Part shown: piece after piece, positions 1 to 64,000 of the stretch
Position numbering within the stretch: position 1 is the stretch's first letter
How the letters are laid out: every line of letters begins with the position of its first letter
From: an uncultured bacterium
GTDB taxonomy: Bacteria > Actinomycetota > Acidimicrobiia > Spongiisociales > UBA5794
DNA length: 64,000 nucleotides
Direction: 5' to 3'
Assembly (NCBI GenBank): GCA_963844835.1
Contig: CAWJPT010000003.1
Coordinates: forward strand, 17,543 to 81,542
The notes under the pieces: model-generated
Databases searched by the model: none
Told to the model about the DNA's origin: nothing
Seen by the model: the letters and a program-made list of their open reading frames with translations, nothing else
Program-made: the position numbers and the translations under genes

Positions 1-562
1 GCACCCTCTCGACATATGGGGCAAACGGCTGGTTGGAGAGGCTGTGGTCATCTTTGATCATGTCGATGCCACCCAGTGCCAGATCAAAAGCCTCGGCGGC
101 GAGACGCTCTGACGAGAGGCCCATCGGCTTGAGGGCAGTGGCCAGCAGAGGGCGCTCCGGTGCATCGAACAGCCGACGCAGACCGGAGATGCCAAACCGA
201 GGCCCCTGGAATCGCGCCAGCAGCGACGGCGGGAGGGTGAAATCGACCAGCCGGATCCCGGGGAGCAGGGCACTGTTGCCCCACAGCACATTCATCAGCT
301 GGGGAAGCTCGAATCCCGTTGTCTCGACCGCGTATGTGACAACCGCACGCGCTCGTGCTTCCCCGACCGGCTCGACAGACTCAACCCGACCAACGATGGA
401 TCGCTGAATGTCATCGTCGGGAACGAGATCGGCGGGAAACTCGATTGTCTGCTCGACGCGTAGCGCATCGGCTCTGGCTCCCGCCTCGGCAACATCGCCG
501 AAGAAGTCGTAAACCGCCTCGATGCGGTCGCCGCTGACTTCGAGGCTCGTGGGCTCGAGCAT
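1..562 (-). CDS. RuBisCO-like protein (form IV RLP), N-terminal ~187 codons; gene runs off the window start
   Basis: Not in the ORF track because it is open at the window edge. My translation from ATG 562..560 reads MLEPTSLEVSGDRIEAVYDFF...GPRFGISGLRRLFDAPERPLLATALKPMGLSSERLAAEAFDLALGGIDMIKDDHSLSNQPFAPYVERV, with no in-frame stop down to position 1. It matches the RuBisCO large-chain block RPLLG..KPKLGLS...GG.D..KDDE..NSQPF, but KPK is KPM and KDDE is KDDH. ATGA start/stop overlap with the upstream transketolase gene. Confidence 0.8.
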   Translation of the reverse strand, partial: MLEPTSLEVSGDRIEAVYDFFGDVAEAGARADALRVEQTIEFPADLVPDDDIQRSIVGRVESVEPVGEARARAVVTYAVETTGFELPQLMNVLWGNSALLPGIRLVDFTLPPSLLARFQGPRFGISGLRRLFDAPERPLLATALKPMGLSSERLAAEAFDLALGGIDMIKDDHSLSNQPFAPYVERV

Positions 563-1569
563 CAGAGGGCCTCGGCCTTCGCAAGGCTGTGCACCGCCTC
601 GATCCTGACCGCTTCCAGATCGGATTCGGTGACGCCGGTCGAGCGGCCGAGTAGCTCTTCGATGCCGCCGATCAGCGCTGGGGCGTCGAGACCGTACTCT
701 CTCATCAAGAACTGCCTGCTGGCACCGTGGGCGTATGTGTCCTCGAGTCCGAGCCGGACCAATCGCTTCCCGACGGCGTTTTCCGCCATGACCTCGGCAA
801 CGGCAGACCCGAGCCCACCGACGATGGTGTGGTTCTCCAGTGTGACCACACCGTGCTTGGCTCGTTTGATCGACTCGAGGATGAGCGGATCACGGAAAGG
901 CTTGTGCGTCGACACATGGATGTGGGTCATCCCCACCCCAGCCCCCGCAAGCGGGGCCGCAGCCCGTATTGCCTCCTCAGTCGTTATCCCTGAAGTGAAC
1001 ACCGTCACATCGTCGCCCTCGCTCAGCACCCGTACCCGGTCGAGCTGCATCGGCTCGTCCTTTGGGAACAGTCTTGGTACCTCGCCGCGCAGCATCCTGA
1101 TATAGACGGGACCGTCGACGGCGTGGGCAACGTCGAGGACACTCTCGACCTCGGTGGCGTCGCCCGTCTCCAGGACGGTCATGTTCGGTGTTGCCCGCAG
1201 GATCGAGATGTCCTCGATGGCCTGGTGGGTGACGCCGCCTGGTGTCGTGATGCCGGGCAAGAAGCCGACGAGCCGCACCGGGAGGTTCGGATATGCGATC
1301 GACATCGCCAGCTGATCGTAGGGGCGGCGATAGATGAACACGGCGAAGGTGTGAATCCACGGCTCGTAGCCCTCGCGAGCGAGACCGGCGGCAAAGCCCA
1401 TCATGTTCTGTTCCGCCATCTTCATCGGGAAGAACCGGTCGGGATAGGTGTCGCGCCAGTTGCCTACCTCGCTCGAGTTGGTGAGATCGGCGGTGAGCAC
1501 CACAACCTCGGGCTTGTCTGCGCTCCAGTCGATGAAGTTCTGGACGTGCGGCCGTTTCACGATCTCCAT
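562..1569 (-). CDS. Transketolase, C-terminal (pyrimidine-binding/C-terminal domain) subunit of a split transketolase
   Basis: 335-aa ORF. Typical split-TK B subunit features: ...VVLTADL..S, GIAEQNM-like MAEQNMMGFAAGLA, THIHVSTHKP. Lies 1 nt after the N-terminal subunit gene. Confidence 0.85.
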   Translation of the reverse strand: MEIVKRPHVQNFIDWSADKPEVVVLTADLTNSSEVGNWRDTYPDRFFPMKMAEQNMMGFAAGLAREGYEPWIHTFAVFIYRRPYDQLAMSIAYPNLPVRLVGFLPGITTPGGVTHQAIEDISILRATPNMTVLETGDATEVESVLDVAHAVDGPVYIRMLRGEVPRLFPKDEPMQLDRVRVLSEGDDVTVFTSGITTEEAIRAAAPLAGAGVGMTHIHVSTHKPFRDPLILESIKRAKHGVVTLENHTIVGGLGSAVAEVMAENAVGKRLVRLGLEDTYAHGASRQFLMREYGLDAPALIGGIEELLGRSTGVTESDLEAVRIEAVHSLAKAEAL

Positions 1570-1570
1570 G

Positions 1571-2470
1571 TCAACTCACCATCTCTTCGTAAACCGCCTC
1601 GTACTGGGCCCTCTCTTCGGGCGAAGTGAATCGCAGGTAGTGCAGCAAGGGGGCACGCTCCCCGAACAGCGGTAGCCCGCGCACCGGGTCGGTGCGGGCG
1701 ATGACGAAGTGCGGCTTGCCGGTATTCATGGTCATGGCTTCGTCGAGGGTGTCGAGCTCGTGGCCGTTGCTCTCGACCGCACTGGCACCGAAGGCGCGGA
1801 TCCGGATCGTCAGGGGATCAGCGGTCTCCACTTCGTCGAGGCATCCGTCACACTGTTGCCCGTTGGCATCGACGATGACACGGAGGTTGTCCAACCCGAA
1901 GCGAGCAATCTGCTCGACCGCTTCCCACGTCTGTCCTTCCTGGAACTCACCATCGGACATCATCACCCAGACCTTGCCCGTGTCGCCGCGGACCTTCCTG
2001 GCGAGGGCGATGCCCCCTGCCTGGCTGAGCGCCTGGGCGAGTGAGCCGGTGGTCGTCTCGACGCCGGGAGAGTGCTCCGCACCGATCATCTCGACGGTGC
2101 TCCCGTCCTCGTTGAAGTGATCCAGCCCGGTCTCGGCAAGCCTGCCCACTTCGATGAGGGTGGCATAGAGCACGAGGGCATAGTGGGCTGGGGAAAAGAT
2201 GAACCGGTCGTACTCGGGCCCTTTCGGGCCGTTGTAGTCGGCGCCTGTGAAGAACGGGACACCGGGGCCGGGCACACCGATGAACTTTCGTGGCTCCAGC
2301 GGAGCCTGGCTCGGGCCGAGGTTCATCACCCGCGAATACAACATGGCGAACATCTCGGCTGACGAACAGGCCTGGCTCATGTAGCCGCCGTTGTTCTTCA
2401 GCACATGCTCGAGCACGCGCCTGCGAATCCCGTCGGCAACCGCCTGGGTGCTTTCCTTCCAATCGCTCAA
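1571..2470 (-). CDS. Transketolase, N-terminal thiamine-diphosphate-binding subunit
   Basis: 299-aa ORF with a TPP-binding GDG-type block (VWVMMSDGEFQEGQTWEA) and GSLAQALSQAGG. Paired with the C-terminal subunit gene. Confidence 0.85.
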   Translation of the reverse strand: MSDWKESTQAVADGIRRRVLEHVLKNNGGYMSQACSSAEMFAMLYSRVMNLGPSQAPLEPRKFIGVPGPGVPFFTGADYNGPKGPEYDRFIFSPAHYALVLYATLIEVGRLAETGLDHFNEDGSTVEMIGAEHSPGVETTTGSLAQALSQAGGIALARKVRGDTGKVWVMMSDGEFQEGQTWEAVEQIARFGLDNLRVIVDANGQQCDGCLDEVETADPLTIRIRAFGASAVESNGHELDTLDEAMTMNTGKPHFVIARTDPVRGLPLFGERAPLLHYLRFTSPEERAQYEAVYEEMVS

Positions 2471-2472
2471 AA

Positions 2473-3549
2473 TCAGCCTCCTTGCTCGAACGCGGCGCGG
2501 ATCGACTGCTCATACGGCGGCTTGAGCACCCCGGCATCGGTGATGATTGCGGTGATCAGCTCGTGGGGGGTCACATCGAATGCCGGATTCCATACCGCGA
2601 TGTCGTCGGGGGCGGTCGGTTCGGACCGCCACCTGGTCATCTCGTGCGCCGGTCTCAGCTCGATCTCTATCTCGGCACCGCTGGCAATCGAGGTATCGAA
2701 CGTCGAAAGCGGGGCAGCAACGTAGAACGGAATCCCGGCGTACTGTGCGTTGACGGCGTGGGTGAAGGTCCCGATCTTGTTTGCGGTATCGCCATTGGCC
2801 GCAATCCGGTCGGCGCCAACGATCACGGCCTCGACCTTCCTCTGCGCCATCGCCGTCGAGCTGGCCCCGTCGGGCATCAGCGTCACGTCGATGCCTGCGT
2901 CGTGCAACTCCCATGTGGTCAGACGGGCTCCCTGGAGGAGCGGACGTGTCTCCGATGAGAGCACGTGGACGGGAAGACCGGCGGCAGCCTTGGCATAGAT
3001 GACCCCGAGTGCGGTCCCCCAGCCTGCCGTAGCAAGCCGGCCGGTGTTGCAGTGGGTCATGATTCTCGTGATCCCGGACAGCTCCTCCATCCCGTACAGC
3101 CCCATCCGGGTGCACGCGTCGCGATCCTCGGCAATGATCGCCTCGGCCTCCTCGAGCGCCAGCATCCGCACCTCGGCGGCGTCACCGCCCGATGAGGCGG
3201 CATCACGAACCCGCTTCACGGCCCAACTCAAGTTGACCGCGGTGGGTCGAGCGTTGCCGATGGTCTCGACGAGCTCGTTCAGGGCCGCCACCGCATCAGC
3301 AGCGGACTCCGGATTGCGCTCATCAAGACCGACAACCATCCCGAGCGCGCCACAAGACCCGATCGCCGGTGCGCCGCGCACAGCAAGCCGGTAGATGACG
3401 TCGACCACCTCGTCAACCGACCGGAGCTGGAGGACCTCCAGCTCCGAAGGCAGCTTGGTCTGGTCGATGATCTCGATGTGATCGTCGACCCATGCCACCG
3501 ATGGCTGCAGCTTGGCGAGAAAGTCGTCGGCGAGCGATGTATCCAACAT
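2473..3549 (-). CDS. mtnA: S-methyl-5-thioribose-1-phosphate isomerase (eIF-2B alpha/beta/delta family)
   Basis: 358-aa ORF. Family hallmarks: RGAPAIG, RPTAVNLSWAV, MTHCNTGRLAT, GADRIAANGDTANKIGT, FDVTPHELITAIITDAG. ATGA overlap with the mtnK stop. Confidence 0.85.
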   Translation of the reverse strand: MLDTSLADDFLAKLQPSVAWVDDHIEIIDQTKLPSELEVLQLRSVDEVVDVIYRLAVRGAPAIGSCGALGMVVGLDERNPESAADAVAALNELVETIGNARPTAVNLSWAVKRVRDAASSGGDAAEVRMLALEEAEAIIAEDRDACTRMGLYGMEELSGITRIMTHCNTGRLATAGWGTALGVIYAKAAAGLPVHVLSSETRPLLQGARLTTWELHDAGIDVTLMPDGASSTAMAQRKVEAVIVGADRIAANGDTANKIGTFTHAVNAQYAGIPFYVAAPLSTFDTSIASGAEIEIELRPAHEMTRWRSEPTAPDDIAVWNPAFDVTPHELITAIITDAGVLKPPYEQSIRAAFEQGG

Positions 3550-4763
3550 CAGCTCAAGACCTCCGTGCTGATACCGCCGAACACCTCATTGGCCTCGGCG
3601 ACCCTCTTCAGGCTGTCGCGCTCCTTGATCCACGTGCTTGCCGTTCTGAGCACCATCGTGGCGGCCTTGACATGCTCCTCATGCGGTAGCTGCTGGATAT
3701 CGGTGACCTTGGCAAGACCGATGATGCGTCTGTTCGCTTTGCAGCCGCCGAAACCGATCGTGTCCTTGGCCACCTGAGCCAGCCATGCGTCGAGGAAACT
3801 GTCGGTCCAGGTCTTGTCGAGACGGTCCGGCCACAACCGGCGCATTTCTGCCTCGAACGCATCCCAGGTCTCGGGCCCGAGGTCGGCAAGCCATTGCTGG
3901 AACTCGGCAGGACGGTCCAGGACCGCAGCTCTGGCCCGGGCGGCCAGATAGTTGCCGAACAATGCGCCGAGGTCGAAGCCAACCGGGCCGTAGTAGCAGA
4001 ACTCCGGGTCGATGACCTTGCACTCGCCACCGTCGGCGCCGTGGCGAACCATCACAGAGCCGGTGTGGAGGTCCCCATGGACCAGCGCCTGTCCTGCGGT
4101 CATGAACTTGTACTTGAGCATCCCGACCTCGGCACGCAATGTGGCGTCTGCCCGCATGCCCTCCACCTCGGGGATCAGCTCGTCGACGTAGCTGTTGTTG
4201 GGAACGTCGATGTACGGTTCGGTGAAGACGAGGTCTTCTGTGATCTTGCACAGCTCGGGGTTGATCGCATCGGCGAGCCGCTGCTTGATCTCTCCCTGGT
4301 CGATCGTGAAGAATGATGTGTAGAAGGCCAGGTTGGCAACGTAACGTCCGAGTTGGGCACCGACGCCGGGGTGGGCAATCCCCTCGTTCAGCTGGGTTCG
4401 CCACATGTCCCAGCCCATGAGATTCTCCATCGCCAGCACGTAGTTGTCCTTGTCAACTCCGTAGTAGGCGGGGACCAGGTCCGGCACATGGTCGGCTGCG
4501 GCGGACAGACCCCTCGCCTCGGCGAGCACCCGCTCGGGAGTGAGCGGCCATCCTTCCCCGACCAACCGTACATAAGGCAGGGATTGCTTCAAGCAGATGC
4601 CGGCGCCGTTTGCATCTTTGCAGACGAAAACCAGATTCAGGTTGCCGTCACCAACCTCGGACACTTCCAGGCTGGATGTGTCGACGATGCCGTCCAGCCG
4701 GGGGGTCTTGTCGATGTATGCCGGGACCGTTTCCGGGGTGAGGATCTCGTACTCGGGGGCCAT
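3549..4763 (-). CDS. mtnK: S-methyl-5-thioribose kinase (aminoglycoside-phosphotransferase-fold sugar kinase)
   Basis: 404-aa ORF. The N-terminus EVGDGNLNLVF, LVHGDLHTGSVM and IDPEFCYYGP are the MtnK signature blocks. Confidence 0.85.
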   Translation of the reverse strand: MAPEYEILTPETVPAYIDKTPRLDGIVDTSSLEVSEVGDGNLNLVFVCKDANGAGICLKQSLPYVRLVGEGWPLTPERVLAEARGLSAAADHVPDLVPAYYGVDKDNYVLAMENLMGWDMWRTQLNEGIAHPGVGAQLGRYVANLAFYTSFFTIDQGEIKQRLADAINPELCKITEDLVFTEPYIDVPNNSYVDELIPEVEGMRADATLRAEVGMLKYKFMTAGQALVHGDLHTGSVMVRHGADGGECKVIDPEFCYYGPVGFDLGALFGNYLAARARAAVLDRPAEFQQWLADLGPETWDAFEAEMRRLWPDRLDKTWTDSFLDAWLAQVAKDTIGFGGCKANRRIIGLAKVTDIQQLPHEEHVKAATMVLRTASTWIKERDSLKRVAEANEVFGGISTEVLS

Positions 4764-4781
4764 CCTTATTCTCCTCCGCTT

Positions 4782-5063
4782 CTACTTCTCTGGGTCGAGC
4801 GCATGAGCGCCCAGCGCGGTTACCTCGATGTCCATCCAGGGGAACAACGGCAGCGAGCTGAGGATCTCATGGAGCTCCTCCGTGCTGTCGACCCGGTAGA
4901 GGGCGTAAACCGCCCGCCGTCCCGGGATTCTCCATATGCGGCGCAGCTTGCCCGCATCGACCAACTCCTGACCACGAACCTTCTCGGCCGCCTTGACTGC
5001 AGCCAGCCGGTCCGGGTCCATGTCCGGGGATATGTTCTGCTCGATGCGGGCAAGGAATTCCAC
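4782..5063 (-). CDS. Muconolactone delta-isomerase family protein (dimeric alpha+beta barrel), function in this context unknown
   Basis: 93-aa ORF. DMDPDRLAAVKAAEK...LRRIWRIPG...LHEILSSLPLFPWMDIEVTAL aligns by eye with CatC (DMDP..LKADEK..LWRIAG..LH..L..LPLFPYMDIEV). Confidence 0.75.
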   Translation of the reverse strand: MEFLARIEQNISPDMDPDRLAAVKAAEKVRGQELVDAGKLRRIWRIPGRRAVYALYRVDSTEELHEILSSLPLFPWMDIEVTALGAHALDPEK

Positions 5064-5065
5064 GC

Positions 5066-5860
5066 TCAGACTCCTACTGGTTGCGCGGCCACCATGGTGT
5101 TGGCCTCATCAGCCGACGCACCGTCGTGGATCACCGCTCGCAGACCCTTGGCGACACCGACCGGGTCATAGTGTTGCCAGATGTTGCGGCCGAGATTGAC
5201 ACCGATGGCGCCACGATCGATACCGTCACGTACGAACGAGAACACCTCGCGGGCGTCGTCGGTCTTCGGACCGCCTGCGATGACCACCGGTGCCGGACAA
5301 GACGAGGTCACCTTCTCGAAATCCTCGCACCAGTAGGTCTTGACGACACGAGCACCCAGCTCGGCAGCGATCCGGCAGCTCAATGCCAGGTAGCGAGCAT
5401 CTCTCTTCTCGAGCTCTTTGCCGACGGCGGTGACTGCCATCACCGGGATACCGTACCGCTCATACAGATTCACGGCGCGGGCCAAGTTGCCGAGCGACTC
5501 GCGCTCATATTCCGAGCCTACGAAAATCGAAATTCCGACCGCCGAGGCACCCATCCTGATGGCTTCCTCGGGGTCGACGACCAACTGCTCGTTCTCCAGT
5601 GAGGGGCCGACGATGCTGGTGCCGCCGCTGATCCTGAGGATCACATTTGGCTTGGTCTCCGGAGGTATCGCATTCCGCAGCACACCCCTGGTGACAAAGA
5701 GGGCGTCTGCAATCGGAGTGAGGTCCTTCACGGTCTCGCCCGGACGCTCCAGCATGCGTGTGGGTCCCAAGAAGTATCCGTGGTCGATGGCCAGGAAGAA
5801 CGCGTGACCCGTCTCGGGTGAGATGAGATCCGCCATCCTGCGCTCCATACCCCAGTCCAT
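5066..5860 (-). CDS. LsrF-like class I aldolase/thiolase (DhnA/FbaB-DeoC family)
   Basis: 264-aa ORF. The blocks DWGMERR...LAIDHGYFLGPT..LERP, TRGVLRNAIPP, VGSEYERES, MAVTAVGKE, RIAAELGARVVKTYW, CPAPVVIAGGPK and GVNLGRNIWQ parallel E. coli LsrF block for block, from my memory of that sequence. This includes the Schiff-base Lys context (I/V)KTY. Confidence 0.8.
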   Translation of the reverse strand: MDWGMERRMADLISPETGHAFFLAIDHGYFLGPTRMLERPGETVKDLTPIADALFVTRGVLRNAIPPETKPNVILRISGGTSIVGPSLENEQLVVDPEEAIRMGASAVGISIFVGSEYERESLGNLARAVNLYERYGIPVMAVTAVGKELEKRDARYLALSCRIAAELGARVVKTYWCEDFEKVTSSCPAPVVIAGGPKTDDAREVFSFVRDGIDRGAIGVNLGRNIWQHYDPVGVAKGLRAVIHDGASADEANTMVAAQPVGV

Positions 5861-5928
5861 GTTCCATCCTCCAATCCCCTGTAATCAGGGGCTAGCTGTC
5901 TTGTTGATCTTGTGTGGCTCGTGGTCCG

Positions 5929-7897
5929 TCAGATAACGCGCTCGTTGCCACCGTCGATCGGGATGTGGGCACCGGTAATCGGGTAGAACACATCGCCGAG
6001 CATGGTGGCAACGACCTCGCCGACGGCAGCACTCGTTATTTCGACACCCATGAGGTTGCGTCGCTTGTACTCCTCGATCGTCATCCCGTAACGGGAGGCC
6101 CGCTCGGCCAGCAGCTCAGGGGTCCACAACGCCGTATCGAAGACGGCGTCGGGATGGACGGAGTTGACCCGGATCCCATCGCCCGCCCACTCGAGGGCCG
6201 CAACCCGCGCAATCTGGTTGGCCGCGGTCTTCGACGCCGAGTATGCGCTCGCACCGGGACCGGGGGCACGCACGTTCTTGGATCCGATGACCGCAACACG
6301 ACCGCCGCCCGGCGCTTGCAGGAGGAGAGGGTGTATCAGCGAGAGCAGCTGAATCAGCCCGTCGACATTGACGGACATGGCTCTGCGCCAGGCGGATGGG
6401 TCGTGTGCGGAGATCGGGGAAGACTCGGGGAAGAGGCCTGCAGCCGCAACCAGCATGTCGACGCCGCCGAATCGCTCGACGCCGACATCGAGAGCCGTCG
6501 CGGTCTGCTCGACCGACGAGAGGTCACACGGGACACCGAGGAAGGCAGGGTCGTCTGTCATCTCACTGACGGCCGGGTTGATGTCGAGCCCGATGACGGC
6601 AGCCCCTCTGGCCAGCAGGGCAAGGGCACAGCCGCGACCGATTCCCGAGTTTGCGCCCGTCACCACGGCGACCTCGCCGGTGAACTCACCTTCGTGGGGG
6701 ACGAGATCGAGCTTGAGCTGCTCCAATTCCCAGTACTCGAAGTCGAACATGTCCTGTGAAGAGAGCGCCGAGTACCCACCGAGACCTTCGGATTGCTCGA
6801 TGACGTCGATGATCTGCAGGTAGATGTCGCCTGCCGCCTGCTCGGCGTCGATGTTGGGCCCCGCCGTGACCATCCCGAACTCAGGGTCGAGGATCACCCG
6901 GGGCGCCGGATCCAGCATGCGCAAGGGTCTCCCCGCTACGTGCGACTCGAAATAGGTGAGGTAGTCCTTGGCGTATGTCCCCACGTCCCGGCCGAGCAGC
7001 GGGACCCGCTTGGTCCAAATCACGTGATCGGGCGTGGCAACGCCTTGTTGGCTGACCACACCGAGATCCGGTCGTTGCGAGAACGCCCAGCTGACGTCGT
7101 CACGATGACGGCGGACGATGCACGGCCTCCCGGCCGCATCCGAGACATCGCGACGTAACCTGGCGAGTTCGACACGGTTGATTTCCGGCGGCCCGCCGGC
7201 CGGGGTGGGTGATTTGCCACCGACCGAATGAGCCGCCAGGTAAGCCTCTGCGGCCGAAATGAGATCGACCATACGTTCATAGGCGACGTGCGGCGTCTCC
7301 CCGAAGGTGAAGATGCCGTGGTTCATCAGCACGACGGCCTCTGTCTCGTCTGTCGCCGATTCGGCGTAGGCGCGCGCTGCCGCGGTGGCGACTCTGAAGC
7401 CGGACATCGCATACGGAACCACGACGGCCCTTTCACCGTATAGCTCCCTTACCCGGTCTTCACCGTTGACGGTGTTTGAGATTGCCAGCAGGGCGTTTGG
7501 GTGAGCATGCTGCACCGCCGTTTCCGGGATGACGGCGTGGAGGATCGCTTCGACCGAGGGGTTGGCTGCGGTCACGTCGAGCCGGGCGCCCTTCAGCTCG
7601 TTGAGCATCGCGGTGTCGGATAGGTCGTCGAGCTCAACGAGTCGTCGCACCCGATTGAGATCGAGCGGGGAGAACCCTTCGACCTCGATGTCGGCGAGGT
7701 CCCATCCGCTCGCCTTCACATAGAGCACGTCGATCGGCTCTCCGTAGAGATTCCGCTCGGAGACCTTCACCGACGTGTTGCCACCACCGTGGAGCACCAG
7801 GGTTCGTATCGGCCCCCAGGAGCTTCGAGGCGTATACGCACTCCTCGAGCAGGCCTTCACAGGCCGCTGCCTGCTCCTCGTTCCACCGGTTCTGCAT
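5929..7897 (-). CDS. Bifunctional class II aldolase/adducin-domain + short-chain dehydrogenase (rhamnulose-1-phosphate aldolase/SDR type); frame broken near 7800-7815
   Basis: ORF 5929..7860 carries LVLHGGGNTSVKV (aldolase domain) and a C-terminal SDR (VAVVTGANSGIGRG, YSASKTA). The true N-terminus MQNRWNEEQAAACEGLLEECVYASKLLGAD lies in ORF 7634..7975 (ATG at 7897). The two frames join at a C/G run around 7805. Confidence 0.75.
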
Positions 7898-7925
7898 ATC
7901 TGCCTCTAGCTCCTTCGACCCACCG

Positions 7926-9042
7926 CTATTCGGTTTCGGCGAACTCGGGATACATCGCCAGAATCGACTCTTCACTTGCCTCGCTGATGCCGCGCTCGGT
8001 GATGATCCCGGTCACGTAGCGGCGCGGCGTCACGTCGAAGCCGAAGTTGGCGGCACCGACGCCTGGAGCAGCGGTCTGCGGCTCCACCTGTCTGCCGTCG
8101 AGCCACCCGGTGGTCTTGGTGACCTCGTGGCCTCCACGCTCCTCGATAGGGATCTCGGCTACGCCGTCGTGGAGCTTCGGATCGAGCGTGCTCGACGGCA
8201 GTGCCGCATAGAAAGGAACGCCGTTCTCCTTGGCGACGACGGCCTTCATGTAGGTGCCGATCTTGTTGGCAACGTCACCGCTGATCGTCGTGCGGTCGCT
8301 ACCGACGATGACCATGTCCACCATGCCGTGCTGGAGCAGGTGACCGGCGGCGTTGTCGGCGATGACGGTGAGCGGGATGCCTGCCTGATTGAGCTCCCAA
8401 GCGGTCAACCTGGCGCCCTGGTTGCGTGGGCGCGTCTCCGATACGTAGACGTGGATCGGGATACCCTCGGCGTGGGCCGCGTACATCGGGGCGGTCGCAG
8501 TGCCGTGCTCGACGAACGCCAACCAGCCGGCATTGCAGTGAGTCATGATGTTGACCGTCTCACCCTTGCGCCGGTAGATGTCCTCGATGACGCCGAGCCC
8601 GTGCTGTCCGATCGCGGCACAGTAGGCGACGTCCTCGTCGGCAATGGTTTCCGCCAGGGCTTTCGCTCTGGAGATCCGCTCGGCAGCATCTTCGATGCCG
8701 AGGATCTCTTTGAGCTGCCGTTGCACTGCCCAGGTGAGGTTGACCGCGGTGGGCCGACTCGCCTCCAGCTCGGTACCGGCGGCTCGCAGCGAGGCGTCGG
8801 CGTCGGCAGCGCCCATTCCGCCGCGTGGCCAGCGCGGCGAGGTACATGCCGTACCCGGCGGACACTCCGATGCACCCGGCACCGCGCACCACCATGTCGG
8901 CGATGACAGTGGTCATCTCCCCCGAGGTGCGGATGGATACTTCTTGATATTCGAAAGGCAGAAGCCGCTGGTCGATACAGACGACGGAGGTTGGGTCGTC
9001 CCGGTCGATCCAGATGGTCCTGTTCGCCGGCGTCTTGCTCAT
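7926..9042 (-). CDS. Second eIF-2B-family sugar-phosphate isomerase (MtnA / 5-deoxyribose-1-P isomerase / R15P-isomerase-like paralog); frame broken near 8820-8840
   Basis: The N-terminus MSKTPANRTIWIDRDDPTSVVCIDQRLLPFEYQEVSIRT...VVRGAGCIGVSAGYGMYLAAL is in ORF 8560..9042. The remainder (RPTAVNLTWAV, MTHCNAGWLA, GSDRTTISGDVANKIGT, FDVTPRRYVTGIITERG) is in ORF 7926..8882. ATGA overlap with the permease stop. Confidence 0.75.
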
Positions 9043-10103
9043 AGCGGAACCGCCGCCTGGAATCGTTGCTTGCGCCGGGAGAGGGTGAACGAGAAGATCA
9101 GCGCGACCAGTAGCACGAAGCCTTTCACGACGTCTTGCCAGTAGTACTGGAAGTTCATCATCGTGGTGCCGGTGAGCAGGATGCCGATGAGGATGGCACC
9201 GAGCGACGTGCCGAACGCGTTCGGCTTCCCCACCCCGAGCACCGAGGTACCAACCAGAGCCACCGCCACGGCATCGAGCAGCAGGGAGTTACCTGCCGAG
9301 ATGTCGCCCTGGCCGATCCGGGACGCCAGGATCAAACCGGCAATGGATGCGTAGATGCCGGAGAGCATGTAGGCGAATGCCTGGTAGCGGCCGACCCTGG
9401 CACCGGCAAGGCGGGCCGCTTCGGGGTTGGTGCCGATGGCGTACATGACCCGGCCCCACTTGGTCCGGGAGAGCAGGAACCAGGTGAAGATGGCCAGTAC
9501 CGCAAAGATGATCACCGGGTACGGGACCGGTCCGATCGAGCCACGGTTGATCTCGAGAAACCCGGGCGTGAACTTGCCGGGCGCTACCGTGCCGTCGCGG
9601 AGGATCAAACCGGACGACACCGACTGTCCGTCCACCGGCACGAGTTTCAGGCCCTGCACCAGGAACATCGTTGCCAGCGTGGCGAGCAAGTCGGGGATCT
9701 TGAGCACGACGATCAGAGTTGCGTTGAAGGCTCCGATGATGGCGCCTGCGGCGATGACGGCGGCCACGGCCACCGAGCCCTGCTGGGCGTAGATCACCAT
9801 CGTCATTGCAGCCACAGTGACCGACATGCCTGCGGTCGCTCCCACAGAGAGGTCGAGTCCACCGACCACCATGGTGACGGTTACTCCCAGCCCGGCTACG
9901 GCTACCACCGAGATGTACTTCAACATCGTGAACATCGTCGAAGAAGTCCGGAAAGCAGGGATCGTCGCCATGAAGTACACGAGGAAGATCACCGTGACGG
10001 CGATGAAGCCGTACTTGACGAGCAAGTCGCGCGCGTCTGCCCGGGGCCTCGGTTGCGCCTCTCCCTTCTTCTCGTTTTTCGGCGTCATGGTTGTTGTGGC
10101 CAC
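9039..10103 (-). CDS. Sugar ABC transporter permease (RbsC/branched monosaccharide type)
   Basis: 354-aa highly hydrophobic ORF of the multi-TM RbsC/AraH type. Directly abuts the ATPase stop (10104). Confidence 0.85.
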   Translation of the reverse strand: MATTTMTPKNEKKGEAQPRPRADARDLLVKYGFIAVTVIFLVYFMATIPAFRTSSTMFTMLKYISVVAVAGLGVTVTMVVGGLDLSVGATAGMSVTVAAMTMVIYAQQGSVAVAAVIAAGAIIGAFNATLIVVLKIPDLLATLATMFLVQGLKLVPVDGQSVSSGLILRDGTVAPGKFTPGFLEINRGSIGPVPYPVIIFAVLAIFTWFLLSRTKWGRVMYAIGTNPEAARLAGARVGRYQAFAYMLSGIYASIAGLILASRIGQGDISAGNSLLLDAVAVALVGTSVLGVGKPNAFGTSLGAILIGILLTGTTMMNFQYYWQDVVKGFVLLVALIFSFTLSRRKQRFQAAVPL

Positions 10104-11610
10104 TTACTCAACCTCCGAGAGTCGTTGCAGGATCTGGTCCCTGCTGGTCTCCGACAGATATGTATCAAGCCGGAGATTTCCGTCCGCGAGCACAACGACC
10201 CGGTCGGAAACTTCCATGATTTCTTCCAAGTCCGTCGACATGACGATGACCGCAGAGCCGGTCTCCGCAACCTCCCTGGCCTTCTCTGCCAGGTCGTGAC
10301 GAGCACCGACGTCGACACCCTGGAACGGTTCGTTCAGCACCATCACCGTCGGGTGTTTACGCAACCATCGACCGACGACGACCTTCTGCTGGTTGCCACC
10401 CGAGAGGGACATGACCGACTCGGCCTCCGACTGGGCAACAACACCGAAATCGTCGATGACGGCTCGCCCTACCTTCGCCTCGGCCATCGGGTTGAGGACA
10501 CCAAAGCGGGAGATCTCGTTGAGGAATGGGAATGTCGAGATCATGGAGACGGACCACTTCTTGATGAGGGTGCCTTCGGCGCGATCCTCCGGAACCATGT
10601 AGACCTCGGATGCGATAGCGTCGGCAGGCGCCTTGGGAGCGAATGGCTTGCCCTTCAGGATCATCTCGCCACCCTCGAAGGGATCAGCGCCGAAGATGCC
10701 TCGGGCCAGCTGACTCCCACCGGACCCGAGCAGCCCGAAGACACCGGTTACCTCTCCGGCTCGCAGGGAAAAATCAAATGGTGTGGATTTGGGGAGCAGC
10801 TGCACACCTTTGAGCAGCAGCACTTCTTCGGTGCCCCGCAGTTCGACCGCACGATTGGTCCGGTCTGCCTCGTCGACGTCGAGCATCACGTGGAGTGCGG
10901 TCTCCCAATCAAATGGGCGGTCATGATCGCTGAGAATGACCCCGTCACGCAGCACGAGCAGACGATCTGCGATCTTGTCGATCTCCGCAATGCGGTGGGA
11001 AACGTAGAAGATGGCGACCCCGTCGTCGCGGAGTCGGCGGATGACGCCGAAAAGACGGTTCGGCCTCGGTCTCGGAGAGCGCCGACGTCGGCTCGTCGAG
11101 GATGAGCAGCCGGGGCTCGTGTACGAGGGCCCTGGCGAGGAGAAGCAACTGCTGATCGGCGATCGGCAGCTCGTACACATCGCTCCGCAACAGCTCGTCC
11201 GACCAGCCGAGATCGAGGACGGCCGCCACTTCCCTCGCTCTTGGCATGAGGGATCGCAGCGATGCCGCTCTCGGGACCTGATTGTTGACGATCCCCTCGA
11301 AGAGGAGATTCTCGGCGACGCTGAGACCGGGGACGACCCCGTCGGCGATCTTCTGGTGGACAGCCTCGATGCCATGGGCGTGCGCCGTGGTTGGATGATC
11401 GATGTATACGGGGACACCACCAATGATGACGGTGCCCCCATATCCGTTGTATACGCCCGAGAGAACTTTGATGAGTGTCGACTTGCCGGCGCCGTTGGCA
11501 CCGAGCATGGCGGTCACCTTCCCCGGCTCGATGGCAAGGTCGATCCCTTTCAGGACCTCATTGGGCCCAAAGGCCATCGTGATGCCCTCCATCCGGACTG
11601 CGGGTTCCAT
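10104..11610 (-). CDS. Sugar ABC transporter ATP-binding protein with two nucleotide-binding domains (RbsA/LsrA type); frame broken near 11060
   Basis: NBD1 (GANGAGKST, LLILDEPTSAL) is in ORF 10945..11691, starting at ATG 11610 (MEPAVRMEGI). The rest of NBD1 plus NBD2 (FYVSHRIAEI, LSGGNQQK, LNEPFQGVD) is in ORF 10104..11501. Confidence 0.8.
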
Positions 11611-12827
11611 CAAACGCTCCTTCTCAGGCTCTCGAATCGCGTCACGAGGAGGAGGTGGCCGTCGGGAGGGGGGATCCCGACGGCCACCCACAGATCTCCT
11701 AGAACTGTGATCGACGGGATCCAGTCGGCGGACTGGACGTCGGCCAGGTTCAGTGCAGGCAGAGCCGCCCGCAGGTCAACCATGTTCGTGATGTTGTTGT
11801 CGAGCAGGAACTGCTGGGTGACGAGCACACCAGGGAAATCAACCGAGCGTGGGCCCTGCTGCCCGGCGAGCTCGAGCGCCATGGTCCGCATCACGGCTGC
11901 ACCGATCGCGTTCGGGTCGGTGGTCGCCGTAGCCTTCCACGGGCTGCCATCGGCAGTCATGACCTCGATGTCGGCATTCGAGATGTCGATGCCGTAGGCC
12001 CAGATGTCCGCGGCGAGACCGTTGTCGTTGATCGCCGACACTGTGCCCTTGGTCAACTCGTCGTACGGAGCGAAGATCGCCCTGACATCCGGGTTTGCCT
12101 TGAGCGCGGCATCGACCAGCTGTGCGTTGTCGGTGGCGACTGCGTTGGTGAACTCACCGACGAAGAAGACCTGGTCCCAGTTGTTGTCTGCCACGTACTG
12201 CTGCCAGACCACATGCCTGCGATCGAGCGGGGCGATACCGAGCACGTTGACATAGCCAACCCTCTGATCCGGGCCGATGTCGGCGAGCATCTGTCCGAGG
12301 GACAGGTCGGCGAGGCTGGCGTCGGACTGCTGGGTCTGAACTGCGTTCGGGGCACACTCTGCGATCGCGATGTCATAGATGACAACGGGGATGCCTGCAT
12401 TGAGCGCATCGTTGATCAGCGGGCACATGGTATCGGTCTGGCCGTGATCGACGACGATGCCGTCGACACCTGAGCCGATGGCCGTCTCCATGTCGGTGGC
12501 CTGCTTGGCATTGTCGGCCTGAGCGTCGTACCAGGTGTACTTGATACCGATTGCGTCAGCCTGCTGCTTGGCACCGTTGGTCCACTGCTGGAAGTAGTCG
12601 CCAGCACCGCTGTTCTGCACAACGGCAATGTTCACCTCACCGTCAAAGGGTGCAGGCATCGTGACACCGGCTGCGGTGGTCTCCGTCGTCCCCTGATCAG
12701 CTGCGGTCGTCGTTGTCGTGGTCTCTTCGGTGCTCTGGGAACACGCCGCGGTCAATAGGGCGAAGGCAACGAGGATGACCCCGAGCCAGATACCCCTCCG
12801 CGGGCTTGTCCTCATACTCTTACTCAT
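11610..12827 (-). CDS. Sugar ABC transporter substrate-binding lipoprotein (periplasmic-binding-protein type I)
   Basis: Start chosen at MSKSMRTSPRRGIWLGVILVAFALLTAAC (lipobox LTAAC), followed by a Thr-rich linker and a PBP fold. The last ~35 codons read through a perfect hairpin and look non-native, so the true stop may be an out-of-frame TAG near 11700. Confidence 0.75.
   Translation of the reverse strand: MSKSMRTSPRRGIWLGVILVAFALLTAACSQSTEETTTTTTAADQGTTETTAAGVTMPAPFDGEVNIAVVQNSGAGDYFQQWTNGAKQQADAIGIKYTWYDAQADNAKQATDMETAIGSGVDGIVVDHGQTDTMCPLINDALNAGIPVVIYDIAIAECAPNAVQTQQSDASLADLSLGQMLADIGPDQRVGYVNVLGIAPLDRRHVVWQQYVADNNWDQVFFVGEFTNAVATDNAQLVDAALKANPDVRAIFAPYDELTKGTVSAINDNGLAADIWAYGIDISNADIEVMTADGSPWKATATTDPNAIGAAVMRTMALELAGQQGPRSVDFPGVLVTQQFLLDNNITNMVDLRAALPALNLADVQSADWIPSITVLGDLWVAVGIPPPDGHLLLVTRFESLRRSV
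11654..11688 (-). promoter_or_regulatory. Intercistronic 14-bp perfect stem-loop between the SBP and ATPase genes
   Basis: GGTGGCCGTCGGGA (11654-11667) and TCCCGACGGCCACC (11675-11688) around a 7-nt G-rich loop. This is the typical position for SBP-mRNA stabilising or attenuating hairpins in ABC importer operons. Confidence 0.5.
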
Positions 12828-12890
12828 CTTGCTCCTTCCGGCTAATGGCGTCTCACTCCTGTGGCTGGGTTTGCCAACCGCACGCCACTT

Positions 12891-12924
12891 GCACAAATGT
12901 GCACCAATGCACACAAGTGCACAA
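12891..12924 (-). promoter_or_regulatory. Operator-like array of four T(T/G)GTGCA repeats at 8-10 bp phasing upstream of the importer/catabolic operon
   Basis: The minus strand reads ATTGTGCAC TTGTGTGCA TTGGTGCAC ATTTGTGCAAG, 64-97 nt upstream of the SBP start. It is locally AT-rich in a GC-rich genome. Confidence 0.35.
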
Positions 12925-13036
12925 TACATTGCGCGGGTAGTGCTGGCAACTCAAAGTATCGCGATTGGCTGATATGACGGCAACGGCCGCGGGGCATAGT
13001 TGGTGATCGAACAATGGCCGATATGGCCACTTCGAT

Positions 13037-13528
13037 CTAGAGGTCGAGGACCATCACAGACGAATCGCCGTCGTCGCCGATCAGCACATAGCCAAGCGAT
13101 TCGTAGAGTCTCCTGGCAGGGTTCGGGTTGTTCACCGAGAGACTCAGCCGGGTGATTCCTTCTTGGCTAGCGACCGCGGCAAGCCCATCCATGAGCCTGC
13201 GGCCGATCCCCATCCCCCGGTACGCCGCCACGATCCCGATGCCGACTTCCGGTGTCTGGTCGTCCACGTAACCGTGGCCGTGGTTGTCTTCGGTGAACAG
13301 CCGGGCAAAGGCCGCCCCGATCAGTTGACCATCGAGGACCGCTCTGACCCCGATATCGCCCGGCCGACCCCAACCCTCGTAGTACGACCTCACCTCGAGG
13401 TTCGCCATGACGGTTGCCATGTCGGGGAAGCCGGGCGGGTCGTTCCACGACAGCGCCAGATAGAGCGCGAGCTGAACCGCATCGACATCGTCTGCTCCCA
13501 GCCGGGAGACGGATACCCGATCAGTCAC
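13037..13528 (-). CDS. GNAT family N-acetyltransferase
   Basis: 163-aa ORF with the acetyl-CoA motif YRGMGIGRRLM and a NPARRLYESLGY tail. Confidence 0.8.
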   Translation of the reverse strand: MTDRVSVSRLGADDVDAVQLALYLALSWNDPPGFPDMATVMANLEVRSYYEGWGRPGDIGVRAVLDGQLIGAAFARLFTEDNHGHGYVDDQTPEVGIGIVAAYRGMGIGRRLMDGLAAVASQEGITRLSLSVNNPNPARRLYESLGYVLIGDDGDSSVMVLDL

Positions 13529-15248
13529 GGTTCACTCCCACGATCGCGGGGGCCTCCCCGTTGCCCTCGGCCTCGGTCTCCCAGAGGTCACGGAACTCGG
13601 GACTGGTCTCTAGCAGGTCGGTTAGTTTGCCTGCCGCCACCACCCGGCCCTCGTCGAGGACGACGATCTGATCGGCTCGCTGCAGCGCGGGCCTGCGATG
13701 CGACACGACGAGCGCCGTCGACTCCGAGTGCTCGGCAAAGAGCCGCTCCCACAGCGTCTTCTCCGTGTCGACGTCGAGCGCGCTCGAGAGATCGTCGAAA
13801 ACCAACAGCTCCGGATTCCTGACGAACATCCGGGCGGCCGCAGTACGTTGTACTTGTCCTCCCGACAGCCTCATCCCGAGCGGACCGACCAGCGTGTCCA
13901 GCCCATGTGGCATCGAGCCAACGTCGCGATCGAGCGCCGCCGAGCGAATTGCCACATCCAGATCGACATCCTCGTCGTCTCTGCCCAGCAGCAGGTTCTC
14001 ACGCAGTGTCATCGAGAACAGCTTGGGAACCTGTGGCGTGTATGCCGAGCGCGGTGGCACGAAGAAGTTCGCCGGGTCATCAACGATCTCACCGTTCCAG
14101 CTGACGGTCCCACGGTCGACGGAGACGAGGCCGAGGATGGATCGCAGCAGCGTTGTCTTGCCGGAGCCGATCTTGCCGGTGAGCACGGTGAAGCTACCCC
14201 GCTCGAGGGTCAGGTCGACGTGCTCGATGCCGTTGCTCGTGCCGGGATACCGGAAGCTCATATCGGCTACCTCGAGGCGATCGAGGCGAGCGTCTGCAAC
14301 CGGTTCGTCGAACCTCGGCAAGTCACCGGTCAGATACAGGTCACGTCTCTGCACCAGGACGTCGGGATCGTCGGTCTGCAGCAGCGCATGCATCCTCTCA
14401 AAGGACACGCCCGCTTGTTTGAAGCGTGCGATGAAAGCGCCAATGAACCAACCCGCATCCGTGACGAAGCCGAGAAAGTAGACGAACAGGGCGAACTCGC
14501 CGATGGTGAGCCCGCCCGGCCTGCCGAAGTTGCCCGAGGCAACGATCAGGATCAACCCGGTGCCGATGCTGAGCGTGTTCCAGAAAACGGACTCGAGCGT
14601 TGCAGTGAGCACCTTGTCCCGCACCATCATCTTGCGGCGCTCCTTGTTGAGCCGCTTGAAGTGCTCGATCATCGGCGCCTCGACCCCGGCGACCTTGATC
14701 GACTGCACCGCGCCGAACATCTCACCGAGCGCCCCGGTGATTCTCTCCGTGGCCTCGCGTGCCGCGTTGCGGTAGCGGCGGATCCTGGTACCCGCCCGCT
14801 CTGCAATCACCACCATGAACAGAAGCGGGGCAAACACCAGCACGGTCATCCCGGCGTTGATCGATGTGAGAATCACCGCGGCGATGATGCCGAAGAGCGC
14901 GGTGCCGATCAGGTCGACGGTCATGCTCGTCGCCTCCTCGACATGCTCGACGTCCTCACGGAACCGGCTGATGATCTCCCCGGATGCTTCCTTGACCGAC
15001 TGTGCTCCCGGCAGCTCGAAGACACGCTCCAGCATGTTGCGCCTGAGCGTCGAGCTGACCCGGAACATGAAATGCACGTCGTTCCACATGGCGGTGAACA
15101 TCACCGCAAGCCGGGTCGCACCGTAGGCGAGCAGGAGCGCGATCAACGTGCCGGGGTTGAACCCGGCCGTGCCGAGACCGTCGAAGAAGCGTCTCGTGAT
15201 CAGCGCGGGGATGACCGGGAGGATCCAGATCGTCGCCCACAGGAACAC
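13521..15248 (-). CDS. ABC exporter, fused permease/ATPase half-transporter (MsbA/MdlB type), partner 2
   Basis: 575-aa ORF with six-TM region plus NBD (GKIGSGKTTL, LSGGQVQR, LLVFDDLSSALD). The in-frame N-terminal extension SHDAWHLVKAAPRRYAAN has no start codon. An ATG with an ATGA overlap to the upstream gene (15334) is in another frame, so a probable indel lies at 15250-15330. Confidence 0.8.
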   Translation of the reverse strand: MFLWATIWILPVIPALITRRFFDGLGTAGFNPGTLIALLLAYGATRLAVMFTAMWNDVHFMFRVSSTLRRNMLERVFELPGAQSVKEASGEIISRFREDVEHVEEATSMTVDLIGTALFGIIAAVILTSINAGMTVLVFAPLLFMVVIAERAGTRIRRYRNAAREATERITGALGEMFGAVQSIKVAGVEAPMIEHFKRLNKERRKMMVRDKVLTATLESVFWNTLSIGTGLILIVASGNFGRPGGLTIGEFALFVYFLGFVTDAGWFIGAFIARFKQAGVSFERMHALLQTDDPDVLVQRRDLYLTGDLPRFDEPVADARLDRLEVADMSFRYPGTSNGIEHVDLTLERGSFTVLTGKIGSGKTTLLRSILGLVSVDRGTVSWNGEIVDDPANFFVPPRSAYTPQVPKLFSMTLRENLLLGRDDEDVDLDVAIRSAALDRDVGSMPHGLDTLVGPLGMRLSGGQVQRTAAARMFVRNPELLVFDDLSSALDVDTEKTLWERLFAEHSESTALVVSHRRPALQRADQIVVLDEGRVVAAGKLTDLLETSPEFRDLWETEAEGNGEAPAIVGVNRD

Positions 15249-15330
15249 GTTTGCCGCGTAGCGCCGCGGGGCGGCCTTGACCAGATGCCACGCATCATGC
15301 GAATCGTTGGTAGTTGGGATCGACGGGTTG

Positions 15331-17070
15331 TCATGCGAGCACCTCTTCCATCCCGGTGATCAGCAGTTGTGACAGCCGGGAGTCGGGGTCTGCGGCGAGG
15401 CGGCGACGTTCGCCGTATTCAACGACCTCGCCGTCTTCGAGAATCAGGATGTCGTCGGCGCGGGTCACCGTTGCCAACCGGTGGGCGATGATGATCCCGG
15501 TCCGATCCTGAAGCAGCCGGTCGACGGCACGCTCGAGCAGCTTCTCGGTTGCTGGGTCGACACGGGACGATGCCTCGTCCAGGATCACGAGCCCGGGGTC
15601 TTCGAGGAAGATCCGGGTGAACGCCAGCAACTGGGCCTGACCCGCAGACAGGCCAGCCCCACCCGCTTCGAGCGTGGTGTCGAGCCCGTGTGGCATCGAG
15701 CCGAGCCACTCGTCGAGCCCGAGTTCCTGCAGCACCTCGTGGAGACGGGCGTCGGGAATGCTCTCATCGAAGAACGTCAGGTTGTCACGAATCGTGGCCC
15801 GGAACAGCTGCACGTCCTGGGTGACCATGCCAACGTGCCTGCGCAGGCTGTGCACGTCGGCGGTGCGGATGTCGACCCCACCGAGCAACACCCGCCCATG
15901 GAGCGGGTCGTAGAGACGGGTCAGCAGCCGGGCCATCGTCGTCTTCCCCGAGCCGGAGCGGCCGAGCACACCGAGGATGTGACCGGGCTCCAGGTCGAGC
16001 GACACCTCGTTGAGGACGACGTCGTCTTCGTAGCCGAAGACCACGTCTTCGATCTCCACCCTCAGCGCACCTTGCGGCACCGGTGTCGTGCCGCTCGTGT
16101 CGAGCACGGGGATGGTGTCGAACAAGCCCTGCACCCTGGCAATGCCGGCCGCGGCCTTCTGGAACTGCTCCATCTGCTCGCGGATCTGCTCCATCGGGCG
16201 CCTGGTGATCTCCGTGTACGAGAAGATCAAGTACACCGAGCCGAGGGTGAGTGTTCCGTTGCCGAAGAAGATCGAGCCGAGCCAGAAGACAACGCTGGTT
16301 CCGACCAGGTAGTTGGCGATGCTGGTGCCCCAGAGCGCGGCGAAGCCCATCCGGCCCATTACCTGGTCCGGGAGCCAGTCGCGCAGGATCTGGGTGAAGC
16401 GGCGCAGCATGTAGCCGACCCCACCGTTGCCACGGATGTCCTCGGTGCCACCCAGCTGCTCACCGACGAGACCCATCAACTCCGCCGACCGGCCCCGCAC
16501 CTTCTTCCACAGCGGCACGGCCCATGCCTGGATCTTGAGCATCATGCCCATCGACAGCAGGAAGAACACGGTGATCCCGAGCCCAACCCAGGCGTTCTCC
16601 AGCCAGAGCATCACCAGCACCCCGACCATCAGGATCGAGTTGCCGAGCACACGGATGGCGAAGGCGGAGAAGAAGTTCGCCTGGGCGGTGACGTCACCAT
16701 CGATACGCTCGATCATCTCGCCGGGCGTGTGCTGCTTGTGGAAGCCCATGTCGAGGTTGAGCACGTGGGCGGCCAGGTCGGCACGCATCTCGTTGGTAGC
16801 CGTCCAGCCGACCTGCTCGGCCAGGTAGGTAGCGGCAACGCTGAAGATCTGCTGCAGGACGGCAACCACCATGAACCAGACGGCGAGCGGGATGAGACGG
16901 CTCGACGTGGCACCTGCCGTGGCCCGGTCGAGGAAGATCCTCACCAGCTGCGGGCCGATCAGCGTCATGCCGATGAAGGTGAACATGGTGATGGTGAGCA
17001 GGGTCACCCGGAGCTTCTGACGGCTCAGGTAGTCCCGGAGAAGTCGGATGTAGGAGCGGACCGGAATCAT
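15331..17070 (-). CDS. ABC exporter, fused permease/ATPase half-transporter, partner 1
   Basis: 579-aa ORF. TM domain plus GRSGSGKTT, LSAGQAQLL, LVILDEASSRVD. Confidence 0.85.
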   Translation of the reverse strand: MIPVRSYIRLLRDYLSRQKLRVTLLTITMFTFIGMTLIGPQLVRIFLDRATAGATSSRLIPLAVWFMVVAVLQQIFSVAATYLAEQVGWTATNEMRADLAAHVLNLDMGFHKQHTPGEMIERIDGDVTAQANFFSAFAIRVLGNSILMVGVLVMLWLENAWVGLGITVFFLLSMGMMLKIQAWAVPLWKKVRGRSAELMGLVGEQLGGTEDIRGNGGVGYMLRRFTQILRDWLPDQVMGRMGFAALWGTSIANYLVGTSVVFWLGSIFFGNGTLTLGSVYLIFSYTEITRRPMEQIREQMEQFQKAAAGIARVQGLFDTIPVLDTSGTTPVPQGALRVEIEDVVFGYEDDVVLNEVSLDLEPGHILGVLGRSGSGKTTMARLLTRLYDPLHGRVLLGGVDIRTADVHSLRRHVGMVTQDVQLFRATIRDNLTFFDESIPDARLHEVLQELGLDEWLGSMPHGLDTTLEAGGAGLSAGQAQLLAFTRIFLEDPGLVILDEASSRVDPATEKLLERAVDRLLQDRTGIIIAHRLATVTRADDILILEDGEVVEYGERRRLAADPDSRLSQLLITGMEEVLA

Positions 17071-17551
17071 TGCGTGCCTTTGCGGTGGTGAAACCCCTCC
17101 GGGTCTCGTGCGTGCGTGTCGAGAGATGGCGTCGAGGCTCAGACGAGCCTGTCGCCCGGCGCTGGTTCAGCCGGGTCCGTTGCAGGACCCTATGGCGGAG
17201 ACCTCCTCCATGGAGGAGGCGATCTCCCCTAAGCCGCGGGGTGAACCATGCCCGCGGCGCTGATGGGCAGTAGCTGGTGAATCAGCATCTAGCGCTCACT
17301 TCTCTCGACCGGCGTCCGGTCGCACATACGAACGGCCGCAACACGCACTTCTCTTGCGTTCACGGCCGGAAAGAACTCTGGCAGACCACCCCGGAGGTGT
17401 CAAGGCACGGGTGGGATATAGGGGATTCCTGAACCGCCGGCTCGGCCCTGATAGGTTGGGGCGTGAGAATGCCGTGGAAGCGATGCCGCATACCAGCACA
17501 GCCGCTGGCGAACAGCGCCGACAGACTCACACAAGCGAGGGAGGGAGCACG

Positions 17552-18523
17552 ATGAAGGGGACTATCCAGACGGGCTTCGGGGACCCCGGCGAGGTTCTGA
17601 GGGTTGGCGAGGTCGCTACTCCTGAGATCGACGAAGACGGAGTATTGGTACGAGTCCGGGCAGCGTCGATCCACATCGGCGCCGTCTACGGGGTGCGGGG
17701 GTTCCCCAAGGTCATGCGTCCAGTGTTCAAGCGGTTCATCGCCAAGAGCGGCGTGATCGGGCAGAACATGGCCGGGGTCGTGGAGGCTGTAGGGACCAAT
17801 GTCACGCAACTGGCCGTCGGGGATGAGGTGTTCGGCTCGTGCAAGGGTGCATTCGCCGAGTACGCCGCCACGACGTCGAAGGATGTGACCTCGAAGCCGG
17901 CCAACCTCACGTTCGAGCAAGCCTCGGCAGTTGGTGTGTCGGCGTTCACCGCACTCCAAGCACTCCGCGACCATGGCAAGCTCCAGGACGGTCAGCATGT
18001 TCTCGTCACGGGGGCTTCCGGCGGCGTCGGCACCTTCGCCGTCCAGATCGCAAAGGCAATGGGGGCGGAGGTCACCGGCGTCTGCAGCACCCGAAATCTC
18101 GACATGGTTCGATCCATTGGCGCCGACCACGTCATCGACTACACGCAACAAGACTTCACCAAGGGTGCACCTGAGTACGACCTCGTCTTCGACAATGTCG
18201 GGGCCCATTCGTTGAAGGAAATGCGAGGCGTGCTCACCACAGACGGACTCCTGCTGGCCAATGGAGCACCAGCCCCATCAGGTTGGTTCGGAGGCCTGGG
18301 ACACCCGCTGAAGGTCACCGTTTCTTCCGTTTTCTCGAAACAGCAAGGACGTCCTTTCCTGGCGATGGAGAACGAGGATGATCTCGCCACGCTGCAGGAA
18401 CTAGCCGAGACAGGCAAGATCGTGCCAGTCATTGATCAGGTGTTCCCGCTCGAGAGCGCCGTCGACGCGATCGCCTACGTCGGCGCAGGCCACAACCAGG
18501 GGACATCGGTCATCTCCATGTGA
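17552..18523 (+). CDS. NADPH:quinone reductase / zinc-type alcohol dehydrogenase superfamily (MDR)
   Basis: Start moved to ATG 17552 (MKGTIQTGFGDP) behind GAGGGAG. GASGGVGTFAVQIAK Rossmann motif. Confidence 0.8.
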   Translation: MKGTIQTGFGDPGEVLRVGEVATPEIDEDGVLVRVRAASIHIGAVYGVRGFPKVMRPVFKRFIAKSGVIGQNMAGVVEAVGTNVTQLAVGDEVFGSCKGAFAEYAATTSKDVTSKPANLTFEQASAVGVSAFTALQALRDHGKLQDGQHVLVTGASGGVGTFAVQIAKAMGAEVTGVCSTRNLDMVRSIGADHVIDYTQQDFTKGAPEYDLVFDNVGAHSLKEMRGVLTTDGLLLANGAPAPSGWFGGLGHPLKVTVSSVFSKQQGRPFLAMENEDDLATLQELAETGKIVPVIDQVFPLESAVDAIAYVGAGHNQGTSVISM

Positions 18524-18545
18524 ACAGCAGCTGCGGTTCGATCAC

Positions 18546-18830
18546 CTACGGGATTCGGAAGGGATAGGCGTCGTACTGGCCAGGGGTGAGATCGAGGGCG
18601 TTGTTGGTATACGCGTTCGATGCAAGCCTCACGAAGATGACTGCCGCGAATGCGACAAAGCCGGTGGAGTAGTCCATCGCGGTGAAGAAGGGAAGCAGAA
18701 ACACCCAGAATGCAGCGTTGTAGAGGAACCTGACGAGGGACGCCGGGTGGGTGAACTTCTGCTTCACCGGAACGTAGCCGGCTGTGTTCTGGCGTAGCCA
18801 CGCGAACCGCATGGCGGTGTGATACTCCAC
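18546..18830 (-). CDS. Small hypothetical membrane protein
   Basis: 94-aa ORF with two hydrophobic segments. No family recognised. Confidence 0.4.
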   Translation of the reverse strand: MEYHTAMRFAWLRQNTAGYVPVKQKFTHPASLVRFLYNAAFWVFLLPFFTAMDYSTGFVAFAAVIFVRLASNAYTNNALDLTPGQYDAYPFRIP

Positions 18831-18836
18831 GACGAG

Positions 18837-18995
18837 TCAGAGGAAGGCGCCAAACACAAATAGCCCGATCAATCCACCCATCCCCAACCAGGCAGATGTC
18901 GAAGAAGCGACGGCTACATAGATGAGGGTCGGGATTCCCAGCCCCAATGAGAGCCGGTTGTTCCAGCGCACAGTCAAGAACTCATCCCTCGTCAT
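18837..18995 (-). CDS. Small hypothetical membrane protein
   Basis: Trimmed to MTRDEFLTVRWNNRLSLGLGIPTLIYVAVASS... (two TM segments). The upstream part of ORF 18837..19130 looks non-coding. Confidence 0.3.
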   Translation of the reverse strand: MTRDEFLTVRWNNRLSLGLGIPTLIYVAVASSTSAWLGMGGLIGLFVFGAFL

Positions 18996-19070
18996 TTTGA
19001 GTATCCTCCCTCGCCCGCTCCGCACCACACTATATGTCGCACCCGGCAGATCGTCGCTACCGTTCCGGAC

Positions 19071-19430
19071 ATGGGGCAATCGTCTCCCGACCGACCGCCG
19101 TTCACCCTTGCCGCGGTCAAGGCGTTCCATACCGCGATCTGGTTCACGATCGAGTTCGCCGTGCTCTACCTCTTGTACACGGGGATCAGGAGGAGGAAGG
19201 GACCGGCCGTCACCGTCGCCGCCTCAATTGTCGCCCTGGAGAGTGCCGTATTCCTGGGCAACGGGGCAAGGTGCCCGCTCACCTCGGTGGCCGAGTCGCT
19301 GGGAGACGAGCACGGATCGGTGACCGACATCTACCTGCCCCATTGGCTCGCCAGGGGCCTGCCCGTGATCCACGTCCCAATACTGGTGCTCATCTTGTGG
19401 CTGCACACGAGGCCTGCCCCGACCGTTTGA
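19071..19430 (+). CDS. Hypothetical membrane protein
   Basis: 119-aa ORF with 3-4 hydrophobic helices. Divergent from the small membrane genes. Confidence 0.45.
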   Translation: MGQSSPDRPPFTLAAVKAFHTAIWFTIEFAVLYLLYTGIRRRKGPAVTVAASIVALESAVFLGNGARCPLTSVAESLGDEHGSVTDIYLPHWLARGLPVIHVPILVLILWLHTRPAPTV

Positions 19431-19452
19431 TCCCTGACACCGTAGACAAAGA

Positions 19453-19851
19453 ATGTCGGGTATCGGACAATTCGCCATGGGGGTGGCGCCTCTCACGGTT
19501 GTACCGGCCATGAAGACTCTCTCCAACCCCATTGCAGGCGCTCTCGGCTTTGCACTGATCTGGGCGATCGCCGCCACGGTGTCCCCAACGACCACATTCC
19601 ATCTCGGGCCCTTCATCGTCGCCGTGTCGCCGGTGCTGTTCAGCGACCATCGACCCGCAACGCGAGTGATCCCGGCCGGTCTCGGCATCGCGGTAGCGAC
19701 TTCATTGGCACTGGCCGCAAGCGGTTCACTCCAGGGGCCCACGCTCCTCCCCTGGGGCGGAGCACTTGCCGAATCGCTTGTCTTCGCCGCAGTAGGTGCC
19801 ATCGTCACCCTTGCCATCGGCACCAGGCGCAGCGCGTCCGTTCCTACCTGA
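19453..19851 (+). CDS. Hypothetical membrane protein
   Basis: 132-aa hydrophobic ORF, co-directional with its neighbours. Confidence 0.45.
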   Translation: MSGIGQFAMGVAPLTVVPAMKTLSNPIAGALGFALIWAIAATVSPTTTFHLGPFIVAVSPVLFSDHRPATRVIPAGLGIAVATSLALAASGSLQGPTLLPWGGALAESLVFAAVGAIVTLAIGTRRSASVPT

Positions 19852-19862
19852 GGCCGGCATGG

Positions 19863-21074
19863 ATGTTTACCCGCCCCGGCGTCGTCATCGGAGTATTCGC
19901 CCTTCTCATTGCGGCGTGCGGCGGCGGCGCCGACCCGGGACCGACGACCGCCGCGGACACGACACCCGATCCGTCGGAATCGGTCACCCAGTCCACCACC
20001 GGTCCGGCACAACTCCCCGAAGGTCCTTCTGCACTCGCCGACATGAGCGATCCGGCGTTTCCGGAGCCGCTCATCGATCCCTCTGAGATCATCTCCGGAG
20101 GGCCGCCGCCCGATGGGATACCACCCATCGATGATCCTCAGTTCGTCTCCGTCTCTGCGGCCGATGCCTGGCTCACAGATGCGGACCCAGTGGTCTATCT
20201 CGCCGTCGGCGACGAGGTGCATGCCTACCCGGTTCAGATCTTGATCTGGCACGAGATCGTCAACGACACCGTTGATGGACAGCCGGTGGTCGTTTCGTAC
20301 TGCCCGCTCTGCAACAGTGCTGTCAGCTATCGCCGGGTCATCGACGGGACCGAGACGACATTTGGAACGTCGGGCCGGTTGTTTGCCTCCGCTCTGGTGA
20401 TGTACGACCGGGCGACCGAGTCACTGTGGACTCACTACGACGGACGGGCGGTGGTTGGGACGCTCACGGGTACGACACTCGAGCCGATCTCGTCGCCGCT
20501 GCTGGCCTGGTCGGACTTTGCGGCGGCCTTCCCGGATGGGCTAGTTCTCGATAAGGACGCCACCGGCTTCGAGCGGCCATACGGAGAGAACCCATACGCC
20601 GGTTACGACAGCCCGGACTCGACACCATTCCTGTTCCGAGGCGACGTCGACGAGCGGGCAGTCGCCAAACAACGAGTGGTCGGCATCGAGGTCGACGGTG
20701 TCGCCAGAGCATGGACGCTGGAGGCGGTCTCGGCGGGAACAGCCGAGGCCACGAATGGCGGAGTCGGCGACACAGCAGTCGTCATCCTGTGGAAGGCCGG
20801 TCAGGTGAGCGCACTCGAGACGGCACGTATCGTCAGCGGGCGCGACGTCGGATCGGTCGGCGTTTTCTCTCCAATAGTCGATGGGCAGCAGCTCACATTC
20901 CGTGCGGCCGGGGAGAGCTTCACCGATGAAGAGACCGCCACTGAATGGGACATCACCGGCAGAGCGATCGCCGGACCTCTGGCCGGCACACAGCTGACGC
21001 CGATCCATCACCTCGATACCTTCTGGTTCGCCTGGTCCACCTACCAGCCGGGCACCGACCTAGTGGAAGAATGA
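19863..21074 (+). CDS. DUF3179 domain-containing lipoprotein
   Basis: 403-aa ORF. Lipobox LIAACGG, then the DUF3179 core (VVVSYCPLCNSAVSYRR, GTSGRLFASALVMYDR.TESLWTH). Confidence 0.75.
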   Translation: MFTRPGVVIGVFALLIAACGGGADPGPTTAADTTPDPSESVTQSTTGPAQLPEGPSALADMSDPAFPEPLIDPSEIISGGPPPDGIPPIDDPQFVSVSAADAWLTDADPVVYLAVGDEVHAYPVQILIWHEIVNDTVDGQPVVVSYCPLCNSAVSYRRVIDGTETTFGTSGRLFASALVMYDRATESLWTHYDGRAVVGTLTGTTLEPISSPLLAWSDFAAAFPDGLVLDKDATGFERPYGENPYAGYDSPDSTPFLFRGDVDERAVAKQRVVGIEVDGVARAWTLEAVSAGTAEATNGGVGDTAVVILWKAGQVSALETARIVSGRDVGSVGVFSPIVDGQQLTFRAAGESFTDEETATEWDITGRAIAGPLAGTQLTPIHHLDTFWFAWSTYQPGTDLVEE

Positions 21075-21112
21075 ACTTCCGCGCAATTGACGATCTTCTC
21101 CGGCGATGAGAC

Positions 21113-23518
21113 CTAGCCCGCTTCCGCCATGGTCCGCTCGTGGTAGCTCTCGTCGAGGGTCTGGTAGAGCTCCTCCTCCTGAGCGAAGTGGAGCCGCAGG
21201 ATTGCGTCGAGGCTGTACATCACCCGCCGCACATCGACAAGGGTATTGCCGAGATCATCGGTACTCGTCGCATCCTCAACCATGTGGTGCAGCGTGCCCG
21301 CAAGCTTGAAGATCTCCCCGTGGGTGAGGCTCATTGCCGCCATCGGATCCTCACCTCCGATCAGCTCGGACAGCACGGGGTAGATTTCCCGGTCGTCCTG
21401 CCGCTCGTGTGGAAGCACCTCGTCCTGGACGAATCGATCGATGCGTTGCAGCTCGGCGATTGCATCGATGCTGTCGAGATTGCCGAGGCGGTCGGCCAGC
21501 CGGCCGATGTCCTCGAGCTTCGGTATCAATTCGTCGTGCTCGGCCTTGAGCCGGGCGGACAATTCGCTGGGAAGCCGGACCTGGGTCCCCCATCCTGATC
21601 GATCGCGCAACGCACGAAGGGCACTGAGGATGGCAAGCACATCGATTGCCTCCTGGAGCATTGCCCCTGCCACCGGCCCGAAGAGGCCGAACGTGGCTGC
21701 GACCATCGCCAACAGTGCCAGACCCATCCCGAGAAATGCGCTCTGCGAGGCAATGCTGCGGGATCGCTGGGCCAGGCGCATTGCCACTGCAAGCCGGTCG
21801 AGGCGATCAACCACCAAGACGATGTCGGCCGCTTCCGACGAGGAAGTGGCGCCTCGCGCCCCCATTGCCACCCCGACGTCGGCTGCAGCAAGAGCTGGAG
21901 CGTCGTTGACCCCATCTCCGACCATGATCGTGACGCCATCGGCGGTGGCGGCGCGCACCGCCTCGAGCTTCTCGGCGGGAGTGCACTGTGCCAGCACCCG
22001 GTCGGCGCCGATTGCCGCTCCCACCGATTCGGCCACGACCGGATGATCGCCGGTCGCCATCACCACAGATCTGATCCCGCGTTGCCGGAGCAACCGGATG
22101 GTGCGCGGCGTATCAGCCCTGACCTCGTCCACCAGTCGGAACGCCCCGACCACGGCTCCATCGACGGCAATCGAGATGTCGATACTCGGTGACCGAGCCG
22201 CCCGGGCCTGATAGGCCTCGGCGGCAGCCGGAAGCTCGCGTCCCTGGGCAACAAATGATGCGCTCCCCAATGCAACATCGTGACCGGCAACCGTACCCAC
22301 GATCCCACCGCCGGCCGTTTCCTCGACATCGCCCGGTAGATCGAGTTCGATGCCCTGGCCTCGCGCCGCCTGGACTAGCGCAGTAGCGAGGATGTGATTG
22401 GACATCTGATCGAGTGACGCTCCCAGCCAGAGCAAGTCGCGCTCGTCGAAATCCTCCCCGAACGCGGTGACTGCGGCCACCGAAGCCTCGCCAACCGTCA
22501 GGGTCCCCGTCTTGTCGATGATGAGGATCTCCGCGTCCGCCAGACGCTCGAGGACGCCCCCACCCTTGATGACAACACCACGGTTCGCGGCTCGCGAGAC
22601 CCCCGAGACAATGGCGATCGGTACCGCGAGCAGCAACGGGCATGGGGTGGCGACCACCAGCACCGAGAGCCCGCGCACTGGATCTCCAGATGTCGCCCAT
22701 GCCACGGCCGCGATCGCAAGTGCTAACGGGACGAACCCGAATGCATACCGATCGGCCAGCCGTGAAATCGGGGCCTTGGCGGACTGGGCTTCCGCAACGA
22801 GTTTGACGATGCCCGCATAGGTGGAATCCGCCGCCCCCTGAAGCGCCACGACGTGGAAACTGTCACCGGCGTTGACGGTACCGCTGGCGACATGGTCACC
22901 AGGGGGATGCACCACCGGTGCCACCTCACCGGTGAGCGAGGATTCGTCGAGAACCGCGCTGCCAACGGTCACCAGCCCATCGACTGGAACCACCTCGCCA
23001 GCCTTCACGATGAGCTGATCTCCCTGCCGCACCTCATCGACGCCCACCGTCGTTATCTCGTCACCGACCACAATGTGGGCCTCGCGCGGAGCTCGCTGCA
23101 GCAGAGCAGTGAGCTCGTGCTTTGCCCTTGCCGCGGCATAGGAATCGAGCGCATCGCCCGTAGCGAGCATCAGCCCGATGATTGCCGCCGCCAGATACTC
23201 ACCGAGCACAATCGAGCCGCCAACGGCAAGGACGGCAATGATATCGAGGCCCCACTCCCGCCGCCGGATGCTGCCAACGAAACCGACTACCAGCGGGACT
23301 GCAGCAACCACGCCGGTGAGTGCCCAGGCGACATCGGCGACTGCCGACTCATCGACGATGGCGGCGACGATGCCGACCAGCAGCCCGCCTGCCGTTGTCG
23401 CCACGAGCGCGACAGTTTTGCGGTCGAGTCTCACCTGACCACCTTTCCACGATTCTCGAAGGGTCGTAGCGTCAGTGTCCGGGAAGACGGAGGGCGACGG
23501 GAGGGGCGATCGCCTCAT
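21113..23518 (-). CDS. P1B-5-type heavy-metal P-type ATPase with C-terminal hemerythrin (HHE) domain
   Basis: 801-aa ORF. DKTGTLT, GDGVNDAPAL, a TM TPC motif (VVATPCPLLL) and QEAID in the last TM. No N-terminal HMA domain. The C-terminal ~150 aa are His/Glu-rich and hemerythrin-like (LKAEHDEL, HERQDDREIYP, THGEIF, HFAQEEE). Confidence 0.85.
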   Translation of the reverse strand: MRRSPLPSPSVFPDTDATTLRESWKGGQVRLDRKTVALVATTAGGLLVGIVAAIVDESAVADVAWALTGVVAAVPLVVGFVGSIRRREWGLDIIAVLAVGGSIVLGEYLAAAIIGLMLATGDALDSYAAARAKHELTALLQRAPREAHIVVGDEITTVGVDEVRQGDQLIVKAGEVVPVDGLVTVGSAVLDESSLTGEVAPVVHPPGDHVASGTVNAGDSFHVVALQGAADSTYAGIVKLVAEAQSAKAPISRLADRYAFGFVPLALAIAAVAWATSGDPVRGLSVLVVATPCPLLLAVPIAIVSGVSRAANRGVVIKGGGVLERLADAEILIIDKTGTLTVGEASVAAVTAFGEDFDERDLLWLGASLDQMSNHILATALVQAARGQGIELDLPGDVEETAGGGIVGTVAGHDVALGSASFVAQGRELPAAAEAYQARAARSPSIDISIAVDGAVVGAFRLVDEVRADTPRTIRLLRQRGIRSVVMATGDHPVVAESVGAAIGADRVLAQCTPAEKLEAVRAATADGVTIMVGDGVNDAPALAAADVGVAMGARGATSSSEAADIVLVVDRLDRLAVAMRLAQRSRSIASQSAFLGMGLALLAMVAATFGLFGPVAGAMLQEAIDVLAILSALRALRDRSGWGTQVRLPSELSARLKAEHDELIPKLEDIGRLADRLGNLDSIDAIAELQRIDRFVQDEVLPHERQDDREIYPVLSELIGGEDPMAAMSLTHGEIFKLAGTLHHMVEDATSTDDLGNTLVDVRRVMYSLDAILRLHFAQEEELYQTLDESYHERTMAEAG

Positions 23519-23711
23519 TCAACAGGGCCGGACGGCCATCGACGGACAGGGCGTATCGTACATCTCGAGAATCTCGTTCGCTCGACAGACCACGTCCAAC
23601 GGGGAACTGCCCAATCACAACGGCAACGGGAAGACCGACAGCACGAGCTCGCTGGAATTTGCGGGCGGCGCCTGACGTTGCCGGAACATACGCACTCGTA
23701 AGGAACCAGCC

Positions 23712-24528
23712 ATGGCGAGCATCACCCTCCCCCGTCTCCTCTCCACGTATGAGCCAACGCGGGCAAGTCTGCACGCATACACGAAGGCCGTCGGTGCGGT
23801 TGCCAGGGCCCATGCGATCCCGCATCCCAAGTGGTGGCACATCAGTCTCGAGATCCGTCCAGAAGGCCTCGCCAGTGCCCCCATTCCACTCCCCAGCGGC
23901 GGTGCGCTTGCCATCACGCTCGATCCGAAGCGGCACGAGATCAGAGCACGGGCGAGCGACGGCACCGCACGTCACATCGACCTGCTGTCGACACCGACTG
24001 CAACGGAGGCGGGCGACGCCCTCATCGACACGGCGGCCCGTCTCGGGCTCGACGGTGGGTATGAGCGCGACCGGTTCGAGGATGGAACCCCTCGGGAATA
24101 CGACCCCGTGGCCGCCGGCGCATACTTCGATGCGTTAGTCGCCGTAGCCAACGTGTTCCAACGCCGCCGCGTCGCCCTCGGGGAACGGGTCGGCCCGGTT
24201 CAACTGTGGCCGCACGGATTCGACGTTGCCTTCGAGTGGTTCGGCACCAAGACCGTCACGAGCGAAGGCGAGACCGCCCCGGCACAGCTCAATCTCGGCT
24301 TCTACCCGGGCGGGGACCAGCCGTATTTCTATTCGACTCCCTGGCCGTTCGACACGGCCTCACCGGGACGGCATTGCCCGATGGTGCGCAGTGGAACACC
24401 GAAGGTTGGCAGGGAGCGTCCCTGCCCGTACGAAGTCGCGCGCACCGCCTCCGACCCGGCCCGATGCGATCAGCGATTTCGCCGCCGCCGTCTTCGATGT
24501 GGCACGGCCCACCCTGGAAGCGCCCTAG
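23712..24528 (+). CDS. DUF5996 family protein; reading frame passes through three frames (at least 2 breaks, ~24340-24470)
   Basis: The N-terminal 220 aa are in ORF 23712... The continuation LTGTALPDGAQWNTEGWQGASLP is in ORF 24206... The C-terminus DAISDFAAAVFDVARPTLEAP* is in ORF 24226..24528. Confidence 0.6.
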
Positions 24529-24530
24529 GC

Positions 24531-25217
24531 ATGTCCTCCACGGCTCGGCGAGGCACAGGAGCCGGAGACTGCAGCGCCATGCCTGGTTGGCCCGGTCGCT
24601 CGGGCCGACTGACTACCTGCTGCCGACGCTCGAAGACCTCGCCGCCATCGCCGCGCGCCGGGTCTTACGTGTCCAAGTACCCGGGGACTCATCTGTTCCG
24701 GGAGGGCGAGCCGTCCAATACGGCATTCATCATCAAGAGCGGCAAGGTGGAGATCTATCGGGGCGACGACAGCCAGATCGTCACAAGGGTGGGGCCGGGT
24801 TCCGTCATCGGTGACATCGCTATGTTCCGGGGAGAACCGTATCTGCAGTCGGCACGGGCCATCGACCACGTCACTGCGCTCAGCCTCGACCGGGACCGGC
24901 TCGTTCCGGTGTTGCTACAGCGGCCGGTCGTTGCTCTCCGCTGGCTCGTTGCCGGGCTCACCCAGCTCGACGCGACACAACGAAGGGTGCTCGGGTTGAT
25001 GCATAGATCTGTGCTGGATCAAGTGGTCGGCCTGCTCCATGAAGAAGCCGACAGCCACGGTGTGGTTCATCTGTCCCAGGCTGCTATCGCCCGGCTGCTC
25101 GGGGTGAGCCGCCAGACCGTGAACGAAGCCATAGGCGAGCTACGCACCCGGCAACTGGTCGAAACGGGTTACCGGGTGATCCGGCTCACCGATACCTGGC
25201 CTGCTGAGATCAGCTGA
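24531..25217 (+). CDS. Crp/Fnr family transcriptional regulator (cNMP-binding + HTH)
   Basis: HLFREGEPSNTAFIIKSGKVEIY, IGDIAMF, and a C-terminal HTH (LSQAAIARLLGVSRQTVNEAIGELR). ATG lies 2 nt after the DUF5996 stop. Residues ~5-45 look better in the +2 frame (AWLARSLGPTDYLLPTLEDLAAIAAR), which suggests compensating indels. Confidence 0.65.
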   Translation: MSSTARRGTGAGDCSAMPGWPGRSGRLTTCCRRSKTSPPSPRAGSYVSKYPGTHLFREGEPSNTAFIIKSGKVEIYRGDDSQIVTRVGPGSVIGDIAMFRGEPYLQSARAIDHVTALSLDRDRLVPVLLQRPVVALRWLVAGLTQLDATQRRVLGLMHRSVLDQVVGLLHEEADSHGVVHLSQAAIARLLGVSRQTVNEAIGELRTRQLVETGYRVIRLTDTWPAEIS

Positions 25218-25826
25218 GCGGCTTCATCGGTTCGACGCCACAGAGTTTGTTCCACACTCGAACGACTCGCTGCTCACGCTCCCAGCCGAGAATGGAAACG
25301 CTGGCGGTGTCGAAGGTGAAGAGGCGCCCGGCGAGAGGCGGAAGCTCGATCCATCTGGCGGCGAGTATTCGCAACACGTGGGCGTGGGCAAACAGTGCCA
25401 CCGGCCCGTCCATGGTGAGCACCCGGTCGATCACCCGGTCTACTCGCTCCCCGACCCGGGTCAGCGACTCGCCGCCTTCGATCGGATGGGTCCACACCGA
25501 CCAGTCCGGGGATCTCCTCTGCGGACATCAACGGTGCGGGTTCCCTCGTAGATGCCGTAGTCCCACTCCAGCAAATCGTCGTCAGCGGTACCCTCGAAAC
25601 CGGCGAGCTCCATCGTCTCCCACGCCCGGCTCAGCGGGCTCGAAAGCACCGCGGCAAAGTTCATCTCTCGCAACATCTTCCCGAGCGCCTTTGCGTGGTC
25701 GCGACCCAGATCGGTCAACGGCACATCGGTACGCCCGGTGTGCTTTCTTTCCTCACTCCACTCCGTCTGGCCGTGACGGACCAGAACAACATCGTGGCGA
25801 GCAGCGGGAGCAACCATGGTGCCCAC
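25210..25826 (-). CDS. Histidine phosphatase family protein (phosphoglycerate-mutase-like); frame broken near 25500
   Basis: VVLVRHGQTEWSEERKHTGRTD (RHG motif) is in ORF 25461..25826. The C-terminal half, with FAHAHVLRIL, is in ORF 25210..25497. Confidence 0.7.
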
Positions 25827-25909
25827 AGCCTACGACGTTCGGGAGCCGACCAGAGAACATCAATGCGACCTGTCATCGCAGAATCAATCAGCGGTTATCG
25901 TGCCGCAGG

Positions 25910-26986
25910 ATGACTTCCTCTACTCGAACATCACGTCTCTCAATGGTCGTGGTCTCAGTGGCGTTGACTAGCGGCGGCCTGCTCCGGGTCCCCGACCGAG
26001 AAGACCTCGCTCTCAACTGCACCAACGACCACGACAATCGTCACCAGCACAACGACGACGACACGGTCGCTCCGGATGAGCTTGCCGGCCCGGCGAGCGA
26101 CGTGTGCCGGGAGTTCGCATCGTCACCGTTCCCGGAACGACGCGGGTTCCTGGAAACCGCGGCTGGTGAGGCGGGCACAACGGCCGACCAGCTCCTCACC
26201 GTGATGAAGGACCTCTGTGCAGATGCGGTGGCGACGTTCAGTGATCTCGAGAAGATCGCCACCATGTCGGCAGGGCTCACCGACGCAGGAGGCAACTATC
26301 TCGTCGGATCGAACGTGGGCTGCGGGGATCAGATATCGGCCGTGCTCACCAATGAGACCAACGACCCGATTGGTCTTGTCGTCGGCATGTACCGTGGGAC
26401 CGACTCGTCTGGCCTCGACGCGGCGGCCATCGTCATCGTCCCTTCACTCGACGCCGGTGAGCAGATCGAGATCGACAAGGCAATCGGCTCTCCCGACATG
26501 GGGTGTCTCGTGGTCTCCCGCCCGTTCGTGGCCGCACGTTCCGAAGCTACCGACACCTGGGATCCACCGAGCGACGCCAGGCCCCTCCCCGCGACCACAG
26601 GCGACGACTGGCTGACCATGTTGCAGGCGCTGATCGAGACCGAGCAGATCACCGGCGGGAAGGGCCCGACCGCCGAGTTCGGCATGACCGAGGACGTGCG
26701 TTCCGCCGAGTATCCCCGCCTGGTGAGCAGCACCCCCGAGCCCGATGCCGGCGCCGTCACCGAGATCACGGAGATCTGCGACGCAACATCGATAAACGAC
26801 AGCCTGGTCAACATCACCTATGTCGCCACCCGCGACGGTGAGCCGTACACCGCGTCCGGTCTGTTCAGGAAGTCGCCACAAGACGGCCGATGGCGGTGGC
26901 TGCAACTGGCCTTCTACCTCAGCGACGGCAACGCCTGCTCGGCCCTGACCGGCGTGTCCGTGGCATCGACCGGCCAATCCGCATAA
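25910..26986 (+). CDS. Hypothetical secreted protein/lipoprotein
   Basis: This is the C-terminal two thirds of ORF 25247..26986; the N-terminal part of that ORF is antisense to the phosphatase gene. An alternative frame over 25965-26060 gives the lipobox and Thr linker AACSGSPTEKTSLSTAPTTTTIVTSTTTTT, which suggests two indels. Confidence 0.5.
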   Translation: MTSSTRTSRLSMVVVSVALTSGGLLRVPDREDLALNCTNDHDNRHQHNDDDTVAPDELAGPASDVCREFASSPFPERRGFLETAAGEAGTTADQLLTVMKDLCADAVATFSDLEKIATMSAGLTDAGGNYLVGSNVGCGDQISAVLTNETNDPIGLVVGMYRGTDSSGLDAAAIVIVPSLDAGEQIEIDKAIGSPDMGCLVVSRPFVAARSEATDTWDPPSDARPLPATTGDDWLTMLQALIETEQITGGKGPTAEFGMTEDVRSAEYPRLVSSTPEPDAGAVTEITEICDATSINDSLVNITYVATRDGEPYTASGLFRKSPQDGRWRWLQLAFYLSDGNACSALTGVSVASTGQSA

Positions 26987-27090
26987 ATCGCGGAACCTCC
27001 CGGCGCAGCCCGGGTCTCAATCATGCCCTGGAACGCGTGCGGGCCAGGTAGCTGGGGAGGGGTCGGCCGGTCACCGGCCCCTCAGCTATG

Positions 27091-27577
27091 TCAGACCTGC
27101 TTTGGCATCTTTCCGATGAGCGACAGGACACCCTTCATCATCTTGTGCCCGACGTCGGCGGCCGGGTCGAACATAAGGGGACACCCGCCCTCGATCACGG
27201 CGACTCCCTGTGTCCTGCCGAGCTCGGCCGCGTCGTGAGAGACACTGCCAGCGCCCATGCCACGGTGCATCCAGACGTTCTTCACCCCGAGATCGATGCA
27301 CTCCTGCATCACAGATGCGGCTACGTCCGGGATGGGTCGCAATCACCACTGCGTCGACACCGCCGGGTATTGCTGCGAGGTTGGCGTAGGCGGCGTCACC
27401 CTCCACTTCCTCTGCGTTCGGGTTGACTGCGTACACCTCGTAGCCACGTTCGCGTAGTCGTGTATAGACAGGGTTGCCACCATGGGCGCCACCGGTCTCC
27501 CTGGAGACACCGGCAACGGCAATCCGCTTCTTTGCCAGGAACTCGGCTGCTGCTTGTTTTGTCGTGACGGCCATCAC
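27091..27577 (-). CDS. CoA-binding domain protein (YccU/YneT-like); frame broken near 27335
   Basis: [11 protein letters not shown]...VYAVNP is in ORF 27086..27577. The C-terminal half, [13 protein letters not shown]...GGCPLMF, is in ORF 27091..27342. Confidence 0.65.
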
Positions 27578-27694
27578 TACCTCCGCTCGAACTTCGAGGT
27601 ACTGCCCCGAACCTACCCCCGGGACACCGAGTCTCCCATAGGTCCAAAGTCACCACGCGCTAGCTTGGGACCAACGAAAGAAATGGGGTACGCA

Positions 27695-28583
27695 ATGAAG
27701 ATTGGCTACGCCGGAATGGGAATCATGGGCCGGGGCATGGCCGCCAACCTCATCAGGGCAGGCCACGACGTCACCGTATGGAACCGGACCGCGGAGCGAG
27801 CCGAACCGCTCGCGCCGCCGGGGCATCTGTCGCCGCGACTCCAGCCGAGCTCGCCGCATCCTGCGACATCATCATGATGTGTGTTTCGGATACCCCCGAC
27901 GTCGAGGCGGTCACACTCGGAGACGAGGGTCTCATCAATGGGCTCGGCGAGGGCAAGCTGGTGGTCGACCACTCGACGATCAGCGCGTCGGCAACCCGCA
28001 AGCTCGCCGAGGCGGTCGCCGCGGTCGGAGCCTCGTGGGTGGACGCCCCGGTGAGCGGCGGCAGTGAGGGCGCCGAGCGCGGGACGCTGGCGATCATGGT
28101 CGGTGGCGATGCGGACCGATGTCGAGCGGGTGCAGCCGTATCATGGAGGCGTACGGCACGAGCATCACCCATGTCGGACCGGTCGGCGCCGGGCAGATGG
28201 TCAAGCAGGTCAATCAGGTGCTGGTGGTGATCAACGGTCTCGCCGTCTCCGAGGCGTTGTTGCTCGCCAAGGCGGGAGGGCTCGACCTCGACGCCACCAT
28301 CGAGGCGGTCAAGGGCGGCGGCGCCGGGTCATGGATGCTGGCCAACCGGGGACCACAGATCGTCGACCGTGACTGGCGGCCCGGCTTCACCATCGACCTC
28401 CAGCAGAAGGACCTCCGCCTCGTTCTCGAATCTGCAGACGAGCTGGCTGTGCCGCTGCCGGCAACGAGCCTCGTGTTTCAGATGTACCGGGCGCTGCAGC
28501 GACGCGGCCTCGGGGCAGAAGGCAACCATGCCCTGGTGAAGGCCCTGGAGGAGCTAGCGGGCCTCGAGGTGACGCGGGAGTAG
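27695..28583 (+). CDS. NAD(P)-dependent 3-hydroxyisobutyrate/2-hydroxy-3-oxopropionate reductase family oxidoreductase; two frame breaks (~27800, ~28110)
   Basis: [19 protein letters not shown] (27695), then [22 protein letters not shown] (ORF 27778..), then [11 protein letters not shown]...[10 protein letters not shown] (ORF 28119..28583). Confidence 0.75.
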
Positions 28584-28587
28584 GCAC

Positions 28588-29562
28588 ATGGGACCAACCC
28601 TCGACCGTCTGCTCAGCTGGGAAGATCCGGCGGTGCGCTATCAGGCGCATCTCATGCTCGACGGAGCCGATCCGGACACTCCCGAGATGCGCGATCTCGC
28701 CGAAGAGATAAGGAGAAGCTCTGATTGTACGGCCATGATCGATGGCAGCTTCATCGATCCACGCCACCCATACCGCAAGTGGCAGGGAGCGCACTGGGCA
28801 CTCGTGCAGCTCGCCGAACGGGGCCATCCCGGTGGCGACCCACGATTACACGATGTGCAGGAGGTCGTCTTCGCCTGGATCCTGTCTCCTGCCTTTCTCC
28901 GGCCCAACTGGACCAAGTATGTCGATGGGCAGCCGGAGCGGGTGCGGCGGTGTGGCTCGATGGAGGGCAACGTGCTCTGGGCGAGCCTGCAACTCGGCCT
29001 CATGGACGACCGGCTGCGGAAACTGGCAGATCGTCTCGTGGACTTCGCGTGGCCGGATGGGGGATGGAACTGTGACGCCCGCCCCCAAGCACAGCGCTCC
29101 TCGTTCGTCGAAACCGTCCTGCCGCTGCGGGGGCTTGCGGCCTGGGTGCGAGCAACCGGCGATGAGAACGCAGCCCGGGCCCTAGACCGCGGTATCGAGC
29201 TCCTTCTCGAACATCGCCTGTTGTTCCACCGCAACGGCGACCTGATCATCCCCGACTGGGGCCCTCGCCCGAACTTGATCGGTTTCCCCGTTCGATTCTT
29301 CGATGTCCTGCTCGTCCTGGAGCTCATGGCCGACGTCGGTCGTCTCGATGACCCCCGCTGCGGCGACGCCCTCGACATGCTCATCTCGAAGCGTGTTCCT
29401 GACGGTGGCTTCCCCTTGGAGATGAGACGGGCACGAACCGCCACCGAGATATGCAGCAACTGCACGTTCGGTGATTGGGGACCCGGGGGAAAGACAAGGA
29501 TGAACCCGTGGGTGACCATTCGGGCACTCCGCGTGCTGCGGGACGCCGGCCGTCAGGACTGA
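28588..29562 (+). CDS. Hypothetical protein with prenyltransferase/terpene-cyclase-like alpha-alpha toroid repeats
   Basis: 324-aa intact ORF. The repeats WPDGGWNC and VPDGGFPLE resemble the Q..DGGW repeat of squalene-cyclase/prenyltransferase folds. Confidence 0.5.
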   Translation: MGPTLDRLLSWEDPAVRYQAHLMLDGADPDTPEMRDLAEEIRRSSDCTAMIDGSFIDPRHPYRKWQGAHWALVQLAERGHPGGDPRLHDVQEVVFAWILSPAFLRPNWTKYVDGQPERVRRCGSMEGNVLWASLQLGLMDDRLRKLADRLVDFAWPDGGWNCDARPQAQRSSFVETVLPLRGLAAWVRATGDENAARALDRGIELLLEHRLLFHRNGDLIIPDWGPRPNLIGFPVRFFDVLLVLELMADVGRLDDPRCGDALDMLISKRVPDGGFPLEMRRARTATEICSNCTFGDWGPGGKTRMNPWVTIRALRVLRDAGRQD

Positions 29563-29645
29563 TCGCGGCATCGCAGTCGTCATCGAGTTCCGGCGACTCG
29601 CTCGATGTGATCGCGGTACAGTCCCATCCAGGAGGAGGAGATACT

Positions 29646-31395
29646 GTGGCGGACAATGGTGGCAAGGTCATCGCCGACGTCCTGGCGGCAGAGGGGGTCG
29701 GCAAGGTTTTCGGGATCCCCGACGGGACCTATCTCGGGTTACTCAACGCACTGGTGGCAAACAACATCCCGGTGGTGACCCCCCGGCACGAGACCACGGC
29801 GATCCACATGGCCGGCGCATACGCCCGCCTCACCGGGAGGCTCGGGGTTGCCATCGCCTCCAACGGGCCCGGTGTCGCCAACGCTCTCCCCGGGATCACC
29901 GTCGAGAACGCTGAGGGCAACCGGGTTCTGGTCATCACCAGCTCGCGCCGGGCAGGGATCACCTACCCGGACCGGGGTGGCACGTACCAGTACTTCGACC
30001 AGGTGGCCACGATCCGGCCCATCTCCAAGTGGTCCGAGAGCGTTCCCTCGGTCGATCGGCTGCCGGAATTGCTGCGGGCCGCGTCTGCGGGCTAGCTATC
30101 GGGGTCGCCCGGGCGTGGTGCATCTCGACGTGCCGGAGAGCGTGGTCAACGGCAAGACCAAGGCACCCCCCGTGATCCCGCCCGGCCGCACCCGGCGCAC
30201 CAGCCCGATCGCACCCGACCCGGCTCTGGTCGATCAGGCAGTGACCATGCTGACGACGGCGGCACTGCCGATAATCCACGCCGGCGGCGGTGTCATCCAC
30301 GCCCAAGCTCACGATGCTCTCCAGCATGTCGCCGAGCGGCTGCATGCTCCGGTGACCACATCGTGGTCGGGACGCGGCGCCATGACCGAGACCTCGGAGC
30401 TGGTGTGGCCGATCACCGCCATCGAGCCGACCAACGAGGTGAGGCAGAGCGGCCGACGTCGTCCTGGTGCTCGGCTCCCGGCTCGGGGAGACGGATTGGT
30501 GGGGCAGGCAACCCAATTGGCGTGACCCCGCCAACCAGAAGGTCATCCAGGTGGACATCGACGAGGCCAGCCATCGGCCGTAACAAGCCCGTCGATCTCG
30601 CCATCGTCGGCGACGTCGGCGTGTTCCTGCAACAGGTCGACAAGCACCTGGAGAGCGCCGCCATCGAGGCCCCGCAGACACGTCGAGACCAGGTCGCGGC
30701 GTCTCATCGAGAGCCGCGACAAGGACGCCGCCAAGAACCTCGAGAAGCTCGAGGACACCTCCGCACCGATGATCACCGGCCATGTGCCCGTGGTCTGCCA
30801 GGAGATGTTCGATGAAGACGCCATCGTCATCGCAGACGGCGGCAACACGGCGGTGTGGGCGAACTTCTTCCACACAGATCAAGGTGCCGAACACGATGCT
30901 GGCGACGCCACATTTCGGCATGCTCGGCGCCGGGGTGGGCCAGGCGCTCGGAGCCGCAGAGGCATTCCCCGATCGGCAGGTGTACTGCATCATCGGCGAC
31001 GGTGCCTTCGGCATGCACCCCCAGGAGGTGGAGACCGCGGTGCGCAACGGCAACCGGGTCGATCTTCCTGGTGGTGAGCGACCGGCAATGGGGCATGGTC
31101 AAGATGACCCAGTCGATCGCCAAGGCACCGCTGAAGATGCTCATCAGGAAGTCGCTGCCACCCGGATCGACGGTCAACTCCGATCTCGGCGAGATCGGCT
31201 ACGACCACCTGGCGCGATCCATGGGGGCGCACGGTGAGCGGGTGTCGGCCCCGGACGAACTGCGTGGCGCCATCGAGCGCAGCCTGGCCAGCGGCACCTG
31301 CTCGGTGATCCACGTCGACGTCGACCCCACCAAGCACATGTGGGCGCCTGGCCTGCTCCACTTCAAGAAGATGCATCAGGAGCCGGGATCGATGA
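29646..31395 (+). pseudogene. Thiamine-diphosphate enzyme of the acetolactate-synthase/benzoylformate-decarboxylase family, broken by at least 5 frame changes
   Basis: GTG 29646 sits behind GGAGGAGGAG. The conserved pieces are spread over ORFs 29475.., 29848.., 30363.., 30769.., 30782.. and 30855..: GIPDGTYLGLLNAL, ASNGPGVANALPGI, RPGVVHLDVPE, PIIHAGGGV, IADGGNTAVWA, GMLGAGVGQALGAA, IGDGAFGMHPQEVETAVR, VVSDRQWGMVK. Confidence 0.7.
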
Positions 31396-32313
31396 TCTTT
31401 CTCGCCCAGAACATCGACAGTGCCAGGCTCAACTTCAACCAGGGCAGCCTGCTGATCCTCAACATCCTCATCGGGTTGATGATGCTCGGCATGGCCCTCG
31501 ACCTCGACGTCGAGGACTTCCGCCGCTTGCTGCGCAAGCCCAAGCCGCCCGCGATCGGGCTCATCGCCCAGTTCATCTTCCTGCCCGCGCTCACGTTCGT
31601 GCTCACCCTGGTGCTCGAACATTCGCCCTTCGATCGCACTCGGGATGATCCTGGTGGCGTCATGCCCCGGCGGGAACCTGTCCAACGTGATGACCTATCT
31701 GGCCGGCGGGAATGCACCGCTCTCCGTCGGCATGACCGCGGTCTCGACGGCGGCGGCGATCGTGATGACTCCGCTCAATCTGTCCATCTGGGGCTCTCTC
31801 AACAAGAACACCGAGCCGATCCTGCGCTCGGTGTCGCTCAGCCCGCTCGATCTGTTCATGACGATCTTCGTGATCCTCGGCATCCCCCTCGTCGTCGGCA
31901 TGCTCATCGCCCGCCGCTACCCCGGGCTCGCCGAGAAGATAAGAGGTCCGTTCAAGACCTTCTCGGTGGTTGTCTTCATGGGGTTCGTCGCCGTCGCACT
32001 GGCGAATAACTGGAAGTACTTCGTCGAGTACATCGGGCTGGTCGTCTTCGTCGTCCTGCTTCACAACGCCGTCGCTTTCTTGATCGGCAACGTGGCGGGC
32101 CGTCTCGCCAGACTGGAGCCGCGAGACATACGCGCCGTCACCATCGAGGTTGGCCTACAGAACTCGGCGCTGGCACTGATCCTGGTGTTCAACTTCTTCG
32201 ACGGGCTCGGTGGCATGGCGATCATTGCCGCCTGGTGGGGCATCTGGCACATCATCGCCGGACTGATCGTCGCCGGGATCTGGTCACGCCGTCCACTCGA
32301 AGTCGCTAACGGC
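31392..32313 (+). CDS. Bile acid:sodium symporter (BASS/SBF) family transporter; frame broken near 31620 and no in-frame stop before the next gene
   Basis: MIFLAQNIDSARLNFNQGSLLILNILIGLMMLGMAL... is in ORF 30855... It continues as ILVASCPGGNLSNVMTYLAGGN...EVGLQNSALALIL in ORF 31645... Confidence 0.65.
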
Positions 32314-33264
32314 ATGAGCCGATCGGTATTGGTGACCGGAGCCGGCGGCTACCTCGGCAGACAGCTGGTGGCGTCGCTGGCGTCCGACCGGGACGGGCTG
32401 GAGACCGTAGTTGCTGCGGACTTGCGCCTGCCCGACGATCCTCTTCCCGGCGTTCACTACGAGACATTCGACATAAGGGACAAGTCACTCGCCGCAACGC
32501 TCGAGAAACATGGGGTCGACACGGTCGTGCACCTGGCTGCGGTGGTGAGCGCGGGCAAGAATCCCGACCGGGCGCTCGAGCACTCGATCGACGTCGGTGG
32601 CACCAGCAACGTCCTCGAAGCCTCACTCCGAGCAGGCGTAACCAAGGTGATCGTCAGCTCGAGCGGTGCCGCATACGGCTACCACGCAGACAATCCCATC
32701 CCGCTCACCGAAGACGACGAGCTGCGGGGCAACGTCGAGTTCGCCTATTCGGACCACAAACGGCAGGTCGAGGAGATGCTGGCCGGCTGGCGACAAGAGC
32801 ACCCCGAGCTTCACCAGCTCATCTTCCGGCCCGGGACGATCCTCGGCGAGACCACCAGAAACCAGATAACCGATCTCTTCGACCGGCCCCTCATCCTCGG
32901 GCTGCGCGGTGCGGCAACACCGTTCGTGTTCATCTGGGATCAGGACATGGTTGCCATCCTGCGCCGGGGAATCGCAACAGATCTGACCGGCATCTACAAC
33001 GTGTGTGGTGATGGGGTAATGACCATGTCCGACATAGCGAGCGAGCTCGGCAAACGCTACGTCGTCTTGCCGTCCTCGGCGGTCCGCGGCGCGCTGTGGC
33101 TGTTGCGGCGGCTCCGGCTCACCCAGTACGGGCCTGAGCAGGTGGATTTCCTGCGCTACCGTCCCGTGCTCGACAATACGAGACTGAAGGAACAGTTCGG
33201 GTACACACCGCACAAGACAACGACGGAGGCCTTCACCGTGTTCATGAGGGGGCGGAATGGCTAG
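32314..33264 (+). CDS. NAD-dependent epimerase/dehydratase (extended SDR)
   Basis: MSRSVLVTGAGGYLG, YSDHK catalytic motif. Lies in the same frame as the BASS gene upstream. Confidence 0.75.
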   Translation: MSRSVLVTGAGGYLGRQLVASLASDRDGLETVVAADLRLPDDPLPGVHYETFDIRDKSLAATLEKHGVDTVVHLAAVVSAGKNPDRALEHSIDVGGTSNVLEASLRAGVTKVIVSSSGAAYGYHADNPIPLTEDDELRGNVEFAYSDHKRQVEEMLAGWRQEHPELHQLIFRPGTILGETTRNQITDLFDRPLILGLRGAATPFVFIWDQDMVAILRRGIATDLTGIYNVCGDGVMTMSDIASELGKRYVVLPSSAVRGALWLLRRLRLTQYGPEQVDFLRYRPVLDNTRLKEQFGYTPHKTTTEAFTVFMRGRNG

Positions 33265-34073
33265 AGGGACCAAACGGGACCTGACCGGCAAGAATGTCGT
33301 GATAACCGGCGGGGGTGGCGGGCTGGGAGCGGCGCTCGGCCGAGAGTTCGGCTTCGCCGGCTGCAACGTCGCTTTGCTCGACGTCGACTACGAGGCCGCC
33401 GTGCTTGCTGCAGACAGGATCGAACGCGGCAATGCCGCCGCTATCGAGTGCGACGTCACGGACTTCGCCAAGCTGTGCCGCAGCTCTGGAAACCGTTACA
33501 GAGCGGATCGGCCCGGTGGACATCCTCGTCAACAACGCCGGCCTTGCCCACCGCAGCGCCTTCGTCGAAACCGACCTCGCAGTGATCCACCGTGTCATGG
33601 ACATCAACTTCTGGGGTGCGGTCAATTGCACCAAGGTGGCACTCCCGACGTTGTTGGAGCGTCGTGGCACCATCGCCGTCATCAGCTCGACCGCCGGGTA
33701 CGCCCCACTGCTGGGACGAACCGGGTACGCCGCATCAAAGCATGCGCTGCACGGGTTCTTCGCCACATTGCGCACAGAAGTGGCTCCTGACTACGTCGAC
33801 GTGCTGATTGCGGCACCCTCGTTCATCGATACCAATCTGCGCAAGCACACGATCGGGGGCAACGGAGAGATCACCGACCATCCCCAGTCACGGGTCGGCA
33901 AGATGGCCAGCCCCGAGGACGTTGCCGAGCGCATCGTGTGGGCATTGGAGCGCCGGCGGCAGAACATCATCATCGGCAAGGTGGGCAGAGTCACCCGATA
34001 CTTGAACGCACTGGCTCCTTCGGTGTACGAGCGGATGATGGCCCGCTCGCTGCGCTCGGAGTTGGATCGATGA
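33257..34073 (+). CDS. Classical short-chain dehydrogenase/reductase; frame broken near 33465
   Basis: VVITGGGGGLGAAL is in ORF 33257... ILVNNAG, SSTAGY, YAASKHAL are in ORF 33315..34073. Confidence 0.75.
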
Positions 34074-34132
34074 GCTTCGGAAGCTCTCACCCGAGGCACC
34101 CTACAATCCCATCACTCGCTCGCTGAGGACGC

Positions 34133-35934
34133 ATGCTCAACGACCTGATCGTTCAACTCTCCGGAATAGTGCTCATCGCCTTCGCCGTCACCTGGCTCGG
34201 CGAGCGCATGCGCGTGCCGATCATCCTCCCGCTCCTGATCACCGGTTTTCTCATCGGGCCCGTGCTCGGCTGGATCAACCCGGATGAGGTCCTCGGTGAC
34301 TTGCTGGCGCCAACCGTCTCCATTGCGGTCGGTCTGATTCTCTTCGAGGGCGGGCTCAGCCTGCGGCTCCGTGAGATGGAGGGTCAGCAGCGCGTGTTGT
34401 GGCTGCTGGTGACAGTCGGCGTCCTCATCACCTGGCTGGTCGGTTCGGTGGCGGCGGCACTGACCACCGATCTCAACCGGGGGATGGTGGTGCTCACCGG
34501 CTCCATCCTGGTGGTTTCCGGGCCGACCGTGATCGGGCCGCTCCTCGCCGCGGTGAGGCCGCGGCGGTCGGTCGCATCGATCCTCAAGTGGGAAAGCATC
34601 ATCATCGACCCGATCGGTGCGTTGCTTGCCGTCATCACGTTCGAGGTGATCCTGCTGGGAGGCACCGTCAGCGCCACTCCGGGTGGCCTGCTCGGCAACA
34701 TGGTGCAGTTCATCGTCTCCGGTGTGCTCGTGGGTGCAGTCATTGCGTACGGGGCAAGCATCGCTCTGCAGCGCCATCTGGTGACAGAGCATCTCCTCCC
34801 GCTATTCGGATTGAGCGTCGCGCTGCTCGCGTTCATGGTCGCCGACACCCTCGCTGCCGAATCGGGACTGCTCGCAACCACCACACTTGGATTCATCCTC
34901 ACCAACCAGAGACAGCTCCGCACCGAGCAGATCATCCACTTCTCCGAAGTGATCAGGGTGCTGCTCATCGGGGTCCTCTTCATCGTGCTCAGTGCCAGGC
35001 TCAGCATCGAGCAGCTGCGTGTCGATCTGCCCGCCGCCATCGTTGTCATCTTCGCCGTCGTCCTCGTCGCCCGCCCGCTGGCGGTGGCGGTATCCACACT
35101 CAAGTCCCGGCTGAACTGGCGGGAGCGGGTCCTCCTCGCCGGAGTGGCCCCCGGGGTATCGTCGCCGCTTCTGTCGCCTCGGTATTCGCCCTCGAGCTGG
35201 AGCGTAAGGGAATCGCAGGCGCCGAGCAGCTCACCCCCCTCGTGTTTGCCGTCATCGTGGGCACGGTCCTCATCTACGGGATCGGCATGGGGCCGCTGGC
35301 CCGCAGGCTGGGCCTCGCCGACAAGCATCAGGAGGGAGTGCTTGTCCTGGGGGCGGGCCGGGTGGAGCGATCCCTCGCAGACGCCCTCGCCGACTCCGGC
35401 GTCGCCGTCGTGCTCGCCACGACCAACCGGCAAGATCACTACGAGGCCCGTATGGCCGGGAGGCGTGCCTATTACGGCAACGTACTTGCTCGCGATGTCG
35501 ACCTCGACCTCGACCTGGCCGGGATCGGTCGGCTCCTGGCTCTCACACCAAACGACGACGTGAACACGCTGGCCACCAATAGGTTCGCCAGTACGTTCGG
35601 AGGCGCGGAGACCTACCAGCTGCCGCCGCGACGCACTGCGGCGGGCATCGAGTCCGACGCGGCGAGCGAGCTCGGAGGCCGCCAGCTCTTCGGCGAGGAT
35701 TGGAATTATCAGTCGCTGTACGACTTGCTCGAGGTAGGCGGCGAGGTGCGCAGGATCAAGGTCGGTACTGAGCCCGGCATCGCCAGGGAGCAACTGACAT
35801 CTCCGGGGACGCTGGCCATCCTCTTCGTTGTGAAGGCAAGCGGGCGCGTCACAGTGATCACGGCAAGCAACCAGGACCCACTCCGCGACATCGGGCCGGG
35901 GGACACGGTGATCTCACTGGCCGCTGCCGACTGA
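34133..35934 (+). CDS. Cation:proton antiporter (CPA1, NhaP-like) with C-terminal TrkA/RCK-like domain; frame broken near 35150 (C5/G4 run)
   Basis: The TM domain is in ORF 34133..35563. The C-terminal VLVLGAGRVERSLADALADSGVAVVL...TVISLAAAD is in ORF 34399..35934. Confidence 0.75.
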
Positions 35935-35974
35935 GCAAGGTGCACCAAATTCTGGCGTGCCGTAGACTCCAGCC

Positions 35975-36940
35975 ATGCGCCGTCTGTTGGCTTTGGTGAT
36001 CCTCCTCTCGGCTTGTGGCGGAGGCTACATCGACACAATCGACCGGGGGCCGACTCGCCCCGAGCCGGGTGCGCCTCCCGACGGCGCACCGGTGCGGACG
36101 ATCACGGTCGAGGAAACCACGTTCACCCTCTACGCCGAGGACAACTGCGTCGCAGTCGAAACGGTCACTCCCGGCCTGATGACGGATGTGGCGCGCTACT
36201 GCCCGAGTCAGGACTACCCGGTGACGGCAACCACCTCGTGTGCGTGGAGCGACGCAGAAGTCGATGCAGAGCGGTTCGGCTGCGACGCTCAGATCCCGAC
36301 GGTGCTGTTCGGGAGAGTGACCAGCCCGAACATCGGGTGGGTGTGCATCGCCACCCGACCGCCCGAGTCGTTGACCACCTCAGTCCGCTTCCTCGACTTC
36401 GGTGACGATGGCTACATCCTCACCGAGCAACACGAAAATGAGGTACGGGACGCCCATCTATTCGCCCCCAATGGTGCGCGCTTTGGCACACCCCCGCTTG
36501 ATGCCCCATCGATCGACATCTACGAAGGATGTGAGGCGGCAGCCCCCTGGGGTGATACGACGCCGATGAATTACGAGGCGATGATCACACTCACGGTCGA
36601 CAGATCACTGGCGAACGACGATCTGACCATCACCATCGATGCCGGGTTGGGTGAGCAATGGGTCAGCGGAAATGCCAACGATGGTGATCCCATCGACCTG
36701 CTCGAGATGGTTGGAGCCGGCAGCAGCGGGATCATGATCAGGATCCTCGATCCCGAATCAAACGAGATTCTCTCGCACCTGTACGAGTGGCCGGACCGGA
36801 TTCGAGCGATCGTTGCATCCGGTGCGGCGTGCCGCGAGCCGATGAAGATCCAGTTGACAATCGGTTCTGCTGCGCTCGTAGGAGACGCCACGGCGATCGG
36901 GATGTCCGTTGACGACAACTTCTGCAGTATGTCTCAATAG
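35975..36940 (+). CDS. Hypothetical lipoprotein
   Basis: 321-aa ORF with signal plus lipobox LLSACGGG. No family recognised. Confidence 0.55.
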   Translation: MRRLLALVILLSACGGGYIDTIDRGPTRPEPGAPPDGAPVRTITVEETTFTLYAEDNCVAVETVTPGLMTDVARYCPSQDYPVTATTSCAWSDAEVDAERFGCDAQIPTVLFGRVTSPNIGWVCIATRPPESLTTSVRFLDFGDDGYILTEQHENEVRDAHLFAPNGARFGTPPLDAPSIDIYEGCEAAAPWGDTTPMNYEAMITLTVDRSLANDDLTITIDAGLGEQWVSGNANDGDPIDLLEMVGAGSSGIMIRILDPESNEILSHLYEWPDRIRAIVASGAACREPMKIQLTIGSAALVGDATAIGMSVDDNFCSMSQ

Positions 36941-37611
36941 GGCGGCCACGGTACCGCCGGCCGATCCTTCGGTGGATCCGGATGTACCGGTGCGGTCAGC
37001 AAGCTCTCGACCCTTTCCGTGAGGGCACGGAGCTCTCGATCACCGAGCAGCTCGACAACCCGCCCCCCAAGCTCCTCCGAGAGTGCCCCTCGAAGCCGGG
37101 CGAGCGCCTCCAGCTCAAGGGTAGGAATCGGCGTCCCGGCAAACACCCACAACACGGTGCGCAGCTTGTCTTCAGGATGGAATGTCAAACCGTGGTCGAT
37201 CCCAAGCAGCCGCTCCCCGTCGGAGATGATGTGACCGAGCTTCCGATCGGCGTTGTTGGTCACTAGATCTAGCACCGCGATCGGCCACAGCTCCGGACTG
37301 GACGCCTCGACCAGATCCAAGGGATTGAAATGGGAGTCGAGATCGACAAACCGCTGAATGGCTCCGGGCCCGTAAGGACCGTCACCCAGGATGGTCTCGG
37401 GTACTACGTCAAAGCCCATCGCCAGGGAAACCTCATAGGTGAGCACCTCACGAGCGGCCAATGTCTCGATCGGGAAATCCCACAACGGCTGCTCCCCTGC
37501 CGTTGGTTTGTAGACGACGCGATAACCATCGGCGGTGCCGGCGAGCAGGGTCGCATTGGAGGCGTTGACAAACCGGCCGATCACCTCGGTGATGACAGGT
37601 GACCAGCCCAT
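36934..37611 (-). CDS. SCO1664 family protein (PI3/4-kinase-like fold)
   Basis: Start trimmed to MGWSPVITEVIGRF (4 nt after the DUF3090 stop). Motifs VVYKPTAGEQPLWDF, NNADRKLGHI, GIDHGLTFH. Confidence 0.7.
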   Translation of the reverse strand: MGWSPVITEVIGRFVNASNATLLAGTADGYRVVYKPTAGEQPLWDFPIETLAAREVLTYEVSLAMGFDVVPETILGDGPYGPGAIQRFVDLDSHFNPLDLVEASSPELWPIAVLDLVTNNADRKLGHIISDGERLLGIDHGLTFHPEDKLRTVLWVFAGTPIPTLELEALARLRGALSEELGGRVVELLGDRELRALTERVESLLTAPVHPDPPKDRPAVPWPPY

Positions 37612-37615
37612 GCTT

Positions 37616-38098
37616 CTAGGGCCGATGTCCGCGTAGATCCCCGTTGCTCCGGGGGCAGTTGTGGCCATCCGGGTCCATCGGCAGCCCACAGTCGGGGCAA
37701 GCAGGTCTCCCGGCCGCAACGACAACCGCCGCCTCTCTGGCGAACGCATCGAGCTGGGCGAGCGTCAATTCGTGCCGGGCAGGCGGATCATCCTCGACCG
37801 ACATGAGCACCAACTCGGCCAGGCCTTGATCGTCGTCGACTAACAGCTGTATCCCGCCGACGCGGAACGCGACGGGTGTTTGCTCGTGCACGGTCCCCGG
37901 CTCGATGCCGAGACCGGTCCCGATCATGCCACGCTCGCGCAACAGCTCCTTTGCCTCGTCGGCGAGAGCTGCCACCTGAAACTTCTCTATCACGTACGAA
38001 GTTGCGTTTCCGCCCTCCTCGACCTCGAGAAGGAAAAGCCGGTCCCCCGGCTCCCCGAGCGCCCCCGCCGCAAAACGATCGACTTTGCTCATCGCCAC
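37616..38098 (-). CDS. DUF3090 domain-containing protein
   Basis: 160-aa ORF. AGALGEPGDRLFLLEV...C-terminal CPDCGLPMDPDGHNCPRSNG zinc-ribbon-like tail, typical of the family. Confidence 0.75.
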   Translation of the reverse strand: MAMSKVDRFAAGALGEPGDRLFLLEVEEGGNATSYVIEKFQVAALADEAKELLRERGMIGTGLGIEPGTVHEQTPVAFRVGGIQLLVDDDQGLAELVLMSVEDDPPARHELTLAQLDAFAREAAVVVAAGRPACPDCGLPMDPDGHNCPRSNGDLRGHRP

Positions 38099-38697
38099 CT
38101 CCCCGTGTCTGTGATGTAGTTCAAGATGGAAACCCGCGGCGACCCCTTGCTGGGTATGTCGACCACCGACACACTGGCCGGCATCGGATCGATCCGGTTC
38201 GAGAGATCGAGGGGCATCCCCAGATAGTGAGCGACGATCACCTTGATGACATCGCCGTGACTGGCAACGGCGATCGTGTCGTCGGCATGTCTGCTGGCAA
38301 GGCTCTCGATGCCGGCAACTGCCCGGAACTGCACTTCCTGAAGGGTCTCGCCGTCAGGAAAGCGAAACCGCGAGGGCGAGACCATGAGGTCTTGCCACGC
38401 CTTCAGCCGGTACAACGACTTCAGCGGCCTTCCCAGCCACCTGCCGTAGTCTGCCTCTGCGAAAGCGGGATCTATCTTGGGGCGGATCCGACGTCCTTTG
38501 GCGATCGCAGAAGCCGTCTCGACACAACGCCGATGAGGGCTCGTGTAGATCGCGGTCAGTGTGACCTCTTGCAGCGACTGGGCCAACTCTTCGGCGAGCC
38601 GTTCGCCTTCGGGCGACAACCCGATGTCGGGGTCGAGACTCGACAGCCGTTTCCCCGTTTCGGGTGTGATTGAGTGACGGATCAGATGGACTCGCAC
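38089..38697 (-). CDS. MSMEG_4193-type histidine phosphatase / putative phosphomutase
   Basis: 202-aa ORF. VHLIRHSIT (RHG-type motif), ASHGDVIK. 10-nt overlap with the DUF3090 start. Confidence 0.75.
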   Translation of the reverse strand: MRVHLIRHSITPETGKRLSSLDPDIGLSPEGERLAEELAQSLQEVTLTAIYTSPHRRCVETASAIAKGRRIRPKIDPAFAEADYGRWLGRPLKSLYRLKAWQDLMVSPSRFRFPDGETLQEVQFRAVAGIESLASRHADDTIAVASHGDVIKVIVAHYLGMPLDLSNRIDPMPASVSVVDIPSKGSPRVSILNYITDTGRWR

Positions 38698-38739
38698 CCG
38701 GGCAGCCTAACCCCCGCACCAGATGCAGATGACGGGGAA

Positions 38740-39151
38740 TCAGGCTGTGTGTGGCCCGCTCAGAACTCTGGCCGGGAGCCGAACAATCGCCTCGAGCAGG
38801 GCGAATGCTCCCCGCACCGAGATGCCGACGATGCGCAACGGGATACTCAACAACCACACAACCGGGTACAGAACCAGGGCCAGCAGGGCGAGCGGCCATG
38901 CGACCACGGCCAGTATCAGCCACAACAGAAACAACAACATCGGAATCCCTCCGCGGATAGGTGACCTCGCCAGCGCCAGCCTCCGCCGTGGGATGACTGC
39001 GCCGCCAACAGAGCTCTTCGCACCATGCGAGGATCTGGCTGCCGACACCGGACACCAGTATGCCGGTGAGCAGCAACCCTCCGACGAGCATGTGCACAGA
39101 CACCAGCCCGGCGACGTTGCTCGACTCGACAATGTGGACGAAAGACTCCAT
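38740..39151 (-). CDS. Hypothetical membrane protein; probable frame break near 38950
   Basis: MESFVHIVESSNVAGLVSVHMLVGGLLLTGILVSG is in ORF 38354..39178. It joins MLLFLLWLILAVVAWPLALLALVLYPVVWLL in ORF 38740..39132. Confidence 0.35.
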
Positions 39152-39339
39152 ATCGCGATTATCTGCGACCGATGCCACGGTCTCTATCGGGTGTGCCCCT
39201 GATTCGACCCTGAGGGTCTCCCGGGGGAGGGTCGGGGTCTATCCATGACCACAGCCGAGAGGCGCACCGCTTGCTGCCCGCCCTTCACAAGAACGGTGGA
39301 TAGGTCCATCATGGAGGTAAGCCGACGAAAGGCGAGTCT

Positions 39340-39513
39340 ATGAGTCACGACAGCGGGTTCCGGCGCGGTGATCACGACAGCACCCACCATCTGCGAGCCA
39401 GGCGCCAGATACATGACAAGGCGTCGGAGCAATTCGAGGAACGGCTGCGCCGCAGGCGCGACGAGAGCGAACGACTCCGCATCCTGATCGAGTCGAAGAA
39501 GTCCGATCAGTAG
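39340..39513 (+). CDS. Possible 57-aa charged helical protein (below the ORF-track size cutoff)
   Basis: My translation is MSHDSGFRRGDHDSTHHLRARRQIHDKASEQFEERLRRRRDESERLRILIESKKSDQ*. Third-codon positions are about 80 percent G/C by hand count. GAAAGG lies 9 nt upstream. Confidence 0.3.
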   Translation: MSHDSGFRRGDHDSTHHLRARRQIHDKASEQFEERLRRRRDESERLRILIESKKSDQ

Positions 39514-39589
39514 CTCTCGGCACTCCTGGCGTCAGAACCGGCTGACATCGACAGCCTCTCCCATCACCATGGGACCGCGACCCAGAGGT

Positions 39590-40354
39590 CTACTGCTGCT
39601 GCCGGCTGGCGCTTGTCTCTCTGAACCTGTGTGCGACCTCGATGTCGCCATCGACAACGACGTCGCTGATCGGTGCCCTGCCCCACATCCATAGGAACAC
39701 ACGATCCGGGTTGCCGCTGATGACAGCATCCGGGTTGACTGCGGCCTCGAGCATCGTGGTTCTCGACACGTGGTCGATGCCCTTCTTCGAGCCCACGTAC
39801 CTGCCGAGCCGCACCGTCCATGATTCGTTACCGACATCGACTCTGACAACGTCGTTTGAGGGCCGAAATTGTGCCCACGAGGGATGACCGGTGACGAAGA
39901 CGTCGAAAACCTCTCCTATGCCGTCCAGGGCCAAATCGTCGGCAACGGCGCTTTCGTAACCGTGGGCTTGCTCCACGTCGACACGGTGCACCACCGTCTC
40001 TTGCGCCATTCTGCGGAACCAGAACCCCATGGTCTTGTCGGGGCCGAACGTGTTGGCAGGTGCAGACGGCTCGGCAACGGAGAGCGCCTGATAGAGGCGA
40101 TCCGCCTGCAGACGGAACCACTCGAGCGGGTCGGCACCCTCGGGGATCGCCGGCCGCGGCGGCGCCGTCTCCACCCAACCACCGGTGATCAACTCGGTCT
40201 TGTGGCTGTAGACCTCAGCCGTGTGGACCACAACGTCGCGCACGGTCCACCCCGGACAACATAAGGCCTCAGCCTCATAGCCCTTCGCCGCCGCCGCGGC
40301 GAGTAGGTGGGAGTCGGCGTCGAAATGGGCGAGGTACGAATCAAACGGAAGCAT
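39590..40354 (-). CDS. Mycothiol-dependent maleylpyruvate-isomerase-family (DinB-fold) protein
   Basis: 254-aa ORF. The N-terminal CPGWTVRDVVVHTAEV motif is typical of the MDMPI_N/TIGR03083-type family. Confidence 0.75.
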   Translation of the reverse strand: MLPFDSYLAHFDADSHLLAAAAAKGYEAEALCCPGWTVRDVVVHTAEVYSHKTELITGGWVETAPPRPAIPEGADPLEWFRLQADRLYQALSVAEPSAPANTFGPDKTMGFWFRRMAQETVVHRVDVEQAHGYESAVADDLALDGIGEVFDVFVTGHPSWAQFRPSNDVVRVDVGNESWTVRLGRYVGSKKGIDHVSRTTMLEAAVNPDAVISGNPDRVFLWMWGRAPISDVVVDGDIEVAHRFRETSASRQQQ

Positions 40355-40527
40355 GGCCCGAGACTACCCCTCCGCGATCCTCCGAAACGACCGCAGATCC
40401 GGCAATAGGCAGAGAAAGACCTTGACACCGCCATGCATCTATGCAAGATTATGGCCAGGCCGTGACACCCCTTCGGGGGAGTTGCGGCGTTTCAATTTCA
40501 GGCCTTCGAGGAGAAAGGAGACACGAG

Positions 40528-40656
40528 ATGATCACCATCACCTTCACTGCTGATTCCAGCTACCGGCTCGTGTCTCCGCGTCTGCGCGGCTGCGGCACGG
40601 TTGGTGCCGGGCTCACCAGCACTGCTCCTCGGAACACCGGGGCGACGACCATCTAG
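40528..40656 (+). CDS. SD-led 42-codon micro-ORF (candidate leader peptide)
   Basis: GAGGAGAAAGGAG lies 8 nt before the ATG. Peptide MITITFTADSSYRLVSPRLRGCGTVGAGLTSTAPRNTGATTI*. About 76 percent G/C at third positions. It is followed ~35 nt later by an intrinsic terminator. Confidence 0.35.
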   Translation: MITITFTADSSYRLVSPRLRGCGTVGAGLTSTAPRNTGATTI

Positions 40657-40689
40657 GGATCGTCAACCCGCACATATCGTTCACGAGGA

Positions 40690-40715
40690 GCCGCCCGGGG
40701 GGCGGCTTTCTTCTT
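40690..40715 (+). terminator. Rho-independent terminator
   Basis: GCCGCCC-GGG-GGGCGGC stem-loop, immediately followed by TTTCTTCTT. Confidence 0.55.
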
Positions 40716-40734
40716 GCCCGCCCCTCGACACACC

Positions 40735-40786
40735 GGGGCGGACTCCGATTGGGGGATCTTCGAGGGTTCGATTCCTTCCCGCTCCA
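40735..40786 (+). other. tRNA-like minihelix: 7-bp acceptor stem with G3:U70, canonical T-arm and discriminator A, but no anticodon or D arms
   Basis: GGGGCGG (40735-41) pairs with CCGCTCC (40779-85). T-arm GAGGG-TTCGATT-CCTTC (40762-78). A at 40786. CCA is not encoded. Total 52 nt. Confidence 0.35.
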
Positions 40787-41312
40787 CGGCAACCAAGGGC
40801 ATCGAGATGTTCGGGGTTTCCACGACGGCAAAGCCGCCGGGACCTGCGGTCCCTGCACACATACACGGCCCATCGCAGCCCGCAGCTCCCGGCAGCTTCC
40901 GTCACCAGTGCCCACCCCTGGCACAAGAAATGAGAAAGGAGGGGACGGTGAAAGCACCGATCGACACGCATCAGCAATGCGATCGTGCGCCACAGCGTCG
41001 ATCCCGGGCGCAAGCCGCGCTGGGTCGAAGACGCCAGCGCTCGCCAGATCGCACGGATGAACGAAGCTGTCGCCACGATCCGGGTGAGATGACCGGTAGC
41101 CGACAGCACGACACCCTCCTCACGGGGAGAGCGGGAAAGGAGACAGGAAGATGATGCATGCTCACGAGCGCAGGCCCGATTTGGAGATCGCAGTGACCGG
41201 CTCCTGGCCCTGAGCCAGATCGGTCGCCCGATCAGATCGCTACTACCCGGCCCGTGGGCCGCACCGACACGATGCCGTCGGCCGCGGCCCGCGGGCGTGT
41301 AGCCTCAGACTC

Positions 41313-42141
41313 ATGAGTGATCTACCGGCCCCGAATTGGTATCCCGACCCCTCCGGCAAGCATGAGAAGCGCTATTGGGACGGAACGAGATGGACCGCCC
41401 GGGTGATGAATGGCTCCGCCGAGACCGAAGACACCGGTGCCGGCACCGGCGCCGATGTCCCCGTCGGTCAGCAATCGTCCGCCACAGTGCAGCGCCAGGT
41501 GGAAGTGCAAGCCGGATTGCCCATCGCCCCATCGGGAGGTGGGACGATATTCACCGAGCCGATCCTGGTGGTGAATCAGCGTGCGAAGCTGATCGAGGTC
41601 AACAGCGAGTACGCCATCTACGACCAGCTCGGCAATCAGATCGGCGCGATCCGCGAGGTGGGGCAGAGTGGCTTCAAGAAGGCACTGCGCTTTGTCACTG
41701 ATGTCGACAAGTTCCTCACCCACAAGTTCCAGATCGTGGACATGAAGGGCATATGTGCATCTCGCCATCACTCGCCCGGCGAAGTTCGTCAAGTCGCGCC
41801 TCGACATCACAGACGGGGCAGGGAGACTGATCGGGTCAATCGTCCAGAAGAACGTGTTCGGCAAGATCAACTTCGGGCTCGAGGTGAACAAATCCGAGAT
41901 CGGCGAGATCAAGGCCGAGAACTGGCGTGCCTGGAACTTCAGCATCCAGGACAGTTCCGGTTCCGAAGTCGCCAGGATCACCAAGACATGGGAAGGCCTT
42001 GCCAAGACCATGTTCACCACCGCAGACAACTACGTGCTCCAGATCCACCGCACCCTCGATGAGCCGCTGCGCTCGATGGTCATCGCCTCGGCTCTATCAG
42101 TCGACACAGCTCTCAAGCAGGACAGCCGCGGTCTGAGCTGA
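41313..42141 (+). CDS. Scramblase/LURP-one-like family protein with N-terminal DUF2510 motif; frame broken near 41750
   Basis: APNWYPDPSGKHEKRYWDGTRWT (DUF2510) plus LVVNQRAKLIEVNSEYAIYDQLGNQIGAIRE are in ORF 41313... The C-terminal half, NWRAWNFSIQDSSGSEVARITKTWEG...YVLQI, is in ORF 41755..42141. Confidence 0.65.
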
Positions 42142-42143
42142 GC

Positions 42144-42164
42144 TCCGGCTCAGCTCGAGCCGGA
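42144..42164. terminator. 8-bp hairpin between convergent genes (possible bidirectional terminator, no U-tract)
   Basis: TCCGGCTC-agctc-GAGCCGGA, between the scramblase stop (42141) and the beta-helix gene stop (42196). Confidence 0.3.
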
Positions 42165-42195
42165 TGGCAGCTGCCGTCGCTGAACAGGACCTCGA

Positions 42196-45106
42196 TCACG
42201 GTGGTTCCGGCGGTGATCGACGGGGGCAGCACGGCAACGCGCCCACGGACGTCGTCTCCCCGGACAGCCTGGGAAGACCGAGCAGATCGAGTGGGGCCAG
42301 CCGTGAGGTCAGGTTGACCACCCCCTGGCTGGTCAGCTCGGATGACTCCACGAGGCGGTAGTCGCCTGCGTCCCGATCGACAAAGTCGTAGCGAACATCG
42401 GCCGATTCGGCACCGTCGTCGAGGTAGTCGAATGGGTCGGGCTTCGGTACCTCCCGGTAGTTGGCGGTGAACATGTCTAGCTCACCCCAGTTACCCTTGT
42501 AGTCCTCGATGCCGCCCAGATAGTTGCCGAGCAACAGGTTGTTGAGATAGCTGCGCCGGAACGAGTGGAAATCCCAGGTCGGATAGTCCATGCGCTCGAT
42601 GTTCTCCGGGCCACCGGCACCCCAGGTGCCTACGTCGCCATACCAACCGGTCTCGGTGCTCCACTCCCCGTCGACCGTGTTGTTGACGATCCAGGTCTGA
42701 TCCGAGTCCCAGGTGAGGATGCCAGCCTTCCTCCAGGTCGGGCCGATCCGCAGGCCCGTGATCAGGTTGTTGGCAACCAGATTGGGGCCGGGGTTGGCCT
42801 CGATCCCGATGCCCCAGGCGTATGGGTCGGTGATGGTGTTGCTGTCGACCCTGACCCCGTAGTTGTCGCCCCGCAACGTTATGCCGGGACCGCCGTCGAC
42901 AATCGTGTTATACGCGATCGTGCCTGCCGTCATTCTCTCGAACTCGATGCCGGAGACATCGGCCACACGGTCATACCCTGCCCATCCGCTGTTGACCACC
43001 GTGTTGCTTGCGACGGTGACCGCAGTGCGTCCCGGAGCCCAGTCGTTCAGCGTGTTCTCGGTGAGCCGCTCGCTCATACCCTCGGCCCAGATTCCAATCG
43101 CACCTGAGTCGACGACCCAGTTGTTCGTGATCTCGATCGGGGCGACACCCATGTCACCCGAGACGGCGGCGCCGATCCCGGTGTGCTGGCTTCCCGAGAC
43201 GTAGTTGCCCTCGATGACGACGCCTTGCGCATACGCATCGTCTGCTCGCATCCTCGCCGCGGCGCCCTACCGCGATCAGCGCCTCACCTTCGTGCTGGCT
43301 GCCACCACGCACCTCGAACCCGTGCAACTCGACGAAGTCGCCGAGAATGGAGACAACTGGTCCGGAACGAGCTGCGATCTCGACACCGGCATCGTTTGGA
43401 TCGACGTCGTCGGGCAGGCGGACGAACACCGACGGATCGAAGGTAGAGGGTACAGGTCCCAACACGAGATACTCGGAGATGTAGTCGACGCCTTCGCCCG
43501 CAGGACGGCGCATCGAGCCCGGCTTCTCAGCAGAGGTGACGGCGTTGCCGACGACGTCGGGAACGCCAAACCGGAACACCGGTACTTGATCGGTGCCGGG
43601 GATGGTGGTGTCCCACTGGAAGACGAAGTGGTGCCAACCCTCCTCCATCATCAGCCCGTGCCATGTCTCGCCGTAGGCGCCGTTGCCGATCTCAGGATGA
43701 GCTAGATCTGCTTCACCGTTCTCGGTGGTGGCGAACACGTGCGAATCGAGCAGCTCCCCATCCAGCCATACCCGGTACTCGTACGGTTGGGCAGAGATCG
43801 CCTCCCCGGAAATGCCGGCCGAGCGAAAGGGACCGGATACCTGTGTGTCGAATCGCGACGTGTCGTGATACCAGTCGTAGTCGGTCGCTTCGTAGGGTCT
43901 CTGCACATACACCCAGGCAGATCCCCAGTAGACACCGCCGCCAAAGCTCTCGCCGAACTCGGAACCGAGATCGACGAATCCGCCGCTGTCGGCTTCCTCA
44001 CGCTCCCAGATGTACTGACTCGACCCGAAGTCGTAGATCGCCCCCTCCCGCACGTTGGAGCGGCCGTTGAAGCGAGGATCCGTGTAAGCATCCCCGCCAC
44101 CGCTGACCGCGTACTCTCCCCGCTCCAAAGTCCACGGTGCGTCACGCTCGACCAGCGATTGGCCGCTTGCGGTCAACGACCCCGAGAGATCTGTGAATGC
44201 GGAGGCCTCCCAGACTCCGTTGAGCCCTGCTACCTCGTGCAAGGCACCGGCCGGGAACGGATCGTCGCCCGTAATGACGGGCATCGAGCCAGACGCCCCA
44301 CGGATCCCCTCGATCGTGATCGGGGCATCCGGCGCGCCATCGATGTCGACGACCACGCTCTCCCGGTAGATGCCCGGATAGACATGGATCACCGAGCCGG
44401 GCACCGCCTTCTCCACCGCAGCGGAAATGGTGCGGAGAGGATGAGCGGCAGAGCCGTCGTTCTCATCGGACGCTTCCGGGTCTCGGTTATTGACTACCAG
44501 GTCAGGACCCGGGGTCACCGCGATCGGAGCGGGGCCCTCCTGCGCCCGGGCACTTGGTGGATCTTCGCCGTCAGGGGCTGTGTAGAAGTAGTAGTTGGTG
44601 AGCTCTGACTCTTGGTGACCGGTGAGCAGCAGAGCGATCTCATCGGGACGGTAGAGGTCGAGGCCCCTGATCCGGTCGAGCGGATAGTTGACCACCCACC
44701 AGCCGGCAGGATCCACGGTCAATCCTGTCTCCGGATCGTATGAGACGCTAACCGAGACCTCACGCAGGAGTCGCCGCTCGCCCTCACCGGTCACGATGAA
44801 CGGCTCGAGCGGCTCCAAGCCCGGCAGCAGCGCCGACGACGGGAGTGGCAGCGGGTCCACCGCTTTCAAGGCCTGCTGTGCCGACCAGGTGAGTGGAGGC
44901 GTATCCGGTTCATCCGGTGCGCTCATCGGGGGAACGGTGGTCGGCGTGGTTGCGGGCGCCATCGCCACCGCTTCGCCTGCGGCTACGAGATCGGCGGGGT
45001 ACACGTAGTCGTCGGTGGCTGCCGCAGGCGACTCGCCATCGGCACACGCAGCAAGCGCCAGCGACAACGCCAGCATCAGCGTCACAACGGTACGAGGAGC
45101 CTGCAA
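42196..45106 (-). CDS. Large secreted lipoprotein with DUF1565/right-handed parallel beta-helix (pectate-lyase-like) repeats; frame broken near 43255
   Basis: Signal plus lipobox LALAACADG. DENDGSAAHPLRTISAAVEKAVPGSVIHVYPGIYRE is the beta-helix entry motif. The C-terminal NxxVxxSG beta-helix repeats are in ORF 42196..43251. Confidence 0.7.
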
Positions 45107-45170
45107 CCGATCCTTCCTGGGTCAATCCAGGAGATCGGCTGATTTCAGGGGCTTCTTGAGGCCTACTTGG

Positions 45171-45438
45171 CTTCGCCAAGTAGGTTGGAGTATCGGCTTC
45201 GCCAAACTCCCGCCAAGGAAGAAACCCAGCTTCGCCAAGTAGGTTGGAGTATTGGCTTCGCCAAACTCCCGCCAAGGAAGAAACCCAGCTTCGCCAAGTA
45301 GGTTGGAGTATTGGCTTCGCCAAACTCCCGCCAAGGAAGAAACCCAGCTTCGCCAAGTACGTTGGAGTATTGGCTCCGCCAAACTCCCGCCAAGGAAGAA
45401 ACCCAGCTTCGCCAAGTACGTTGGAGTATTGGCTGCGC
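45171..45438. repeat. 59-bp tandem repeat, about 4.6 copies (MIRU/VNTR-like), intergenic
   Basis: Unit starts at 45171, 45230, 45289, 45348 and 45407. Unit sequence is CTTCGCCAAGTAGGTTGGAGTATTGGCTTCGCCAAACTCCCGCCAAGGAAGAAACCCAG. There are only 1-3 substitutions between copies. Each unit contains three TTGGCG (minus strand) submotifs. Confidence 0.9.
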
Positions 45439-45452
45439 CAGGTGGGTCTCAG

Positions 45453-46829
45453 TCAGATCGGTTCGAAGCGTGCGGTGAAGTGGCGGAGCCATGGGGCCTG
45501 TTCGACGATCCGGTAACCGCCTATGTCGGCGGCTCCCATGGCGACCTCGATGACCACCTCGGCGACGTAGTCGATGTGACTCTGCGTATAGGTGCGCCGC
45601 GGAATCGCCAGACGCACCAGCTCCATCGACGAAGGTTCCTCGGTACCGTCGGGTCGGGGCTTGCCGAACATCACAGACCCGATCTCGACGCCGCGCACTC
45701 CCCCGTTGCGATAGAGCTCAACGGCGAGAGCCTGAGCCGGGTACTGGGCCGGGGGCACATGGGGAAGCAGCGCCTTGGCATCGAGGTAGACCGCGTGTCC
45801 CCCTGCCGGTCGCACGATGGGCACGCCCGCCGCAAACACCTTCTCGGCCAGATACTCGGTGGAGCGGATGCGATAACGGAGGTAATTCTCCTCGAGGACC
45901 TCGTTGAGGCCGACGGCAATCGCCTCGAGGTCATACCCGGCAAGACCGCCGTATGTGGGGAATCCCTCGGTGAGGATGAGCAGGTTACGACATTTTGCTG
46001 CCAGCTCTCCATCATTGAGCGCCACGAAGCCACCGATGTTGGCCAGTCCGTCCTTCTTGGCCGACATCGTGCAACCGTCAGCCAGCGAGAACATCTCCCT
46101 GGCGATCTCACGCGGTGTCTTGTCGGCATACCCGTCCTCGCGGAGCTTGATGAACCAGGCGTTCTCGGCGAACCGGCAAGCGTCGAGGATGAGGGGGAGG
46201 CCATGCTCGTCACATACGTGCCGAACATCGCGCAGATTGGCCAGGGACACCGGCTGCCCACCACCGGAGTTGTTGGTCACGGTGACCATCACCATCGGGA
46301 TCCGGTCGGCGCCCACCTCGGCGATCGTCGCCTGCAGGGCGTCGATGTCCACATTCCCCTTGAACGGGAGCACCAACGATGGATCCCTACCCTCGGCCAC
46401 AACCAGGTCCCTGGCTTCCGCTCCCTGGTATTCGACGTTTGCTCTCGTGGTGTCGAAGTGGGTGTTGGAGGGGACCACATCCCCCTCCTTCACGGCCACC
46501 GAGAACAGGATCCGCTCGGCCGCCCTGCCCTGATGAGTGGGGATGACGTTCTCGAATCCGGTGATTTCCTTGACCGCCCTCTCGAACTTGTAGAACGAGC
46601 GGGCGCCCGCATACGACTCGTCGCCGAGCATCATCCCGGCCCACTGCTGTGCCGACATGGCGCCGGTGCCGCTGTCGGTGAGCAGGTCGATGATCACCTC
46701 ATCGGCGTTGAGCCCGAACAGGTTGTACCCGGCTCGACGCAGCGCCCGCTCCCGCTCTTCGTGCGACGGCAGATCGATCGCCTGAACACTCTTGATCCGG
46801 AACGGCTCGATGATGGTGCGGTGCGGCAT
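45453..46829 (-). CDS. Beta-eliminating lyase: tryptophanase / tyrosine phenol-lyase family (PLP)
   Basis: 458-aa ORF. EPFRIKSV, IDLLTDSGTGAMS, WAGMMLGDESYAG, PTHQGRAAE and the PLP-Lys block GCTMSAKKDGLANIGGF align with TnaA/TPL along the full length. Confidence 0.85.
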   Translation of the reverse strand: MPHRTIIEPFRIKSVQAIDLPSHEERERALRRAGYNLFGLNADEVIIDLLTDSGTGAMSAQQWAGMMLGDESYAGARSFYKFERAVKEITGFENVIPTHQGRAAERILFSVAVKEGDVVPSNTHFDTTRANVEYQGAEARDLVVAEGRDPSLVLPFKGNVDIDALQATIAEVGADRIPMVMVTVTNNSGGGQPVSLANLRDVRHVCDEHGLPLILDACRFAENAWFIKLREDGYADKTPREIAREMFSLADGCTMSAKKDGLANIGGFVALNDGELAAKCRNLLILTEGFPTYGGLAGYDLEAIAVGLNEVLEENYLRYRIRSTEYLAEKVFAAGVPIVRPAGGHAVYLDAKALLPHVPPAQYPAQALAVELYRNGGVRGVEIGSVMFGKPRPDGTEEPSSMELVRLAIPRRTYTQSHIDYVAEVVIEVAMGAADIGGYRIVEQAPWLRHFTARFEPI

Positions 46830-46888
46830 GGGGGCTCCTCGTGACGGCTACCTCGAAGTCTGCCACAAAGGCCGAGCGGCCGACTTGC

Positions 46889-48106
46889 ATGGACCATCGC
46901 TTCCCACCAGTATCCCCGCAGCGGTCGTTGGAGGAGCGGCGGCCGGCTACTGGAGGAGCAGTAGTGGAAACCCAGGCACCGGCTGTCGCGGCACGCGGCC
47001 GTGCGTTGCCCGGCTGGGCCCGGGCAGCTTTCGTTGTCGGGCTTCTCTATCTATTCCTCATCGGGGTAAAGCTGCTCGAGAACGGCATCGAGGGCCTCGG
47101 GTCGGGCTTCACCGATGCTTTGTTCCGTGGGGTCTCGAACCCCCTGGCGGGCCTGTTCGTCGGGATCCTGGCGACGGTGCTGGTGCAGTCCTCTTCGGTG
47201 ACGACATCGACCATCGTCGGGCTGGTAGGCACAGGGCTCATCTCGGTTGAGCACGCCGTACCGATGGTCATGGGAGCCAACATCGGCACCACCGTCACCA
47301 ATACGATCGTCTCGCTCGCCCACATGCGTAAGTCGGAGGAGTTCAAACGGGCGTTCACGGCCGCCACTATGCACGACTTCTTCAACCTCATCGCCGTCGC
47401 CCTGCTACTCCCTCTCGAAGTGACTACCCACGCCATTTCCACGGTCGCTCGCACGATCAGCGAGGCGATCGCAGGCGGCGTAGGTGGCGGCAGCTTCGAT
47501 AGCCCGATCAAAGGTGCTGTGACCTGGGGAGGGAAGCGGGTCGAGTGGATGCTCAGCTGGATCGGCAACGAGAAAGTCGCCTCGATCGTGGTCATCGTCG
47601 TCGGCGTCGCACTGATCTTCGTGACCCTCACTTTCATCACCAAGAACATGCGGGTGCTGGTGGCGGCACGCATCGAGAGATCACTCAATGCGGCCCTGTC
47701 GAGGAGCGGGACGATCGGCATCATCGTCGGCATGCTGGTGACGGTTGCGGTGCAGTCGTCGAGCATCACCACTTCGATCCTGATCCCGCTGGTTGCATCA
47801 GGCATCCTGCTCGTGCGCAACGCGTACCCGATAACGCTCGGCGCCAACCTCGGCACGACTGTGACCGCATTGCTGGCGGCCCTTGGGACTGGGGCGATCG
47901 ACGGGTTGACCATTGCGCTAACGCACACCGTGTTCAACCTGTTCGGCATCCTGCTCATCTATCCCTGGAAACCGGTCCGCTACATACCGGTCGCTATTGC
48001 AGAGAAACTGGCCGACGCTGCGTTGCGACGAAAGTCAATAGCTCTCGGCTACACGATTGTCATGTTCATCGTCATACCCCTGGTGGGTATCTTGATTCTC
48101 AGATAG
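46889..48106 (+). CDS. Na+/phosphate cotransporter family protein (NptA-like, two PF02690-type repeats)
   Basis: LFLIGVKLLENGIEGLG, SSSVTTSTIVGLV and the second repeat QSSSITTSILIPLV. The start is uncertain: the ORF opens at 46841, only 11 nt from the divergent lyase start, so ATG 46889 or a later GTG is more plausible. Confidence 0.75.
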   Translation: MDHRFPPVSPQRSLEERRPATGGAVVETQAPAVAARGRALPGWARAAFVVGLLYLFLIGVKLLENGIEGLGSGFTDALFRGVSNPLAGLFVGILATVLVQSSSVTTSTIVGLVGTGLISVEHAVPMVMGANIGTTVTNTIVSLAHMRKSEEFKRAFTAATMHDFFNLIAVALLLPLEVTTHAISTVARTISEAIAGGVGGGSFDSPIKGAVTWGGKRVEWMLSWIGNEKVASIVVIVVGVALIFVTLTFITKNMRVLVAARIERSLNAALSRSGTIGIIVGMLVTVAVQSSSITTSILIPLVASGILLVRNAYPITLGANLGTTVTALLAALGTGAIDGLTIALTHTVFNLFGILLIYPWKPVRYIPVAIAEKLADAALRRKSIALGYTIVMFIVIPLVGILILR

Positions 48107-48117
48107 GGGAGGTCCAC

Positions 48118-48795
48118 ATGGTCTTCGATTTCTTCAGAGGAGGCAGCCGTTCAACCATCGACGAGGTCGAGAAGACACTCGTCGAGATGATGCAGAACGC
48201 ACGCCAGAACTACGACGAGGCCATGGACGCCGTCTTTGGGGGCGGCAAGTCCAAGTCGACGAAGAAGGAGCTCAAAAAGACGGACCGCGAGATCAACCTC
48301 GCCCAGCAGAAGGTGCGCCGCGACCTGATGATGCATGCGTCTGTGAGCCCAACCGTCGACCTCGCCGAGACGCTTGCATACATGAGTGTCGTCAAGGACG
48401 TCGAGCGGGTCGGCGACTATGCGAAGAACCTATACGACCTGGCCAAGTTCGGGGCCGACTTCTCAGCCGCAGAGGACTACGAGTACCTCGCCAACTTCAG
48501 GAACTGCATCGGCGATCTCATGGACGACGCCATAGAGGTCTTCGAGACTCACGACGCCGATGCGGCCCGTGAGGTGATTGCCAAGGCCGACGAGTATTTC
48601 GCAGCGTTCGACGACAATGTCAAGGCGGCGTTCAAATCGGACGGCCCGGCATCTGATGCCGTCGCCAGGACCCTCTATTTTCGCTTTCTCAAGCGGATCA
48701 CCGCGCACGTGATGAACCTGCTCACCTCGCTGGTGGCACCGATCCATCGCCTCGACTACTACGACGAAGACCCGGACGACCGCGTCGACATCTGA
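48118..48795 (+). CDS. PhoU-domain protein (Na/Pi-cotransporter-associated)
   Basis: 225 aa from ATG 48118 within ORF 47545..48795. Two PhoU-like helical repeats (VKDVERVGDYAKN, FLKRITAHVMN). Confidence 0.75.
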   Translation: MVFDFFRGGSRSTIDEVEKTLVEMMQNARQNYDEAMDAVFGGGKSKSTKKELKKTDREINLAQQKVRRDLMMHASVSPTVDLAETLAYMSVVKDVERVGDYAKNLYDLAKFGADFSAAEDYEYLANFRNCIGDLMDDAIEVFETHDADAAREVIAKADEYFAAFDDNVKAAFKSDGPASDAVARTLYFRFLKRITAHVMNLLTSLVAPIHRLDYYDEDPDDRVDI

Positions 48796-48814
48796 ATGGC
48801 GCGAGAGCAGAAGC

Positions 48815-50476
48815 TCAGGCAGACTCGATCCCGGCGGCATCTTGCAGCCCGAGGTCGTTGATCGCCATCTGGCGCATCTTGAACTTCTGCACCTTGCCGG
48901 TGACCGTCATCGGGAACTCCGGGACGAACCGAATGTACCGGGGGATCTTGAAGTGGGCGATCTTGCCTTTGCAGAATTCCTTCAGCTCCTGCTCGGTGAG
49001 CGTCGACCCCTCTCGTAGCTCGACCCACGCCATGATCTCCTCCCCGAATTTGATGTCGGGGACCCCGATCACCTGAGCGTCGATGATGTCTGGATGTGTG
49101 TACAGGAACTCCTCGATCTCGCGCGGATACACGTTCTCGCCACCACGGATGATCATGTCCTTGATCCTCCCCACGATGTTGACGTATCCGTCTGCATCCA
49201 TCGTGGCCAGGTCACCTGTGTGCATCCACCCTTCCTCATCGATCGCTTCAGCGGTCCGCTCCGGATCGTCCCAATAACCGATCATCACCGAGTAGCCGCG
49301 GGTGCACAGCTCCCCTGACTCGCCGCGTGCGACGGTCGTGCCGCGCTCCGGATCGACGATCTTCACCTCGACGTGGGGATGAATCCGACCAACCGTGGAG
49401 ACCCGCCGCTCGAGATCGTCATCAGGCGCCGTCTGTGTCGAGACCGGAGAAGTCTCGGTCATGCCGTATGCGATGGTCACATCTGTCATGTTGAAGTCTG
49501 AGATGACCCGTTTCATCACCTCGACAGGGCATGGGGAGCCGGCCATGATCCCGGTGCGCAGCGTTGACAGGTCGTACTTGTCGACCTCCGGATGCGCGAG
49601 AGCGGCGATGAACATCGTCGGCACTCCGTACAGCGACGTGCATCCCTCGTCGCTGACGGTCTGGAGCACCGCATCGGCTTGGAATCTCGGCCCGGGAACA
49701 ACGATGGTGGCGCCGTGACTGGTGCAGGCGAGATTGCCGAGCACCATGCCGAAGCAATGGTAGAACGGAACCGGGATGCAGACGCGGTCCGCATTGGTGT
49801 AACGACACATCTCACCGGTGAAGAACCCGTTGTTGAGGATGTTGACGTGACTGAGGGTCGCACCTTTGGGAAAACCCGTTGTGCCCGACGTGTATTGAAT
49901 GTTGATCGGATCACCGGGGTCGAGCCCGGCCGCAATCTCATCGAGCCGCTCTCGAGGCACCGACTCCGCCCCGGCGAGTAGCTGCTCCCACTCATCGGAT
50001 TCCAGGAAGATCGTCCGCTCCAGGGAGGGCACAGCCGGAGCGACCTCGGCCACCATCTTTCGGTAGTCACTGGAGAGGAACTCGGGCGCCGATATCAAGT
50101 AGCGACACCCGGATTGGTTGAGCGCATACTCGAGCTCACTGGTGCGATATGCCGGGTTGATGTTGACGAGGATCGCCCCCATCCGCGCTGTCGCATATTG
50201 GACGAGCACCCATTCTGCGTTGTTGGGGCTCCATATGCCGATGCGATCGCCTTTCTCCAATCCGAGTGCGATCAGCCCCCTGGCAAGCCGGTCCACCTCG
50301 GCGACGAATCCGGCATAGGTGAGGCGCACTCCCTGGTAGGGGACCACGAGCGCTTCTGCATCCGGGTAGCGGGCCGCCGCGGCAAGCAGATTGGCTCCGA
50401 TGGTCTCATGGATAAGCGGAACATCTCTCGGGCCGGCTTCGTGAGCAAGAGCCATTGCCACTCCTTCTACCGGCAC
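48815..50476 (-). CDS. AMP-dependent acyl-CoA synthetase/ligase (FadD-like)
   Basis: 553-aa ORF. AMP-binding motif [14 protein letters not shown], then [28 protein letters not shown]. Confidence 0.85.
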
Positions 50477-50543
50477 GATCCGGTATCGACCATCGCTGCC
50501 TCAAAGCTACAAGACCTGATGCCGCTCTGCAGGAACCGGGGGG

Positions 50544-51398
50544 TCAACGCGTTGCGACGAAGAACACTCGCGGGAACGGGTACAGAGTCGATCCGTCGGG
50601 TTCCGGGGGATACGCCTCGGCGAGCGCAGCCGAATAGAGCTCGAGAAATCGCTTCCCTTCGGCGTCGCCCAATCCCTCGACGATGGGTCGCAGCGCCGAT
50701 CCTCTCACCCATTCCAGGACCGCGTTCTCGCCGTGAAGCTGCTGGTAGTAGGTCGTCCGCCACACATTGAGCTGAGTGGCGGTACTGCTCAGCAATCGGT
50801 GATAGTGATCGGGTGAGCCCACCGGCGGTCTGCCGATCCGCTCCCGCAGCTCATCCTGTCCTATCGGGCCAAGGCCTCCTCCTTCGGCCAGCACGGTCCT
50901 CATCAAGCGATGCGACGGCTCGTGCCAGCTCAACGGCATCTGGACCGCCAGCACCCCGCCGGGTCGCAACGAATCGAGCAGCCGGAGCAGGAGGTCATCG
51001 TGGTCTGGCACCCAGTGCAGCACCGCATTCGAATAGATGATGTCCGGCGGGGTCGGCGGGTCCCACCTGCGGACGTCGTCCTGCAGCCAGCGCACCCGTC
51101 CCGGATCGGCGCGTGCCTCGTCGAGCATCGCAGCTGAGGTATCGATGCCGATCACTTCAGCATGGGGCCAGCGACCCGCCATCAGGCGTGCGATCTGTCC
51201 CCTACCGGTCCCGATGTCGTATATGACCTTGGGGCTCCCATGATGGACCTGACCGAGCAGGTCGAGGGCGGGACGGAGGCGCAGGCCGCTAAACCGGGAG
51301 TAGACCTCCGGGTCCCAGCCGAAAGCCCAGCCTTCAGCGACCGTGGTGGATCTCGATGTCGTAGCTGCCGCAGGTACGGCAGCGGAGCTGGGGCCCAC
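50544..51398 (-). CDS. tam: Trans-aconitate 2-methyltransferase-like SAM-dependent methyltransferase
   Basis: WDPEVYSRFSGLRLRPALDLL, DIGTGRGQ, NAVLHWVPDH and LAVQMP align with E. coli Tam. The start is uncertain because there is no in-frame start just before WDP. The nearest is GTG 51398, which overlaps the upstream gene tail. Confidence 0.7.
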   Translation of the reverse strand: MGPSSAAVPAAATTSRSTTVAEGWAFGWDPEVYSRFSGLRLRPALDLLGQVHHGSPKVIYDIGTGRGQIARLMAGRWPHAEVIGIDTSAAMLDEARADPGRVRWLQDDVRRWDPPTPPDIIYSNAVLHWVPDHDDLLLRLLDSLRPGGVLAVQMPLSWHEPSHRLMRTVLAEGGGLGPIGQDELRERIGRPPVGSPDHYHRLLSSTATQLNVWRTTYYQQLHGENAVLEWVRGSALRPIVEGLGDAEGKRFLELYSAALAEAYPPEPDGSTLYPFPRVFFVATR

Positions 51399-52080
51399 CG
51401 GCCGGGGCGCGTGACGGAGCCGCAGGTGTCGGAGCCGCAGGTGCCGGAGGTTGCGCCAGCAAGGGGCTCTGCCGTTGTGGCGATGAGCCTGGCGGGTTCT
51501 GCTGTCCCGACGGGACACGGCTTCGAGCCGATACATCTGCACCGCACGAGACACAGACCTCGACCGAATAGTGCTGGGTTACTCCGCACCGCGGGCAGTC
51601 GATCCACTGTTTGGTGTTCTCCTCCACCGGGCCAAACGGATTGAGCGGTGCAGCCGCCCCCCTCTGCTCTTCCTCCGGTGACGGTGAATGCAGGAAGGCG
51701 GGCTCGAGCGGCTCGCTCGGCACCAGGCTCCTCGCATATGTTGTGTGCGGGTGAACATCGCCGATGGCGTCAATGTCGAACAAGCCGAAACCGCGGCTCT
51801 CGCCGAGCGACTTGGCCCCTTCGCTGAATCCGGTCACCGAGAACAGCAGCCGGCGCACCGGCTCGCCGTCTGTTGCCTTCAACATCGCCAGGATGGCCGA
51901 GGGACTCACCGCGATGCGATCAAACTTGATGCGGGTGACCAACCCGGGGCTGCGCAACTCGATGATCCCATCTGCGGGCTCTGTGATCTGCTCGGGTACC
52001 GCGCCCAGGAACGTCAGCCAGCGCTGTGCGACGTGATAAGCCTCGGCGAGACTGACTGTTGGTGTCCGATATCGATCCAT
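51334..52080 (-). CDS. Restriction-endonuclease-like (Mrr_cat-type) domain protein with Pro-rich linker and two CxxC zinc-ribbon motifs
   Basis: 248-aa ORF. The N-terminal ~110 aa resemble the PF04471-type fold (AYHVAQRWLTFLG...LVTRIKFDR...FSVTGFSEGA). CPRCG...CVSCG and CRTCGS lie in the C-terminal half. Confidence 0.5.
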   Translation of the reverse strand: MDRYRTPTVSLAEAYHVAQRWLTFLGAVPEQITEPADGIIELRSPGLVTRIKFDRIAVSPSAILAMLKATDGEPVRRLLFSVTGFSEGAKSLGESRGFGLFDIDAIGDVHPHTTYARSLVPSEPLEPAFLHSPSPEEEQRGAAAPLNPFGPVEENTKQWIDCPRCGVTQHYSVEVCVSCGADVSARSRVPSGQQNPPGSSPQRQSPLLAQPPAPAAPTPAAPSRAPAGGPQLRCRTCGSYDIEIHHGR

Positions 52081-52140
52081 TGATTTCCTCAGAGCCTTCT
52101 TTCAGGTTATCGGATGGTACAGGGGACGGGTAAAGGCCTG

Positions 52141-52345
52141 GTTCGATCCTGCGGATCGAACCACGTGCGGCGCTCCGCAGCGATCAGCACACCAACGAAC
52201 CCACTGCGGCCGACTCGACAGCGGGAGTTGTGCATTTGCACAACTCCAACGTGACCCGATCCGCAGCACTTCGGTGCCGACTCGACAGCGGGAGTTGTGC
52301 ATTTGCACAACTCCAACGTGACCCGATCCGCAGGATCGGGTCACG
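52141..52345. repeat. Composite repeat: perfect 58-bp direct duplication (52209-52266 and 52276-52333), each copy carrying a 22-bp palindrome, bracketed by two inverted GATCC-NNN-GGATC hairpins
   Basis: Each copy reads GCCGACTCGACAGCGGGAGTTGTGCATTTGCACAACTCCAACGTGACCCGATCCGCAG. The palindrome is GAGTTGTGCA-TT-TGCACAACTC. The left hairpin is GGTTCGATCC-TGC-GGATCGAACC (52140-62). The right hairpin is GTGACCCGATCC-GCA-GGATCGGGTCAC (52318-44). Confidence 0.85.
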
Positions 52346-52437
52346 CATTTACACCGCCTTTATGCCCGGTTCGGTAGACGTATCTGACGAGAACCAATAC
52401 CGCGCGCCCTACGGGGTGCGCCGCCGAGGAGGATCAA

Positions 52438-53605
52438 GTGTTCAGATTGTCACGTCGTGCCGCGCTTTTCGCCCTCGGGGTAGCGGCCATGCTCGCACTC
52501 CCGGTACTACCCGCCGGCGCTCAGGAGGCCACGAGCGGGGTCACCCTGTCGACGCCATACGCCGGGGTTGCCGTCGAGCCCGGTGAGACTGCGTCTTTCC
52601 CTCTCACCGTCACCGCCCCCGAGGGCGATCGGATCTCATTCTCGATCACCCAGGCTCCCGATGGATGGCCGGTCAGCATCACTGGAGGCGGCTTCGTGGT
52701 CGACGAGGTCATCGCCAGCTCGACAGATTCGCCGCGGCTCAATCTCGAAGCCAAGGTGCCTGACGATGCAGCTGCGGGCGACTACAAGATCACCGCCGTC
52801 GCAGATTCGTCGGCGGGGAGCTCGACGCTCGATCTCGATCTCCGCGTCTGCCGAGGCGGTCGGCGGCAGCATGACCCTGAGCACGAACTTCCCCGTGCTG
52901 AAGGGTGCCTCCGATGCCAAGTTCTCATTCGATCTCACCCTCGACAACCAGACGCCGAAAGATGCAGAGTTCTCACTCGGGGCGGAAGGCCCGGCCGGGT
53001 GGACCATCGACGTCAAACCTACCGGTGAGTCACAAGCGGCAACGCTCAACGTCGCGGCGGGTCAGTCGGGTCAGATGAAGGTCGACGTCACACCACGCTC
53101 CGACGCACCGGCAGGCGACTACCCGATCACGATCAGCGCAGTCAGCTCCGCCTCCACAGTGACAGCCGATCTCACCGTCGAGATCACCGGCAGCTATTCG
53201 GCAGCACTATCGACCCCCGACCAGCGGCTCAACGCCGACGTCGTCGCAGGGACCGACACAGAGGTGCCGCTGGTACTGGTGAACACGGGGACGGCACCGC
53301 TCGAGAATGTTCAGCTGACCGCCAATGCACCGTCGGGATGGGACGTCTCATTCGATCCTGCCGGTCTGGCCTTGGTCGCCCCCGGCGATACGGCCCAGGT
53401 CACCGCCATCATCACCCCGGCGCGAGACGCTGTGACAGGCGACTACATCGTCACCATCCAGTCATCGTCACCCGAGGTCCAGGCAAGTCTCGACCTCAGG
53501 ACAACGGTGAAGACCTCCATGCTGTGGGGCACCGTGAGTCTCGGCTTGATCGTTGTGGTCATCGCCGGCCTCGGTGTGGTCTTCCAGCGCTTCGGGCGCA
53601 GGTGA
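52438..53605 (+). CDS. Secreted NEW3-domain (COG1470-type) protein with C-terminal TM anchor; frame broken near 52850
   Basis: GTG 52438 sits behind GAGGAGGA. Signal peptide, then repeated Ig-like modules (PGETASFPLTVTAP, AAGDYKITAVA, APAGDYPITISA, VTGDYIVTIQS). The C-terminal helix LGLIVVVIAGLGVVF is in ORF 52568..53605. Confidence 0.65.
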
Positions 53606-53609
53606 CAAC

Positions 53610-54572
53610 GTGGCAAGCGACCACGTCATCACCGCACGGGCACTCACCAAGAAGTACGGGGAGCTGACCGCAGTCGACCACCTCGACCTCGAGATCGAGC
53701 GCGGCGAGGTATTCGGCCTCCTCGGCCCCAACGGTGCCGGCAAGACCACAACCATCCTGATGCTGCTCGGCCTGGCAGAACCGACCTCCGGCAAGGTCCG
53801 CGTCGCCGGCCTCGACCCGGTGCGACACCCGCTTGATGTCAAACGGGTAGTCGGGTACCTGCCCGACACGGTCGGGTTCTACGAGTCCATGACCGGCAGG
53901 GAGAACCTGCGGTACACGGCACGGCTCAACGGGCTGGCACGCGACGCCATCGAGCCGCGCCTAGCCGAGCTGCTCGAACTCGTCGGGCTGGAGCGTGCGG
54001 CGGACACCGCGGCCGGCACGTACTCGCGCGGCATGCTGCAGCGGCTCGGTCTTGCCGATGCGCTGGTGAAGGACCCCGAGATTCTCATCCTCGACGAGCC
54101 GACAATGGCCATCGACCCCGAAGGCGTCATGGAGATCCTGCAATTGATCCGTAGCCTCGCAAACGAGCGCGACGTCACCATCCTGCTCTCCAGCCATCTC
54201 CTCAACCAGGTCCAGGATGTCTGCGACCGAGTCGGCATCTTCGTCAGCGGCGAGCTCATCGCCTGCGGCCGTCCCGATGAGCTGGCAGGCAGTGAGGGCC
54301 CGGCAACCATCGAGATCGGTGCCGACGGCCCGGCCGACGAGGTGCGCTCGGCACTCGTTGGTGCACCTGGAGTCGGCAAGGTGATCGCACCGAACGGCAA
54401 TGGCCATCGCCTGTGGCAGGTGACGGCTCCGGTCTCCGACATTCCCTCGATCGTCCGCGCCCTCACCGGGAAAGGCATCGATCTCTGGCAAGTGCGCAGA
54501 CGCGACGCCGATCTCGCCGATATGTACCACCACTTCTTCGAACAGGAGACTGCGCATGTCGGTAGCAATTGA
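53610..54572 (+). CDS. ABC transporter ATP-binding protein (ABC-2/DrrA type)
   Basis: From GTG 53610: VASDHVITARALTKKYG, GPNGAGKTTT, YSRGMLQRLGLA, ILILDEPT. Confidence 0.8.
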   Translation: MASDHVITARALTKKYGELTAVDHLDLEIERGEVFGLLGPNGAGKTTTILMLLGLAEPTSGKVRVAGLDPVRHPLDVKRVVGYLPDTVGFYESMTGRENLRYTARLNGLARDAIEPRLAELLELVGLERAADTAAGTYSRGMLQRLGLADALVKDPEILILDEPTMAIDPEGVMEILQLIRSLANERDVTILLSSHLLNQVQDVCDRVGIFVSGELIACGRPDELAGSEGPATIEIGADGPADEVRSALVGAPGVGKVIAPNGNGHRLWQVTAPVSDIPSIVRALTGKGIDLWQVRRRDADLADMYHHFFEQETAHVGSN

Positions 54573-55547
54573 CCATCCCACCGCAGCGATCACCAGACAG
54601 CGGTCGCATGGCTGGAGGGTGGTGGCCCGCAAGGAGCTGTCCGACCATCTGCTCTCGGCGCGATTCATCGTGCTGCTGATCATCCTCTCGCTTGCGGCTG
54701 CGGGTGCCGTCTACTCGGCCGCTTCCGGGATCCGCGACGTGGCGCCGCAGGCTTCCGGCACTCCCTCGCTGTTCCTTCGTCTGTTCACCATCTCGGCCGA
54801 CCCGATGCCGTTCTCCTTCTTCGCCATGATCGGGTTCCTGGCGCCGATCTCGGCATCGCTTTCGGGTTCGACGCCATCAACGGGGAACGGGCCCAGGGCA
54901 CACTCCCACGGCTGGTCGCTCAACCGATCCATCGTGACGATGTGATCAACGGCAAGTTCGTCGGCGGGCTCCTGGTCATCGGGGTGATGTTGACGACCCT
55001 GGTGCTGATCGTTTCCGGCATCGGAATGTTCCGGCTCGGCATCGTGCCCACCTTCAGCGAAGCGATCAGGCTCGTCATCTGGCTTGCGGTGGCAATCCTC
55101 TACGTCGGCTTCTGGCTCGGTTTCGCCATGCTCTGCTCGGTAGCGATGCGACGGGCTTCGTCGTCGGCGATGGTGGCTATCGCCACCTGGCTCGTGCTCG
55201 CCCTGTTCGCCGCCCTGCTGGTGCACCTTCTCGCCAACGTCATCGCCCCCGCCCCTGCCGACGCTACCGGCCCCGAGTTGCTCCACAACGCCCAGGTGGA
55301 GCAGAACCTGTCGCGCCTGTCGCCGATCACTCTTTACGACGACGCCACCAGTGCGCTGCTCGATCCCGAGATCAGGGCAGTCGGCGTAGTCACCGTCCAG
55401 CAACTCGACCGTGCGATCATCACGGACCTGTCGCTGGAGCAGAGCCTGCTGCTGGTCTGGCCGCAGATCGTCGGGCTGGTCGCCCTAACCGTCGCCAGCT
55501 TCGCCGTGGCCTATGTGCTGTTCATGAAGCAGGAGATCCGGGCGTAG
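54556..55547 (+). CDS. ABC-2 type transporter permease; frame broken near 54850
   Basis: The N-terminal part is in ORF 54556..54945. It continues in ORF 54942..55547, which is hydrophobic with 5-6 TM. Between the two fragments, a third frame reads LGIAFGFDAINGERAQGTLPRLVAQPIHRDDVING. Confidence 0.6.
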
Positions 55548-55604
55548 TCATCGTGCCAGCGGGAGACACCAGATCGCCAGGAGCGCCTCCGGGGGCGCGC
55601 TAAC

Positions 55605-56307
55605 TTGAGCGGTGTGCGCTTGTTGGTCGTCGAGGATGAGACAGACCTGGCCGACGCTATCGCCAGGGGTTTGCGGCGCGAGCACTATGCGGTCGATGTC
55701 GCCTATGCGGGTGCCGCTGCCGTCGATCGGCTGACGGCAAATGACTACGACCTGGTCTGCCTCGACTGGAACCTGCCCGATGTCGACGGACGGTCGATCT
55801 GCGGGATGATCCGTCGCGGAGAGGTGGCCGCTTCTGGAGAGCGGAGACCCCGGGTGTTGATGCTGACCGCCCGCGACGCTATCACCGACCGTATCTCCGG
55901 GCTCGACGCCGGTGCAGACGACTATCTCGTGAAACCCTTCGCATTCGGCGAATTGGCGGCAAGGGTCAGAGCGCTGCTGCGCCGCGACTCCGGCATCTGA
56001 TGATGTCGTGCTCCAGGTAGGAGCGCTCAGTCTCGACGACACCAGGCACCTGGCGAGTTTCGCTGAGGAAGACCTCGACCTCTCACCCAAGGAATATGCG
56101 CTGCTTCGCTTCTTCATGAAGCATCAGGGCGAAGTGTTGTCACAGGAGAGGCTTCTCGAGCATGTCTGGGACGAGCATGCCGATCCCTTCACGAACACAG
56201 TCCGGGTCACCATCGCAAACCTCCGTCGCAAGCTGTCCGCCGCCGGGGCCACCGATATGGTCGAGACGGTGACCGGGGTCGGGTATCGCCTGCGGGAGGT
56301 CTTGTGA
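55605..56307 (+). CDS. OmpR/PhoB-family response regulator; frame broken near 55995
   Basis: Receiver domain (LLVVEDE, DLVCLDWNLPDVDG, LMLTARD, DDYLVKPF) is in ORF 55605..56000. Winged-helix domain (LSPKEYALLRFFM, VRVTIANLRRKL, GYRL) is in ORF 56008..56307. Confidence 0.75.
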
Positions 56308-57518
56308 GCCGTTTCCAGCGTCCCGAATGGATGCAATCGATCCGGTTCCGTCTCTCTTTGCTCTACTCGGGTCTGTTGTTCGGGGCCAGCGCTCTCGTAG
56401 TCGGCGCTATCTACTTCGGTTTGAAGATTGCACTGGAACGCCAGCCCGTATTCAACCAGCTGATGGTCTCGCCCACTTACACGATAAGAAACGGCCAGAT
56501 CGTCACCCTCGCCCAGTTGCAGCTCACCGAAGTGGAGAGCCTGGAGCGGCTGGTGAACGAGAAGACGCTGGCGCGGCTGTCTGCGTACTCGTTCGTCGCG
56601 TTGGCGGTCCTGTTCTGCCTCAGCCTGCTGATCGGTTGGTTCGTCGCAGGGAGGACCTTGCGGCCGATTCACCGGATCACGGATGTCGCCAGAGACATCC
56701 AGGCGACAGATCTCTCTCGGCGCATCGGCCTCGAAGGGCCTCCCGACGAGCTACGGCAGCTCGCAAACACGTTCGATGAGATGCTCAACCGGCTCGATCA
56801 GGGCTTCGAGCGTCAACGTGAGTTCATCACCGATGTCTCACACGATCTGCGCAACCCGCTTGCAGTGATCCAGACCAATGTCGAGCTCGCGCTGCGAGAT
56901 CCCGATACGACCCGTTCTGATTGGCACCACACGGGCGAGATCATCGAGCGTACTGCGGAACGCATGTCGGGCCTCGTCGATGATCTCTTGTCGACTGCAC
57001 GGCAACGCCAGCGGAAGGTGGCCAGAGAGACGGTTGATCTCGACGGGCTCGTAACCGAAGTGGTCGCCGATATGGCGGCAGGGGCAAAGGCAGCATCCGT
57101 TTCGGTCGAGGCGGTCTCAGGTGACCCGGTTGCGGTGATCGGAGAGCGCGGTGCGTTGCGGAGGGCGCTGATGAATCTGTTCGACAATGCGATACGAGTC
57201 TCTCCTCGAGATGCCACGATACGAGTCGGCTCGGGTCGCAGGAACCGCTGGGGCTGGCTGGCCGTCTCCGACGAGGGACCCGGCATCGAGCCCGAGGTAG
57301 CCGAGCGCATGTTCGAGAGATACCAACGAGGCGAAGAGCCCGACGGCAACGACGCCCATCTCGGGCTCGGACTGGCCATCGTCCGGGACGTCGCCACGGC
57401 CCACGGCGGCGAGGTACGAGTTGTCGGCAGAGAGCGAGGTGGGACCACATTCACGATCTGGCTGCCGCTCGACCTGGGCGATGCGTCCCCTCCACCGGCC
57501 GGCCTGGAAGAGATCTAG
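56304..57518 (+). CDS. Sensor histidine kinase (2 TM, HAMP, HisKA, HATPase_c)
   Basis: 404-aa ORF. H-box FITDVSHDLRNPL, N-box LMNLFDNAIR, G-boxes DEGPGI and GLGLAI. GTGA overlap with the regulator stop. Confidence 0.8.
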   Translation: MSRFQRPEWMQSIRFRLSLLYSGLLFGASALVVGAIYFGLKIALERQPVFNQLMVSPTYTIRNGQIVTLAQLQLTEVESLERLVNEKTLARLSAYSFVALAVLFCLSLLIGWFVAGRTLRPIHRITDVARDIQATDLSRRIGLEGPPDELRQLANTFDEMLNRLDQGFERQREFITDVSHDLRNPLAVIQTNVELALRDPDTTRSDWHHTGEIIERTAERMSGLVDDLLSTARQRQRKVARETVDLDGLVTEVVADMAAGAKAASVSVEAVSGDPVAVIGERGALRRALMNLFDNAIRVSPRDATIRVGSGRRNRWGWLAVSDEGPGIEPEVAERMFERYQRGEEPDGNDAHLGLGLAIVRDVATAHGGEVRVVGRERGGTTFTIWLPLDLGDASPPPAGLEEI

Positions 57519-58360
57519 ACGGGAGGGCCTGTAAGCACGTCCTCGTACCAATCACCCGGTTCGATCCCCGTGCCCGGGATCCAGCCGTCGCGCCACCAGG
57601 TAGCACCCGCGCCCTCCAGCTCGCGGTGCCACTCCGCCAGCTTCTCACCGGGATGGTGGGTGCCGGATATCGCCACGTCGAACGGCTGCGAGGACGTTCG
57701 ATTCTCCACGGCATATTCGGTTATCGCACCGACGGCTGCTGTCGTCATGGGTGGAAAATCGCCAGTTTCGGGGTCGTAGAGGATCGGAGCGATACCGTCC
57801 CATCGTGCCGCTCGGCGCACGGGACGGCGGTTCGGCCACATGGTCGCTACCCAGATCGGGATCCGGGGACGTTGCACCGGGCGGGGGAGAAACGTCACCT
57901 CCTCCAGTTGGTAGTGCCGTCCGGAGTAGCCAAACGGCTCGCCAGACCACAAGCCGGTGAGAATGGCCAGGCCTTCGTCGAGCATGTCTGCACGCTTGCG
58001 CAGGTCTGTCTCACCTCCGAATCGCGTGAACTCGGGGTCGGTCGGCCAGCCGATGCCGACTCCCAGTGTCACGCGACCTTCGCTGAGCAGGTCGAGGGTC
58101 ACACACTCGCGCGCCAGCTTCCACGGATGACGACGTGGTAGTGGAGTGACCATTGTCATCAACCGGATCCGATCGGTGACCATCGCGGCCGCGGCGAGGA
58201 GCACCCACGGATCGGCGACTTCGGCTCCATCCCACACAAGGATGTGATCCCATACAGATATCCCATCCCAGCCGGCGTCTTCGATGTCGCGGGCGAATTC
58301 AGCGAATCGTCTGGGGTCTGCCCAGGTTCCGAAGTTGGGGACATCAACGCAGTAGCGCAT
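57515..58360 (-). CDS. LLM-class (luciferase-like) flavin/F420-dependent oxidoreductase
   Basis: 281-aa ORF. FARDIEDAGWDGISVWDHIL, RVTLGVGIGW. Confidence 0.75.
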   Translation of the reverse strand: MRYCVDVPNFGTWADPRRFAEFARDIEDAGWDGISVWDHILVWDGAEVADPWVLLAAAAMVTDRIRLMTMVTPLPRRHPWKLARECVTLDLLSEGRVTLGVGIGWPTDPEFTRFGGETDLRKRADMLDEGLAILTGLWSGEPFGYSGRHYQLEEVTFLPRPVQRPRIPIWVATMWPNRRPVRRAARWDGIAPILYDPETGDFPPMTTAAVGAITEYAVENRTSSQPFDVAISGTHHPGEKLAEWHRELEGAGATWWRDGWIPGTGIEPGDWYEDVLTGPPV

Positions 58361-58416
58361 CGCTCCATCCGATCGACTTCCGCATTATCGCCGACGCGCT
58401 GTGGTGGCGCCTAGCG

Positions 58417-59304
58417 CTATTTGCGTCGTGGCACCGAGTGATCCCAGTCGGCGAGGAGAGTACGTAGTGCGGCAACGAAGGCGAGGGGCTGATCGAGGAT
58501 GAGGTGATGGTGCGCCTCGGGGATCGTGACCACAGGGGCGTTACGATCCAGCAACTCGTACATGTACGCGGCGGTGTCCTCGGGAACCGTCACCGAATGC
58601 TGACCTCGGAACATCGCAAGCCGGCACTTGACACTGGCGAGCTGGTCCCGCAGCGGCACGAGGGTGTGCTCGAAGAGCTTCGGGTCGAACTTCCACGTCC
58701 AGCCGTCTCCCGTCCTCCGAAGCGAGTGCCTTGCGATGTGATCGATGATGAAGTCGTTCTCGCAAGGTTGGGGCGGGATGAGGCGGAAATGCTGCAGCGC
58801 GGTCTCCAGGTCGGGATAGGTTCCCGGCGCCTTGAAGGAACGGCCCCTGGCGCCCTCCTCGGACTCCGGTGCGGGGCGGCGCACCGGCGTATCCACGATG
58901 ACTGCTCCCCGCAGCCGTTCCCCGCAGTCGGATGCGGTCTGGATGGTGACCATGCCGCCGAGGCTGTGCCCGACGAGAACCGGAGGTCCCGGGAACCCTG
59001 CCGTGTCCGCCACCGACATGACCTCATTCGCCCACGCCTCGTGGGTATACCGGTCGCGGCGGCCACTGTCACCGTGACCGGAGAGATCGAGAGCGACGAC
59101 ATGCCAGTCCTCGGCGAACATCGGAGCCAGGTAGGTCCACCAGTGGGCGTGGGCGGCCCCTCCATGCACCAGCACCAGGCCCGGCTGATCGGTATTCCCC
59201 CACTCGAGATAGTGAATCGGGATGCCGTCCACTTCGATCCACTGGTCATCGTACGGTGTGGCCATGGCTCGGTAGAACCACTCGGGGACGTTGTCACCGG
59301 TCAC
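58417..59304 (-). CDS. Alpha/beta-fold hydrolase
   Basis: Trimmed to GTG 59304 (GTGA overlap with the upstream stop). LVLVHGGAAHAHWW, nucleophile elbow GHSLGG, and a C-terminal EAHHHL histidine. Confidence 0.75.
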   Translation of the reverse strand: MTGDNVPEWFYRAMATPYDDQWIEVDGIPIHYLEWGNTDQPGLVLVHGGAAHAHWWTYLAPMFAEDWHVVALDLSGHGDSGRRDRYTHEAWANEVMSVADTAGFPGPPVLVGHSLGGMVTIQTASDCGERLRGAVIVDTPVRRPAPESEEGARGRSFKAPGTYPDLETALQHFRLIPPQPCENDFIIDHIARHSLRRTGDGWTWKFDPKLFEHTLVPLRDQLASVKCRLAMFRGQHSVTVPEDTAAYMYELLDRNAPVVTIPEAHHHLILDQPLAFVAALRTLLADWDHSVPRRK

Positions 59305-61013
59305 TCGCCCACCCTCACTATTCCGCGAAGCTCGTCGGGGAGCGGGAACCACCGGAGATGCTCGAAGTCCTCGGTCACCACGGGCGGGCCGAGCGGTTCC
59401 GGCAGCTCTGATACCTTCAGGTTGACGACGATGTCCTTCGCCTCCTCCAGATAGCCAACGAGGTCTTCGTCCGAGTGGTACTTCGGCCGCCGCCTGAACT
59501 CCATCGCCCCTGACGAGTAGTCGATGTCGTGCAGGCTCAGCGGTGGCTCGGCGAGCGGTTTGCGATGTCGCCACAGCGCGGTCTCCGGATCGAATCGGTA
59601 ATAGGGAAGGAATCGCCAACCGTCGTCCGCAATGAAGTGAACCGCGTCGAGGATGAAGTCCCGCACCTGGTCCGAGATGAAATAGTTGAAGTTGACGCGG
59701 ACCCAGCCGGGCTTGATCCCCTCGCAACCCCGTGCAATCTCCCGCTCGAACTCATGTGATCTATCCAGGTCGATACCGAGTAACCGATGCCCGTAGGGCC
59801 CGGCACACGAGCAGCCGCCCCTCGATTGGATACCGAACATGTCGTTGAGCAGCGCAACGACGAAGTTGTGGTGCAGATACCGGTCCTCGTAGCGCACGAC
59901 AAACGAGACGATCGACAACCTCTCGGCCTTGGGGTTGCCGAGTATCTCGATGTTGGGGTTCTGCGACCAGGAGGCGATCGCCTTCCCGGTCATGTCCTCT
60001 TCGCGTGCCTTGATCGCCTCGGCGCCGACCGCTCGTTTCAACTGAAAGACCATCCCGGCTCGGATCGACTCGATGATGGCAGGCGTGCCCCCCTCCTCAC
60101 GGTGCTCGATATCGCTCAAGTAGCGATGCTCCACCGGGTTGACATATGCGACCGTTCCCCCACCGGGCACGGCAGGGACTCTGTTGGTGAACAGCTCCTT
60201 GCGAGCTACCAGCAGACCGGGCGTCCCCGGCCCACCGATGAACTTGTGCGGGGAGAGGTAGATAGCGTCCTTGTAGGCGAGATGAGCGTCCGGACCGGTT
60301 GCAGGCGGGCTCATGTCGATATCGACGTATGGCGCGGCGGCGGCGAAGTCCCAGAATGAGAGTGCCCCGTATGTGTGCAGCAGCACCGAGACCGCCTTCA
60401 CATCAGAAATGATGCCGGTGACGTTCGATGCTGCCGAGAAGGAGCCGATCTTCAACTGCCGATCGGCGTATCGCTGCAACTCCTCCTCCAGCCTGGCCAG
60501 GTCGATGTGACCGTCGGCATCCTCAGGGATGGTGACGACGTCGGCGATTGATTCTCGCCACGGCAGCTCGTTGGAGTGGTGCTCGTACGGTCCGAGGAAC
60601 ACCACGGGCCGTTCTTCGGGCGGGATCTTCTCGCTGAGTTGGTACCGCTCCTCCAGGTTGCACGGAATGCGAATGCCGAGCACCTGGATCAAACGATCGA
60701 TAGCACCCGTCATGCCGGAGCCGCAGAACAGCACCGCATGCTCGTCGGTCGCTCCGACACAGCGCCGAATCAGGTCGCGAGCCTCTTCCCGGAATCTCGT
60801 GGTCTGCAGCCCGGTTCCCGACGATTCCGTGTGGGTGTTCGCATACAGCGGCATCACCGCTTCCCGGATGTAGTCCTCGATGAAGGTCAACGACCTCCCT
60901 GAGGCGGTGTAGTCGGCGTACGTGACTTTGCGCGGACCAAAGGGCCCGTCTACTACCTCGTCCTTGCCGATGACCGAGTCGCGGATCGTCTCAATGAGCT
61001 GATCGGGGTTCAT
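59301..61013 (-). CDS. Aminotransferase class V-fold PLP-dependent enzyme (long ~570-aa cysteine-desulfurase-like subgroup)
   Basis: Intact 570-aa ORF. YADYTASGRSL, YANTHTESSGTG, LSPHKFIGGPGTPG (PLP-Lys context). Confidence 0.75.
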   Translation of the reverse strand: MNPDQLIETIRDSVIGKDEVVDGPFGPRKVTYADYTASGRSLTFIEDYIREAVMPLYANTHTESSGTGLQTTRFREEARDLIRRCVGATDEHAVLFCGSGMTGAIDRLIQVLGIRIPCNLEERYQLSEKIPPEERPVVFLGPYEHHSNELPWRESIADVVTIPEDADGHIDLARLEEELQRYADRQLKIGSFSAASNVTGIISDVKAVSVLLHTYGALSFWDFAAAAPYVDIDMSPPATGPDAHLAYKDAIYLSPHKFIGGPGTPGLLVARKELFTNRVPAVPGGGTVAYVNPVEHRYLSDIEHREEGGTPAIIESIRAGMVFQLKRAVGAEAIKAREEDMTGKAIASWSQNPNIEILGNPKAERLSIVSFVVRYEDRYLHHNFVVALLNDMFGIQSRGGCSCAGPYGHRLLGIDLDRSHEFEREIARGCEGIKPGWVRVNFNYFISDQVRDFILDAVHFIADDGWRFLPYYRFDPETALWRHRKPLAEPPLSLHDIDYSSGAMEFRRRPKYHSDEDLVGYLEEAKDIVVNLKVSELPEPLGPPVVTEDFEHLRWFPLPDELRGIVRVGE

Positions 61014-61047
61014 GCGCCAAATCTAATGGTGTTTCCGAGCTGAGACG

Positions 61048-61788
61048 TCACCCGGCGGGTGCGGGCCTGCACACCTTGCATGCCCTGAATCCTGCTGCCT
61101 CCGCCTGTCTCGCGTAGTCGTGAAGTCGAGCCGGTGGGACGGTGCGACCCTGCGAGCATGGCGGCAAGTGGCGTAGCAGTAGATGCCGGTCGTGGTGCAT
61201 CCGGTGTACGTGCTTTCGCCGAACTCGGTCATGCCCTCGTGCTCCAGCAGGGTTCGCTTGAGGGGCGTCCCGAAGGCGTAGTTGCCGAGACTTCCGTCGC
61301 TTCTGACCACCCGATGGCACGGGATCGCAATCGGCACCGGGTTCCGGGCGAGAGCCGAGCCGACGGCACGGACGGCACGGTCGTTGCCCATCTCGCTGCG
61401 CCACCCAGCCGTAGGGTCGCACCTGTCCCGGCGGTATCGAGGCAGTGACGTCGAGGACGTGCCGCTGGAAGTCCGTGAGTTGGCGGAGGTCCACCGGTAG
61501 CTTGCCGAGGCGTCCTGTCTCAAAAACACGCTCGAGCTTGTCATGGAGTCTCCCGGGAAGGTCTCCCGGATATGCCTTGCGCCCCACCCTGTCCTGGTGA
61601 TCGACGAGGAACTCGTCTTCATCACGAGTGGGGACAATGGCGGAAACCCCCAGCGGAGTGAAGCTCACATAGACCGGACCGACCGGGCCATCGACAACGG
61701 TGTAGAGATCGGCAAGAGCGGTCCGCACCAACACCTCTCTGGCGATGGACTCAGGCGGCTGCTCGCGCGGTAGCGAGCATGCGAGCAA
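61048..61788 (-). CDS. Methylated-DNA-protein-cysteine methyltransferase with C-terminal Ada-type Zn-binding-like tail; two frame breaks (~61400, ~61115)
   Basis: The active site IPCHRVV and GSALARNP are in ORF 61023..61637. The N-terminal domain and the tail GFRACKVCRP are in ORF 61048..61788. The cysteine pattern IYCYATCRHA...CKVC lies in the tail. Confidence 0.65.
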   Translation of the reverse strand: MLACSLPREQPPESIAREVLVRTALADLYTVVDGPVGPVYVSFTPLGVSAIVPTRDEDEFLVDHQDRVGRKAYPGDLPGRLHDKLERVFETGRLGKLPVDLRQLTDFQRHVLDVTASIPPGQVRPYGWVAQRDGQRPCRPCRRLGSRPEPGADCDPVPSGGQKRRKSRQLRLRDAPQANPAGARGHDRVRRKHVHRMHHDRHLLLRHLPPCSQGRTVPPARLHDYARQAEAAGFRACKVCRPAPAG

Positions 61789-61803
61789 TCTGGTCTGTGT
61801 TTG

Positions 61804-62355
61804 TCATGGCGAATCCTCCGTGTCGATCATGGAGCGGAGCCGTTCCAGGCCACGATGGACGTCCGACTTCACGGTTCCGGCGGGACGGTCGAGCACTTCG
61901 CCGATCTCGTCGTAGCTCATCTCGACGACGTGCCTGAGCACGATTGCGTCACGCTGGCGGGCGTTGAGCCTGCTGAGCCTCTCTCGCCACTCATCTACGG
62001 CGAGACCTTCGAGGACGCTCTGCTCGGTACCCGCTCCGGATGGGCTGTCGGTCGCACCGAGCGCAACCTGTACCGGCCGGCGGCTGCGAGCCCGCGCCTG
62101 GTTCCGGCACAGATTGAGCGTTATGGCGAACAGCCACGGTCGGAGCCGCAGCTCTTCGATTCGCTCCGGCGGGTAGCTCTGGAGCGCCCGGTAGGCGCGG
62201 ACGAACACCTCCTGGGTGACGTCCTCGGCGTCCTGACGAGTCGGCAGCCAGCGGCGTGACCCGTTGAAAACGGCGCCCTGCATCTCGGCGACGAACCCGG
62301 GGAACGTCCCGTCGAGATCCCTACTCAGACGCCGGTTCATTGTGGTGATGCTCAT
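61804..62355 (-). CDS. ECF-type RNA polymerase sigma-70 family factor
   Basis: Trimmed to MSITTMNRRL. Region 2 (DAEDVTQEVFVRAYRAL, WLFAITLNLCRN) and region 4 (LNARQRDAIVLRHVVEMSYDEIGEVLDRPAGTVKSDVHRG). Confidence 0.75.
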   Translation of the reverse strand: MSITTMNRRLSRDLDGTFPGFVAEMQGAVFNGSRRWLPTRQDAEDVTQEVFVRAYRALQSYPPERIEELRLRPWLFAITLNLCRNQARARSRRPVQVALGATDSPSGAGTEQSVLEGLAVDEWRERLSRLNARQRDAIVLRHVVEMSYDEIGEVLDRPAGTVKSDVHRGLERLRSMIDTEDSP

Positions 62356-62419
62356 TGACCTTCCCAAGTTCCTTGCACACCCCATAGAACCCCGGACGAG
62401 GTCGTTTCGTTGCGTCCGG

Positions 62420-64000
62420 TTACCGGGCAACCTCCTTGCGGAGCAGGTCAAGCCCTACCGGGCCTATCTCGAGCAATCGGGCATGGAACGCCTTGGTGTC
62501 GAAGTCCGCCCCAAGACGCTGCTCTGCTTCACGCCGCATCTCGAGAATGGCCTTCTCTCCAACCTTGTATGCGATCGCCTGACCCGGCCAACCCAGATAG
62601 CGGGTCACCTCCGACTCGGCGTACGGCTTGGCCAGCGCCGCGTACTCGACGAGAAGCGCAACCGCGGTCTCGAACGTCCACGGCTCACCCGGGTGGAACG
62701 GCTGACCCTCCGGGATAATCAGATCCAGATGAGACCCGATGTCGATGGCGACCCGACAGGCTCGCAGCATCTGGCCGGAGAGCCAGCCGAGCACATAGTC
62801 GGGTTTGTCGAAGAAGCCGAGCTCGTTCATGAACCGCTCGGCGTACAGAGCCCATCCTTCGCCTGCGCCCGGCTTCCACACCCACAGGCGATGCAGACGA
62901 GAGAGCTTGTCGGCAAGCGACACCTGCACCCCGATTTGGAGATGATGCCCCGGGAACCCTTCGTGGTACGCGGTCGAAACCTCGTCGAAGACCGGGTAAG
63001 GGCCCTGCGGAGTCAACGACCACCAGACGCTGCCCGGTCTGGAGAAGTCCTCGGATGGTCCGACGTAGTAGGCGCCGAGCGAGCCGCCGGGTGGAGCGAT
63101 GTTCACGGTGACCTTCCGTATCGGCTCGGGCACGTCGAAGTGGGTACCGGCGAGCCGTTCGAGCGCATCATCGAGCCGACCCTGGATGACGTCGGCAAGC
63201 GCCGCTGAATTGGGAACGGTGCGCTCTGGGTCGGTGCGAAGCAGGTGATCGACTTCGTCCATCGACCCACCGGGGAGGATCTCGGCGGCAACGGCCTTCA
63301 TCTGCGCGGCCAGCTCGGCAATCTGCTCCCAACCCCATTGATAGGTCTCGACCGGATCGATCTCGGTACCCAGAAACTCGTATGCGGCGCGCACGTATCG
63401 TTCGGCGCCGACCCCGTCTTTCTCGGCGGCATCGGTGGCATATGTCTCTGCGAGGTAGTCTGCCAATCCTCCGAAGGCGACCCGGGCGTCGGTGACGGCA
63501 CTCTCGAGTCTGGTCTGTACCGAGCCGGCACCGTATTGCCGCTCGTGGGCATCGAGGAGCTTGGTGAGTCGTGAGTTGCCTGACGCACTCACCCGGCATT
63601 GCTCGACCCCGGCACGAACCTGTCGCTCGGCAACGGCAAGACCCTTTCGCCTTCCTTCGTCGAGGCTGGTCCGGTAGCCCTCGATCGCCGCAGGCAATCG
63701 TTCGATGCGGTAGACGATGTTGGTCCAGTCTTCCTCGGTCTCGGCGCCCATGTGGTCCCAGATCTCACGCAGAGTCTGGAGCGCCGACGCGATCGGATTG
63801 AGGTTTCGCAGGTGATCGTTGTGCTCGAAGAAGGAGGCCTCCTCGTCGAGGGTCTCTTTCGCCAGATCGATAGCGAGTCTGTCCCAGTCGCTCCCCGGCT
63901 CGGGCACGGCGTCGACGCGGCGACGCAGCACACGCAGCTTGCGAAGCGATCTCCTCGGAGCCCTCGGGGCTCAGATCGGTCCAGCTGTCGTCGTGACCCT
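62420..64000 (-). CDS. DUF885 family protein (metallopeptidase-like); N-terminus continues past the window end, frame break near 63935
   Basis: 503-aa ORF with HEGFPGHHLQ and EVTRYLGWPGQAIAYKVG. Upstream of 63931 another frame reads ...WTDLSPEGSEEIASQ, which is typical of the family N-terminus. Confidence 0.7.

Follow-up and report, generated by a model that had tools for sequence, protein, structure and literature searches.

The window analysed here, a 64-kb (64,000-nt) stretch of DNA, carries twelve consecutive genes on the minus strand at positions 1-12929, and Pfam and NCBIfam profile searches bear out the families to which the original prediction had assigned them. In the order of transcription, headed by a putative control region, the features are:

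12890..12949, minus strand: promoter-like TTGCCA-17-TATTGT (12949-12921) and candidate operator array.
11610..12827, minus strand: periplasmic binding protein, a probable lipoprotein (PF13407; best PDB match 4ry8).
10104..11610, minus strand: ABC ATPase with two ATP-binding domains, its frame broken by a 1-nt insertion at about 11063.
9039..10103, minus strand: CUT2-family ABC permease (PF02653; best match a ribose permease model).
7926..9042, minus strand: second MtnA-type isomerase, isomerase-2 (TIGR00512, 334 bits for the C-terminal piece, cutoff 279); its start overlaps the permease stop (ATGA).
5929..7897, minus strand: class II aldolase-SDR fusion of RhaEW architecture (PF00596 and PF00106; NF006196, 867 bits, cutoff 831).
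5066..5860, minus strand: LsrF-like DhnA-type class I aldolase/thiolase (NF006081, 329 bits, cutoff 297).
4782..5063, minus strand: 93-aa muconolactone-isomerase-fold (MIase-fold) protein (PF02426, 106 bits; PDB 1mli, 64 bits).
3549..4763, minus strand: MtnK, methylthioribose kinase (TIGR01767, 400 bits, cutoff 275).
2473..3549, minus strand: MtnA, methylthioribose-1-phosphate isomerase (TIGR00512, 413 bits, cutoff 279).
1571..2470, minus strand: transketolase N-terminal (ThDP-binding) subunit, TK-N, of a non-canonical subfamily (PF00456).
562..1569, minus strand: transketolase C-terminal subunit, TK-C (Pyr and C domains; PF02779, PF02780); its stop overlaps the start of the next gene (TGATG).
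1..562, minus strand: RuBisCO-like protein (RLP), N-terminal 187 of 375 aa, continuing past the window edge (PF00016; full protein P0025).

The operon is tightly spaced. ATGA overlaps had been proposed at several junctions, and only that between permease and isomerase-2 stands; the mtnK/mtnA and TK-C/RLP junctions are TGATG, each with a 1-nt overlap, and the supposed binding-protein/ATPase overlap is an artefact because an insertion at about 11707, in the 3′ end of the binding-protein gene, prolongs its reading frame to 11610, past the expected true stop TAG at 11701-11699 (relatives end in ...WIPSIEF*), the true gap being about 88 nt. The start of the same gene, placed at 12929 in the original prediction, more likely lies at ATG 12827, which yields a signal peptide ending ...LTAAC. 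The 3′ end of the RLP gene that the window lacks was obtained with the full 375-aa protein, P0025, to which the window part is identical. Among species-representative genomes the complete gene order is found in 12 loci and in 2 further loci truncated by contig ends, and a 2.84-Mb contig whose genes were called independently (locus L085) carries it intact; the order is preserved in at least 14 species-level Acidimicrobiia genomes, more than chance would give. The operon is also modular, with 5-, 8- and 12-gene versions, the 5-gene version lacking transketolase (TK) and RLP and the 8-gene version the importer. Every gene segment has a dN/dS of 0.02-0.13. Exact matches to the LsrF-like protein lie only on contigs of 1.4-1.5 kb, and an exact look-up of P0025 gave no match.

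Compared with its relatives, the window copy bears four single-base insertions, which had escaped the original prediction. Besides that in the binding-protein gene, they split the ATPase frame at about 11063, the isomerase-2 frame at about 8824 (an insertion common to the window and L003) and the aldolase-SDR frame at about 7804, where the N-terminus (MQNRW...) sits in a different frame from the remainder and the true start is ATG 7897, not GTG 7860. Intact relatives encode an ATPase of 501-502 aa (L003, L085), an isomerase-2 of 371 aa (L004, L009, L085) and an aldolase-SDR of 655 aa (L085). A survey of ORF overlaps, used after a GC3 frame plot was rejected as too noisy, found split genes throughout the 64-kb window, and the four insertions therefore look like assembly errors. 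Decay of the cluster in this organism, with four of its twelve genes pseudogenes, would fit the four frame-disrupting insertions within 13 kb and the sharing of one of them, that in isomerase-2, with the closest relative, L003. However, related long-read MAGs each have their own, different frameshifts, the split genes are spread over the whole window, other contigs carry the operon intact, and dN/dS stays at 0.02-0.13 on both sides of every break; on these grounds we judge decay very unlikely. The isomerase-2 frameshift, present in both of the closest genomes, could be genuine in this sublineage.

Transcription as a single unit, as originally proposed, is supported by the sole promoter-like site and a unique operator-like array, both of which lie upstream of the binding-protein gene. 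TTGCCA-17-TATTGT is the only promoter-like match in 1-13600, and the candidate operator consists of four TG[TC][GA]CA hexamers spaced roughly 8-10 bp apart (12923-12890), a cluster that occurs once in the 64 kb and in none of 200 shuffles. The region is conserved 5′ of the binding-protein gene in relatives. An Rfam scan of 1-14000 returned no riboswitch or other RNA family, and the matches of a terminator scan were no commoner than in shuffled sequence and fell in no intergenic gap. The left flank of the source contig was deduced from relatives, and on that basis a convergent gene for a SorC-family regulator is placed downstream of the operon, just beyond the window; it is 26% identical over its full length to E. 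coli MtnR/YjhU, which is likewise convergent at a DHAP-shunt operon. RbsD/FucU and EamA genes also accompany the operon in relatives and, like the regulator gene, fall outside the window and had been overlooked. The RbsD-type pyranase scores 101 bits against a model cutoff of 93. A difficulty is that such pyranases require a free 5-OH on the sugar, a group missing from both methylthioribose and 5-deoxyribose; for these sugars the homologue would need a role as an anomerase. An RbsD/FucU neighbour is also present in a published 5-deoxyribose cluster (PMC6079011).

The nature of the imported sugar is best addressed through the binding protein, whose nearest solved relative is Tlet_1677 of Thermotoga lettingae (4RY8, '5-methylthioribose transporter solute binding protein'; 187 bits, 35% identity, TM 0.91, rmsd 1.5 Å). 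This is its best match in both sequence and structure, although at an identity of only 35%, and the comparison covered overall sequence and fold. Membership in the methylthioribose-binding subfamily is thus well supported by homology, and the earlier expectation of an exogenous substrate of the methylthioribose or 5-deoxyribose kind is supported. Other pentoses deserve consideration, namely D-ribose (via ribose-1-P and ribulose-1-P), AI-2/DPD or D-apiose: the CUT2 importer, SorC regulator and LsrF homologue recall the lsr system, the RbsD-type pyranase exceeds its model cutoff, and RLPs and split transketolases are known from D-apiose routes. Against these stand the much lower scores of the binding protein with ribose binding proteins (about 40 bits, about 20% identity), with LsrB (about 27 bits) and with 5ibq, which we take to be a D-apiose binding protein (about 40 bits), as well as MtnK and MtnA scores above equivalog cutoffs. 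We rejected D-apiose on the 5ibq score, the MtnK-type kinase and an RLP score of 74 bits with the apiose OiaX model (cutoff 700), and AI-2 on the missing FGGY LsrK-type kinase and an LsrB match of only 24% over 186 aa (E 1e-5); a substrate that is not a by-product of SAM is, taken together, distinctly improbable.

MtnK is a predicted 5-methylthioribose/5-deoxyribose 1-kinase, and MtnA and the transporter-linked isomerase-2 are predicted to convert aldose-1-phosphates to ketose-1-phosphates, all well supported by homology. The aldolase-SDR fusion shares its two-domain architecture and a presumed deoxy-ketose-1-phosphate substrate class with RhaEW (YuxG; L-rhamnulose-1-P aldolase/L-lactaldehyde dehydrogenase), which takes rhamnulose-1-P to DHAP and L-lactate (PMC3870299). 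It differs in falling within subfamily NF006196 and below the cutoff of the RhaEW equivalog TIGR02632 (387 against 568 bits), for which reason its substrate and redox direction are guesses, and in having no rhamnose genes nearby.

The RLP is supported, by sequence, as a member of the group containing the Rhodopseudomonas/Rhodospirillum (DeepYkr-type) methylthioribulose-1-P 1,3-isomerase. Among solved structures it is closest to 3qfw, an RLP from R. palustris (258 bits, with the next match at 143; TM 0.91), with which it shares the KDDH and ALKP motifs, an 83%-identical homologue bears the JGI name S-methyl-5-thioribulose 1-phosphate isomerase, and its score with the MtnW enolase model is 197 bits (cutoff 409). 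Identity to 3qfw, the nearest solved DeepYkr member, is only 40%. R. palustris has one DeepYkr RLP besides rlp2 (PMC5893883).

The coupling of this RLP to a transketolase, which the original prediction did not single out, is the strongest novelty of the operon, and we found no paper that describes a transketolase in methylthioribose or 5-deoxyribose breakdown. TK-C has the split transketolase 6yaj as its best PDB match (213 bits). In all 16 TK-N orthologues a tyrosine replaces the SGHP histidine (NGGYMSQ), the GHP histidine is absent, SDG stands in place of GDG and an insertion of 27 aa is present. In every Acidimicrobiia locus the start of the RLP gene overlaps the TK-C stop, and TK and RLP are gained or lost as a pair (L012 and L017 lack both). 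The association extends further: the TKN-TKC-RLP trio recurs, alongside a nucleoside-type importer, in L089, from an unrelated lineage of 51% GC, a Nitrospirota-like contig has a fused TK 5.5 kb from the RLP, beside MsrA and Cys/Met PLP enzymes, and diatoms encode a single RLP-TKN-TKC polypeptide of about 1100 aa. TK and RLP are thus direct neighbours in two lineages of bacteria, separated by 5.5 kb in a third and fused in diatoms. L089 also carries an aldolase-SDR fragment. No cupin 1-methylthioxylulose-5-P methylsulfurylase was found in the operon or within the flanks of 10 kb around its intact counterpart in L085.

The LsrF-like protein, 44% identical to E. coli LsrF, is a predicted thiolase, and the MIase-fold gene follows it directly in all Acidimicrobiia loci, the 5-gene version included. 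BLAST detects no similarity between the MIase-fold protein and LsrG, which presumably belong to a common fold superfamily. Of 57 loci from other phyla, 46 have a gene for a Zn-dependent dehydrogenase after the LsrF-like gene, and in Planctomycetia-type loci the latter comes after genes for an MtnA-like protein, a class II aldolase and an aldehyde dehydrogenase. Our search turned up no paper placing an LsrF-type thiolase and MIase-fold partner in the breakdown of methylthioribose or 5-deoxyribose.

These additional genes might still be unrelated housekeeping functions (a pentose-phosphate transketolase, a class I aldolase), with the RLP and MIase-fold genes likewise sharing the transcript of a plain DHAP shunt (MtnK, MtnA, aldolase) and its importer. 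The existence of the 5- and 8-gene versions agrees with this, as do LsrF-like homologues of 63-70% identity in many phyla outside the operon context. Such an explanation is nonetheless improbable in our judgement, given a TK whose non-canonical active-site residues are conserved across its clade and which is found together with the RLP, or fused to it, in four separate lineages, the invariance of the LsrF-MIase adjacency in Acidimicrobiia and the company that LsrF-like genes keep in Planctomycetia-type loci.

We propose a model, which we hold with somewhat better than even confidence, in which the operon serves the substrate-inducible uptake and catabolism or salvage of 5-methylthioribose, and probably also of 5-deoxyribose; the methylthioribose reading rests on the 4RY8-like binding protein, the MtnK and MtnA model scores and the RLP type, and the SorC regulator and the RbsD/FucU neighbour also count in favour of the substrate assignment. 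The SorC-family repressor probably occupies the promoter's hexamer array until a phosphorylated intermediate releases it. The CUT2 importer would bring the sugar in, MtnK would phosphorylate it at C1, and MtnA and isomerase-2 would give the 5-substituted ribulose-1-phosphate, which we infer to be a branch point with three outlets. In the first, by analogy with RhaEW, the aldolase-SDR would cleave the ketose-1-phosphate to DHAP and (methylthio)acetaldehyde or acetaldehyde and then oxidise the aldehyde, which would amount to a DHAP shunt that includes its own aldehyde step. In the second, a carbonyl shift by the RLP would yield 1-methylthio-xylulose-5-P, or 1-deoxy-xylulose-5-P where the sugar is 5-deoxy, and the co-translated TK may split this analogue of xylulose-5-P into glyceraldehyde-3-P and a C2 unit bound to ThDP; the methylthio C2 unit could lose methanethiol by a phosphoketolase-like elimination, a step proposed by chemical analogy only, in which case TK would stand in for the Rhodospirillum cupin methylsulfurylase. 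In the third, the LsrF-like protein and its MIase-fold partner may process a diketone formed by dehydrogenase oxidation of the ketose-1-phosphate: 3-hydroxy-2,4-pentanedione-5-P, the substrate of LsrF, corresponds to 5-deoxyribulose-1-P oxidised at C4, and the products would be DHAP and acetyl-CoA (or methylthioacetyl-CoA). How TK and the LsrF-like protein would act chemically is, in both cases, what we infer. Against the model, it seems redundant for one intermediate to have three outlets, and the presence of two isomerases is unexplained; the third outlet also needs the oxidised diketone, and the dehydrogenase that would make it is only hypothetical in the operon. On its sequence, the operon can be read as a merger of two known shunts, a DHAP-shunt-like aldolase and the RLP shunt. 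More tentatively, and with real doubt, RLP-TK may be an unrecognised two-enzyme module of Acidimicrobiia, Nitrospirota-like bacteria and diatoms that frees methanethiol without cupin or glutathione, and an LsrF-type thiolase with a dehydrogenase may convert 5-deoxyribulose-1-P to DHAP and acetyl-CoA. If true, this would add two enzymatic routes for SAM by-product sugars and give LsrF homologues a physiological role beyond quorum sensing.

Methylthioadenosine and 5′-deoxyadenosine are unavoidable, inhibitory by-products of SAM chemistry whose sugars are released to the environment, and soils, sediments and waters all harbour abundant Acidimicrobiia. With a dedicated high-affinity system these bacteria would harvest carbon, and perhaps sulfur, from the SAM waste of other cells. 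Furthermore, the locus suggests roles for three orphan groups, namely cupin-less DeepYkr-type RLPs, the transketolase subfamily with an altered active site and LsrF homologues of organisms that lack AI-2 processing, and the diatom fusion carries the question into eukaryotic phytoplankton.

Full-text searches of the literature yielded no described pathway with the operon's set of parts, in line with the original prediction. The novelty of an importer behind MtnK/MtnA-type genes was overstated: clusters for 5-deoxyribose that include sugar transporters and a homologue of fucose mutarotase have been described (Beaudoin 2018; PMC6079011), and 4RY8 is a methylthioribose transporter protein, so that such an importer is not new. 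Nor is this canonical methionine salvage, in agreement with the original prediction: profile searches of the operon and the L085 flanks found no MtnB, MtnC, MtnW, MtnX or MtnD in the operon, and the RLP is not of MtnW type. The Lsr AI-2 system (LsrACDB, LsrK, LsrR, LsrF, LsrG) shares with it a CUT2 ABC importer, a SorC-family regulator (28% identical to LsrR), an LsrF homologue above the LsrF model cutoff and, right after it, a gene for a small alpha+beta protein, as lsrG follows lsrF. However, the kinase here is of MtnK and not FGGY type, the binding protein is of the methylthioribose type and not LsrB, the small protein belongs to the muconolactone-isomerase family and not, like LsrG, to the ABM-family isomerases, and a dehydrogenase would be required to make the diketone substrate. 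With the DHAP shunt (MtnK/MtnA/Ald2 in R. rubrum and ExPEC E. coli; DrdK/DrdI/DrdA in Bacillus thuringiensis) the operon has in common the kinase, the MtnA-type isomerase, a class II aldolase domain and a downstream, convergent gene for a SorC/DeoR-type repressor (MtnR in E. coli), and some published clusters also have sugar transporters and a FucU homologue; the shunt aldolase, however, is the stand-alone Ald2/DrdA, whereas that of the operon is a RhaEW-like SDR fusion, accompanied by seven further genes (isomerase-2, LsrF-like, MIase-fold, two TK subunits, RLP and the specific ABC set). Finally, the MTA-isoprenoid shunt of R. rubrum and R. palustris (MtnP, MtnA, DeepYkr RLP, cupin methylsulfurylase) likewise has MtnA followed by a DeepYkr-type RLP, but is entered by MtnP and uses the cupin, whereas the operon is entered through its importer and MtnK and has, in place of a cupin, a non-canonical split transketolase translationally coupled to the RLP.

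By Pfam and NCBIfam, each of the twelve genes that succeed one another on the minus strand at window positions 1-12929 belongs to the family named for it in the original prediction.

Genes of the operon, in window order (families by Pfam and NCBIfam)
1-562, minus strand, RuBisCO-like protein (RLP), fragment
562-1569, minus strand, split transketolase C (TK-C)
1571-2470, minus strand, split transketolase N (TK-N)
2473-3549, minus strand, MtnA (TIGR00512, 413 bits, cutoff 279)
3549-4763, minus strand, MtnK (TIGR01767, 400 bits, cutoff 275)
4782-5063, minus strand, muconolactone-isomerase (MIase)-family protein, 93 aa
5066-5860, minus strand, LsrF-like protein (LsrF equivalog, 329 bits, cutoff 297)
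Remainder, minus strand: class II aldolase-SDR fusion, second MtnA-type isomerase (isomerase-2), CUT2 permease, two-domain ATPase, periplasmic binding protein

The junctions are tight, as had been predicted, being either overlaps or short gaps, but the mtnK/mtnA and TK-C/RLP overlaps are TGATG rather than ATGA, and the overlap described for the binding-protein and ATPase genes is a by-product of an insertion near 11707, the true gap being about 88 nt. The one sigma-70-like site within 1-13600 (12949-12921) precedes the binding-protein gene and leads into four TG[TC][GA]CA hexamers at 8-10 bp spacing (12923-12890), which fits the single transcription unit originally proposed. This hexamer cluster is the only one in the window, was not produced by any of 200 shuffles and is kept in relatives. 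Just past the window edge all relatives carry a convergent SorC-family regulator (PF04198), an RbsD/FucU-family protein and an EamA permease, retained even beside the 5-gene version of the operon, and the hexamer array is a good candidate operator for this regulator. Across its whole length the regulator shares 26% identity with E. coli YjhU, recently named MtnR, which represses the DHAP-shunt operon and whose gene is 'downstream and opposing' it (PMC12632272); the regulator gene here is likewise downstream of and convergent to its operon. Rfam returned no family match for the operon region. In the 68-nt aldolase-SDR/lsrF spacer, just 5' of the lsrF ribosome-binding site, lies a hairpin, CCCCTG-ATTA-CAGGGG (5876-5891, minus strand), whose flanking AGCTAGCCCC is kept in relatives; the related locus L018 has a TGTGCA-type hexamer cluster at the matching spot. 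Directly upstream of the operon on the same strand, 13037-17070 encodes a GNAT acetyltransferase and two ABC exporter-type genes, whose synteny extends no further than the closest relatives (L003, L004) and which we do not consider part of the operon. A PF01212 beta-eliminating lyase family protein is encoded at 45453-46829.

Three-frame translation and DNA alignment with the three closest genomes revealed single-base insertions at four places:

near 11707, minus strand, 3' end of the binding-protein gene (relatives end ...WIPSIEF and stop; the TAG is still present at 11701-11699)
near 11063, minus strand, ATPase
near 8824, minus strand, isomerase-2 (common to L003)
near 7804, minus strand, aldolase-SDR (real start ATG 7897, MQNRWNEE...)

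We read these as assembly errors and not decay, since each nearest relative (long-read soil MAGs) has different frameshifts in other operon genes, split or chimeric genes are found across the whole 64 kb, dN/dS stays at 0.02-0.13 in all gene segments, before and after each break, and a 2.84-Mb contig has the operon with every gene intact. The isomerase-2 segment is near-identical in the window and L003 (pS 0-0.05), so the insertion that they share could come either from a common ancestor or from a systematic error. Same-strand ORF pairs that adjoin or overlap and resemble frameshift-split genes occur at 27778-28583, 31645-33264 (a chimera joining half a transporter to an NAD-epimerase), 36934-38098, 42196-45106, 50544-52080, 52568-54572 and 55605-56307, the last an OmpR-type response regulator in two pieces (55605-56000 and 56008-56307), and suggest an assembly-wide indel error rate of about one per 4-6 kb. 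Synonymous divergence from L003 across 1-12929 is a mosaic, pS being 0.00-0.08 for isomerase-2, mtnK, mtnA and the transketolase genes and 0.24-0.48 for the binding protein, ATPase, permease and lsrF, which suggests recent recombination within the operon between related populations.

The twelve-gene order does recur. With the LsrF-like protein as query and one genome per species, 22 Acidimicrobiia-type loci matched (74-97% identity); in 12 of these the order is complete, running from binding protein to RLP, another two (L005, L015) agree as far as the contig end, and the remainder are shorter contig-truncated fragments or real variants. One real variant, L022, is without the importer and isomerase-2, and two, L012 and L017, are without the transketolase and RLP. 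The operon is therefore a three-module system: importer and isomerase-2; a core of aldolase-SDR, LsrF-like protein, MIase-fold protein, MtnK and MtnA; and transketolase with RLP.

An importer for a 5-modified pentose had been predicted, and the evidence points to methylthioribose as its probable substrate. The best PDB sequence match of the binding protein is 4ry8 (187 bits, against about 40 bits for ribose binding proteins), titled '5-methylthioribose transporter solute binding protein TLET_1677 from Thermotoga lettingae', and the AlphaFold model (pLDDT 83) also places 4ry8 first (35% identity, TM 0.91, rmsd 1.5 A); this resemblance is joined by the equivalog-level matches of MtnK and MtnA. 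5-Deoxyribose is probably a second substrate, given the promiscuity of characterised MtnK/MtnA-type kinases and isomerases (PMC6079011, PMC12632272). Clusters for 5-deoxyribose that include sugar transporters and a fucose-mutarotase homologue were noted earlier by Beaudoin et al. (PMC6079011), and thus both the importer and the RbsD/FucU neighbour have precedent.

The RLP is cut to 187 residues by the window, and its missing 3' end is supplied by P0025, the same protein at its full 375 aa. The best solved relative is 3qfw (258 bits, 143 for the next match; 40% identity), a 'Rubisco-like protein from Rhodopseudomonas palustris' that differs from rlp2 (2qyg) and has the KDDH and ALKP motifs in common with our protein. 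The single DeepYkr RLP of R. palustris (RLP1) is a demonstrated methylthioribulose-1-P 1,3-isomerase, and the species also has one Photo-clade RLP2 (PMC5893883). A homologue at 83% identity is named S-methyl-5-thioribulose 1-phosphate isomerase by JGI.

The stop of TK-C and the start of RLP overlap in the Acidimicrobiia, where transketolase and RLP are kept or lost as a pair. Among 1.8 billion representatives searched, diatom proteins turned up in which RLP, TKN and TKC form one polypeptide (for example Conticribra weissflogii P0393, 1130 aa; Discostella pseudostelligera P0407, KAL3762590.1, 1066 aa), 43-46%, 51-54% and 56-57% identical, respectively, to the window proteins and retaining the NNGGY motif; these identities suggest transfer between bacteria and diatoms. 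L089 (1-14534), from an unrelated 51%-GC bacterial lineage, encodes an MtnA-like protein, a Bmp-type (nucleoside) ABC importer, an amidohydrolase, Cupin_5, TKN, TKC and RLP, with a divergent aldolase-SDR fusion adjoining; its Amidohydro_1 protein is possibly a nucleoside deaminase and its TKN has a 208-aa N-terminal extension. On the Nitrospirota-like contig L087 (1982-18647) a transketolase from this subfamily, 661 aa long and unsplit, stands beside the methionine sulfoxide reductase MsrA, with Cys/Met-metabolism PLP enzymes upstream and an RLP (51% identical) 5.5 kb downstream. This genetic coupling is strong and, as Rosetta-stone-type evidence, argues that the transketolase would act on or with the RLP product. 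Among solved structures, the transketolase comes closest to the split enzyme of Carboxydothermus. All 16 orthologues have NGGYMSQ in place of SGHPG, with the first catalytic histidine replaced by Tyr, and lack the GHP histidine, have SDG for GDG and carry a 27-residue insertion relative to canonical transketolase. In the yeast and human enzymes the SGHP and GHP histidines touch the donor C1-OH and C3-OH, and their loss fits a donor without a C1 hydroxyl.

The LsrF-like protein is 44% identical to E. coli LsrF, and the MIase-fold gene always comes next, 2-5 nt downstream, an arrangement like that of lsrF and lsrG, although the MIase-fold protein has no sequence similarity to LsrG. Homologues at 63-70% identity occur in Chloroflexota, Nitrospirota, Planctomycetota, Desulfobacterota and others (L025-L082), and in 46 of 57 such loci a Zn-dependent medium-chain dehydrogenase gene follows directly, a widespread pair for which we found no assigned function. 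Four Planctomycetia/Omnitrophota loci have the order MtnA-like, class II aldolase, aldehyde dehydrogenase, LsrF-like, dehydrogenase; in a tightly packed operon at L029 3375-11847 (also L030, L032 and L035) SDR, B12-binding radical SAM and amidohydrolase genes come ahead of it. This is the functional set of the Acidimicrobiia core, but in separate genes. From these neighbourhoods, the LsrF-like enzyme is repeatedly paired with a dehydrogenase and DHAP-shunt-type genes. Oxidation of 5-deoxyribulose-1-P at C4 gives 3-hydroxy-2,4-pentanedione-5-P, the substrate that LsrF converts with CoA to DHAP and acetyl-CoA. CoA-dependent cleavage of C4-oxidised 5-deoxyribulose-1-P is the most likely role we propose for the LsrF-like enzyme, and we propose it tentatively.

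The aldolase-SDR has the architecture of RhaEW, which converts rhamnulose-1-P to DHAP and L-lactate and requires its dehydrogenase domain for aldolase activity (PMC3870299). It passes NF006196 and misses the RhaEW model, which places it in a sister subfamily. If it works like RhaEW, it would split the 5-substituted ribulose-1-P and oxidise the aldehyde. In the branch that we propose for the third module, the RLP product would be a 1-substituted xylulose-5-phosphate, which the transketolase might split into glyceraldehyde-3-P and a ThDP-bound C2 unit, with a phosphoketolase-like loss of methanethiol from that unit possible. No cupin methylsulfurylase is found with the operon.

We rejected a D-apiose route (the RLP scores 74 bits on the OiaX model, cutoff 700) and the lsr system as identities for the operon, and with 197 bits on the MtnW enolase model (cutoff 409) the RLP upholds the view that this is not the universal methionine salvage pathway. 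Full-text searches of openly available papers found none that joins these parts. The operon is of interest to research on SAM by-product salvage and on the RuBisCO superfamily. Precedents exist for the substrate class, importer, kinase, isomerase and RLP type; the new chemistry proposed is conjecture. The operon shares its entry steps with both the DHAP shunt and the MTA-isoprenoid shunt and has one distinguishing enzyme of each in altered form; to these it adds a transketolase and an LsrF/MIase pair, which have no described role in SAM by-product sugar metabolism.

Follow-up and report, generated by a model that had tools for sequence, protein, structure and literature searches.

The operon at the left end of the window

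The left end of the window (the whole 64,000-nt stretch of DNA that was analysed) is occupied by minus-strand genes, and the five nearest the edge probably form the downstream end of an operon for the utilisation of 5-methylthioribose (MTR). The features of this region, in window coordinates, are as follows.

1..562, minus strand: 5′ part (187 codons) of a gene for a DeepYkr-type RuBisCO-like protein (RLP), with PF00016 and 3QFW matches, running off the window edge
562..1569, minus strand: TK-C, pyrimidine-binding and C-terminal domains of a split transketolase (TK), 335 aa (PF02779, PF02780; 6YAJ, E 6e-62)
1571..2470, minus strand: TK-N, ThDP-binding part of the split TK, 299 aa, TTG start (PF00456; 6YAK, E 8e-33; aligned with human TK)
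2473..3549, minus strand: mtnA, S-methyl-5-thioribose-1-phosphate isomerase, 358 aa (TIGR00512, 413 bits, cut-off 279)
3549..4763, minus strand: mtnK, S-methyl-5-thioribose kinase, 404 aa (TIGR01767, 400.5 bits, cut-off 275)
4782..12929, minus strand: upstream array genes identified by family matches, an array shared with the Acidimicrobiia loci L002-L017

The mtnK and mtnA genes overlap by 1 nt, TK-N and TK-C are 1 base apart, and the TK-C stop and RLP start overlap by 1 nt in the junction TGATG at window 564..560, where an earlier note on this DNA had read an ATGA overlap. The upstream array encodes an MIase-like protein, an LsrF-type thiolase-like protein, a class II aldolase/SDR fusion, a second MtnA paralogue and a ribose-type ABC transporter. 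These genes lie outside the conserved five-gene core, their apparent frameshifts are assembly errors, and they probably combine a module for uptake with a further branch that handles the same sugar phosphates. A search of the window and 9 further loci gave no SAM or TPP riboswitch at the Rfam gathering threshold, and none of the RNA runs contains the RLP–TK stretch.

The RLP reading frame and the reliability of its motifs

The RLP frame, read from 562 to 1 on the minus strand, is stop-free for 187 residues and open at the window edge, while orthologues are 376-380 aa long. The fragment matches the Pfam family PF00016 (RuBisCO_large) at 37 bits against a cut-off of 30.1, and the same domain is present in all full-length RLP orthologues. 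We used spinach RuBisCO as the numbering ruler for canonical positions, of which the window itself shows those up to 204 only. On this ruler K175, the carbamylated-lysine position K201 and D203 are retained, as the earlier note had stated, while position 177 is Met and position 204 is His. The Met lies in the motif LKPMGLS (RLP residues 144-150, codon ATG at window 124..122) and the His in IKDDHSL (residues 169-175, codon CAC at window 46..44).

The possibility that the KPM and KDDH motifs are assembly artefacts, which the earlier note had raised for the His-for-Glu change, was ruled out because independent assemblies are concordant at both codons and the residues are conserved in the family. 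Window positions 1-2600 were found in contigs of four independent metagenome runs without indels, and neither motif codon has a listed change; one of these contigs, from run X1, reaches 164 nt beyond the window edge. Among TK-linked RLP orthologues the Met (M147) is present in 62 of 65 and the His (H173) in 65 of 65. In addition, 16 of the 18 variants listed in window 1-200 fall at third codon positions of the RLP frame, a bias that points to purifying selection. Assembly errors do occur elsewhere in the window: compared with the four metagenome runs, it has one extra base each at 8821, 11061 and 11708.

The RLP is most likely a DeepYkr-type isomerase

Among solved structures the RLP matches 3QFW best (E 7.5e-39; the second-best structure has 2.3e-18), and 3QFW is itself an RLP with KPQ and KDDH, 100% identical to a Rhodopseudomonas palustris protein. 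Identity to the R. palustris rlp1-type protein P0114 is 48% for the window fragment and 39% for full-length orthologues; the P0114 gene is followed by a Cupin_2 gene, and an rlp1/cupin gene arrangement has been described (PMC5893883). We placed the RLP in a neighbour-joining tree (YkrW outgroup, without support values) and tabulated 21 canonical positions, an analysis of the kind that the earlier note had proposed. The window KPM clade is sister to a clade of R. palustris and Rhodomicrobium, and 18 of the 21 positions are common to both clades, including N123, K175, K201, D203, H204, H294, R334 and the glycines at 380, 381, 403 and 404. Checked against the DeepYkr pattern (N123, K175, Q177, K201, D203, H204, H294, P295, R334, F335, GG380-381, GG403-404), the window clade groups with DeepYkr but differs at position 177, which is Met in this clade and Gln in all five alphaproteobacterial members; the other pattern positions match, and positions 298 and 379 are variable. 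Taken together, the relationship to 3QFW, the sister clade and the 18 shared positions indicate that the RLP is most likely a 5-methylthioribulose-1-P 1,3-isomerase. The Met at 177, where the characterised RLPs have Gln, is a point against this assignment.

DeepYkr Rlp1 of Rhodospirillum rubrum and R. palustris, the nearest relative in sequence, is the 5-methylthioribulose-1-P 1,3-isomerase of the MTA-isoprenoid shunt, and it has in common with the window RLP the KDDH motif, N123, K175, K201, H294 and the linkage to mtnA (PMC5893883), as well as a similar length of about 370-380 aa. It differs in its Gln 177, in having as neighbour a cupin MTXu-5-P methylsulfurylase rather than a split TK, and in belonging to a separate sister clade. 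The upstream supply also differs, with MtnP in the characterised pathway and MtnK plus an ABC transporter in the window, where the TK and RLP genes are immediately preceded by mtnK and mtnA. Of the outcome that the earlier note had named as refuting, a clade of assigned function with the same neighbours, half is seen: the window RLP sits beside such a clade but has different neighbours. The motifs themselves, which that note had singled out as active-site variants, are not new: KDDH is a hallmark of the DeepYkr family, invariant in its characterised clade, to which R. palustris RLP1 and 3QFW belong, and Met at 177 occurs across the 80 closest species genomes, also in RLPs that adjoin the known cupin partner.

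The earlier conclusion that the RLP is not a carboxylase is borne out, since the residues of bona fide RuBisCO (K177, E204, R295, H298, H327, K334, S379) are replaced: the window has Met at 177 and His at 204, and orthologues have P, L/Q, I/V, R and G/A at the remaining five positions. An MtnW-type enolase was likewise ruled out, in agreement with the earlier note, by the Asn at the N123 position, where the enolase has Lys, and by KDDH in place of KDDE. The MtnW/YkrW enzymes (2,3-diketo-5-methylthiopentyl-1-P enolases of Bacillus and Geobacillus; 2OEK, 2ZVI, 3FK4) share with the window RLP the superfamily, a place in methionine salvage, clustering with mtnK and mtnA, and Met 177, but are about 410 aa long. 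That such enzymes keep KDDE, as the earlier note had stated, holds for the YkrW-type 3FK4, which nevertheless has the same Met at 177 as the window protein. The broader reading, in which the RLP is MtnW-like or has an unrelated function and the operon reflects a loose tie to methionine salvage only, could draw on weak matches to the NCBIfam MtnW models, but we regard it as highly improbable: besides the two residue differences, 3QFW is a much nearer relative of the RLP than any YkrW structure, HMMER scores against the latter being far lower, and the conserved five-gene core yielded no identifiable MtnB, MtnX or MtnD.

The split transketolase keeps its cofactor site but not its substrate contacts

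As the earlier note had described, the RLP adjoins a split transketolase. The Pfam domains of the two chains are those of a TK, and the best solved-structure matches of TK-N and TK-C are 6YAK and 6YAJ, one for each chain of the split transketolase from Carboxydothermus hydrogenoformans. The window enzyme has the same two-subunit form, and shares with this protein and with canonical TKs the ThDP and pyrimidine domains, the cofactor Glu, the H481-equivalent His and two phosphate-binding Arg residues. The cofactor set is invariant (S172-D-G-E and N203 in TK-N, E53 in TK-C). DXS was considered and rejected, since TIGR00204 scored 157 bits against a cut-off of 466, the enzyme is in two chains, and the columns of DXS R420 and D427 hold Leu and Gly.

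In contrast to the cofactor site, the residues that contact substrate in canonical TKs are changed. Among 59 TK-N sequences the invariant positions include Y30 and I129, which correspond to H37 and H110 of the human enzyme, as well as the SDGE motif, H133 and H277, and TK-N carries a 25-aa insertion at 55-80. Among 66 TK-C sequences E53, H115 and R161 are kept, with L104 for the phosphate-binding His and G111 for Asp. Thus, where canonical TKs have His at H30/H37, H103/H110 and H469/H461 (yeast numbering first), Asp at D477/D469 and a GDG motif, the window TK has Tyr, Ile, Leu, Gly and SDG, and each of the four contact replacements is invariant or nearly so; the counterparts of yeast H69, H263 and R528 are kept, and that of R359 probably is. 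The roles of these contacts follow the general TK literature, and yeast H103 is said, from work by Wikner in 1995, to recognise the C1 hydroxyl of the donor. Intact cofactor machinery with these altered contacts would fit a donor whose C1 bears S-methyl or H instead of OH. The Leu and Gly at the positions of E. coli H461 and D469, which we take to be the ligands of the phosphate and C4-OH of the xylulose-5-P donor, count against the use of a substrate of this shape, since they may mean that its distal part is held otherwise than in xylulose-5-P.

An ordinary pentose-phosphate transketolase that performs canonical ketol transfer and is merely co-located with the RLP would account for the intact cofactor machinery, and generic transketolase models do give the best family matches. 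However, the score is 199.6 against a cut-off of 488, the four substrate contacts are invariantly replaced in the 59-66 family members, and the subfamily adjoins an RLP in about 90% of TK-sampled loci, all of which leaves this explanation improbable. Dedicated two-subunit TKs in catabolic operons are known from SqwGH of the sulfoquinovose sulfo-TK pathway and from AptAB, the apulose-4-P transketolase of D-apiose catabolism, and offer a precedent for the processing of an unusual ketose, in one case a sulfur-bearing one. They carry out true ketol transfers on other substrates.

The RLP–transketolase linkage is conserved, and transketolase and cupin alternate

The conserved gene order is mtnK-mtnA-tktN-tktC-rlp. 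TK-N and TK-C abut the RLP gene in 67 of 80 species genomes from at least 7 phyla, with the labels Actinomycetota, Chloroflexota, Bacillota, Pseudomonadota, Planctomycetota, Myxococcota and Nitrospirota; mtnA lies within the locus in 38 of the 80, and mtnK and mtnA are both present in 32. In a metagenome sample anchored on the TK, which took in loci with enough flanking sequence, the RLP gene follows TK-C directly in 43 of 48 loci; three of the five loci without an adjacent RLP have a fused, single-chain TK. A ribose-type ABC transporter occurs in about 20 loci and a SorC-type sugar-phosphate regulator in 22, and in the closest orthologous loci (L002-L017) the RLP gene is followed by a SorC regulator and RbsD. 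A EutQ-like cupin after the TK was seen in only two related contigs, too weak a hint of acetyl-phosphate formation to build on.

Four RLP loci have a nearby cupin, and all four are without TK; conversely, no cupin was found in the 68 TK-bearing loci, L002-L017 among them. The RLP-adjacent cupins share 35-47% identity with the cupin of R. palustris, and the RLPs linked to them have Met or Leu at 177 and are scattered among TK-linked RLPs in the neighbour-joining tree. This alternation among close RLP relatives points to a TK step after the RLP, and the TK seems to replace the cupin methylsulfurylase as the next enzyme. The earlier proposal that the TK acts on a 1-substituted xylulose-5-P made by the RLP is thus strongly supported by comparative genomics (linkage, alternation and tree), with the reaction itself as a prediction.

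The opposite order, in which the TK precedes the RLP or works on another molecule and makes or recycles the RLP substrate, for example with MTR or 2-(methylthio)acetaldehyde as acceptor aldehyde, would agree with the gene order of TK then RLP and with the fact that change is greatest in the residues of the acceptor side, namely the His and Asp of TK-C. Aside from the cupin alternation, it has to contend with the operon's MtnK and MtnA, which already supply the known DeepYkr substrate, and with the ribulose-1-phosphate itself, which lacks the free C1 and the threo configuration needed of a TK donor; we consider this order improbable.

A proposed route for methylthioribose

The reading we favour, with somewhat better than even confidence, is a route from MtnK through MtnA and the RLP to a split TK that would cleave 1-methylthio-D-xylulose-5-P (MTXu-5-P). 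By their family assignments, MtnK would phosphorylate MTR and MtnA would convert MTR-1-P to 5-methylthioribulose-1-P. The RLP, as a member of the DeepYkr family, would carry out the 1,3-isomerisation to MTXu-5-P. From gene context and the active-site changes, the split TK would then substitute for the cupin-type MTXu-5-P methylsulfurylase that serves in the MTA-isoprenoid shunt of Rhodospirillum/Rhodopseudomonas, taking MTXu-5-P as ThDP donor, cleaving C2-C3 and releasing glyceraldehyde-3-P. TK donors require the D-threo (xylulose) configuration, and the conversion of a ribulose into a xylulose by the RLP matches this need.

The fragment left on ThDP would be a 1-hydroxy-2-(methylthio)ethyl group. 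Its likeliest single fate, although one we hold at less than even probability overall, is beta-elimination of methanethiolate to give acetyl-ThDP and then acetate or acetyl phosphate, with the methanethiol re-used for methionine. Phosphoketolase, which loses water, and sulfoacetaldehyde acetyltransferase (Xsc), which loses sulfite, both expel a beta leaving group from a ThDP-bound C2 carbanion to form acetyl-ThDP; they belong to different protein families and are mechanistic analogues only. Release of the fragment as 2-(methylthio)acetaldehyde or its transfer to an aldose would be less likely. On this basis we tentatively propose, as a possibility somewhat weaker still, that the split TK acts as an MTXu-5-P thioketolase, a ThDP enzyme of a new kind converting MTXu-5-P to glyceraldehyde-3-P, methanethiol and an acetyl unit, which together with MtnK, MtnA and the RLP would form a further oxygen- and glutathione-independent route of methionine salvage and MTR catabolism, found widely among environmental members of the Actinomycetota, Chloroflexota, Bacillota and further phyla.

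The same enzymes might also handle 5-deoxyribose via 1-deoxyxylulose-5-P, and a second reading makes this sugar, derived from 5′-deoxyadenosine, the substrate: the RLP would convert 5-deoxyribulose-1-P directly to 1-deoxyxylulose-5-P, from which the TK would produce glyceraldehyde-3-P and a hydroxyethyl unit (acetaldehyde), or which would serve as DXP in isoprenoid or vitamin synthesis. The invariant Ile at the position recognising the C1-OH suits a methyl group as well as CH2-S-CH3, the array holds a class II aldolase/SDR and an LsrF-like thiolase, and MtnK/MtnA-type enzymes of the DHAP shunt are known to take both MTR and 5-deoxyribose (background in PMC10986504). We consider this reading rather unlikely, in that MtnK and MtnA exceed MTR-specific equivalog cut-offs, the partner found instead of the TK in sister loci is a homologue of the methylsulfurylase cupin, whose substrate is the methylthio compound, and a Cys/Met PLP enzyme is found in three operons; it is compatible with the MTR reading and does not exclude it. 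The DHAP shunt (MtnK/MtnP, MtnA, Ald2) has in common with the window pathway its first two steps and the oxygen-independent disposal of MTR or 5-deoxyribose. It differs in that an aldolase cleaves the ribulose-1-P, whereas in the window route RLP isomerisation and a ThDP enzyme would be interposed; the class II aldolase/SDR of the window array could run the DHAP shunt.

As the earlier note had supposed, the RLP–transketolase linkage appears undescribed: in the searchable full-text literature, with some subscription papers beyond reach, no account joins transketolase with RLP, DeepYkr, methylsulfurylase, methylthio-sugars, mtnA or mtnK, and transketolase is absent from the review by Sekowska (2018) of the pathway and its paralogues. 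An RLP with a dedicated split TK suggests that the sulfur sugar remaining from S-adenosylmethionine may be recycled by an undescribed route. If the MTR route is correct, it would be a widespread extra branch of bacterial methionine salvage, probably with new ThDP-dependent carbon-sulfur chemistry, and would bear on environmental methanethiol output and on the scavenging of excreted methylthioribose. Possible users are hundreds of species without classical pathway genes beside mtnK and mtnA, including abundant freshwater, soil and sediment lineages. A 'RuBisCO large subunit' beside a 'transketolase' also mimics a Calvin-cycle operon, such that carbon fixation could be overcounted in metagenome surveys.

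The Cys/Met-metabolism PLP enzyme lies in the operon at three loci (Bacillota, Chloroflexota and an unclassified metagenome contig), which speaks for a link to methionine but is a weak hint for the elimination step: the enzyme is without an equivalog match, may either make or consume methanethiol, and could equally be a methionine gamma-lyase. Two cultured organisms, Alicyclobacillus sp. ALC3 and Chloroflexus sp. MS-G, carry the RLP–TK genes, which makes the route testable.

Operon layout and reliability of the sequence

The RuBisCO-like protein (RLP) gene runs off the left edge of the window, and its 187-codon fragment scores over the Pfam cut-off for the RuBisCO large-chain catalytic domain. 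Directly upstream on the same strand stand mtnK, mtnA and the genes for the N- and C-terminal subunits (TK-N and TK-C) of a split transketolase (TK), the five genes being separated by gaps of 1–2 nt or overlapping by 1 nt:

562..1, minus strand: RLP, 5′ part, 187 codons, frame open off the window edge, starting MLEPTSLEVSGDRIEAVYDF; RuBisCO large-chain catalytic domain
1569..562, minus strand: TK-C; transketolase domain match
2470..1571, minus strand: TK-N; transketolase domain match
3549..2473, minus strand: mtnA; NCBIfam equivalog cut-off passed
4763..3549, minus strand: mtnK; NCBIfam equivalog cut-off passed

The junction of the TK-C stop and the RLP start, given in the earlier note as an ATGA overlap, reads TGATG, with one A common to both. 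Public annotations call this RLP (window 1-562) and its relatives 'ribulose bisphosphate carboxylase large chain', a label that, beside 'transketolase', can lead metagenome surveys to read the two as Calvin-cycle genes.

The KPM and KDDH motifs reported earlier are real, and an assembly artefact, which had been allowed for at the His codon, is ruled out as their source because independent runs agree at both codons. Four independent metagenome runs, from salt marsh, soil and sediment, gave contigs that cover window 1-2600 without any indel, and none of them has a listed change at the Met (LKPMGLS) or His (IKDDHSL) codon, and 16 of the 18 substitutions listed within window 1-200 fall at third codon positions of the RLP frame. 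Elsewhere than in the RLP/TK region the assembly is error-prone: extra single bases at 8821, 11061 and 11708, missing from contigs of as many as three of the independent runs, make a second mtnA (7926..9042) and an ABC ATPase gene (10104..11691) look frameshifted, and these are assembly errors, not pseudogenes. Two further ORFs, 31645-33264 (SBF transporter and epimerase) and 23712-25217 (DUF5996 and cNMP/Crp regulator), may be chimeras, perhaps also from assembly error.

Family and active site of the RLP

Residues were numbered on a spinach large-subunit sequence, in which all 21 canonical residues fell at their textbook numbers on checking.

Residues of the window RLP at spinach positions
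N123: N
K175: K
K177: M
K201: K
D203: D
E204: H

Among solved structures, 3QFW matches far better than any other (E 7.5e-39; next 2.3e-18), and its sequence is that of a Rhodopseudomonas palustris protein at 100% identity; P0114, an R. palustris rlp1-type protein 64% identical to the 3QFW protein, has a Cupin_2 gene immediately downstream. With each species represented by a single genome, a scan turned up matching RLPs in at least 579 genomes, and we examined the 80 closest, in which the RLP is 365-398 aa long. In a neighbour-joining tree without support values these RLPs form a sister clade to the alphaproteobacterial clade, with the YkrW outgroup distant, and the two sister clades agree at 18 of the 21 canonical positions, differing at 177 (M vs Q), 298 and 379. 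Met occupies position 177 in 62 of 65 TK-linked RLPs (Leu in 2, Gln in 1). All five alphaproteobacterial DeepYkr members retrieved carry KPQ and KDDH, and KDDH is therefore a family hallmark, not the novel variant that it had been taken for; the 'variant active site' appears to be largely the known DeepYkr signature. In contrast, enolase-type RLPs (YkrW/MtnW) have Lys at position 123 and keep KDDE, and an enolase identity is ruled out by the Asn at 123 and KDDH of the window RLP. From the structure match, the tree, the active-site agreement and the differences from enolases, we assign the window RLP to the DeepYkr kind as a new member with Met at 177, which would perform the same isomerase reaction.

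Linkage of the RLP to a split transketolase

In 67 of the 80 closest RLP loci the two TK genes sit directly beside the RLP, almost always in the order TK-N, TK-C, RLP, and in one more they lie 8 kb distant; mtnK and mtnA are both present in 32 of the 80. The TK-linked loci are labelled Acidimicrobiia, Nanopelagicales, Nitriliruptoraceae, Chloroflexota (many, among them cultured Chloroflexus sp. MS-G), Bacillota (including the complete genome of Alicyclobacillus sp. ALC3), Gammaproteobacteria, Myxococcota, Planctomycetota and Nitrospirota. When we started from the TK side, scanning metagenomes with TK-N patterns, the RLP directly followed TK-C in 43 of 48 loci with room after TK-C.

Twelve of the 80 RLP loci have no TK, and in four of these a cupin homologous to the R. 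palustris methylsulfurylase-type cupin lies near the RLP (two loci were compared, with 35-47% identity); among the 80, TK-bearing loci gave no cupin match at all. The cupin-linked RLPs are dispersed among the TK-linked ones (again in a neighbour-joining tree without support values), and this alternation suggests that either TK or the cupin can partner the RLP for the step that follows it. Position 177 of the cupin-linked RLPs is also Met or Leu, which argues that Met177 is compatible with production of the cupin's substrate, 1-methylthio-D-xylulose-5-P (MTXu-5-P).

A Candidatus Nanopelagicaceae chromosome (L064, 6969-11095), from a streamlined freshwater actinobacterium, carries mtnA, aldolase/SDR and RLP in that order and lacks a transketolase there; TK is present in its closest relatives (L077, L056, L057), and the arrangement may be a further variation in RLP partner. 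Fused single-chain TKs of the same subfamily, 683-694 aa long (L124:1226-3277, L129:5896-7980, L134:5953-8004), have the GGYLSQACS motif and no adjacent RLP; an RLP partner may be encoded at another site in these genomes, or their role may be RLP-independent.

A specialised transketolase active site

We compared 59 TK-N and 66 TK-C sequences, mapped on human TK and the Carboxydothermus split transketolase, whose two chains are the best solved-structure matches of TK-N and TK-C. The subfamily retains the ThDP motif in the form SDGE...N, the cofactor Glu (E53 of TK-C), the H481-equivalent His (H115), R161, probably R6, and the equivalents of H69 and H263. It also has a conserved 25-residue insertion at 55-80, and four residues are replaced invariantly or nearly so.

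Replaced residues in the TK subfamily
Yeast H30 / human H37: Tyr30
Yeast H103 / human H110: Ile129
E. coli H461 / yeast H469: Leu104
E. coli D469 / yeast D477: Gly111

Residue roles in yeast TK are reported from classic mutagenesis and crystallography by Wikner (1995 and 1997) and Nilsson (1997): H103 and H69 reportedly recognise the donor C1 hydroxyl, H30 and H263 take the proton of the C3 hydroxyl, the C4 hydroxyl is sensed by D477, and H469 binds phosphate. A hydrophobic residue at the C1-hydroxyl site would suit a donor with S-methyl (MTXu-5-P) or hydrogen (1-deoxyxylulose-5-P) at C1. The loss of D477 and H469 would be left unexplained by MTXu-5-P as donor, and we count it against that model. 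These proteins fall outside every curated NCBIfam model (release June 2026) and score far under the cut-offs of the generic TK and DXS models, and the RLP-linked TK is probably a distinct, specialised subfamily.

A candidate salvage shunt

By family assignment, MtnK and MtnA would make 5-methylthioribulose-1-P, which the RLP, by family membership, would convert to MTXu-5-P. Transketolase donors need the D-threo configuration, and MTXu-5-P has it on a xylulose-5-P skeleton. Gene linkage, alternation with the cupin and the active site point to TK taking MTXu-5-P as donor, cleaving C2-C3 and freeing glyceraldehyde-3-P. We favour β-elimination of methanethiolate from the resulting ThDP-bound 1-hydroxy-2-(methylthio)ethyl fragment to give acetyl-ThDP; phosphoketolase and Xsc are chemical precedents, the cupin that TK replaces also frees the methylthio group, and the conserved core holds no further sulfur-handling enzyme, which we count toward elimination. 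The Cys/Met PLP enzyme found with the operon at three loci is a further, weak hint. The fragment may instead leave as 2-(methylthio)acetaldehyde or be passed on by ketol transfer. The ABC transporter and SorC-type sugar-phosphate regulator suggest uptake of external 5-methylthioribose (MTR).

This conserved, reciprocal and cupin-exclusive coupling of an RLP to a specialised split TK appears to be a so far undescribed form of the MTA/MTR salvage shunt, and is directly testable in cultured organisms. No paper linking RLP, MTXu-5-P or mtnK/mtnA with transketolase was found in the full text searched, and the word 'transketolase' is absent from a 2018 review that treats the pathway together with its paralogues; the 2012 shunt papers and 2013 DeepYkr thesis lie outside that coverage, so an earlier mention of the TK neighbourhood is possible.

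Accessory genes

No SAM or TPP riboswitch was found in the window or nine other loci. A Cys/Met-metabolism PLP enzyme lies within or beside the mtnK-mtnA-TK-RLP operon of Alicyclobacillus sp. ALC3, an Anaerolineaceae MAG and one unclassified metagenome contig (L045:2808-3968, L074:6931-8031, L083:7574-8731); at these three loci it passed no equivalog model, the nearest being methionine γ-lyase and O-acylhomoserine sulfhydrylase. In two related metagenome contigs a EutQ-like small cupin (Cupin_3) follows TK-C in the RLP's place (L138:4445-4828, L141:2013-2291). EutQ proteins are reported as acetate kinases, an activity that would suit an acetyl-phosphate product, and with two loci the pattern is too thin to build on. 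Seven Chloroflexota loci (L020:11169-12332, L025:11152-12309 and five others) have an SBP_bac_1 gene directly after the RLP and before a SorC-type regulator; its product has a solute-binding-protein fold and no evident signal peptide.

The stretch from the ABC transporter/second mtnA to mtnK holds three further genes, an array also present in Acidimicrobiia loci L002-L017:

within 4782-7860, minus strand: muconolactone-isomerase-fold protein
within 4782-7860, minus strand: LsrF-type 3-hydroxy-5-phosphonooxypentane-2,4-dione thiolase-like protein (328.8 bits vs equivalog cut-off 297)
within 4782-7860, minus strand: class II aldolase/SDR fusion

C4 oxidation of 5-deoxyribulose-1-P would give exactly the LsrF substrate, and the array may for that reason encode a form of the DHAP shunt that works by thiolysis.

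Follow-up and report, generated by a model that had tools for sequence, protein, structure and literature searches.

Results

Gene content and organization of the operon

The window, by which we mean the whole stretch of 64,000 nucleotides analysed, carries a tightly packed operon of 12 genes on its minus strand (window bases 1..12929). By window coordinates, the genes are as follows.

1..559, minus strand: RuBisCO-like protein (RLP) of the DeepYkr type, N-terminal ~186 codons, cut by the window start; assigned from its translation and the orthologue L088:14573-15703
562..1569, minus strand: split transketolase (TK) C-terminal subunit (TK-C), 335 aa; Pfam Transket_pyr and Transketolase_C, best PDB match the split TK 6yaj (211 bits)
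1571..2470, minus strand: split TK N-terminal ThDP-binding subunit, 299 aa; Pfam Transketolase_N
2473..3549, minus strand: MtnA2, aldose-1-phosphate isomerase of the MTR-1-P isomerase family, 358 aa; NF004326 419 bits (cut-off 271), TIGR00512 413 bits (cut-off 279)
3549..4763, minus strand: MtnK, 5-methylthioribose (MTR)/5-deoxyribose kinase, 404 aa; TIGR01767 400.5 bits (cut-off 275)
4782..5063, minus strand: MI93, muconolactone-isomerase-fold protein, 93 aa, a putative proton-shift isomerase/tautomerase; PF02426 105.8 bits
5066..5860, minus strand: LsrF-family class I aldolase-fold enzyme of the window-type clade, 264 aa, proposed to cleave a 3-hydroxy-2,4-dione phosphate with CoA; NF006081, PDB matches and active-site residues
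5929..7897, minus strand: class II aldolase/SDR fusion, 655 aa in relatives; NF006196 867 bits (cut-off 831), +1 frameshift near 7803
7926..9042, minus strand: MtnA1, second MTR-1-P isomerase paralogue, 371 aa in relatives; 360 bits (cut-off 271), +1 frameshift near 8822
9039..10103, minus strand: ABC sugar transporter permease; synteny, and Pfam BPD_transp_2 in an orthologue
10104..11634, minus strand: ABC sugar transporter ATPase with two ABC_tran domains; frameshift near 11052
11610..12929, minus strand: periplasmic sugar-binding protein of the Peripla_BP_4 type, the first gene of the operon

Intergenic gaps are mainly -4 to +18 nt, with two wider ones (~28 and ~68 nt) on either side of the fusion gene. 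The true start of the sugar-binding protein gene probably lies downstream of 12929. A scan for sigma-70-like promoters gave a single match (12949-12921), and the number of matches was not above chance. In the fusion gene, the +1 insertion puts the first 31 codons in another frame. Since the three frameshifted genes are unbroken in the relatives L002-L004, the frameshifts are probably long-read assembly errors.

An initial annotation of the region 4782-7897 had placed three genes there, in an MTR/5-deoxyribose cluster. All three are present, on the minus strand, and the scores of MtnK and of both MtnA paralogues (~41% identical to each other) confirm the setting. MtnK, MtnA and a class II aldolase are encoded together, the combination (with MtnK or MtnP) that marks a DHAP shunt or 5-deoxyribose salvage cluster. 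The operon, probably from a genome of the Acidimicrobiia, is best explained as serving to import and break down 5-deoxyribose and/or 5-methylthioribose, the by-product sugars of SAM. Gene order is identical in the Acidimicrobiia loci L001-L022, whose LsrF proteins show 74-97% identity.

A separate clade of the LsrF family

The 264-aa product belongs to Pfam DeoC and passes the NCBIfam LsrF equivalog NF006081 (328.8 bits, cut-off 297). Among solved structures, those of E. coli LsrF (3gkf, 3glc and 4p2v) match with 233 bits over residues 1-256 and MJ0400 with 149 bits; by BLAST, the protein is 44% identical to E. coli LsrF. The match claimed in the initial annotation is confirmed. By family models, structure matches and active-site residues the protein falls on the LsrF branch rather than with ADH-synthase or FbaB, a placement with which that annotation's phylogenetic objection fails.

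The Schiff-base lysine is kept (LsrF K203, window K174), as are the general base Asp57 (window D26) and the phosphate site formed by His58 (window H27), Gly226, Gly227, Gly253 and Arg254 (window R225). These seven residues are invariant across all 80 related loci. Active-site residues Y60, F61, T88, R89, R107, T174 and Y205 agree with LsrF as well, and the catalytic Tyr of MJ0400 and FBPA is missing, as it is from LsrF. Elsewhere the protein departs from LsrF: Asn222-Leu223 stand where LsrF has Asp251-Met252. Asp251, the proposed catalytic acid/base (PMC2728841), is LsrF-specific; MJ0400 and the FBPA of T. tenax have Ala there. It is Asp in 119 of 120 enterobacterial-type proteins (GVDMGRN in 118, GIDMGRN in one) and Asn in the window protein and in 120 of 120 window-type proteins. 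The window clade further carries Ser for Q141 and Phe for Y143. Because of these three substitutions, its chemistry or substrate may differ from that of LsrF. Window-type proteins share 44-49% identity with E. coli-type LsrF and form a separate clade. They are also shorter (255-272 aa vs 291-308 aa); the first residue of the window protein corresponds to LsrF residue 32, and the N-terminal domain-swapping extension of ~30 residues is missing.

MI93 and the aldolase/SDR fusion

On the coding strand, lsrF is followed by the MI93 gene. The 2-nt gap reported initially is correct, and the order is the reverse of what was stated. MI93 is a Pfam MIase (PF02426) and not an ABM protein. Its AF2 model (pLDDT 93.8) matches ClcF/MIase structures with TM 0.93-0.94, and Glu27 is invariant. 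Because LsrG (2gff) ranks no higher than 28th in the Foldseek search (TM 0.55, 9% identity), kinship with LsrG is limited to the fold class. Judged from the model, both are ferredoxin-like in the broad sense, as had been proposed, and do not form one family. We rejected MI93 as an ABM-family LsrG on the Pfam assignment and the identity to 2gff. Its identification as the muconolactone isomerase CatC was rejected too: it scores 91.2 bits against the CatC equivalog TIGR03221 (cut-off 130.6), and its neighbours are lsrF and mtnK, with no beta-ketoadipate context.

Small alpha+beta-barrel genes directly 3′ of lsrF belong to three families, LsrG, MIase-like and EthD. EthD after lsrF in cluster L162 and lsrG after lsrF in E. 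coli favour the idea of such a barrel as an LsrG analogue, but most LsrF clusters outside the Acidimicrobiia lack one. The MI93 subfamily is seen only in the window-type cluster, in a single lineage; this and the absence of a small barrel gene from clusters L117, L119 and L121 count against the route proposed below.

The class II aldolase/SDR fusion upstream of lsrF was correctly recognized in the initial annotation, apart from its frameshift. It misses the RhaEW model TIGR02632 (387 bits, cut-off 568). With PSxE, HxH and NHG invariant and all metal and catalytic residues retained, its RhaE-type aldolase domain looks fully active from the sequence. The operon has no separate FucA-like aldolase gene (Ald2/DrdA). 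In the SDR domain, TGxxxGIG, Asp426 (NAD+-type) and the N-S-Y-K tetrad are invariant. RhaEW, the only characterised relative of the fusion, is described as an aldolase plus L-lactaldehyde dehydrogenase, and without NAD+ it released neither DHAP nor lactate (PMC3870299). This is consistent with oxidation ahead of C-C cleavage.

Transketolase and the RuBisCO-like protein

The RLP was overlooked in the initial annotation, which gave the transketolase no role. The RLP orthologue (376 aa, Pfam RuBisCO_large) has its best PDB match in 3QFW (273 bits), which we take to be RLP1 of R. palustris. In 13 related loci the RLP gene follows TK-C, and it always adjoins TK, not LsrF. The transketolase N subunit is divergent in its first ~80 residues and has GGY in place of the SGH motif of human TK. 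DeepYkr RLPs isomerise MTRu-1-P to MTXu-5-P, and R. palustris runs the MTA-isoprenoid shunt parallel to a DHAP shunt (PMC5893883). The DeepYkr RLP occurs here together with MtnA, the combination that marks the MTA-isoprenoid shunt. The cupin MTXu-5-P methylsulfurylase is absent from the window-type operon, a cupin_2 gene being found only in L162. The split transketolase and RLP are best explained as an optional, separable second branch, parallel to the MTA-isoprenoid shunt and leading to MTXu-5-P or DXP.

Recurrent neighbours of LsrF

In 45 of 58 loci of phyla other than that of the Acidimicrobiia, window-type lsrF is directly followed, with a 4-nt overlap, by a Zn-ADH gene of the polyol/threonine type (threonine/sorbitol/galactitol-1-P), for which TDH models score best. 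These pairs lie mostly amid housekeeping genes that give no clue to their substrate, a point against the route proposed below. The aldolase/SDR fusion neighbours LsrF in every one of the 23 Acidimicrobiia loci, among them L058, and LsrF lies beside such fusions in five or more clusters of differing arrangement. The partnership of LsrF with a dehydrogenase thus recurs independently. The fusions also commonly adjoin MtnA, and because most MtnA and aldolase/SDR pairs have no LsrF within 8 kb, LsrF is an add-on to this pair and not an obligatory step.

Several independently arranged clusters tie LsrF to the salvage of SAM by-products. In L121, from another lineage, the order is mtnP (515 bits, cut-off 437), mtnA, aldolase/SDR and lsrF, and its LsrF is 68% identical to that of E. 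coli, i.e., of the E. coli type. L162 combines RLP-TK, MtnA, aldolase/SDR, cupin, LsrF, EthD, PfkB and MtnK; L058 has an MtaD/DadD-like amidohydrolase, MtnA, LsrF and aldolase/SDR. A Planctomycetia cluster holds B12-rSAM, an MtnA-like protein, aldolase II, Aldedh, LsrF and Zn-ADH. In L019 and L022 the aldolase/SDR-LsrF-MI93 trio is accompanied by DhaK/DhaL, a kinase type expected to produce ketose-1-phosphates. L010, L015, L019, L022, L058 and L121 carry the aldolase/SDR-LsrF(-MI93) set but neither RLP nor TK.

Discussion

A possible oxidative-thiolytic route

By our own chemical reasoning, 5-deoxyribulose-1-phosphate (5dRu-1-P) oxidised at C4 is identical to 3-hydroxy-2,4-pentanedione 5-phosphate (P-HPD), on which E. 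coli LsrF is described to act; on this point the initial annotation was correct. From the gene identities, the operon structure, the conserved active sites and the recurrent gene associations, we infer an oxidation step, its substrate, the CoA dependence of the cleavage and a role for MI93. By family membership, the ABC transporter would import the sugar, MtnK would phosphorylate it at C1, and an MtnA paralogue would yield the ketose-1-phosphate, 5dRu-1-P or MTRu-1-P. Oxidation of the C4 hydroxyl by the SDR domain, which is of the NAD+ type, would then give P-HPD or its methylthio analogue. The LsrF-type enzyme would bind the carbonyl on the DHAP side as a Schiff base, and CoA would take the acyl group, giving DHAP and acetyl-CoA (or methylthioacetyl-CoA). 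MI93, in which the catalytic Glu known from ClcF is conserved, may shift a proton so that the correct tautomer (keto form) or positional isomer is supplied, much as LsrG does on phospho-AI-2. The class II aldolase domain could serve an ordinary aldol branch or hydrolyse the same diketone.

Comparative genomics provides independent, though partial, support for this interpretation. We consider the chances evenly balanced as to whether the operon as a whole works by SDR oxidation followed by LsrF- and CoA-dependent release of DHAP and acyl-CoA. Our literature search found no paper describing such a route of oxidation followed by CoA cleavage, and the operon probably represents a previously undescribed variant of 5-deoxyribose/MTR salvage.

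Alternative explanations

The main rival is the ordinary DHAP shunt, in which the aldolase domain would cleave 5dRu-1-P or MTRu-1-P to DHAP and acetaldehyde or methylthioacetaldehyde and the SDR would oxidise the aldehyde. LsrF would then be redundant, as a class I aldolase of other stereospecificity, or else an unrelated accessory, and MI93 would have no defined role. The intact aldolase residues of the fusion fit this explanation, as does the description of RhaEW as an aldolase plus dehydrogenase (PMC3870299), and the sequence of MtnK/MtnP, MtnA and class II aldolase is already established (PMC6079011; PMC10986504). LsrF-free MtnA and aldolase/SDR pairs are common, and an aldolase II and an Aldedh are encoded separately in the Planctomycetia cluster. 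However, the repeated co-occurrence of LsrF with fusions and Mtn genes in varied arrangements would be left without a reason, the tight pairing of LsrF with a polyol-type dehydrogenase would not be accounted for, and the acid/base Tyr or Glu found in true aldolases is missing from an active site of the LsrF type. Furthermore, in the mtnP-mtnA operon of L121, whose LsrF closely resembles the P-HPD thiolase, the sole possible source of P-HPD is the oxidation of 5dRu-1-P. We regard the ordinary shunt as a rather unlikely, if serious, competitor.

LsrF and MI93 could instead act downstream of RLP, which would convert 5dRu-1-P to DXP (or MTRu-1-P to MTXu-5-P). The SDR would then oxidise C3 to phospho-DPD or an analogue, and the LsrG reaction by MI93 would give P-HPD for thiolysis by LsrF. 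A DeepYkr RLP of the required family (PMC5893883) is indeed in the operon, and in L162, too, RLP and TK occur together with LsrF and a small barrel protein. C3-oxidised DXP is, by our reasoning, phospho-AI-2, and MI93 would have exactly the job of LsrG. In contrast, the six loci with the aldolase/SDR-LsrF(-MI93) set and neither RLP nor TK, and the position of RLP always beside TK and never beside LsrF, make this arrangement improbable.

Genuine autoinducer-2 processing, with the lsrF orthologue degrading environmental phospho-AI-2, is what automatic annotation implies. The LsrF equivalog is passed, relatives are annotated as ‘P-HPD thiolase’ or ‘AI-2 aldolase’, a ribose-type ABC transporter is present and relatives have a SorC/LsrR-like regulator. 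Yet the protein falls in the distinct, extension-free clade with Asn for Asp251, and its flanking genes are those for MtnK and MtnA. By Pfam, neither an LsrK-type (FGGY) kinase nor an ABM protein such as LsrG was found among the operon genes and 20 further window ORFs. An LsrG query gave no match in the window or any of the loci, and the binding protein had no E. coli LsrB match at E <= 1e-3. With no lsr operon context (LsrK, LsrG, LsrACDB, LsrR) found among the genes scanned, we find this function very hard to credit. Least credible of all is an ADH synthase or FBP aldolase (MJ0400/FbaB-like) in aromatic amino-acid biosynthesis or gluconeogenesis: the DeoC/LacD superfamily is shared and MJ0400 is the next-best solved relative, but ADH-synthase models score far under their cut-offs (177 vs 299, 189 vs 241), the catalytic Tyr is missing from an LsrF-like active site, and the setting is a catabolic operon.

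Comparison with known systems

Returning to the oxidative-thiolytic route, the operon shares with E. coli lsr a small alpha+beta-barrel gene directly 3′ of lsrF, a ribose-type ABC importer, a SorC-type regulator (in relatives) and, as proposed, the same substrate molecule. Its LsrF resembles that of E. coli in family model, Schiff-base Lys, Asp57, His58, phosphate-binding residues and the absent aldolase Tyr, and differs in overall identity, the Asn-Leu pair and the missing extension. Unlike lsr, the operon has no LsrK, activation proceeding via MtnK/MtnA; its P-HPD would come from dehydrogenating a deoxy-ketose phosphate and not from isomerising phospho-AI-2, and its small barrel has the MIase fold rather than ABM.

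With the DHAP shunt and 5-deoxyribose salvage (Ald2/DrdA), it has in common the first two steps, the ketose-1-phosphate, a class II aldolase domain, DHAP as product and, in some clusters, sugar transporters (PMC6079011; PMC10986504). In contrast, the aldolase is fused to an SDR here, there are extra genes for an LsrF-type enzyme, MI93, another MtnA paralogue, the RLP and the split transketolase, and the C2 (or C3S) fragment would exit as acyl-CoA instead of free aldehyde. The MTA-isoprenoid shunt of R. rubrum and R. palustris (MtnP, MtnA, DeepYkr RLP, cupin methylsulfurylase) is similar in its RLP, closest to 3QFW, and in MtnA feeding the RLP; the window-type RLP is coupled to split transketolase rather than cupin, whereas L162 has both.

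RhaEW (YuxG), a bifunctional rhamnulose-1-P aldolase/lactaldehyde dehydrogenase, has the same two-domain architecture, with the catalytic residues of both domains present in our fusion, and is likewise NAD+-dependent, with a deoxy-ketose-1-phosphate as substrate and DHAP as product. The window fusion differs in belonging to subfamily NF006196, in adjoining MtnA, LsrF and MtnK rather than rha genes (RhaA/RhaB/RhaM), and in that its type is often paired with LsrF. Our analysis calls into question the order of oxidation and C-C cleavage. Finally, threonine dehydrogenase with 2-amino-3-ketobutyrate CoA ligase offers a mechanistic analogy only: an NAD+-dependent enzyme of the Zn-ADH/SDR type oxidises a CH(OH)-CH3 group, and the beta-dicarbonyl so formed is split with CoA to acetyl-CoA. 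The two cleaving enzymes are unrelated, the one there being PLP-dependent, whereas here it would be a Schiff-base TIM barrel acting on a sugar phosphate.

Organization of the operon and its relatives

Every gene of interest lies on the minus strand of the window in a single tight operon. Most intergenic distances range from -4 to +18 nt, and the two larger ones (~28 nt and 68 nt) lie on either side of the gene for the class II aldolase/SDR fusion.

Genes of the operon in order of transcription (first to twelfth), with family-model scores in bits against the model cut-off
11610-12929, minus strand: sugar-binding protein
~10104-11634, minus strand: ABC ATPase
9039-10103, minus strand: permease
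7926-9042, minus strand: MtnA1, an MtnA paralogue
5929-7897, minus strand: class II aldolase/SDR fusion (NF006196, 867 against 831)
5066-5860, minus strand: LsrF homologue (NF006081, LsrF, 328.8 against 297)
4782-5063, minus strand: MI93, 93-aa MIase-fold protein (Pfam MIase, 105.8; below the CatC equivalog cut-off)
3549-4763, minus strand: MtnK (TIGR01767, 400 against 275)
2473-3549, minus strand: MtnA2, an MtnA paralogue
1571-2470, minus strand: split transketolase N subunit (TK-N)
562-1569, minus strand: split transketolase C subunit (TK-C)
559-1, minus strand: RuBisCO-like protein (RLP), first ~186 codons, the remainder lying beyond the window edge

The two MtnA paralogues score 419 and 360 bits, where the cut-off is 271. 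The family assignments made from these models are firm. The initial annotation described the cluster accurately except in gene order, as lsrF is the upstream gene and the 93-aa gene follows it after 2 nt. The MtnA paralogues are ~41% identical; one adjoins MtnK, transketolase and RLP, the other the aldolase/SDR fusion.

Relative to close relatives, single-base insertions near 7803, 8822 and 11052 break the reading frames of aldolase/SDR, MtnA1 and the ABC ATPase, respectively. These frames are intact in the related loci L002-L004; L001, the nearest relative, is itself frameshifted in MtnA1 and also in TK-N, whose frame is unbroken in the window. Therefore, the three frameshifts are probably errors of a long-read MAG assembly rather than decay. 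The Rfam scan of the entire window gave no riboswitch or other RNA family, and a promoter/terminator scan gave no more matches than expected by chance. Elsewhere, the window encodes a P-type ATPase with a C-terminal hemerythrin domain (21113-23518) and an ORF that joins part of an SBF transporter to an NAD-dependent epimerase domain (31645-33264), which may be a frameshift or fusion artefact.

The closest-matching genomes are MAGs of Acidimicrobiia/Ilumatobacteraceae, and the entire operon is syntenic in the Acidimicrobiia loci L001-L022. In full-length relatives, the next genes after RLP encode a divergent regulator of the SorC/DeoR (LsrR-like) type and an RbsD pyranase. The transketolase and RLP genes are missing from L010 and L015. 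Another cluster type, paralogous to the first, has the order SorC - aldolase/SDR - LsrF - MI93 - DhaK - DhaL and occurs at L019:512-3306 and L022:6791-12105; L019 and L005 come from the same MAG, so both types exist in one genome. Kinases of the DhaK/DhaL type yield ketose-1-phosphates. From this gene content, aldolase/SDR, LsrF and MI93 are a module open to different kinases, with transketolase and RLP as a separable branch.

The LsrF homologue and its small neighbor

The alignment of the homologue with E. coli LsrF spans 254-256 residues and scores 233 bits at 44% identity, against 149 bits for the ADH synthase MJ0400 and 84 for the T. tenax FBP aldolase. Of the residues that the structural study of LsrF (PMC2728841) names, it retains the Schiff-base Lys203 (K174), Asp57 (D26), His58 (H27), Gly226/227/253 and Arg254 (R225), and it lacks, as LsrF does, the catalytic Tyr of MJ0400 and FBPA. 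Since the LsrF residues are conserved and this Tyr is absent, the protein does not side with the ADH-synthase/FbaB clades, the placement that the initial annotation had set against its own proposal.

Nevertheless, the window type differs from E. coli LsrF. Asp251-Met252 is replaced by Asn-Leu, Gln141 by Ser and Tyr143 by Phe in the window and in 80 of 80 related loci, and the N-terminal extension of ~30 residues is absent. Asn-Leu is found in all 120 window-type proteins examined, while enterobacterial LsrF reads GVDMGRN in 118 of 120 sequences and GIDMGRN in one more; the enterobacterial residue and length statistics come from a homologue search with E. coli LsrF whose listed matches are all at least 81% identical and belong to Enterobacterales/Pasteurellaceae. 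The family comprises two clades with 44-49% identity between them. A HMMER search with the window LsrF of a representative library clustered at 50%, which gave many fragmentary matches and no usable phylogeny, apparently places the window clade under Asp-Met (E. coli LsrF) representatives; both Asp-Met and Ala-x types exist among the distant ones.

The MI93 model (pLDDT 93.8) superimposes on ClcF and muconolactone isomerase with TM 0.93-0.94, and LsrG comes only at rank 28 (TM 0.55). The same general fold class, as first proposed, thus holds for MI93 and LsrG, without closer kinship. MI93 invariably has Glu27, the position changed in the substrate complex of ClcF E27A. A homologue search gave 185 matches; the 120 listed are all at least 73% identical, those checked belong to the same cluster type, and MI93 appears to be lineage-specific. 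In E. coli K-12, lsrG lies 23 nt after lsrF. Three lineages therefore have a small alpha+beta-barrel gene directly 3′ of lsrF, each from a family of its own (ABM, MIase or EthD), and these families share one Pfam clan of dimeric alpha/beta barrels. A tblastn search with an approximate E. coli LsrG sequence found no match in any locus, a weak negative.

LsrF beside dehydrogenases in other lineages

Window-type LsrF, 64-70% identical to the window protein, was also found in 58 loci of Chloroflexota, Planctomycetia, Nitrospirota, Deltaproteobacteria, Omnitrophota and one archaeon (a Methanolliviera MAG). One orthologous Zn-dependent dehydrogenase (Zn-ADH) directly follows LsrF in 45 of them, commonly with a 4-nt overlap. 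Its best models are secondary-alcohol enzymes: threonine 3-dehydrogenase, the scyllo-inosose, sorbitol and galactitol-1-P dehydrogenases, and butanediol dehydrogenase.

LsrF modules outside the window
Within L023-L080, e.g. L044:4223-6083, and L081:8001-9856: LsrF + Zn-ADH two-gene module
L162:7920-11613: aldolase/SDR - cupin_2 (132 aa) - LsrF (E. coli type) - EthD-domain protein (125 aa)

Other neighbors of the two-gene module are mostly housekeeping genes. A PfkB kinase follows the pair in nine Nitrospirota-type loci, and Planctomycetia/Omnitrophota show the order SDR - B12-rSAM - amidohydrolase - MtnA-like - FucA-like aldolase - NAD-aldehyde dehydrogenase - LsrF - Zn-ADH. Radical-SAM genes near LsrF (13 of 58 loci) were dropped as evidence, a rough estimate putting this count at about chance level in anaerobes. 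B12-binding or variant radical-SAM genes stand beside LsrF modules of several phyla, in L027, L028, L030, L033, L046, L052, L054, L059 and L070 and at L119:3928-7764; this frequency, too, is near chance by a rough estimate, but the same orthologous family recurs in Planctomycetia and Dehalococcoidia.

Metagenomes scanned with the fusion-protein alignment contained fusions of 40-54% identity adjoining an MtnA gene in 13 loci, mostly without LsrF. LsrF of the window type accompanies such a fusion in L090, and LsrF of the E. coli type (GVDMGRN motif, extended N-terminus, 59-68% identity to E. coli LsrF) does so in L117, L119, L121 and L162. L121 is a four-gene operon, mtnP (NF006492, 515 bits, above 437) - mtnA (467, above 271) - aldolase/SDR - lsrF. 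L162 carries RLP-TKN-TKC, AKR, an enolase-superfamily gene, MtnA and GntR, followed by aldolase/SDR, the cupin_2 protein, LsrF, the EthD-domain protein in the position of LsrG/MI93, a ribokinase-like PfkB and MtnK. L058 combines an MtaD/DadD-like amidohydrolase, SDR, SorC, MtnA, LsrF and aldolase/SDR.

Discussion

5′-Deoxyadenosine arises in every radical-SAM reaction; its sole established bacterial disposal, by kinase/phosphorylase, isomerase and class II aldolase, is missing from many genomes and frees acetaldehyde, a compound that aerobic E. coli is unable to assimilate (PMC6079011, PMC10986504). Beaudoin et al. stated that other disposal strategies must exist (PMC6079011). The operon may encode one. 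A dehydrogenase, either Zn-ADH or the fused SDR, would oxidize 5-deoxyribulose-1-P or its methylthio analogue MTRu-1-P to the 3-hydroxy-2,4-dione phosphate, which LsrF would cleave by thiolysis to DHAP and acyl-CoA. The chemistry was correctly drawn in the initial annotation: C4 oxidation of 5-deoxyribulose-1-P (CH2OP-CO-CHOH-CHOH-CH3) gives CH2OP-CO-CHOH-CO-CH3, i.e., 3-hydroxy-2,4-pentanedione 5-phosphate (P-HPD), which the K-12 annotation names as the LsrF substrate. Oxidation followed by thiolysis is the most economical reading of operons like L121, because there a near-orthologue of the proven P-HPD thiolase stands with the SDR domain as the only dehydrogenase and the MtnA product as the only sugar phosphate.

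In the SDR domain, the TGxxxGIG motif, the Asp of the NAD+ type and the N-S-Y-K tetrad are all preserved. RhaEW, a related bifunctional aldolase/dehydrogenase, released neither DHAP nor lactate without NAD+, from which its authors concluded that the dehydrogenase domain is required for aldolase activity (PMC3870299). This NAD+ requirement fits equally well if oxidation precedes C-C cleavage, and an aldolase acting independently would not be expected to show it. On the other hand, the aldolase domain keeps PSxE, HxH and NHG, so that an ordinary aldol branch likely exists as well. Furthermore, most fusions lack LsrF, the window clade lacks Asp251, and MI93 is lineage-specific. On balance, we give oxidation and thiolysis in the window operon about an even chance.

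A plain DHAP shunt through MtnK, MtnA and the class II aldolase, which we regard as rather unlikely, leaves LsrF unexplained. That LsrF and MI93 act instead on products of the RLP encoded in their operon, with DXP oxidized to phospho-DPD, is improbable, since the aldolase/SDR + LsrF module also occurs without RLP and transketolase. True AI-2 processing, the reading given to orphan LsrF genes such as Sfum_2464 from annotation alone, is hardly credible here.

More broadly, we tentatively suggest, as a possibility short of an even chance, that the LsrF family serves primarily in the salvage of SAM by-products, with Zn-ADH in many anaerobes and the SDR-aldolase fusion elsewhere, and was borrowed by the enterobacterial lsr operon. 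If so, radical-SAM waste would have a widespread, oxygen-independent and aldehyde-free disposal, in which dehydrogenase and LsrF recover the C2 unit as acetyl-CoA and NADH. Such a route would explain the many orphan LsrF genes of Dehalococcoidia, anammox Planctomycetia, Nitrospirota and syntrophs, which annotations, and in some cases discussions, currently treat as AI-2 genes, and would supply a metabolic origin for the lsr system. It would also prompt a second look at RhaEW, as fusions of this type would oxidize first and then perform retro-Claisen cleavage, rather than aldol cleavage with aldehyde oxidation.

The operon also joins an RLP to a dedicated split transketolase. The RLP orthologue at L088:14573-15703 is closest to 3QFW (273 bits), which we take to be R. 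palustris RLP1 of the DeepYkr clade. The RLP is of the short DeepYkr type with the metal-site motif KDDH, not KDDE, and is translationally coupled to the transketolase, as TKN-TKC-RLP in the window and RLP-TKN-TKC at L162:101-2577. The first ~80 residues of TK-N are divergent, the SGH motif of human transketolase aligning with GGY at low confidence. Each of the two MtnA paralogues may have a branch or substrate of its own, possibly the LsrF side and the transketolase/RLP side.

In a literature search that covered journals other than subscription titles, we found no paper linking LsrF to methylthioribose, 5-deoxyribose or deoxyadenosine, no description of RLP paired with a dedicated split transketolase, and no account of the proposed route under P-HPD thiolase, RLP + transketolase + MtnK or RhaEW follow-up work. 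Recent accounts of the DHAP shunt describe only variants that use MtnN+MtnK or MtnP together with a class II aldolase that is free (PMC6079011, PMC10986504). Our proposal, drawn from comparative genomics and chemistry, would be a variant of this shunt that puts a known enzyme family to a new physiological use. In R. palustris, the MTA-isoprenoid shunt, in which DeepYkr RLP converts MTRu-1-P to 1-methylthioxylulose-5-P, runs alongside the DHAP shunt (PMC5893883). The L162 cupin recalls the MTXu-5-P methylsulfurylase of that pathway. In contrast, the window-type operon has no cupin methylsulfurylase; we therefore speculate that transketolase cleaves the xylulose-5-P-like RLP product (1-methylthioxylulose-5-P or DXP). 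For the LsrF side, threonine dehydrogenase and the CoA-dependent ligase KBL offer a parallel logic to that of dehydrogenase and LsrF.

Follow-up and report, generated by a model that had tools for sequence, protein, structure and literature searches.

Leader-peptide attenuators are well known from amino-acid operons, for example trpL, hisL, thrL and the ilv leaders, and mascRNA is a tRNA-like processing signal that is comparable to the tRNA-like element described below. The regulation of individual bacterial tRNA genes has been explicitly stated to be largely unknown (PMC8421152). The long tRNA array of Anabaena is silent and is induced by translational stress; its control has been assigned to direct repeats in the promoter, and neither a leader ORF nor a terminator was described (PMC8421152). 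In the literature we found neither a report of tRNA arrays headed by a leader ORF and terminator nor one of the tRNA-like element. The leader ORF, terminator and tRNA-like element analysed here make up the 5′ half of a cassette of ~0.7 kb that is self-contained and occurs in uncultured Acidimicrobiia; its parts follow each other in the order strong promoter, 5′ hairpin, 42-codon leader ORF, putative intrinsic terminator, 52-nt tRNA-like RNA, invariant-loop hairpin and 47-aa protein gene (Table 1). The leader is probably a translation-sensing switch for tRNA-type genes, since in related genera it also fronts long arrays of 11-24 spare tRNA genes.

The DNA studied, hereafter the window, is a 64-kb stretch (G+C 63.5%) of contig C3 (17543-81542) from a 3.04-Mb metagenome-assembled genome that is 68% complete. 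The cassette is housed in a gap of ~960 nt (40355-41312), which is flanked by a minus-strand mycothiol-type DinB/MDMPI gene and a plus-strand DUF2510/scramblase-like gene. The neighbouring genes include no integrase and no phage gene, and phage and plasmid collections showed no similarity to the cassette. A simple consensus scan of the window called neither the promoter nor the terminator hairpin, whereas the homologous sites in relatives were called, with the homologous hairpins in loci L030 and L033 recognised as terminators.

Table 1. Parts of the cassette and GC-rich segments of its leader, as positions in the 64-kb window
Feature	Positions	Strand	Description
Promoter	40422..40451	+	-35 TTGACA (40422-27); weak extended -10 TGC AAGATT (~40442-50)
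5′ terminal hairpin	40459..40501	+	8 bp, 1x1 internal loop, 4 bp, then U-rich tract
Region 1′ (TTCGAGGAG)	40505..40513	+	Copy of the 3′ strand of the candidate antiterminator; can pair with 40625-33
Shine-Dalgarno (SD) GGAGAAAGGAG	40510..40520	+	8 nt ahead of ATG; core columns invariant in 19 loci
Helix P1	40517..40577	+	SD/start region (40517-27) with codons 14-17 (40567-77)
Leader micro-ORF	40528..40656	+	42 codons, ATG 40528, TAG 40654-56; MITITFTA..SPRLRG..APRNTGATTI
Hairpin P3	40594..40608	+	Within ORF; 3 of 5 pairs altered on both sides
Helix P4	40624..40691	+	40624-35 (codons 33-36) with 40679-91; 12 bp, one bulge; encloses stop codon
11-mer ACACCGGGGCG	40634-44 and 40730-40		Exact repeat
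Small hairpin	40644..40664	+	TAG stop in loop; 73% of cells paired, some compensatory changes
Putative intrinsic terminator A:B	40690..40715	+	GCCGCCC / GGG / GGGCGGC + TTTCTTCTT
Segment A	40690-96		GCCGCCC
Segment B	40699-706		GGGGCGGC
Spacer	40716..40734	+	Contains C and second copy of 21-nt repeat; length variable
Segment C	40718-24		CCGCCCC
Segment D	40735-41		GGGGCGG
Mini tRNA-like element, 52-nt	40735..40788	+	Acceptor stem D:E (40735-41 with 40779-85), T-arm GAGGG TTCGATT CCTTC, discriminator A40786
Segment E	40779-85		CCGCTCC
Long hairpin	40831..40898	+	Loop CACATACACGGCCC (40858-71); cassette part outside the present finding
Second small gene	40948..41092	+	47 aa in relatives; window copy read via +1 frameshift near 40963

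Of the 14 genomes in the genus, 13 carry the unit spanning 40410-41090, with identities of 73-90%. When one genome per prokaryotic species was scanned for exact matches to the pattern of the 5′ hairpin motif, 26 loci were returned, two of which are chance matches within a Rokubacteria coding gene. The other 24 loci are of three types, all of which have the promoter and the 5′ hairpin in common, together with a small SD-led reading frame and a terminator. Type 1 comprises the loci of the window's own genus. In the five type 2 loci the terminator is the same, the peptide is unrelated and the acceptor stem of the tRNA-like element is altered; a hairpin whose loop is related is also present, as is a second small gene homologous to that of type 1. 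In the seven type 3 loci the leader is followed by a tRNA array ~200 nt past the terminator; these arrays hold 7 to 24 tRNA genes (some being ended by contig edges), and the first gene is always tRNA-Arg(GCG). A tRNA-like element or a tRNA array lies at most ~550 nt away in all 24 Acidimicrobiia-type loci with the 5′ motif. Related records carry the label Acidimicrobiia or Acidimicrobiaceae. Covariance-model searches brought in G023, the fourth genus to show the tRNA-like form, and an array-type locus in another family (G037); the tRNA-like element itself is found in genera G129 and G023. The cassette recurs in other genera amid different gene neighbourhoods, and the variation of the flanking genes between types indicates that it is a self-contained unit. 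Helix counts given below come from 19 aligned units, of which 14 belong to type 1 and 5 to type 2, and those for the promoter and the 5′ hairpin from 21 loci of four locus types.

TTGACA is invariant in the 21 aligned loci, and the 5′ hairpin is paired in 99.2% of cells, a level reached by 1 of 500 shuffles. Two of its pairs are altered on both sides in G023, and a G.U pair is replaced by A-U in array-type loci. In the two array loci scanned (L030 and L033), the aligned site is the sole promoter-like site by consensus scan and lies upstream of the leader (TTGACA, 17-18 nt, GATATT; 10/12 with a TG extension). The same promoter and 5′ hairpin signature also fronts a structured leader upstream of an ABC-exporter pair elsewhere in the window, which hints at a small translation-stress regulon marked by a 5′-end RNA hairpin.

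The 42-codon SD-led micro-ORF noticed in the sequence-only reading is real and conserved. It is open in 14 of the 14 genomes of the genus, with 36-43 codons, a homologously placed stop and an invariant SD and ATG, and ORFs of 42-52 codons with unrelated peptide sequences occupy the equivalent place in three other locus types. The conserved blocks of the peptide are M(I/N)T.TFTA, SPRLRG and APRNTGATT. Among the single-nucleotide codon differences, 48% are synonymous, and an excess of changes at third positions is absent from the micro-ORF (the extra states number 38 at the first, 52 at the second and 55 at the third codon position). This absence suggests that RNA structure constrains the ORF region as much as coding does, and hairpins with compensatory changes within the ORF suggest that both constrain the same letters. 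One of the helices, P1, is a perfect 11-nt inverted repeat in which ACACG/CGTGT alternates with ACGCA/TGCGT within the genus; the covarying pairing of the SD with codons 14-17 would limit loading to the first ribosome. Support for the small hairpin with the TAG stop in its loop is weak. Pfam and NCBIfam contain no family for the leader peptide or the second small protein, and a large protein search for both returned close hypothetical homologues only.

Despite the changes in ORF length, the distance from the stop codon to the terminator stem is 26-35 nt at every locus. In E. coli, a terminating ribosome stops masking a terminator at roughly 30 bp (PMC4824070), and the spacing observed here is at or just past that limit. 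A frame, a length and a geometry that are kept while the sequence is free is the pattern of leader peptides. It had been pointed out from the sequence that the peptide is enriched in Thr and Ile at its N-terminus and lacks a long run of one residue. The latter holds, as there is no run of regulatory codons for one amino acid in the leader, but the Thr/Ile bias is not kept in other locus types, and its loss across genera makes an amino-acid-specific sensor unlikely. Since the leader has no single-residue run and the peptide differs between genera, general translation capacity is more likely to be the sensed signal than one amino acid. Comparison by eye of the codons of array-type leaders with the tRNAs of the arrays revealed no evident matching, save a recurrent CGC-CGT pair.

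The pairing of segments A and B, taken as a terminator from the outset, is indeed conserved as a hairpin of the terminator type; by eye, its stem has 7 bp, all of them G/C, its loop has 3 nt, and a U-rich tail follows. It is paired in 97% of cells, and the stem is almost invariant among the 19 loci. We consider helix P4, which is absent from the sequence-only reading, a better antiterminator candidate than the 7-mer helices proposed earlier, on the basis of duplex energies and folding models. The two strands of P4 in the window have a duplex energy of -21.3 kcal/mol, compared with -10.0 kcal/mol when the 5′ strand is shuffled (0 of 200 shuffles reach the native value), and the equivalent duplex in every type 1, type 2 and G023 locus has -19 to -25 kcal/mol, compared with -10 to -13 kcal/mol after shuffling. 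P4 is paired in 92.7% of cells, and its core is invariant in types 1, 2 and G023, so that the helix itself does not covary. It lies at about -32 to -18 from the stop, its start being 29-36 nt upstream of the stop codon (26 nt in L016, where the ORF is shorter), and always reaches 3 nt into the terminator stem in type 1, type 2 and G023 loci. Counted as overlap with the terminator base, this is 2 nt in the window and 2-4 nt in loci of its type, so little that branch migration could readily undo it. L044 and L035 have, in P4's place, a helix whose sequence is unrelated. In four other array loci, a segment of the ORF copies the 3′ arm of the terminator (GGCGGCC) and can pair with the whole 5′ arm (by eye).

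A ribosome on the stop codon would sit exactly between both strands of P4. We modelled the effect of ribosome position by equilibrium folding restricted to RNA on the 3′ side of the ribosome's leading edge, which is a crude model. The predicted probability of the full terminator is 0.0-0.3 when the A site is at least 15 codons before the stop, and 0.8-0.97 when it is in the last ~12 codons, in 24 of the 27 loci modelled, with all types represented; L021 and L054 show no step, and L035 a weak one. With the upstream sequence shuffled, the median terminator probabilities become 0.71-0.98, and the native sequences fall in the lowest 0-13% of shuffles for 15 of 17 loci (in the window, 12% of shuffles are equally low). 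This leading-edge model replaced an earlier one, with a 30-nt unpaired mask and pairing allowed across the ribosome, which had given inconsistent results. A 5′-3′ closure of the terminated transcript, between the purines upstream of the SD and the U tract, was not beyond shuffles.

Region 1′ can also pair with the 5′ strand of P4. This pairing is found in 81.9% of cells, which 0 of 500 shuffles reach. The P4 5′ strand varies only by C to T, in three genomes, and region 1′ matches this with G to A (G-C to A-U). The copy and its matched change hint at the classical 1:2 / 2:3 / 3:4 layout, but the evidence for the pairing, as seen in the alignment, is suggestive only.

These features can be arranged into a working model. 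P4, once formed, would take the bottom 2-3 nt of the terminator stem and disfavour the complete hairpin. A ribosome in the last ~12 codons or on the stop would block P4, so that the terminator would form and transcription would end at ~40707-15. Where ribosomes lag, stall early or are never loaded, P4 would form and polymerase would continue past the terminator into the tRNA-like element and on into the second gene. P1 would sequester the SD after ~50 nt of the ORF have been made. The tRNA-like element would most likely be excised from the read-through transcript, which would detach the leader from the mRNA that follows and set free a small, stable RNA. Attenuation is plausible from the structure and the comparative anatomy of the loci, at about even chances; the more particular proposal, that leader and terminator are a ribosome-dependent attenuator working via P4 rather than via the 7-mer chain, stands in our view equally balanced on the folding models.

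The tRNA-like structure that had been suspected behind the terminator is borne out by covariation. The fold is paired in 95.9% of cells, its covariation is above 500 of 500 shuffles, and compensatory changes keep three helices in four genera. The D:E stem is paired in 98.4% of cells of the 19 units; it had been taken for a switch arm, whereas it covaries as the acceptor stem of this RNA, with G.U, A-U or G-C at 3:70 and G-C, G.U or A-U at 4:69. The element has no anticodon arm and no encoded CCA; its D-like hairpin has 3-4 bp with a variable loop, and a linker of ~6 nt leads to the T-arm. The T-loop is canonical (TTCGAnn) and the discriminator is A or G. A covariance model of the element scores 61.7 bits in the window, compared with 23 bits for the next match in the genome, where it is single-copy.

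Known identities were compared with the element. ARAGORN found no tRNA in the window, and a tRNA gene was rejected given this empty result, the ~6 nt between the D-like hairpin and the T-arm and the lack of a cloverleaf with an anticodon arm. No Rfam family reached its cut-off in the window. At a permissive threshold, the tmRNA model (RF00023) matches the ends of the element only, at 27.9 bits with a cut-off of 47, and it is outscored by true tRNA-Ala genes with the same model, which suggests that the resemblance is generic; with neither a tag reading frame nor pseudoknots present, tmRNA was also rejected. Discriminator A73 and G3:U70 are present in the window. Across 18 distinct sequences, however, the 3:70 pair is G.U in 8, A-U in 5 and G-C in 5, and G3:U70 occurs in 8 of the genus's 14 genomes and is absent from those of the sister genus. 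As G3:U70 is not conserved, alanine charging is not the common function of the element. Its conserved part is the acceptor/T-arm stack, the smallest substrate that RNase P, RNase Z and the CCA-adding enzyme accept, from which we infer that the element is a processing signal or a released small RNA.

Downstream of the element, the long hairpin has arms of 19 nt with 89% complementarity and a loop that does not vary within the genus and has related motifs in type 2, G023 and array-type loci. In 12 of 14 genomes the second small gene is intact, with 47 aa, and it has homologues in the type 2 loci and in G023; it is annotated in several assemblies, always as a hypothetical protein. A tblastn search of the tRNA-array loci gave no significant match to it. 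In the array loci, CTTTGACAACTGCAGAG after the terminator matches the boxA of the lineage's rRNA leader, CTCCTTGACAACTAAACAG, and a similar box lies ahead of the tRNA-like element in G023. The location of boxA downstream of the terminator suggests that the polymerases come from the leader promoter and must pass the terminator.

We then weighed other explanations of the leader. The sequence-only reading had seen in it a relay of five mutually exclusive GC 7-mer helices (A:B, B:C, C:D, D:E and ORF tail:A) that conveys the position of the ribosome to the terminator. Its coordinates all check, the 7-mers exist and can pair, and the thermodynamic fold of the single sequence favours C:D over the tRNA-like fold. 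The exact 11-mer repeat was also confirmed: it occurs twice in the window, with 0.13 occurrences expected (3 of 100 shuffles give at least two), and is the core of a 21-nt imperfect direct repeat. The leader has 5 distinct helices of at least 7 bp in a stretch of 68.5% GC, compared with 2.0 ± 1.5 in dinucleotide shuffles, of which 6% reach 5, so the helix count is only marginally beyond chance and the case rests on conservation rather than on counting 7-mers. Conservation speaks against the chain. B:C, C:D, tail:A and tail:E are paired in 86%, 84%, 72% and 81% of cells, respectively, none of which is above column shuffles, and these pairings fail in the sister genus (type 2), where D is altered and C is not. 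The spacer between C and D tolerates hairpin insertions of up to ~50 nt in some genomes. Furthermore, C, D and E are transcribed after the U-tract and therefore cannot affect the termination decision, and D:E is accounted for as an acceptor stem. We thus regard the relay as highly improbable, while the general logic of that reading, a ribosome-position-dependent attenuation that feeds into a tRNA-like structure, remains plausible given the footprint model and the placement of P4. The main competitor of this attenuation is a simpler arrangement, in which an ordinary small-protein gene with an efficient terminator is followed by an independently transcribed tRNA-like RNA gene and the second small gene; the ORF helices would merely stabilise the mRNA or limit translation, and read-through would be unregulated. 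Such an arrangement would suit the strong and almost invariant terminator (with a U7 tract in G023), the compact fold of the terminated transcript with its SD buried, and the lack of covariation in the P4 core, and the folding models that speak for a switch are crude. It is harder to reconcile with the mere 28 nt between the U-tract and the 5′ end of the tRNA-like element, where a consensus scan shows no promoter-like site, with the array-type homologues, in which no second promoter was found and boxA lies downstream of the terminator, and with a P4 geometry relative to stop and terminator that is kept even where the sequence differs. The module is also always found upstream of tRNA-type genes. 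We consider this simpler arrangement unlikely on balance, yet it deserves more weight than any other alternative.

It could also be argued that the whole 330-nt unit is a structured non-coding RNA in which the open frame is incidental. Several conserved hairpins lie within the ORF, GCTCCTCGGAACACCGG is conserved at the nucleotide level without wobble variation, the third-position excess is absent, and a 42-codon open frame has a chance of ~30% in DNA of 63% GC, as estimated from base composition. An incidental frame would hardly stay open in 14 of 14 diverged genomes and reappear, encoding unrelated peptides, at the corresponding position of three other locus types, nor would it be expected to have an invariant SD and ATG and length changes that keep the stop 26-35 nt ahead of the terminator; we therefore hold this explanation to be improbable. 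The last alternative concerns the tRNA-like element alone, which might be a dead remnant without RNA function, either a decayed tRNA or tmRNA gene or the scar of an attachment site. Duplication of the 3′ end of a tRNA or tmRNA gene is a known effect of integrative elements, the tRNA-like element does match the ends of the tmRNA model, and the tRNA arrays of related loci would be a possible source. The true ssrA of the genome, however, lies on another contig and differs from the element on both stem strands, and the element nevertheless pairs with itself. The comparison with ssrA and the lack of a second copy in the genome led us to reject a tmRNA or att-site remnant; together with the compensatory changes that maintain three helices in four genera and the absence of a nearby integrase, they leave very little probability for a dead remnant of any kind.

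If the attenuation by translation of the leader is true, ribosome-mediated attenuation extends to genes of the translation machinery itself, namely accessory tRNA arrays, and attenuation before tRNA arrays could be tested simply with reporter constructs. Because every carrier is uncultured, the cassette has so far been invisible to experiment. An anticodon-less tRNA-like RNA that is kept by covariation and belongs to no Rfam family is a candidate new small RNA or, alternatively, a candidate processing signal of the tRNA type in bacteria. More tentatively, the loci may represent a family of translation-capacity sensors, in which a ribosome on the last dozen codons of the leader sets termination, gating accessory tRNA arrays in several Acidimicrobiia genera and, here, an anticodon-less tRNA-like RNA and a 47-aa protein, with a 5′-hairpin-marked translation-stress regulon hinted at; this wider reading is possible but less likely than the attenuation on which it builds.

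The cassette resembles the leaders of amino-acid operons in its short SD-led ORF, in a terminator placed before the regulated genes and in an ORF segment able to pair with the terminator's 5′ side. Further similarities are a possible partner for that segment upstream (region 1′) and an SD that would be sequestered after the first round of translation. It differs from those leaders in having no regulatory codon run and peptides that vary between genera, in the small overlap of antiterminator and terminator (2-4 nt), and in its output, which is a tRNA-like RNA or a tRNA array rather than biosynthetic enzymes. The predicted default without translation is also read-through in the cassette, not super-attenuation. 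As in mef(E)/mel attenuation, which is reported to respond to translation inhibitors (PMC4335068), a general slowing of the leader ribosome rather than a shortage of one amino acid would open the terminator. Unlike the mef(E)/mel system, the cassette has downstream genes that are not resistance genes, and no arrest-peptide motif was identified in it. In comparison with tmRNA (RF00023), the tRNA-like element has neither a tag ORF nor pseudoknots and scores 27.9 bits where 47 are required. It nonetheless shares with the tRNA-like domain of tmRNA (RF00023) an acceptor stem and a canonical T-arm without an anticodon arm, a place inside a longer transcript and a likely role as RNase P substrate. 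With the trn operon of Anabaena (the L-array; PMC8421152), the comparison is with the family more than with the window: the latter has no array and a single anticodon-less tRNA-like element only, but homologous leaders in Acidimicrobiia front long tRNA arrays.

The promoter and 5′ hairpin signature that heads the cassette leader is found a second time in the window, before an ABC exporter gene pair. This copy retains the lower stem GGCCGTGA..TGTTGCGGCC, with ACGCA/TGCGT substituting for the upper stem. The 300-nt leader that it heads is strongly structured (z = −4.0) and contains a possible 19-codon ORF. The cassette leader and the ABC exporter leader may share a common regulatory input. In the cassette leader itself, a purine tract precedes the micro-ORF Shine-Dalgarno (SD) sequence, and the terminator’s pyrimidine tail is complementary to this tract. 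The two segments are therefore predicted to pair in the terminated transcript, which would close the transcript and bury the SD; the number of pairs between them does not exceed that in shuffles.

Features of the cassette, its surroundings and related loci
Feature	Position or loci	Strand	Remarks
ABC exporter gene pair (ABC_membrane + ABC_tran)	15331-17070 and 13521-15248	-	Downstream of second signature copy
Second promoter/5′ hairpin signature copy	17229-17411	-	39 bits, model R2
Pre-SD purine tract GAGGAGAAAG	40508-17		
Terminator pyrimidine tail CTTTCTTCTT	40706-15		
Long hairpin, loop CACATACACGGCCC	40831-40898 (loop 40858-71)		Loop invariant across genus
Second small gene	40948-41092	+	
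20-codon ORF with third SD GAAAGGAGACAGGA	41134-41214		Directly before DUF2510/scramblase-like gene
DUF2510/scramblase-like gene	41313-42141		Two overlapping frames, 41313-42062 and 41755-42141
Long tRNA arrays	L030, L033, L035, L044, L047, L050, L054, L067		Acidimicrobiia

The second small gene, at the 3′ end of the cassette, encodes 47 amino acids in 12 of the 14 relatives. The window copy carries a +1 frameshift near 40963 and the copy at L012, a related locus, carries another; the cause is either misassembly or decay. No family was found for the encoded protein, whose homologs are all close and hypothetical. Further downstream, the SD of the 20-codon ORF is almost the same as the micro-ORF SD. 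The DUF2510/scramblase-like gene that follows is split in the window, probably by a frameshift, because the relatives have a single ORF of 285–315 amino acids. One record labeled “uncultured Gemmatimonadales” (L042, CAXMRC010000059.1) holds a type-1 cassette, the form of the window’s genus, nearly identical to that of the Acidimicrobiia genome locus L017, and a binning or labeling error is the likely cause.

Loops akin to that of the long hairpin occur in other locus types (CACATAGTTACGGCC, ACATACATACGGCC and GTCACGGCCTGA), and at the tRNA-array loci a related loop is placed directly 5′ of the first tRNA. These arrays reach 24 genes within 8 kb, and most array genes have no encoded CCA. The first gene is always tRNA-Arg(GCG), an anticodon uncommon in bacteria. 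Among seven array leaders examined, five by plain count carry the arginine codon pair CGC-CGT, codons that tRNA-Arg(GCG) would read.
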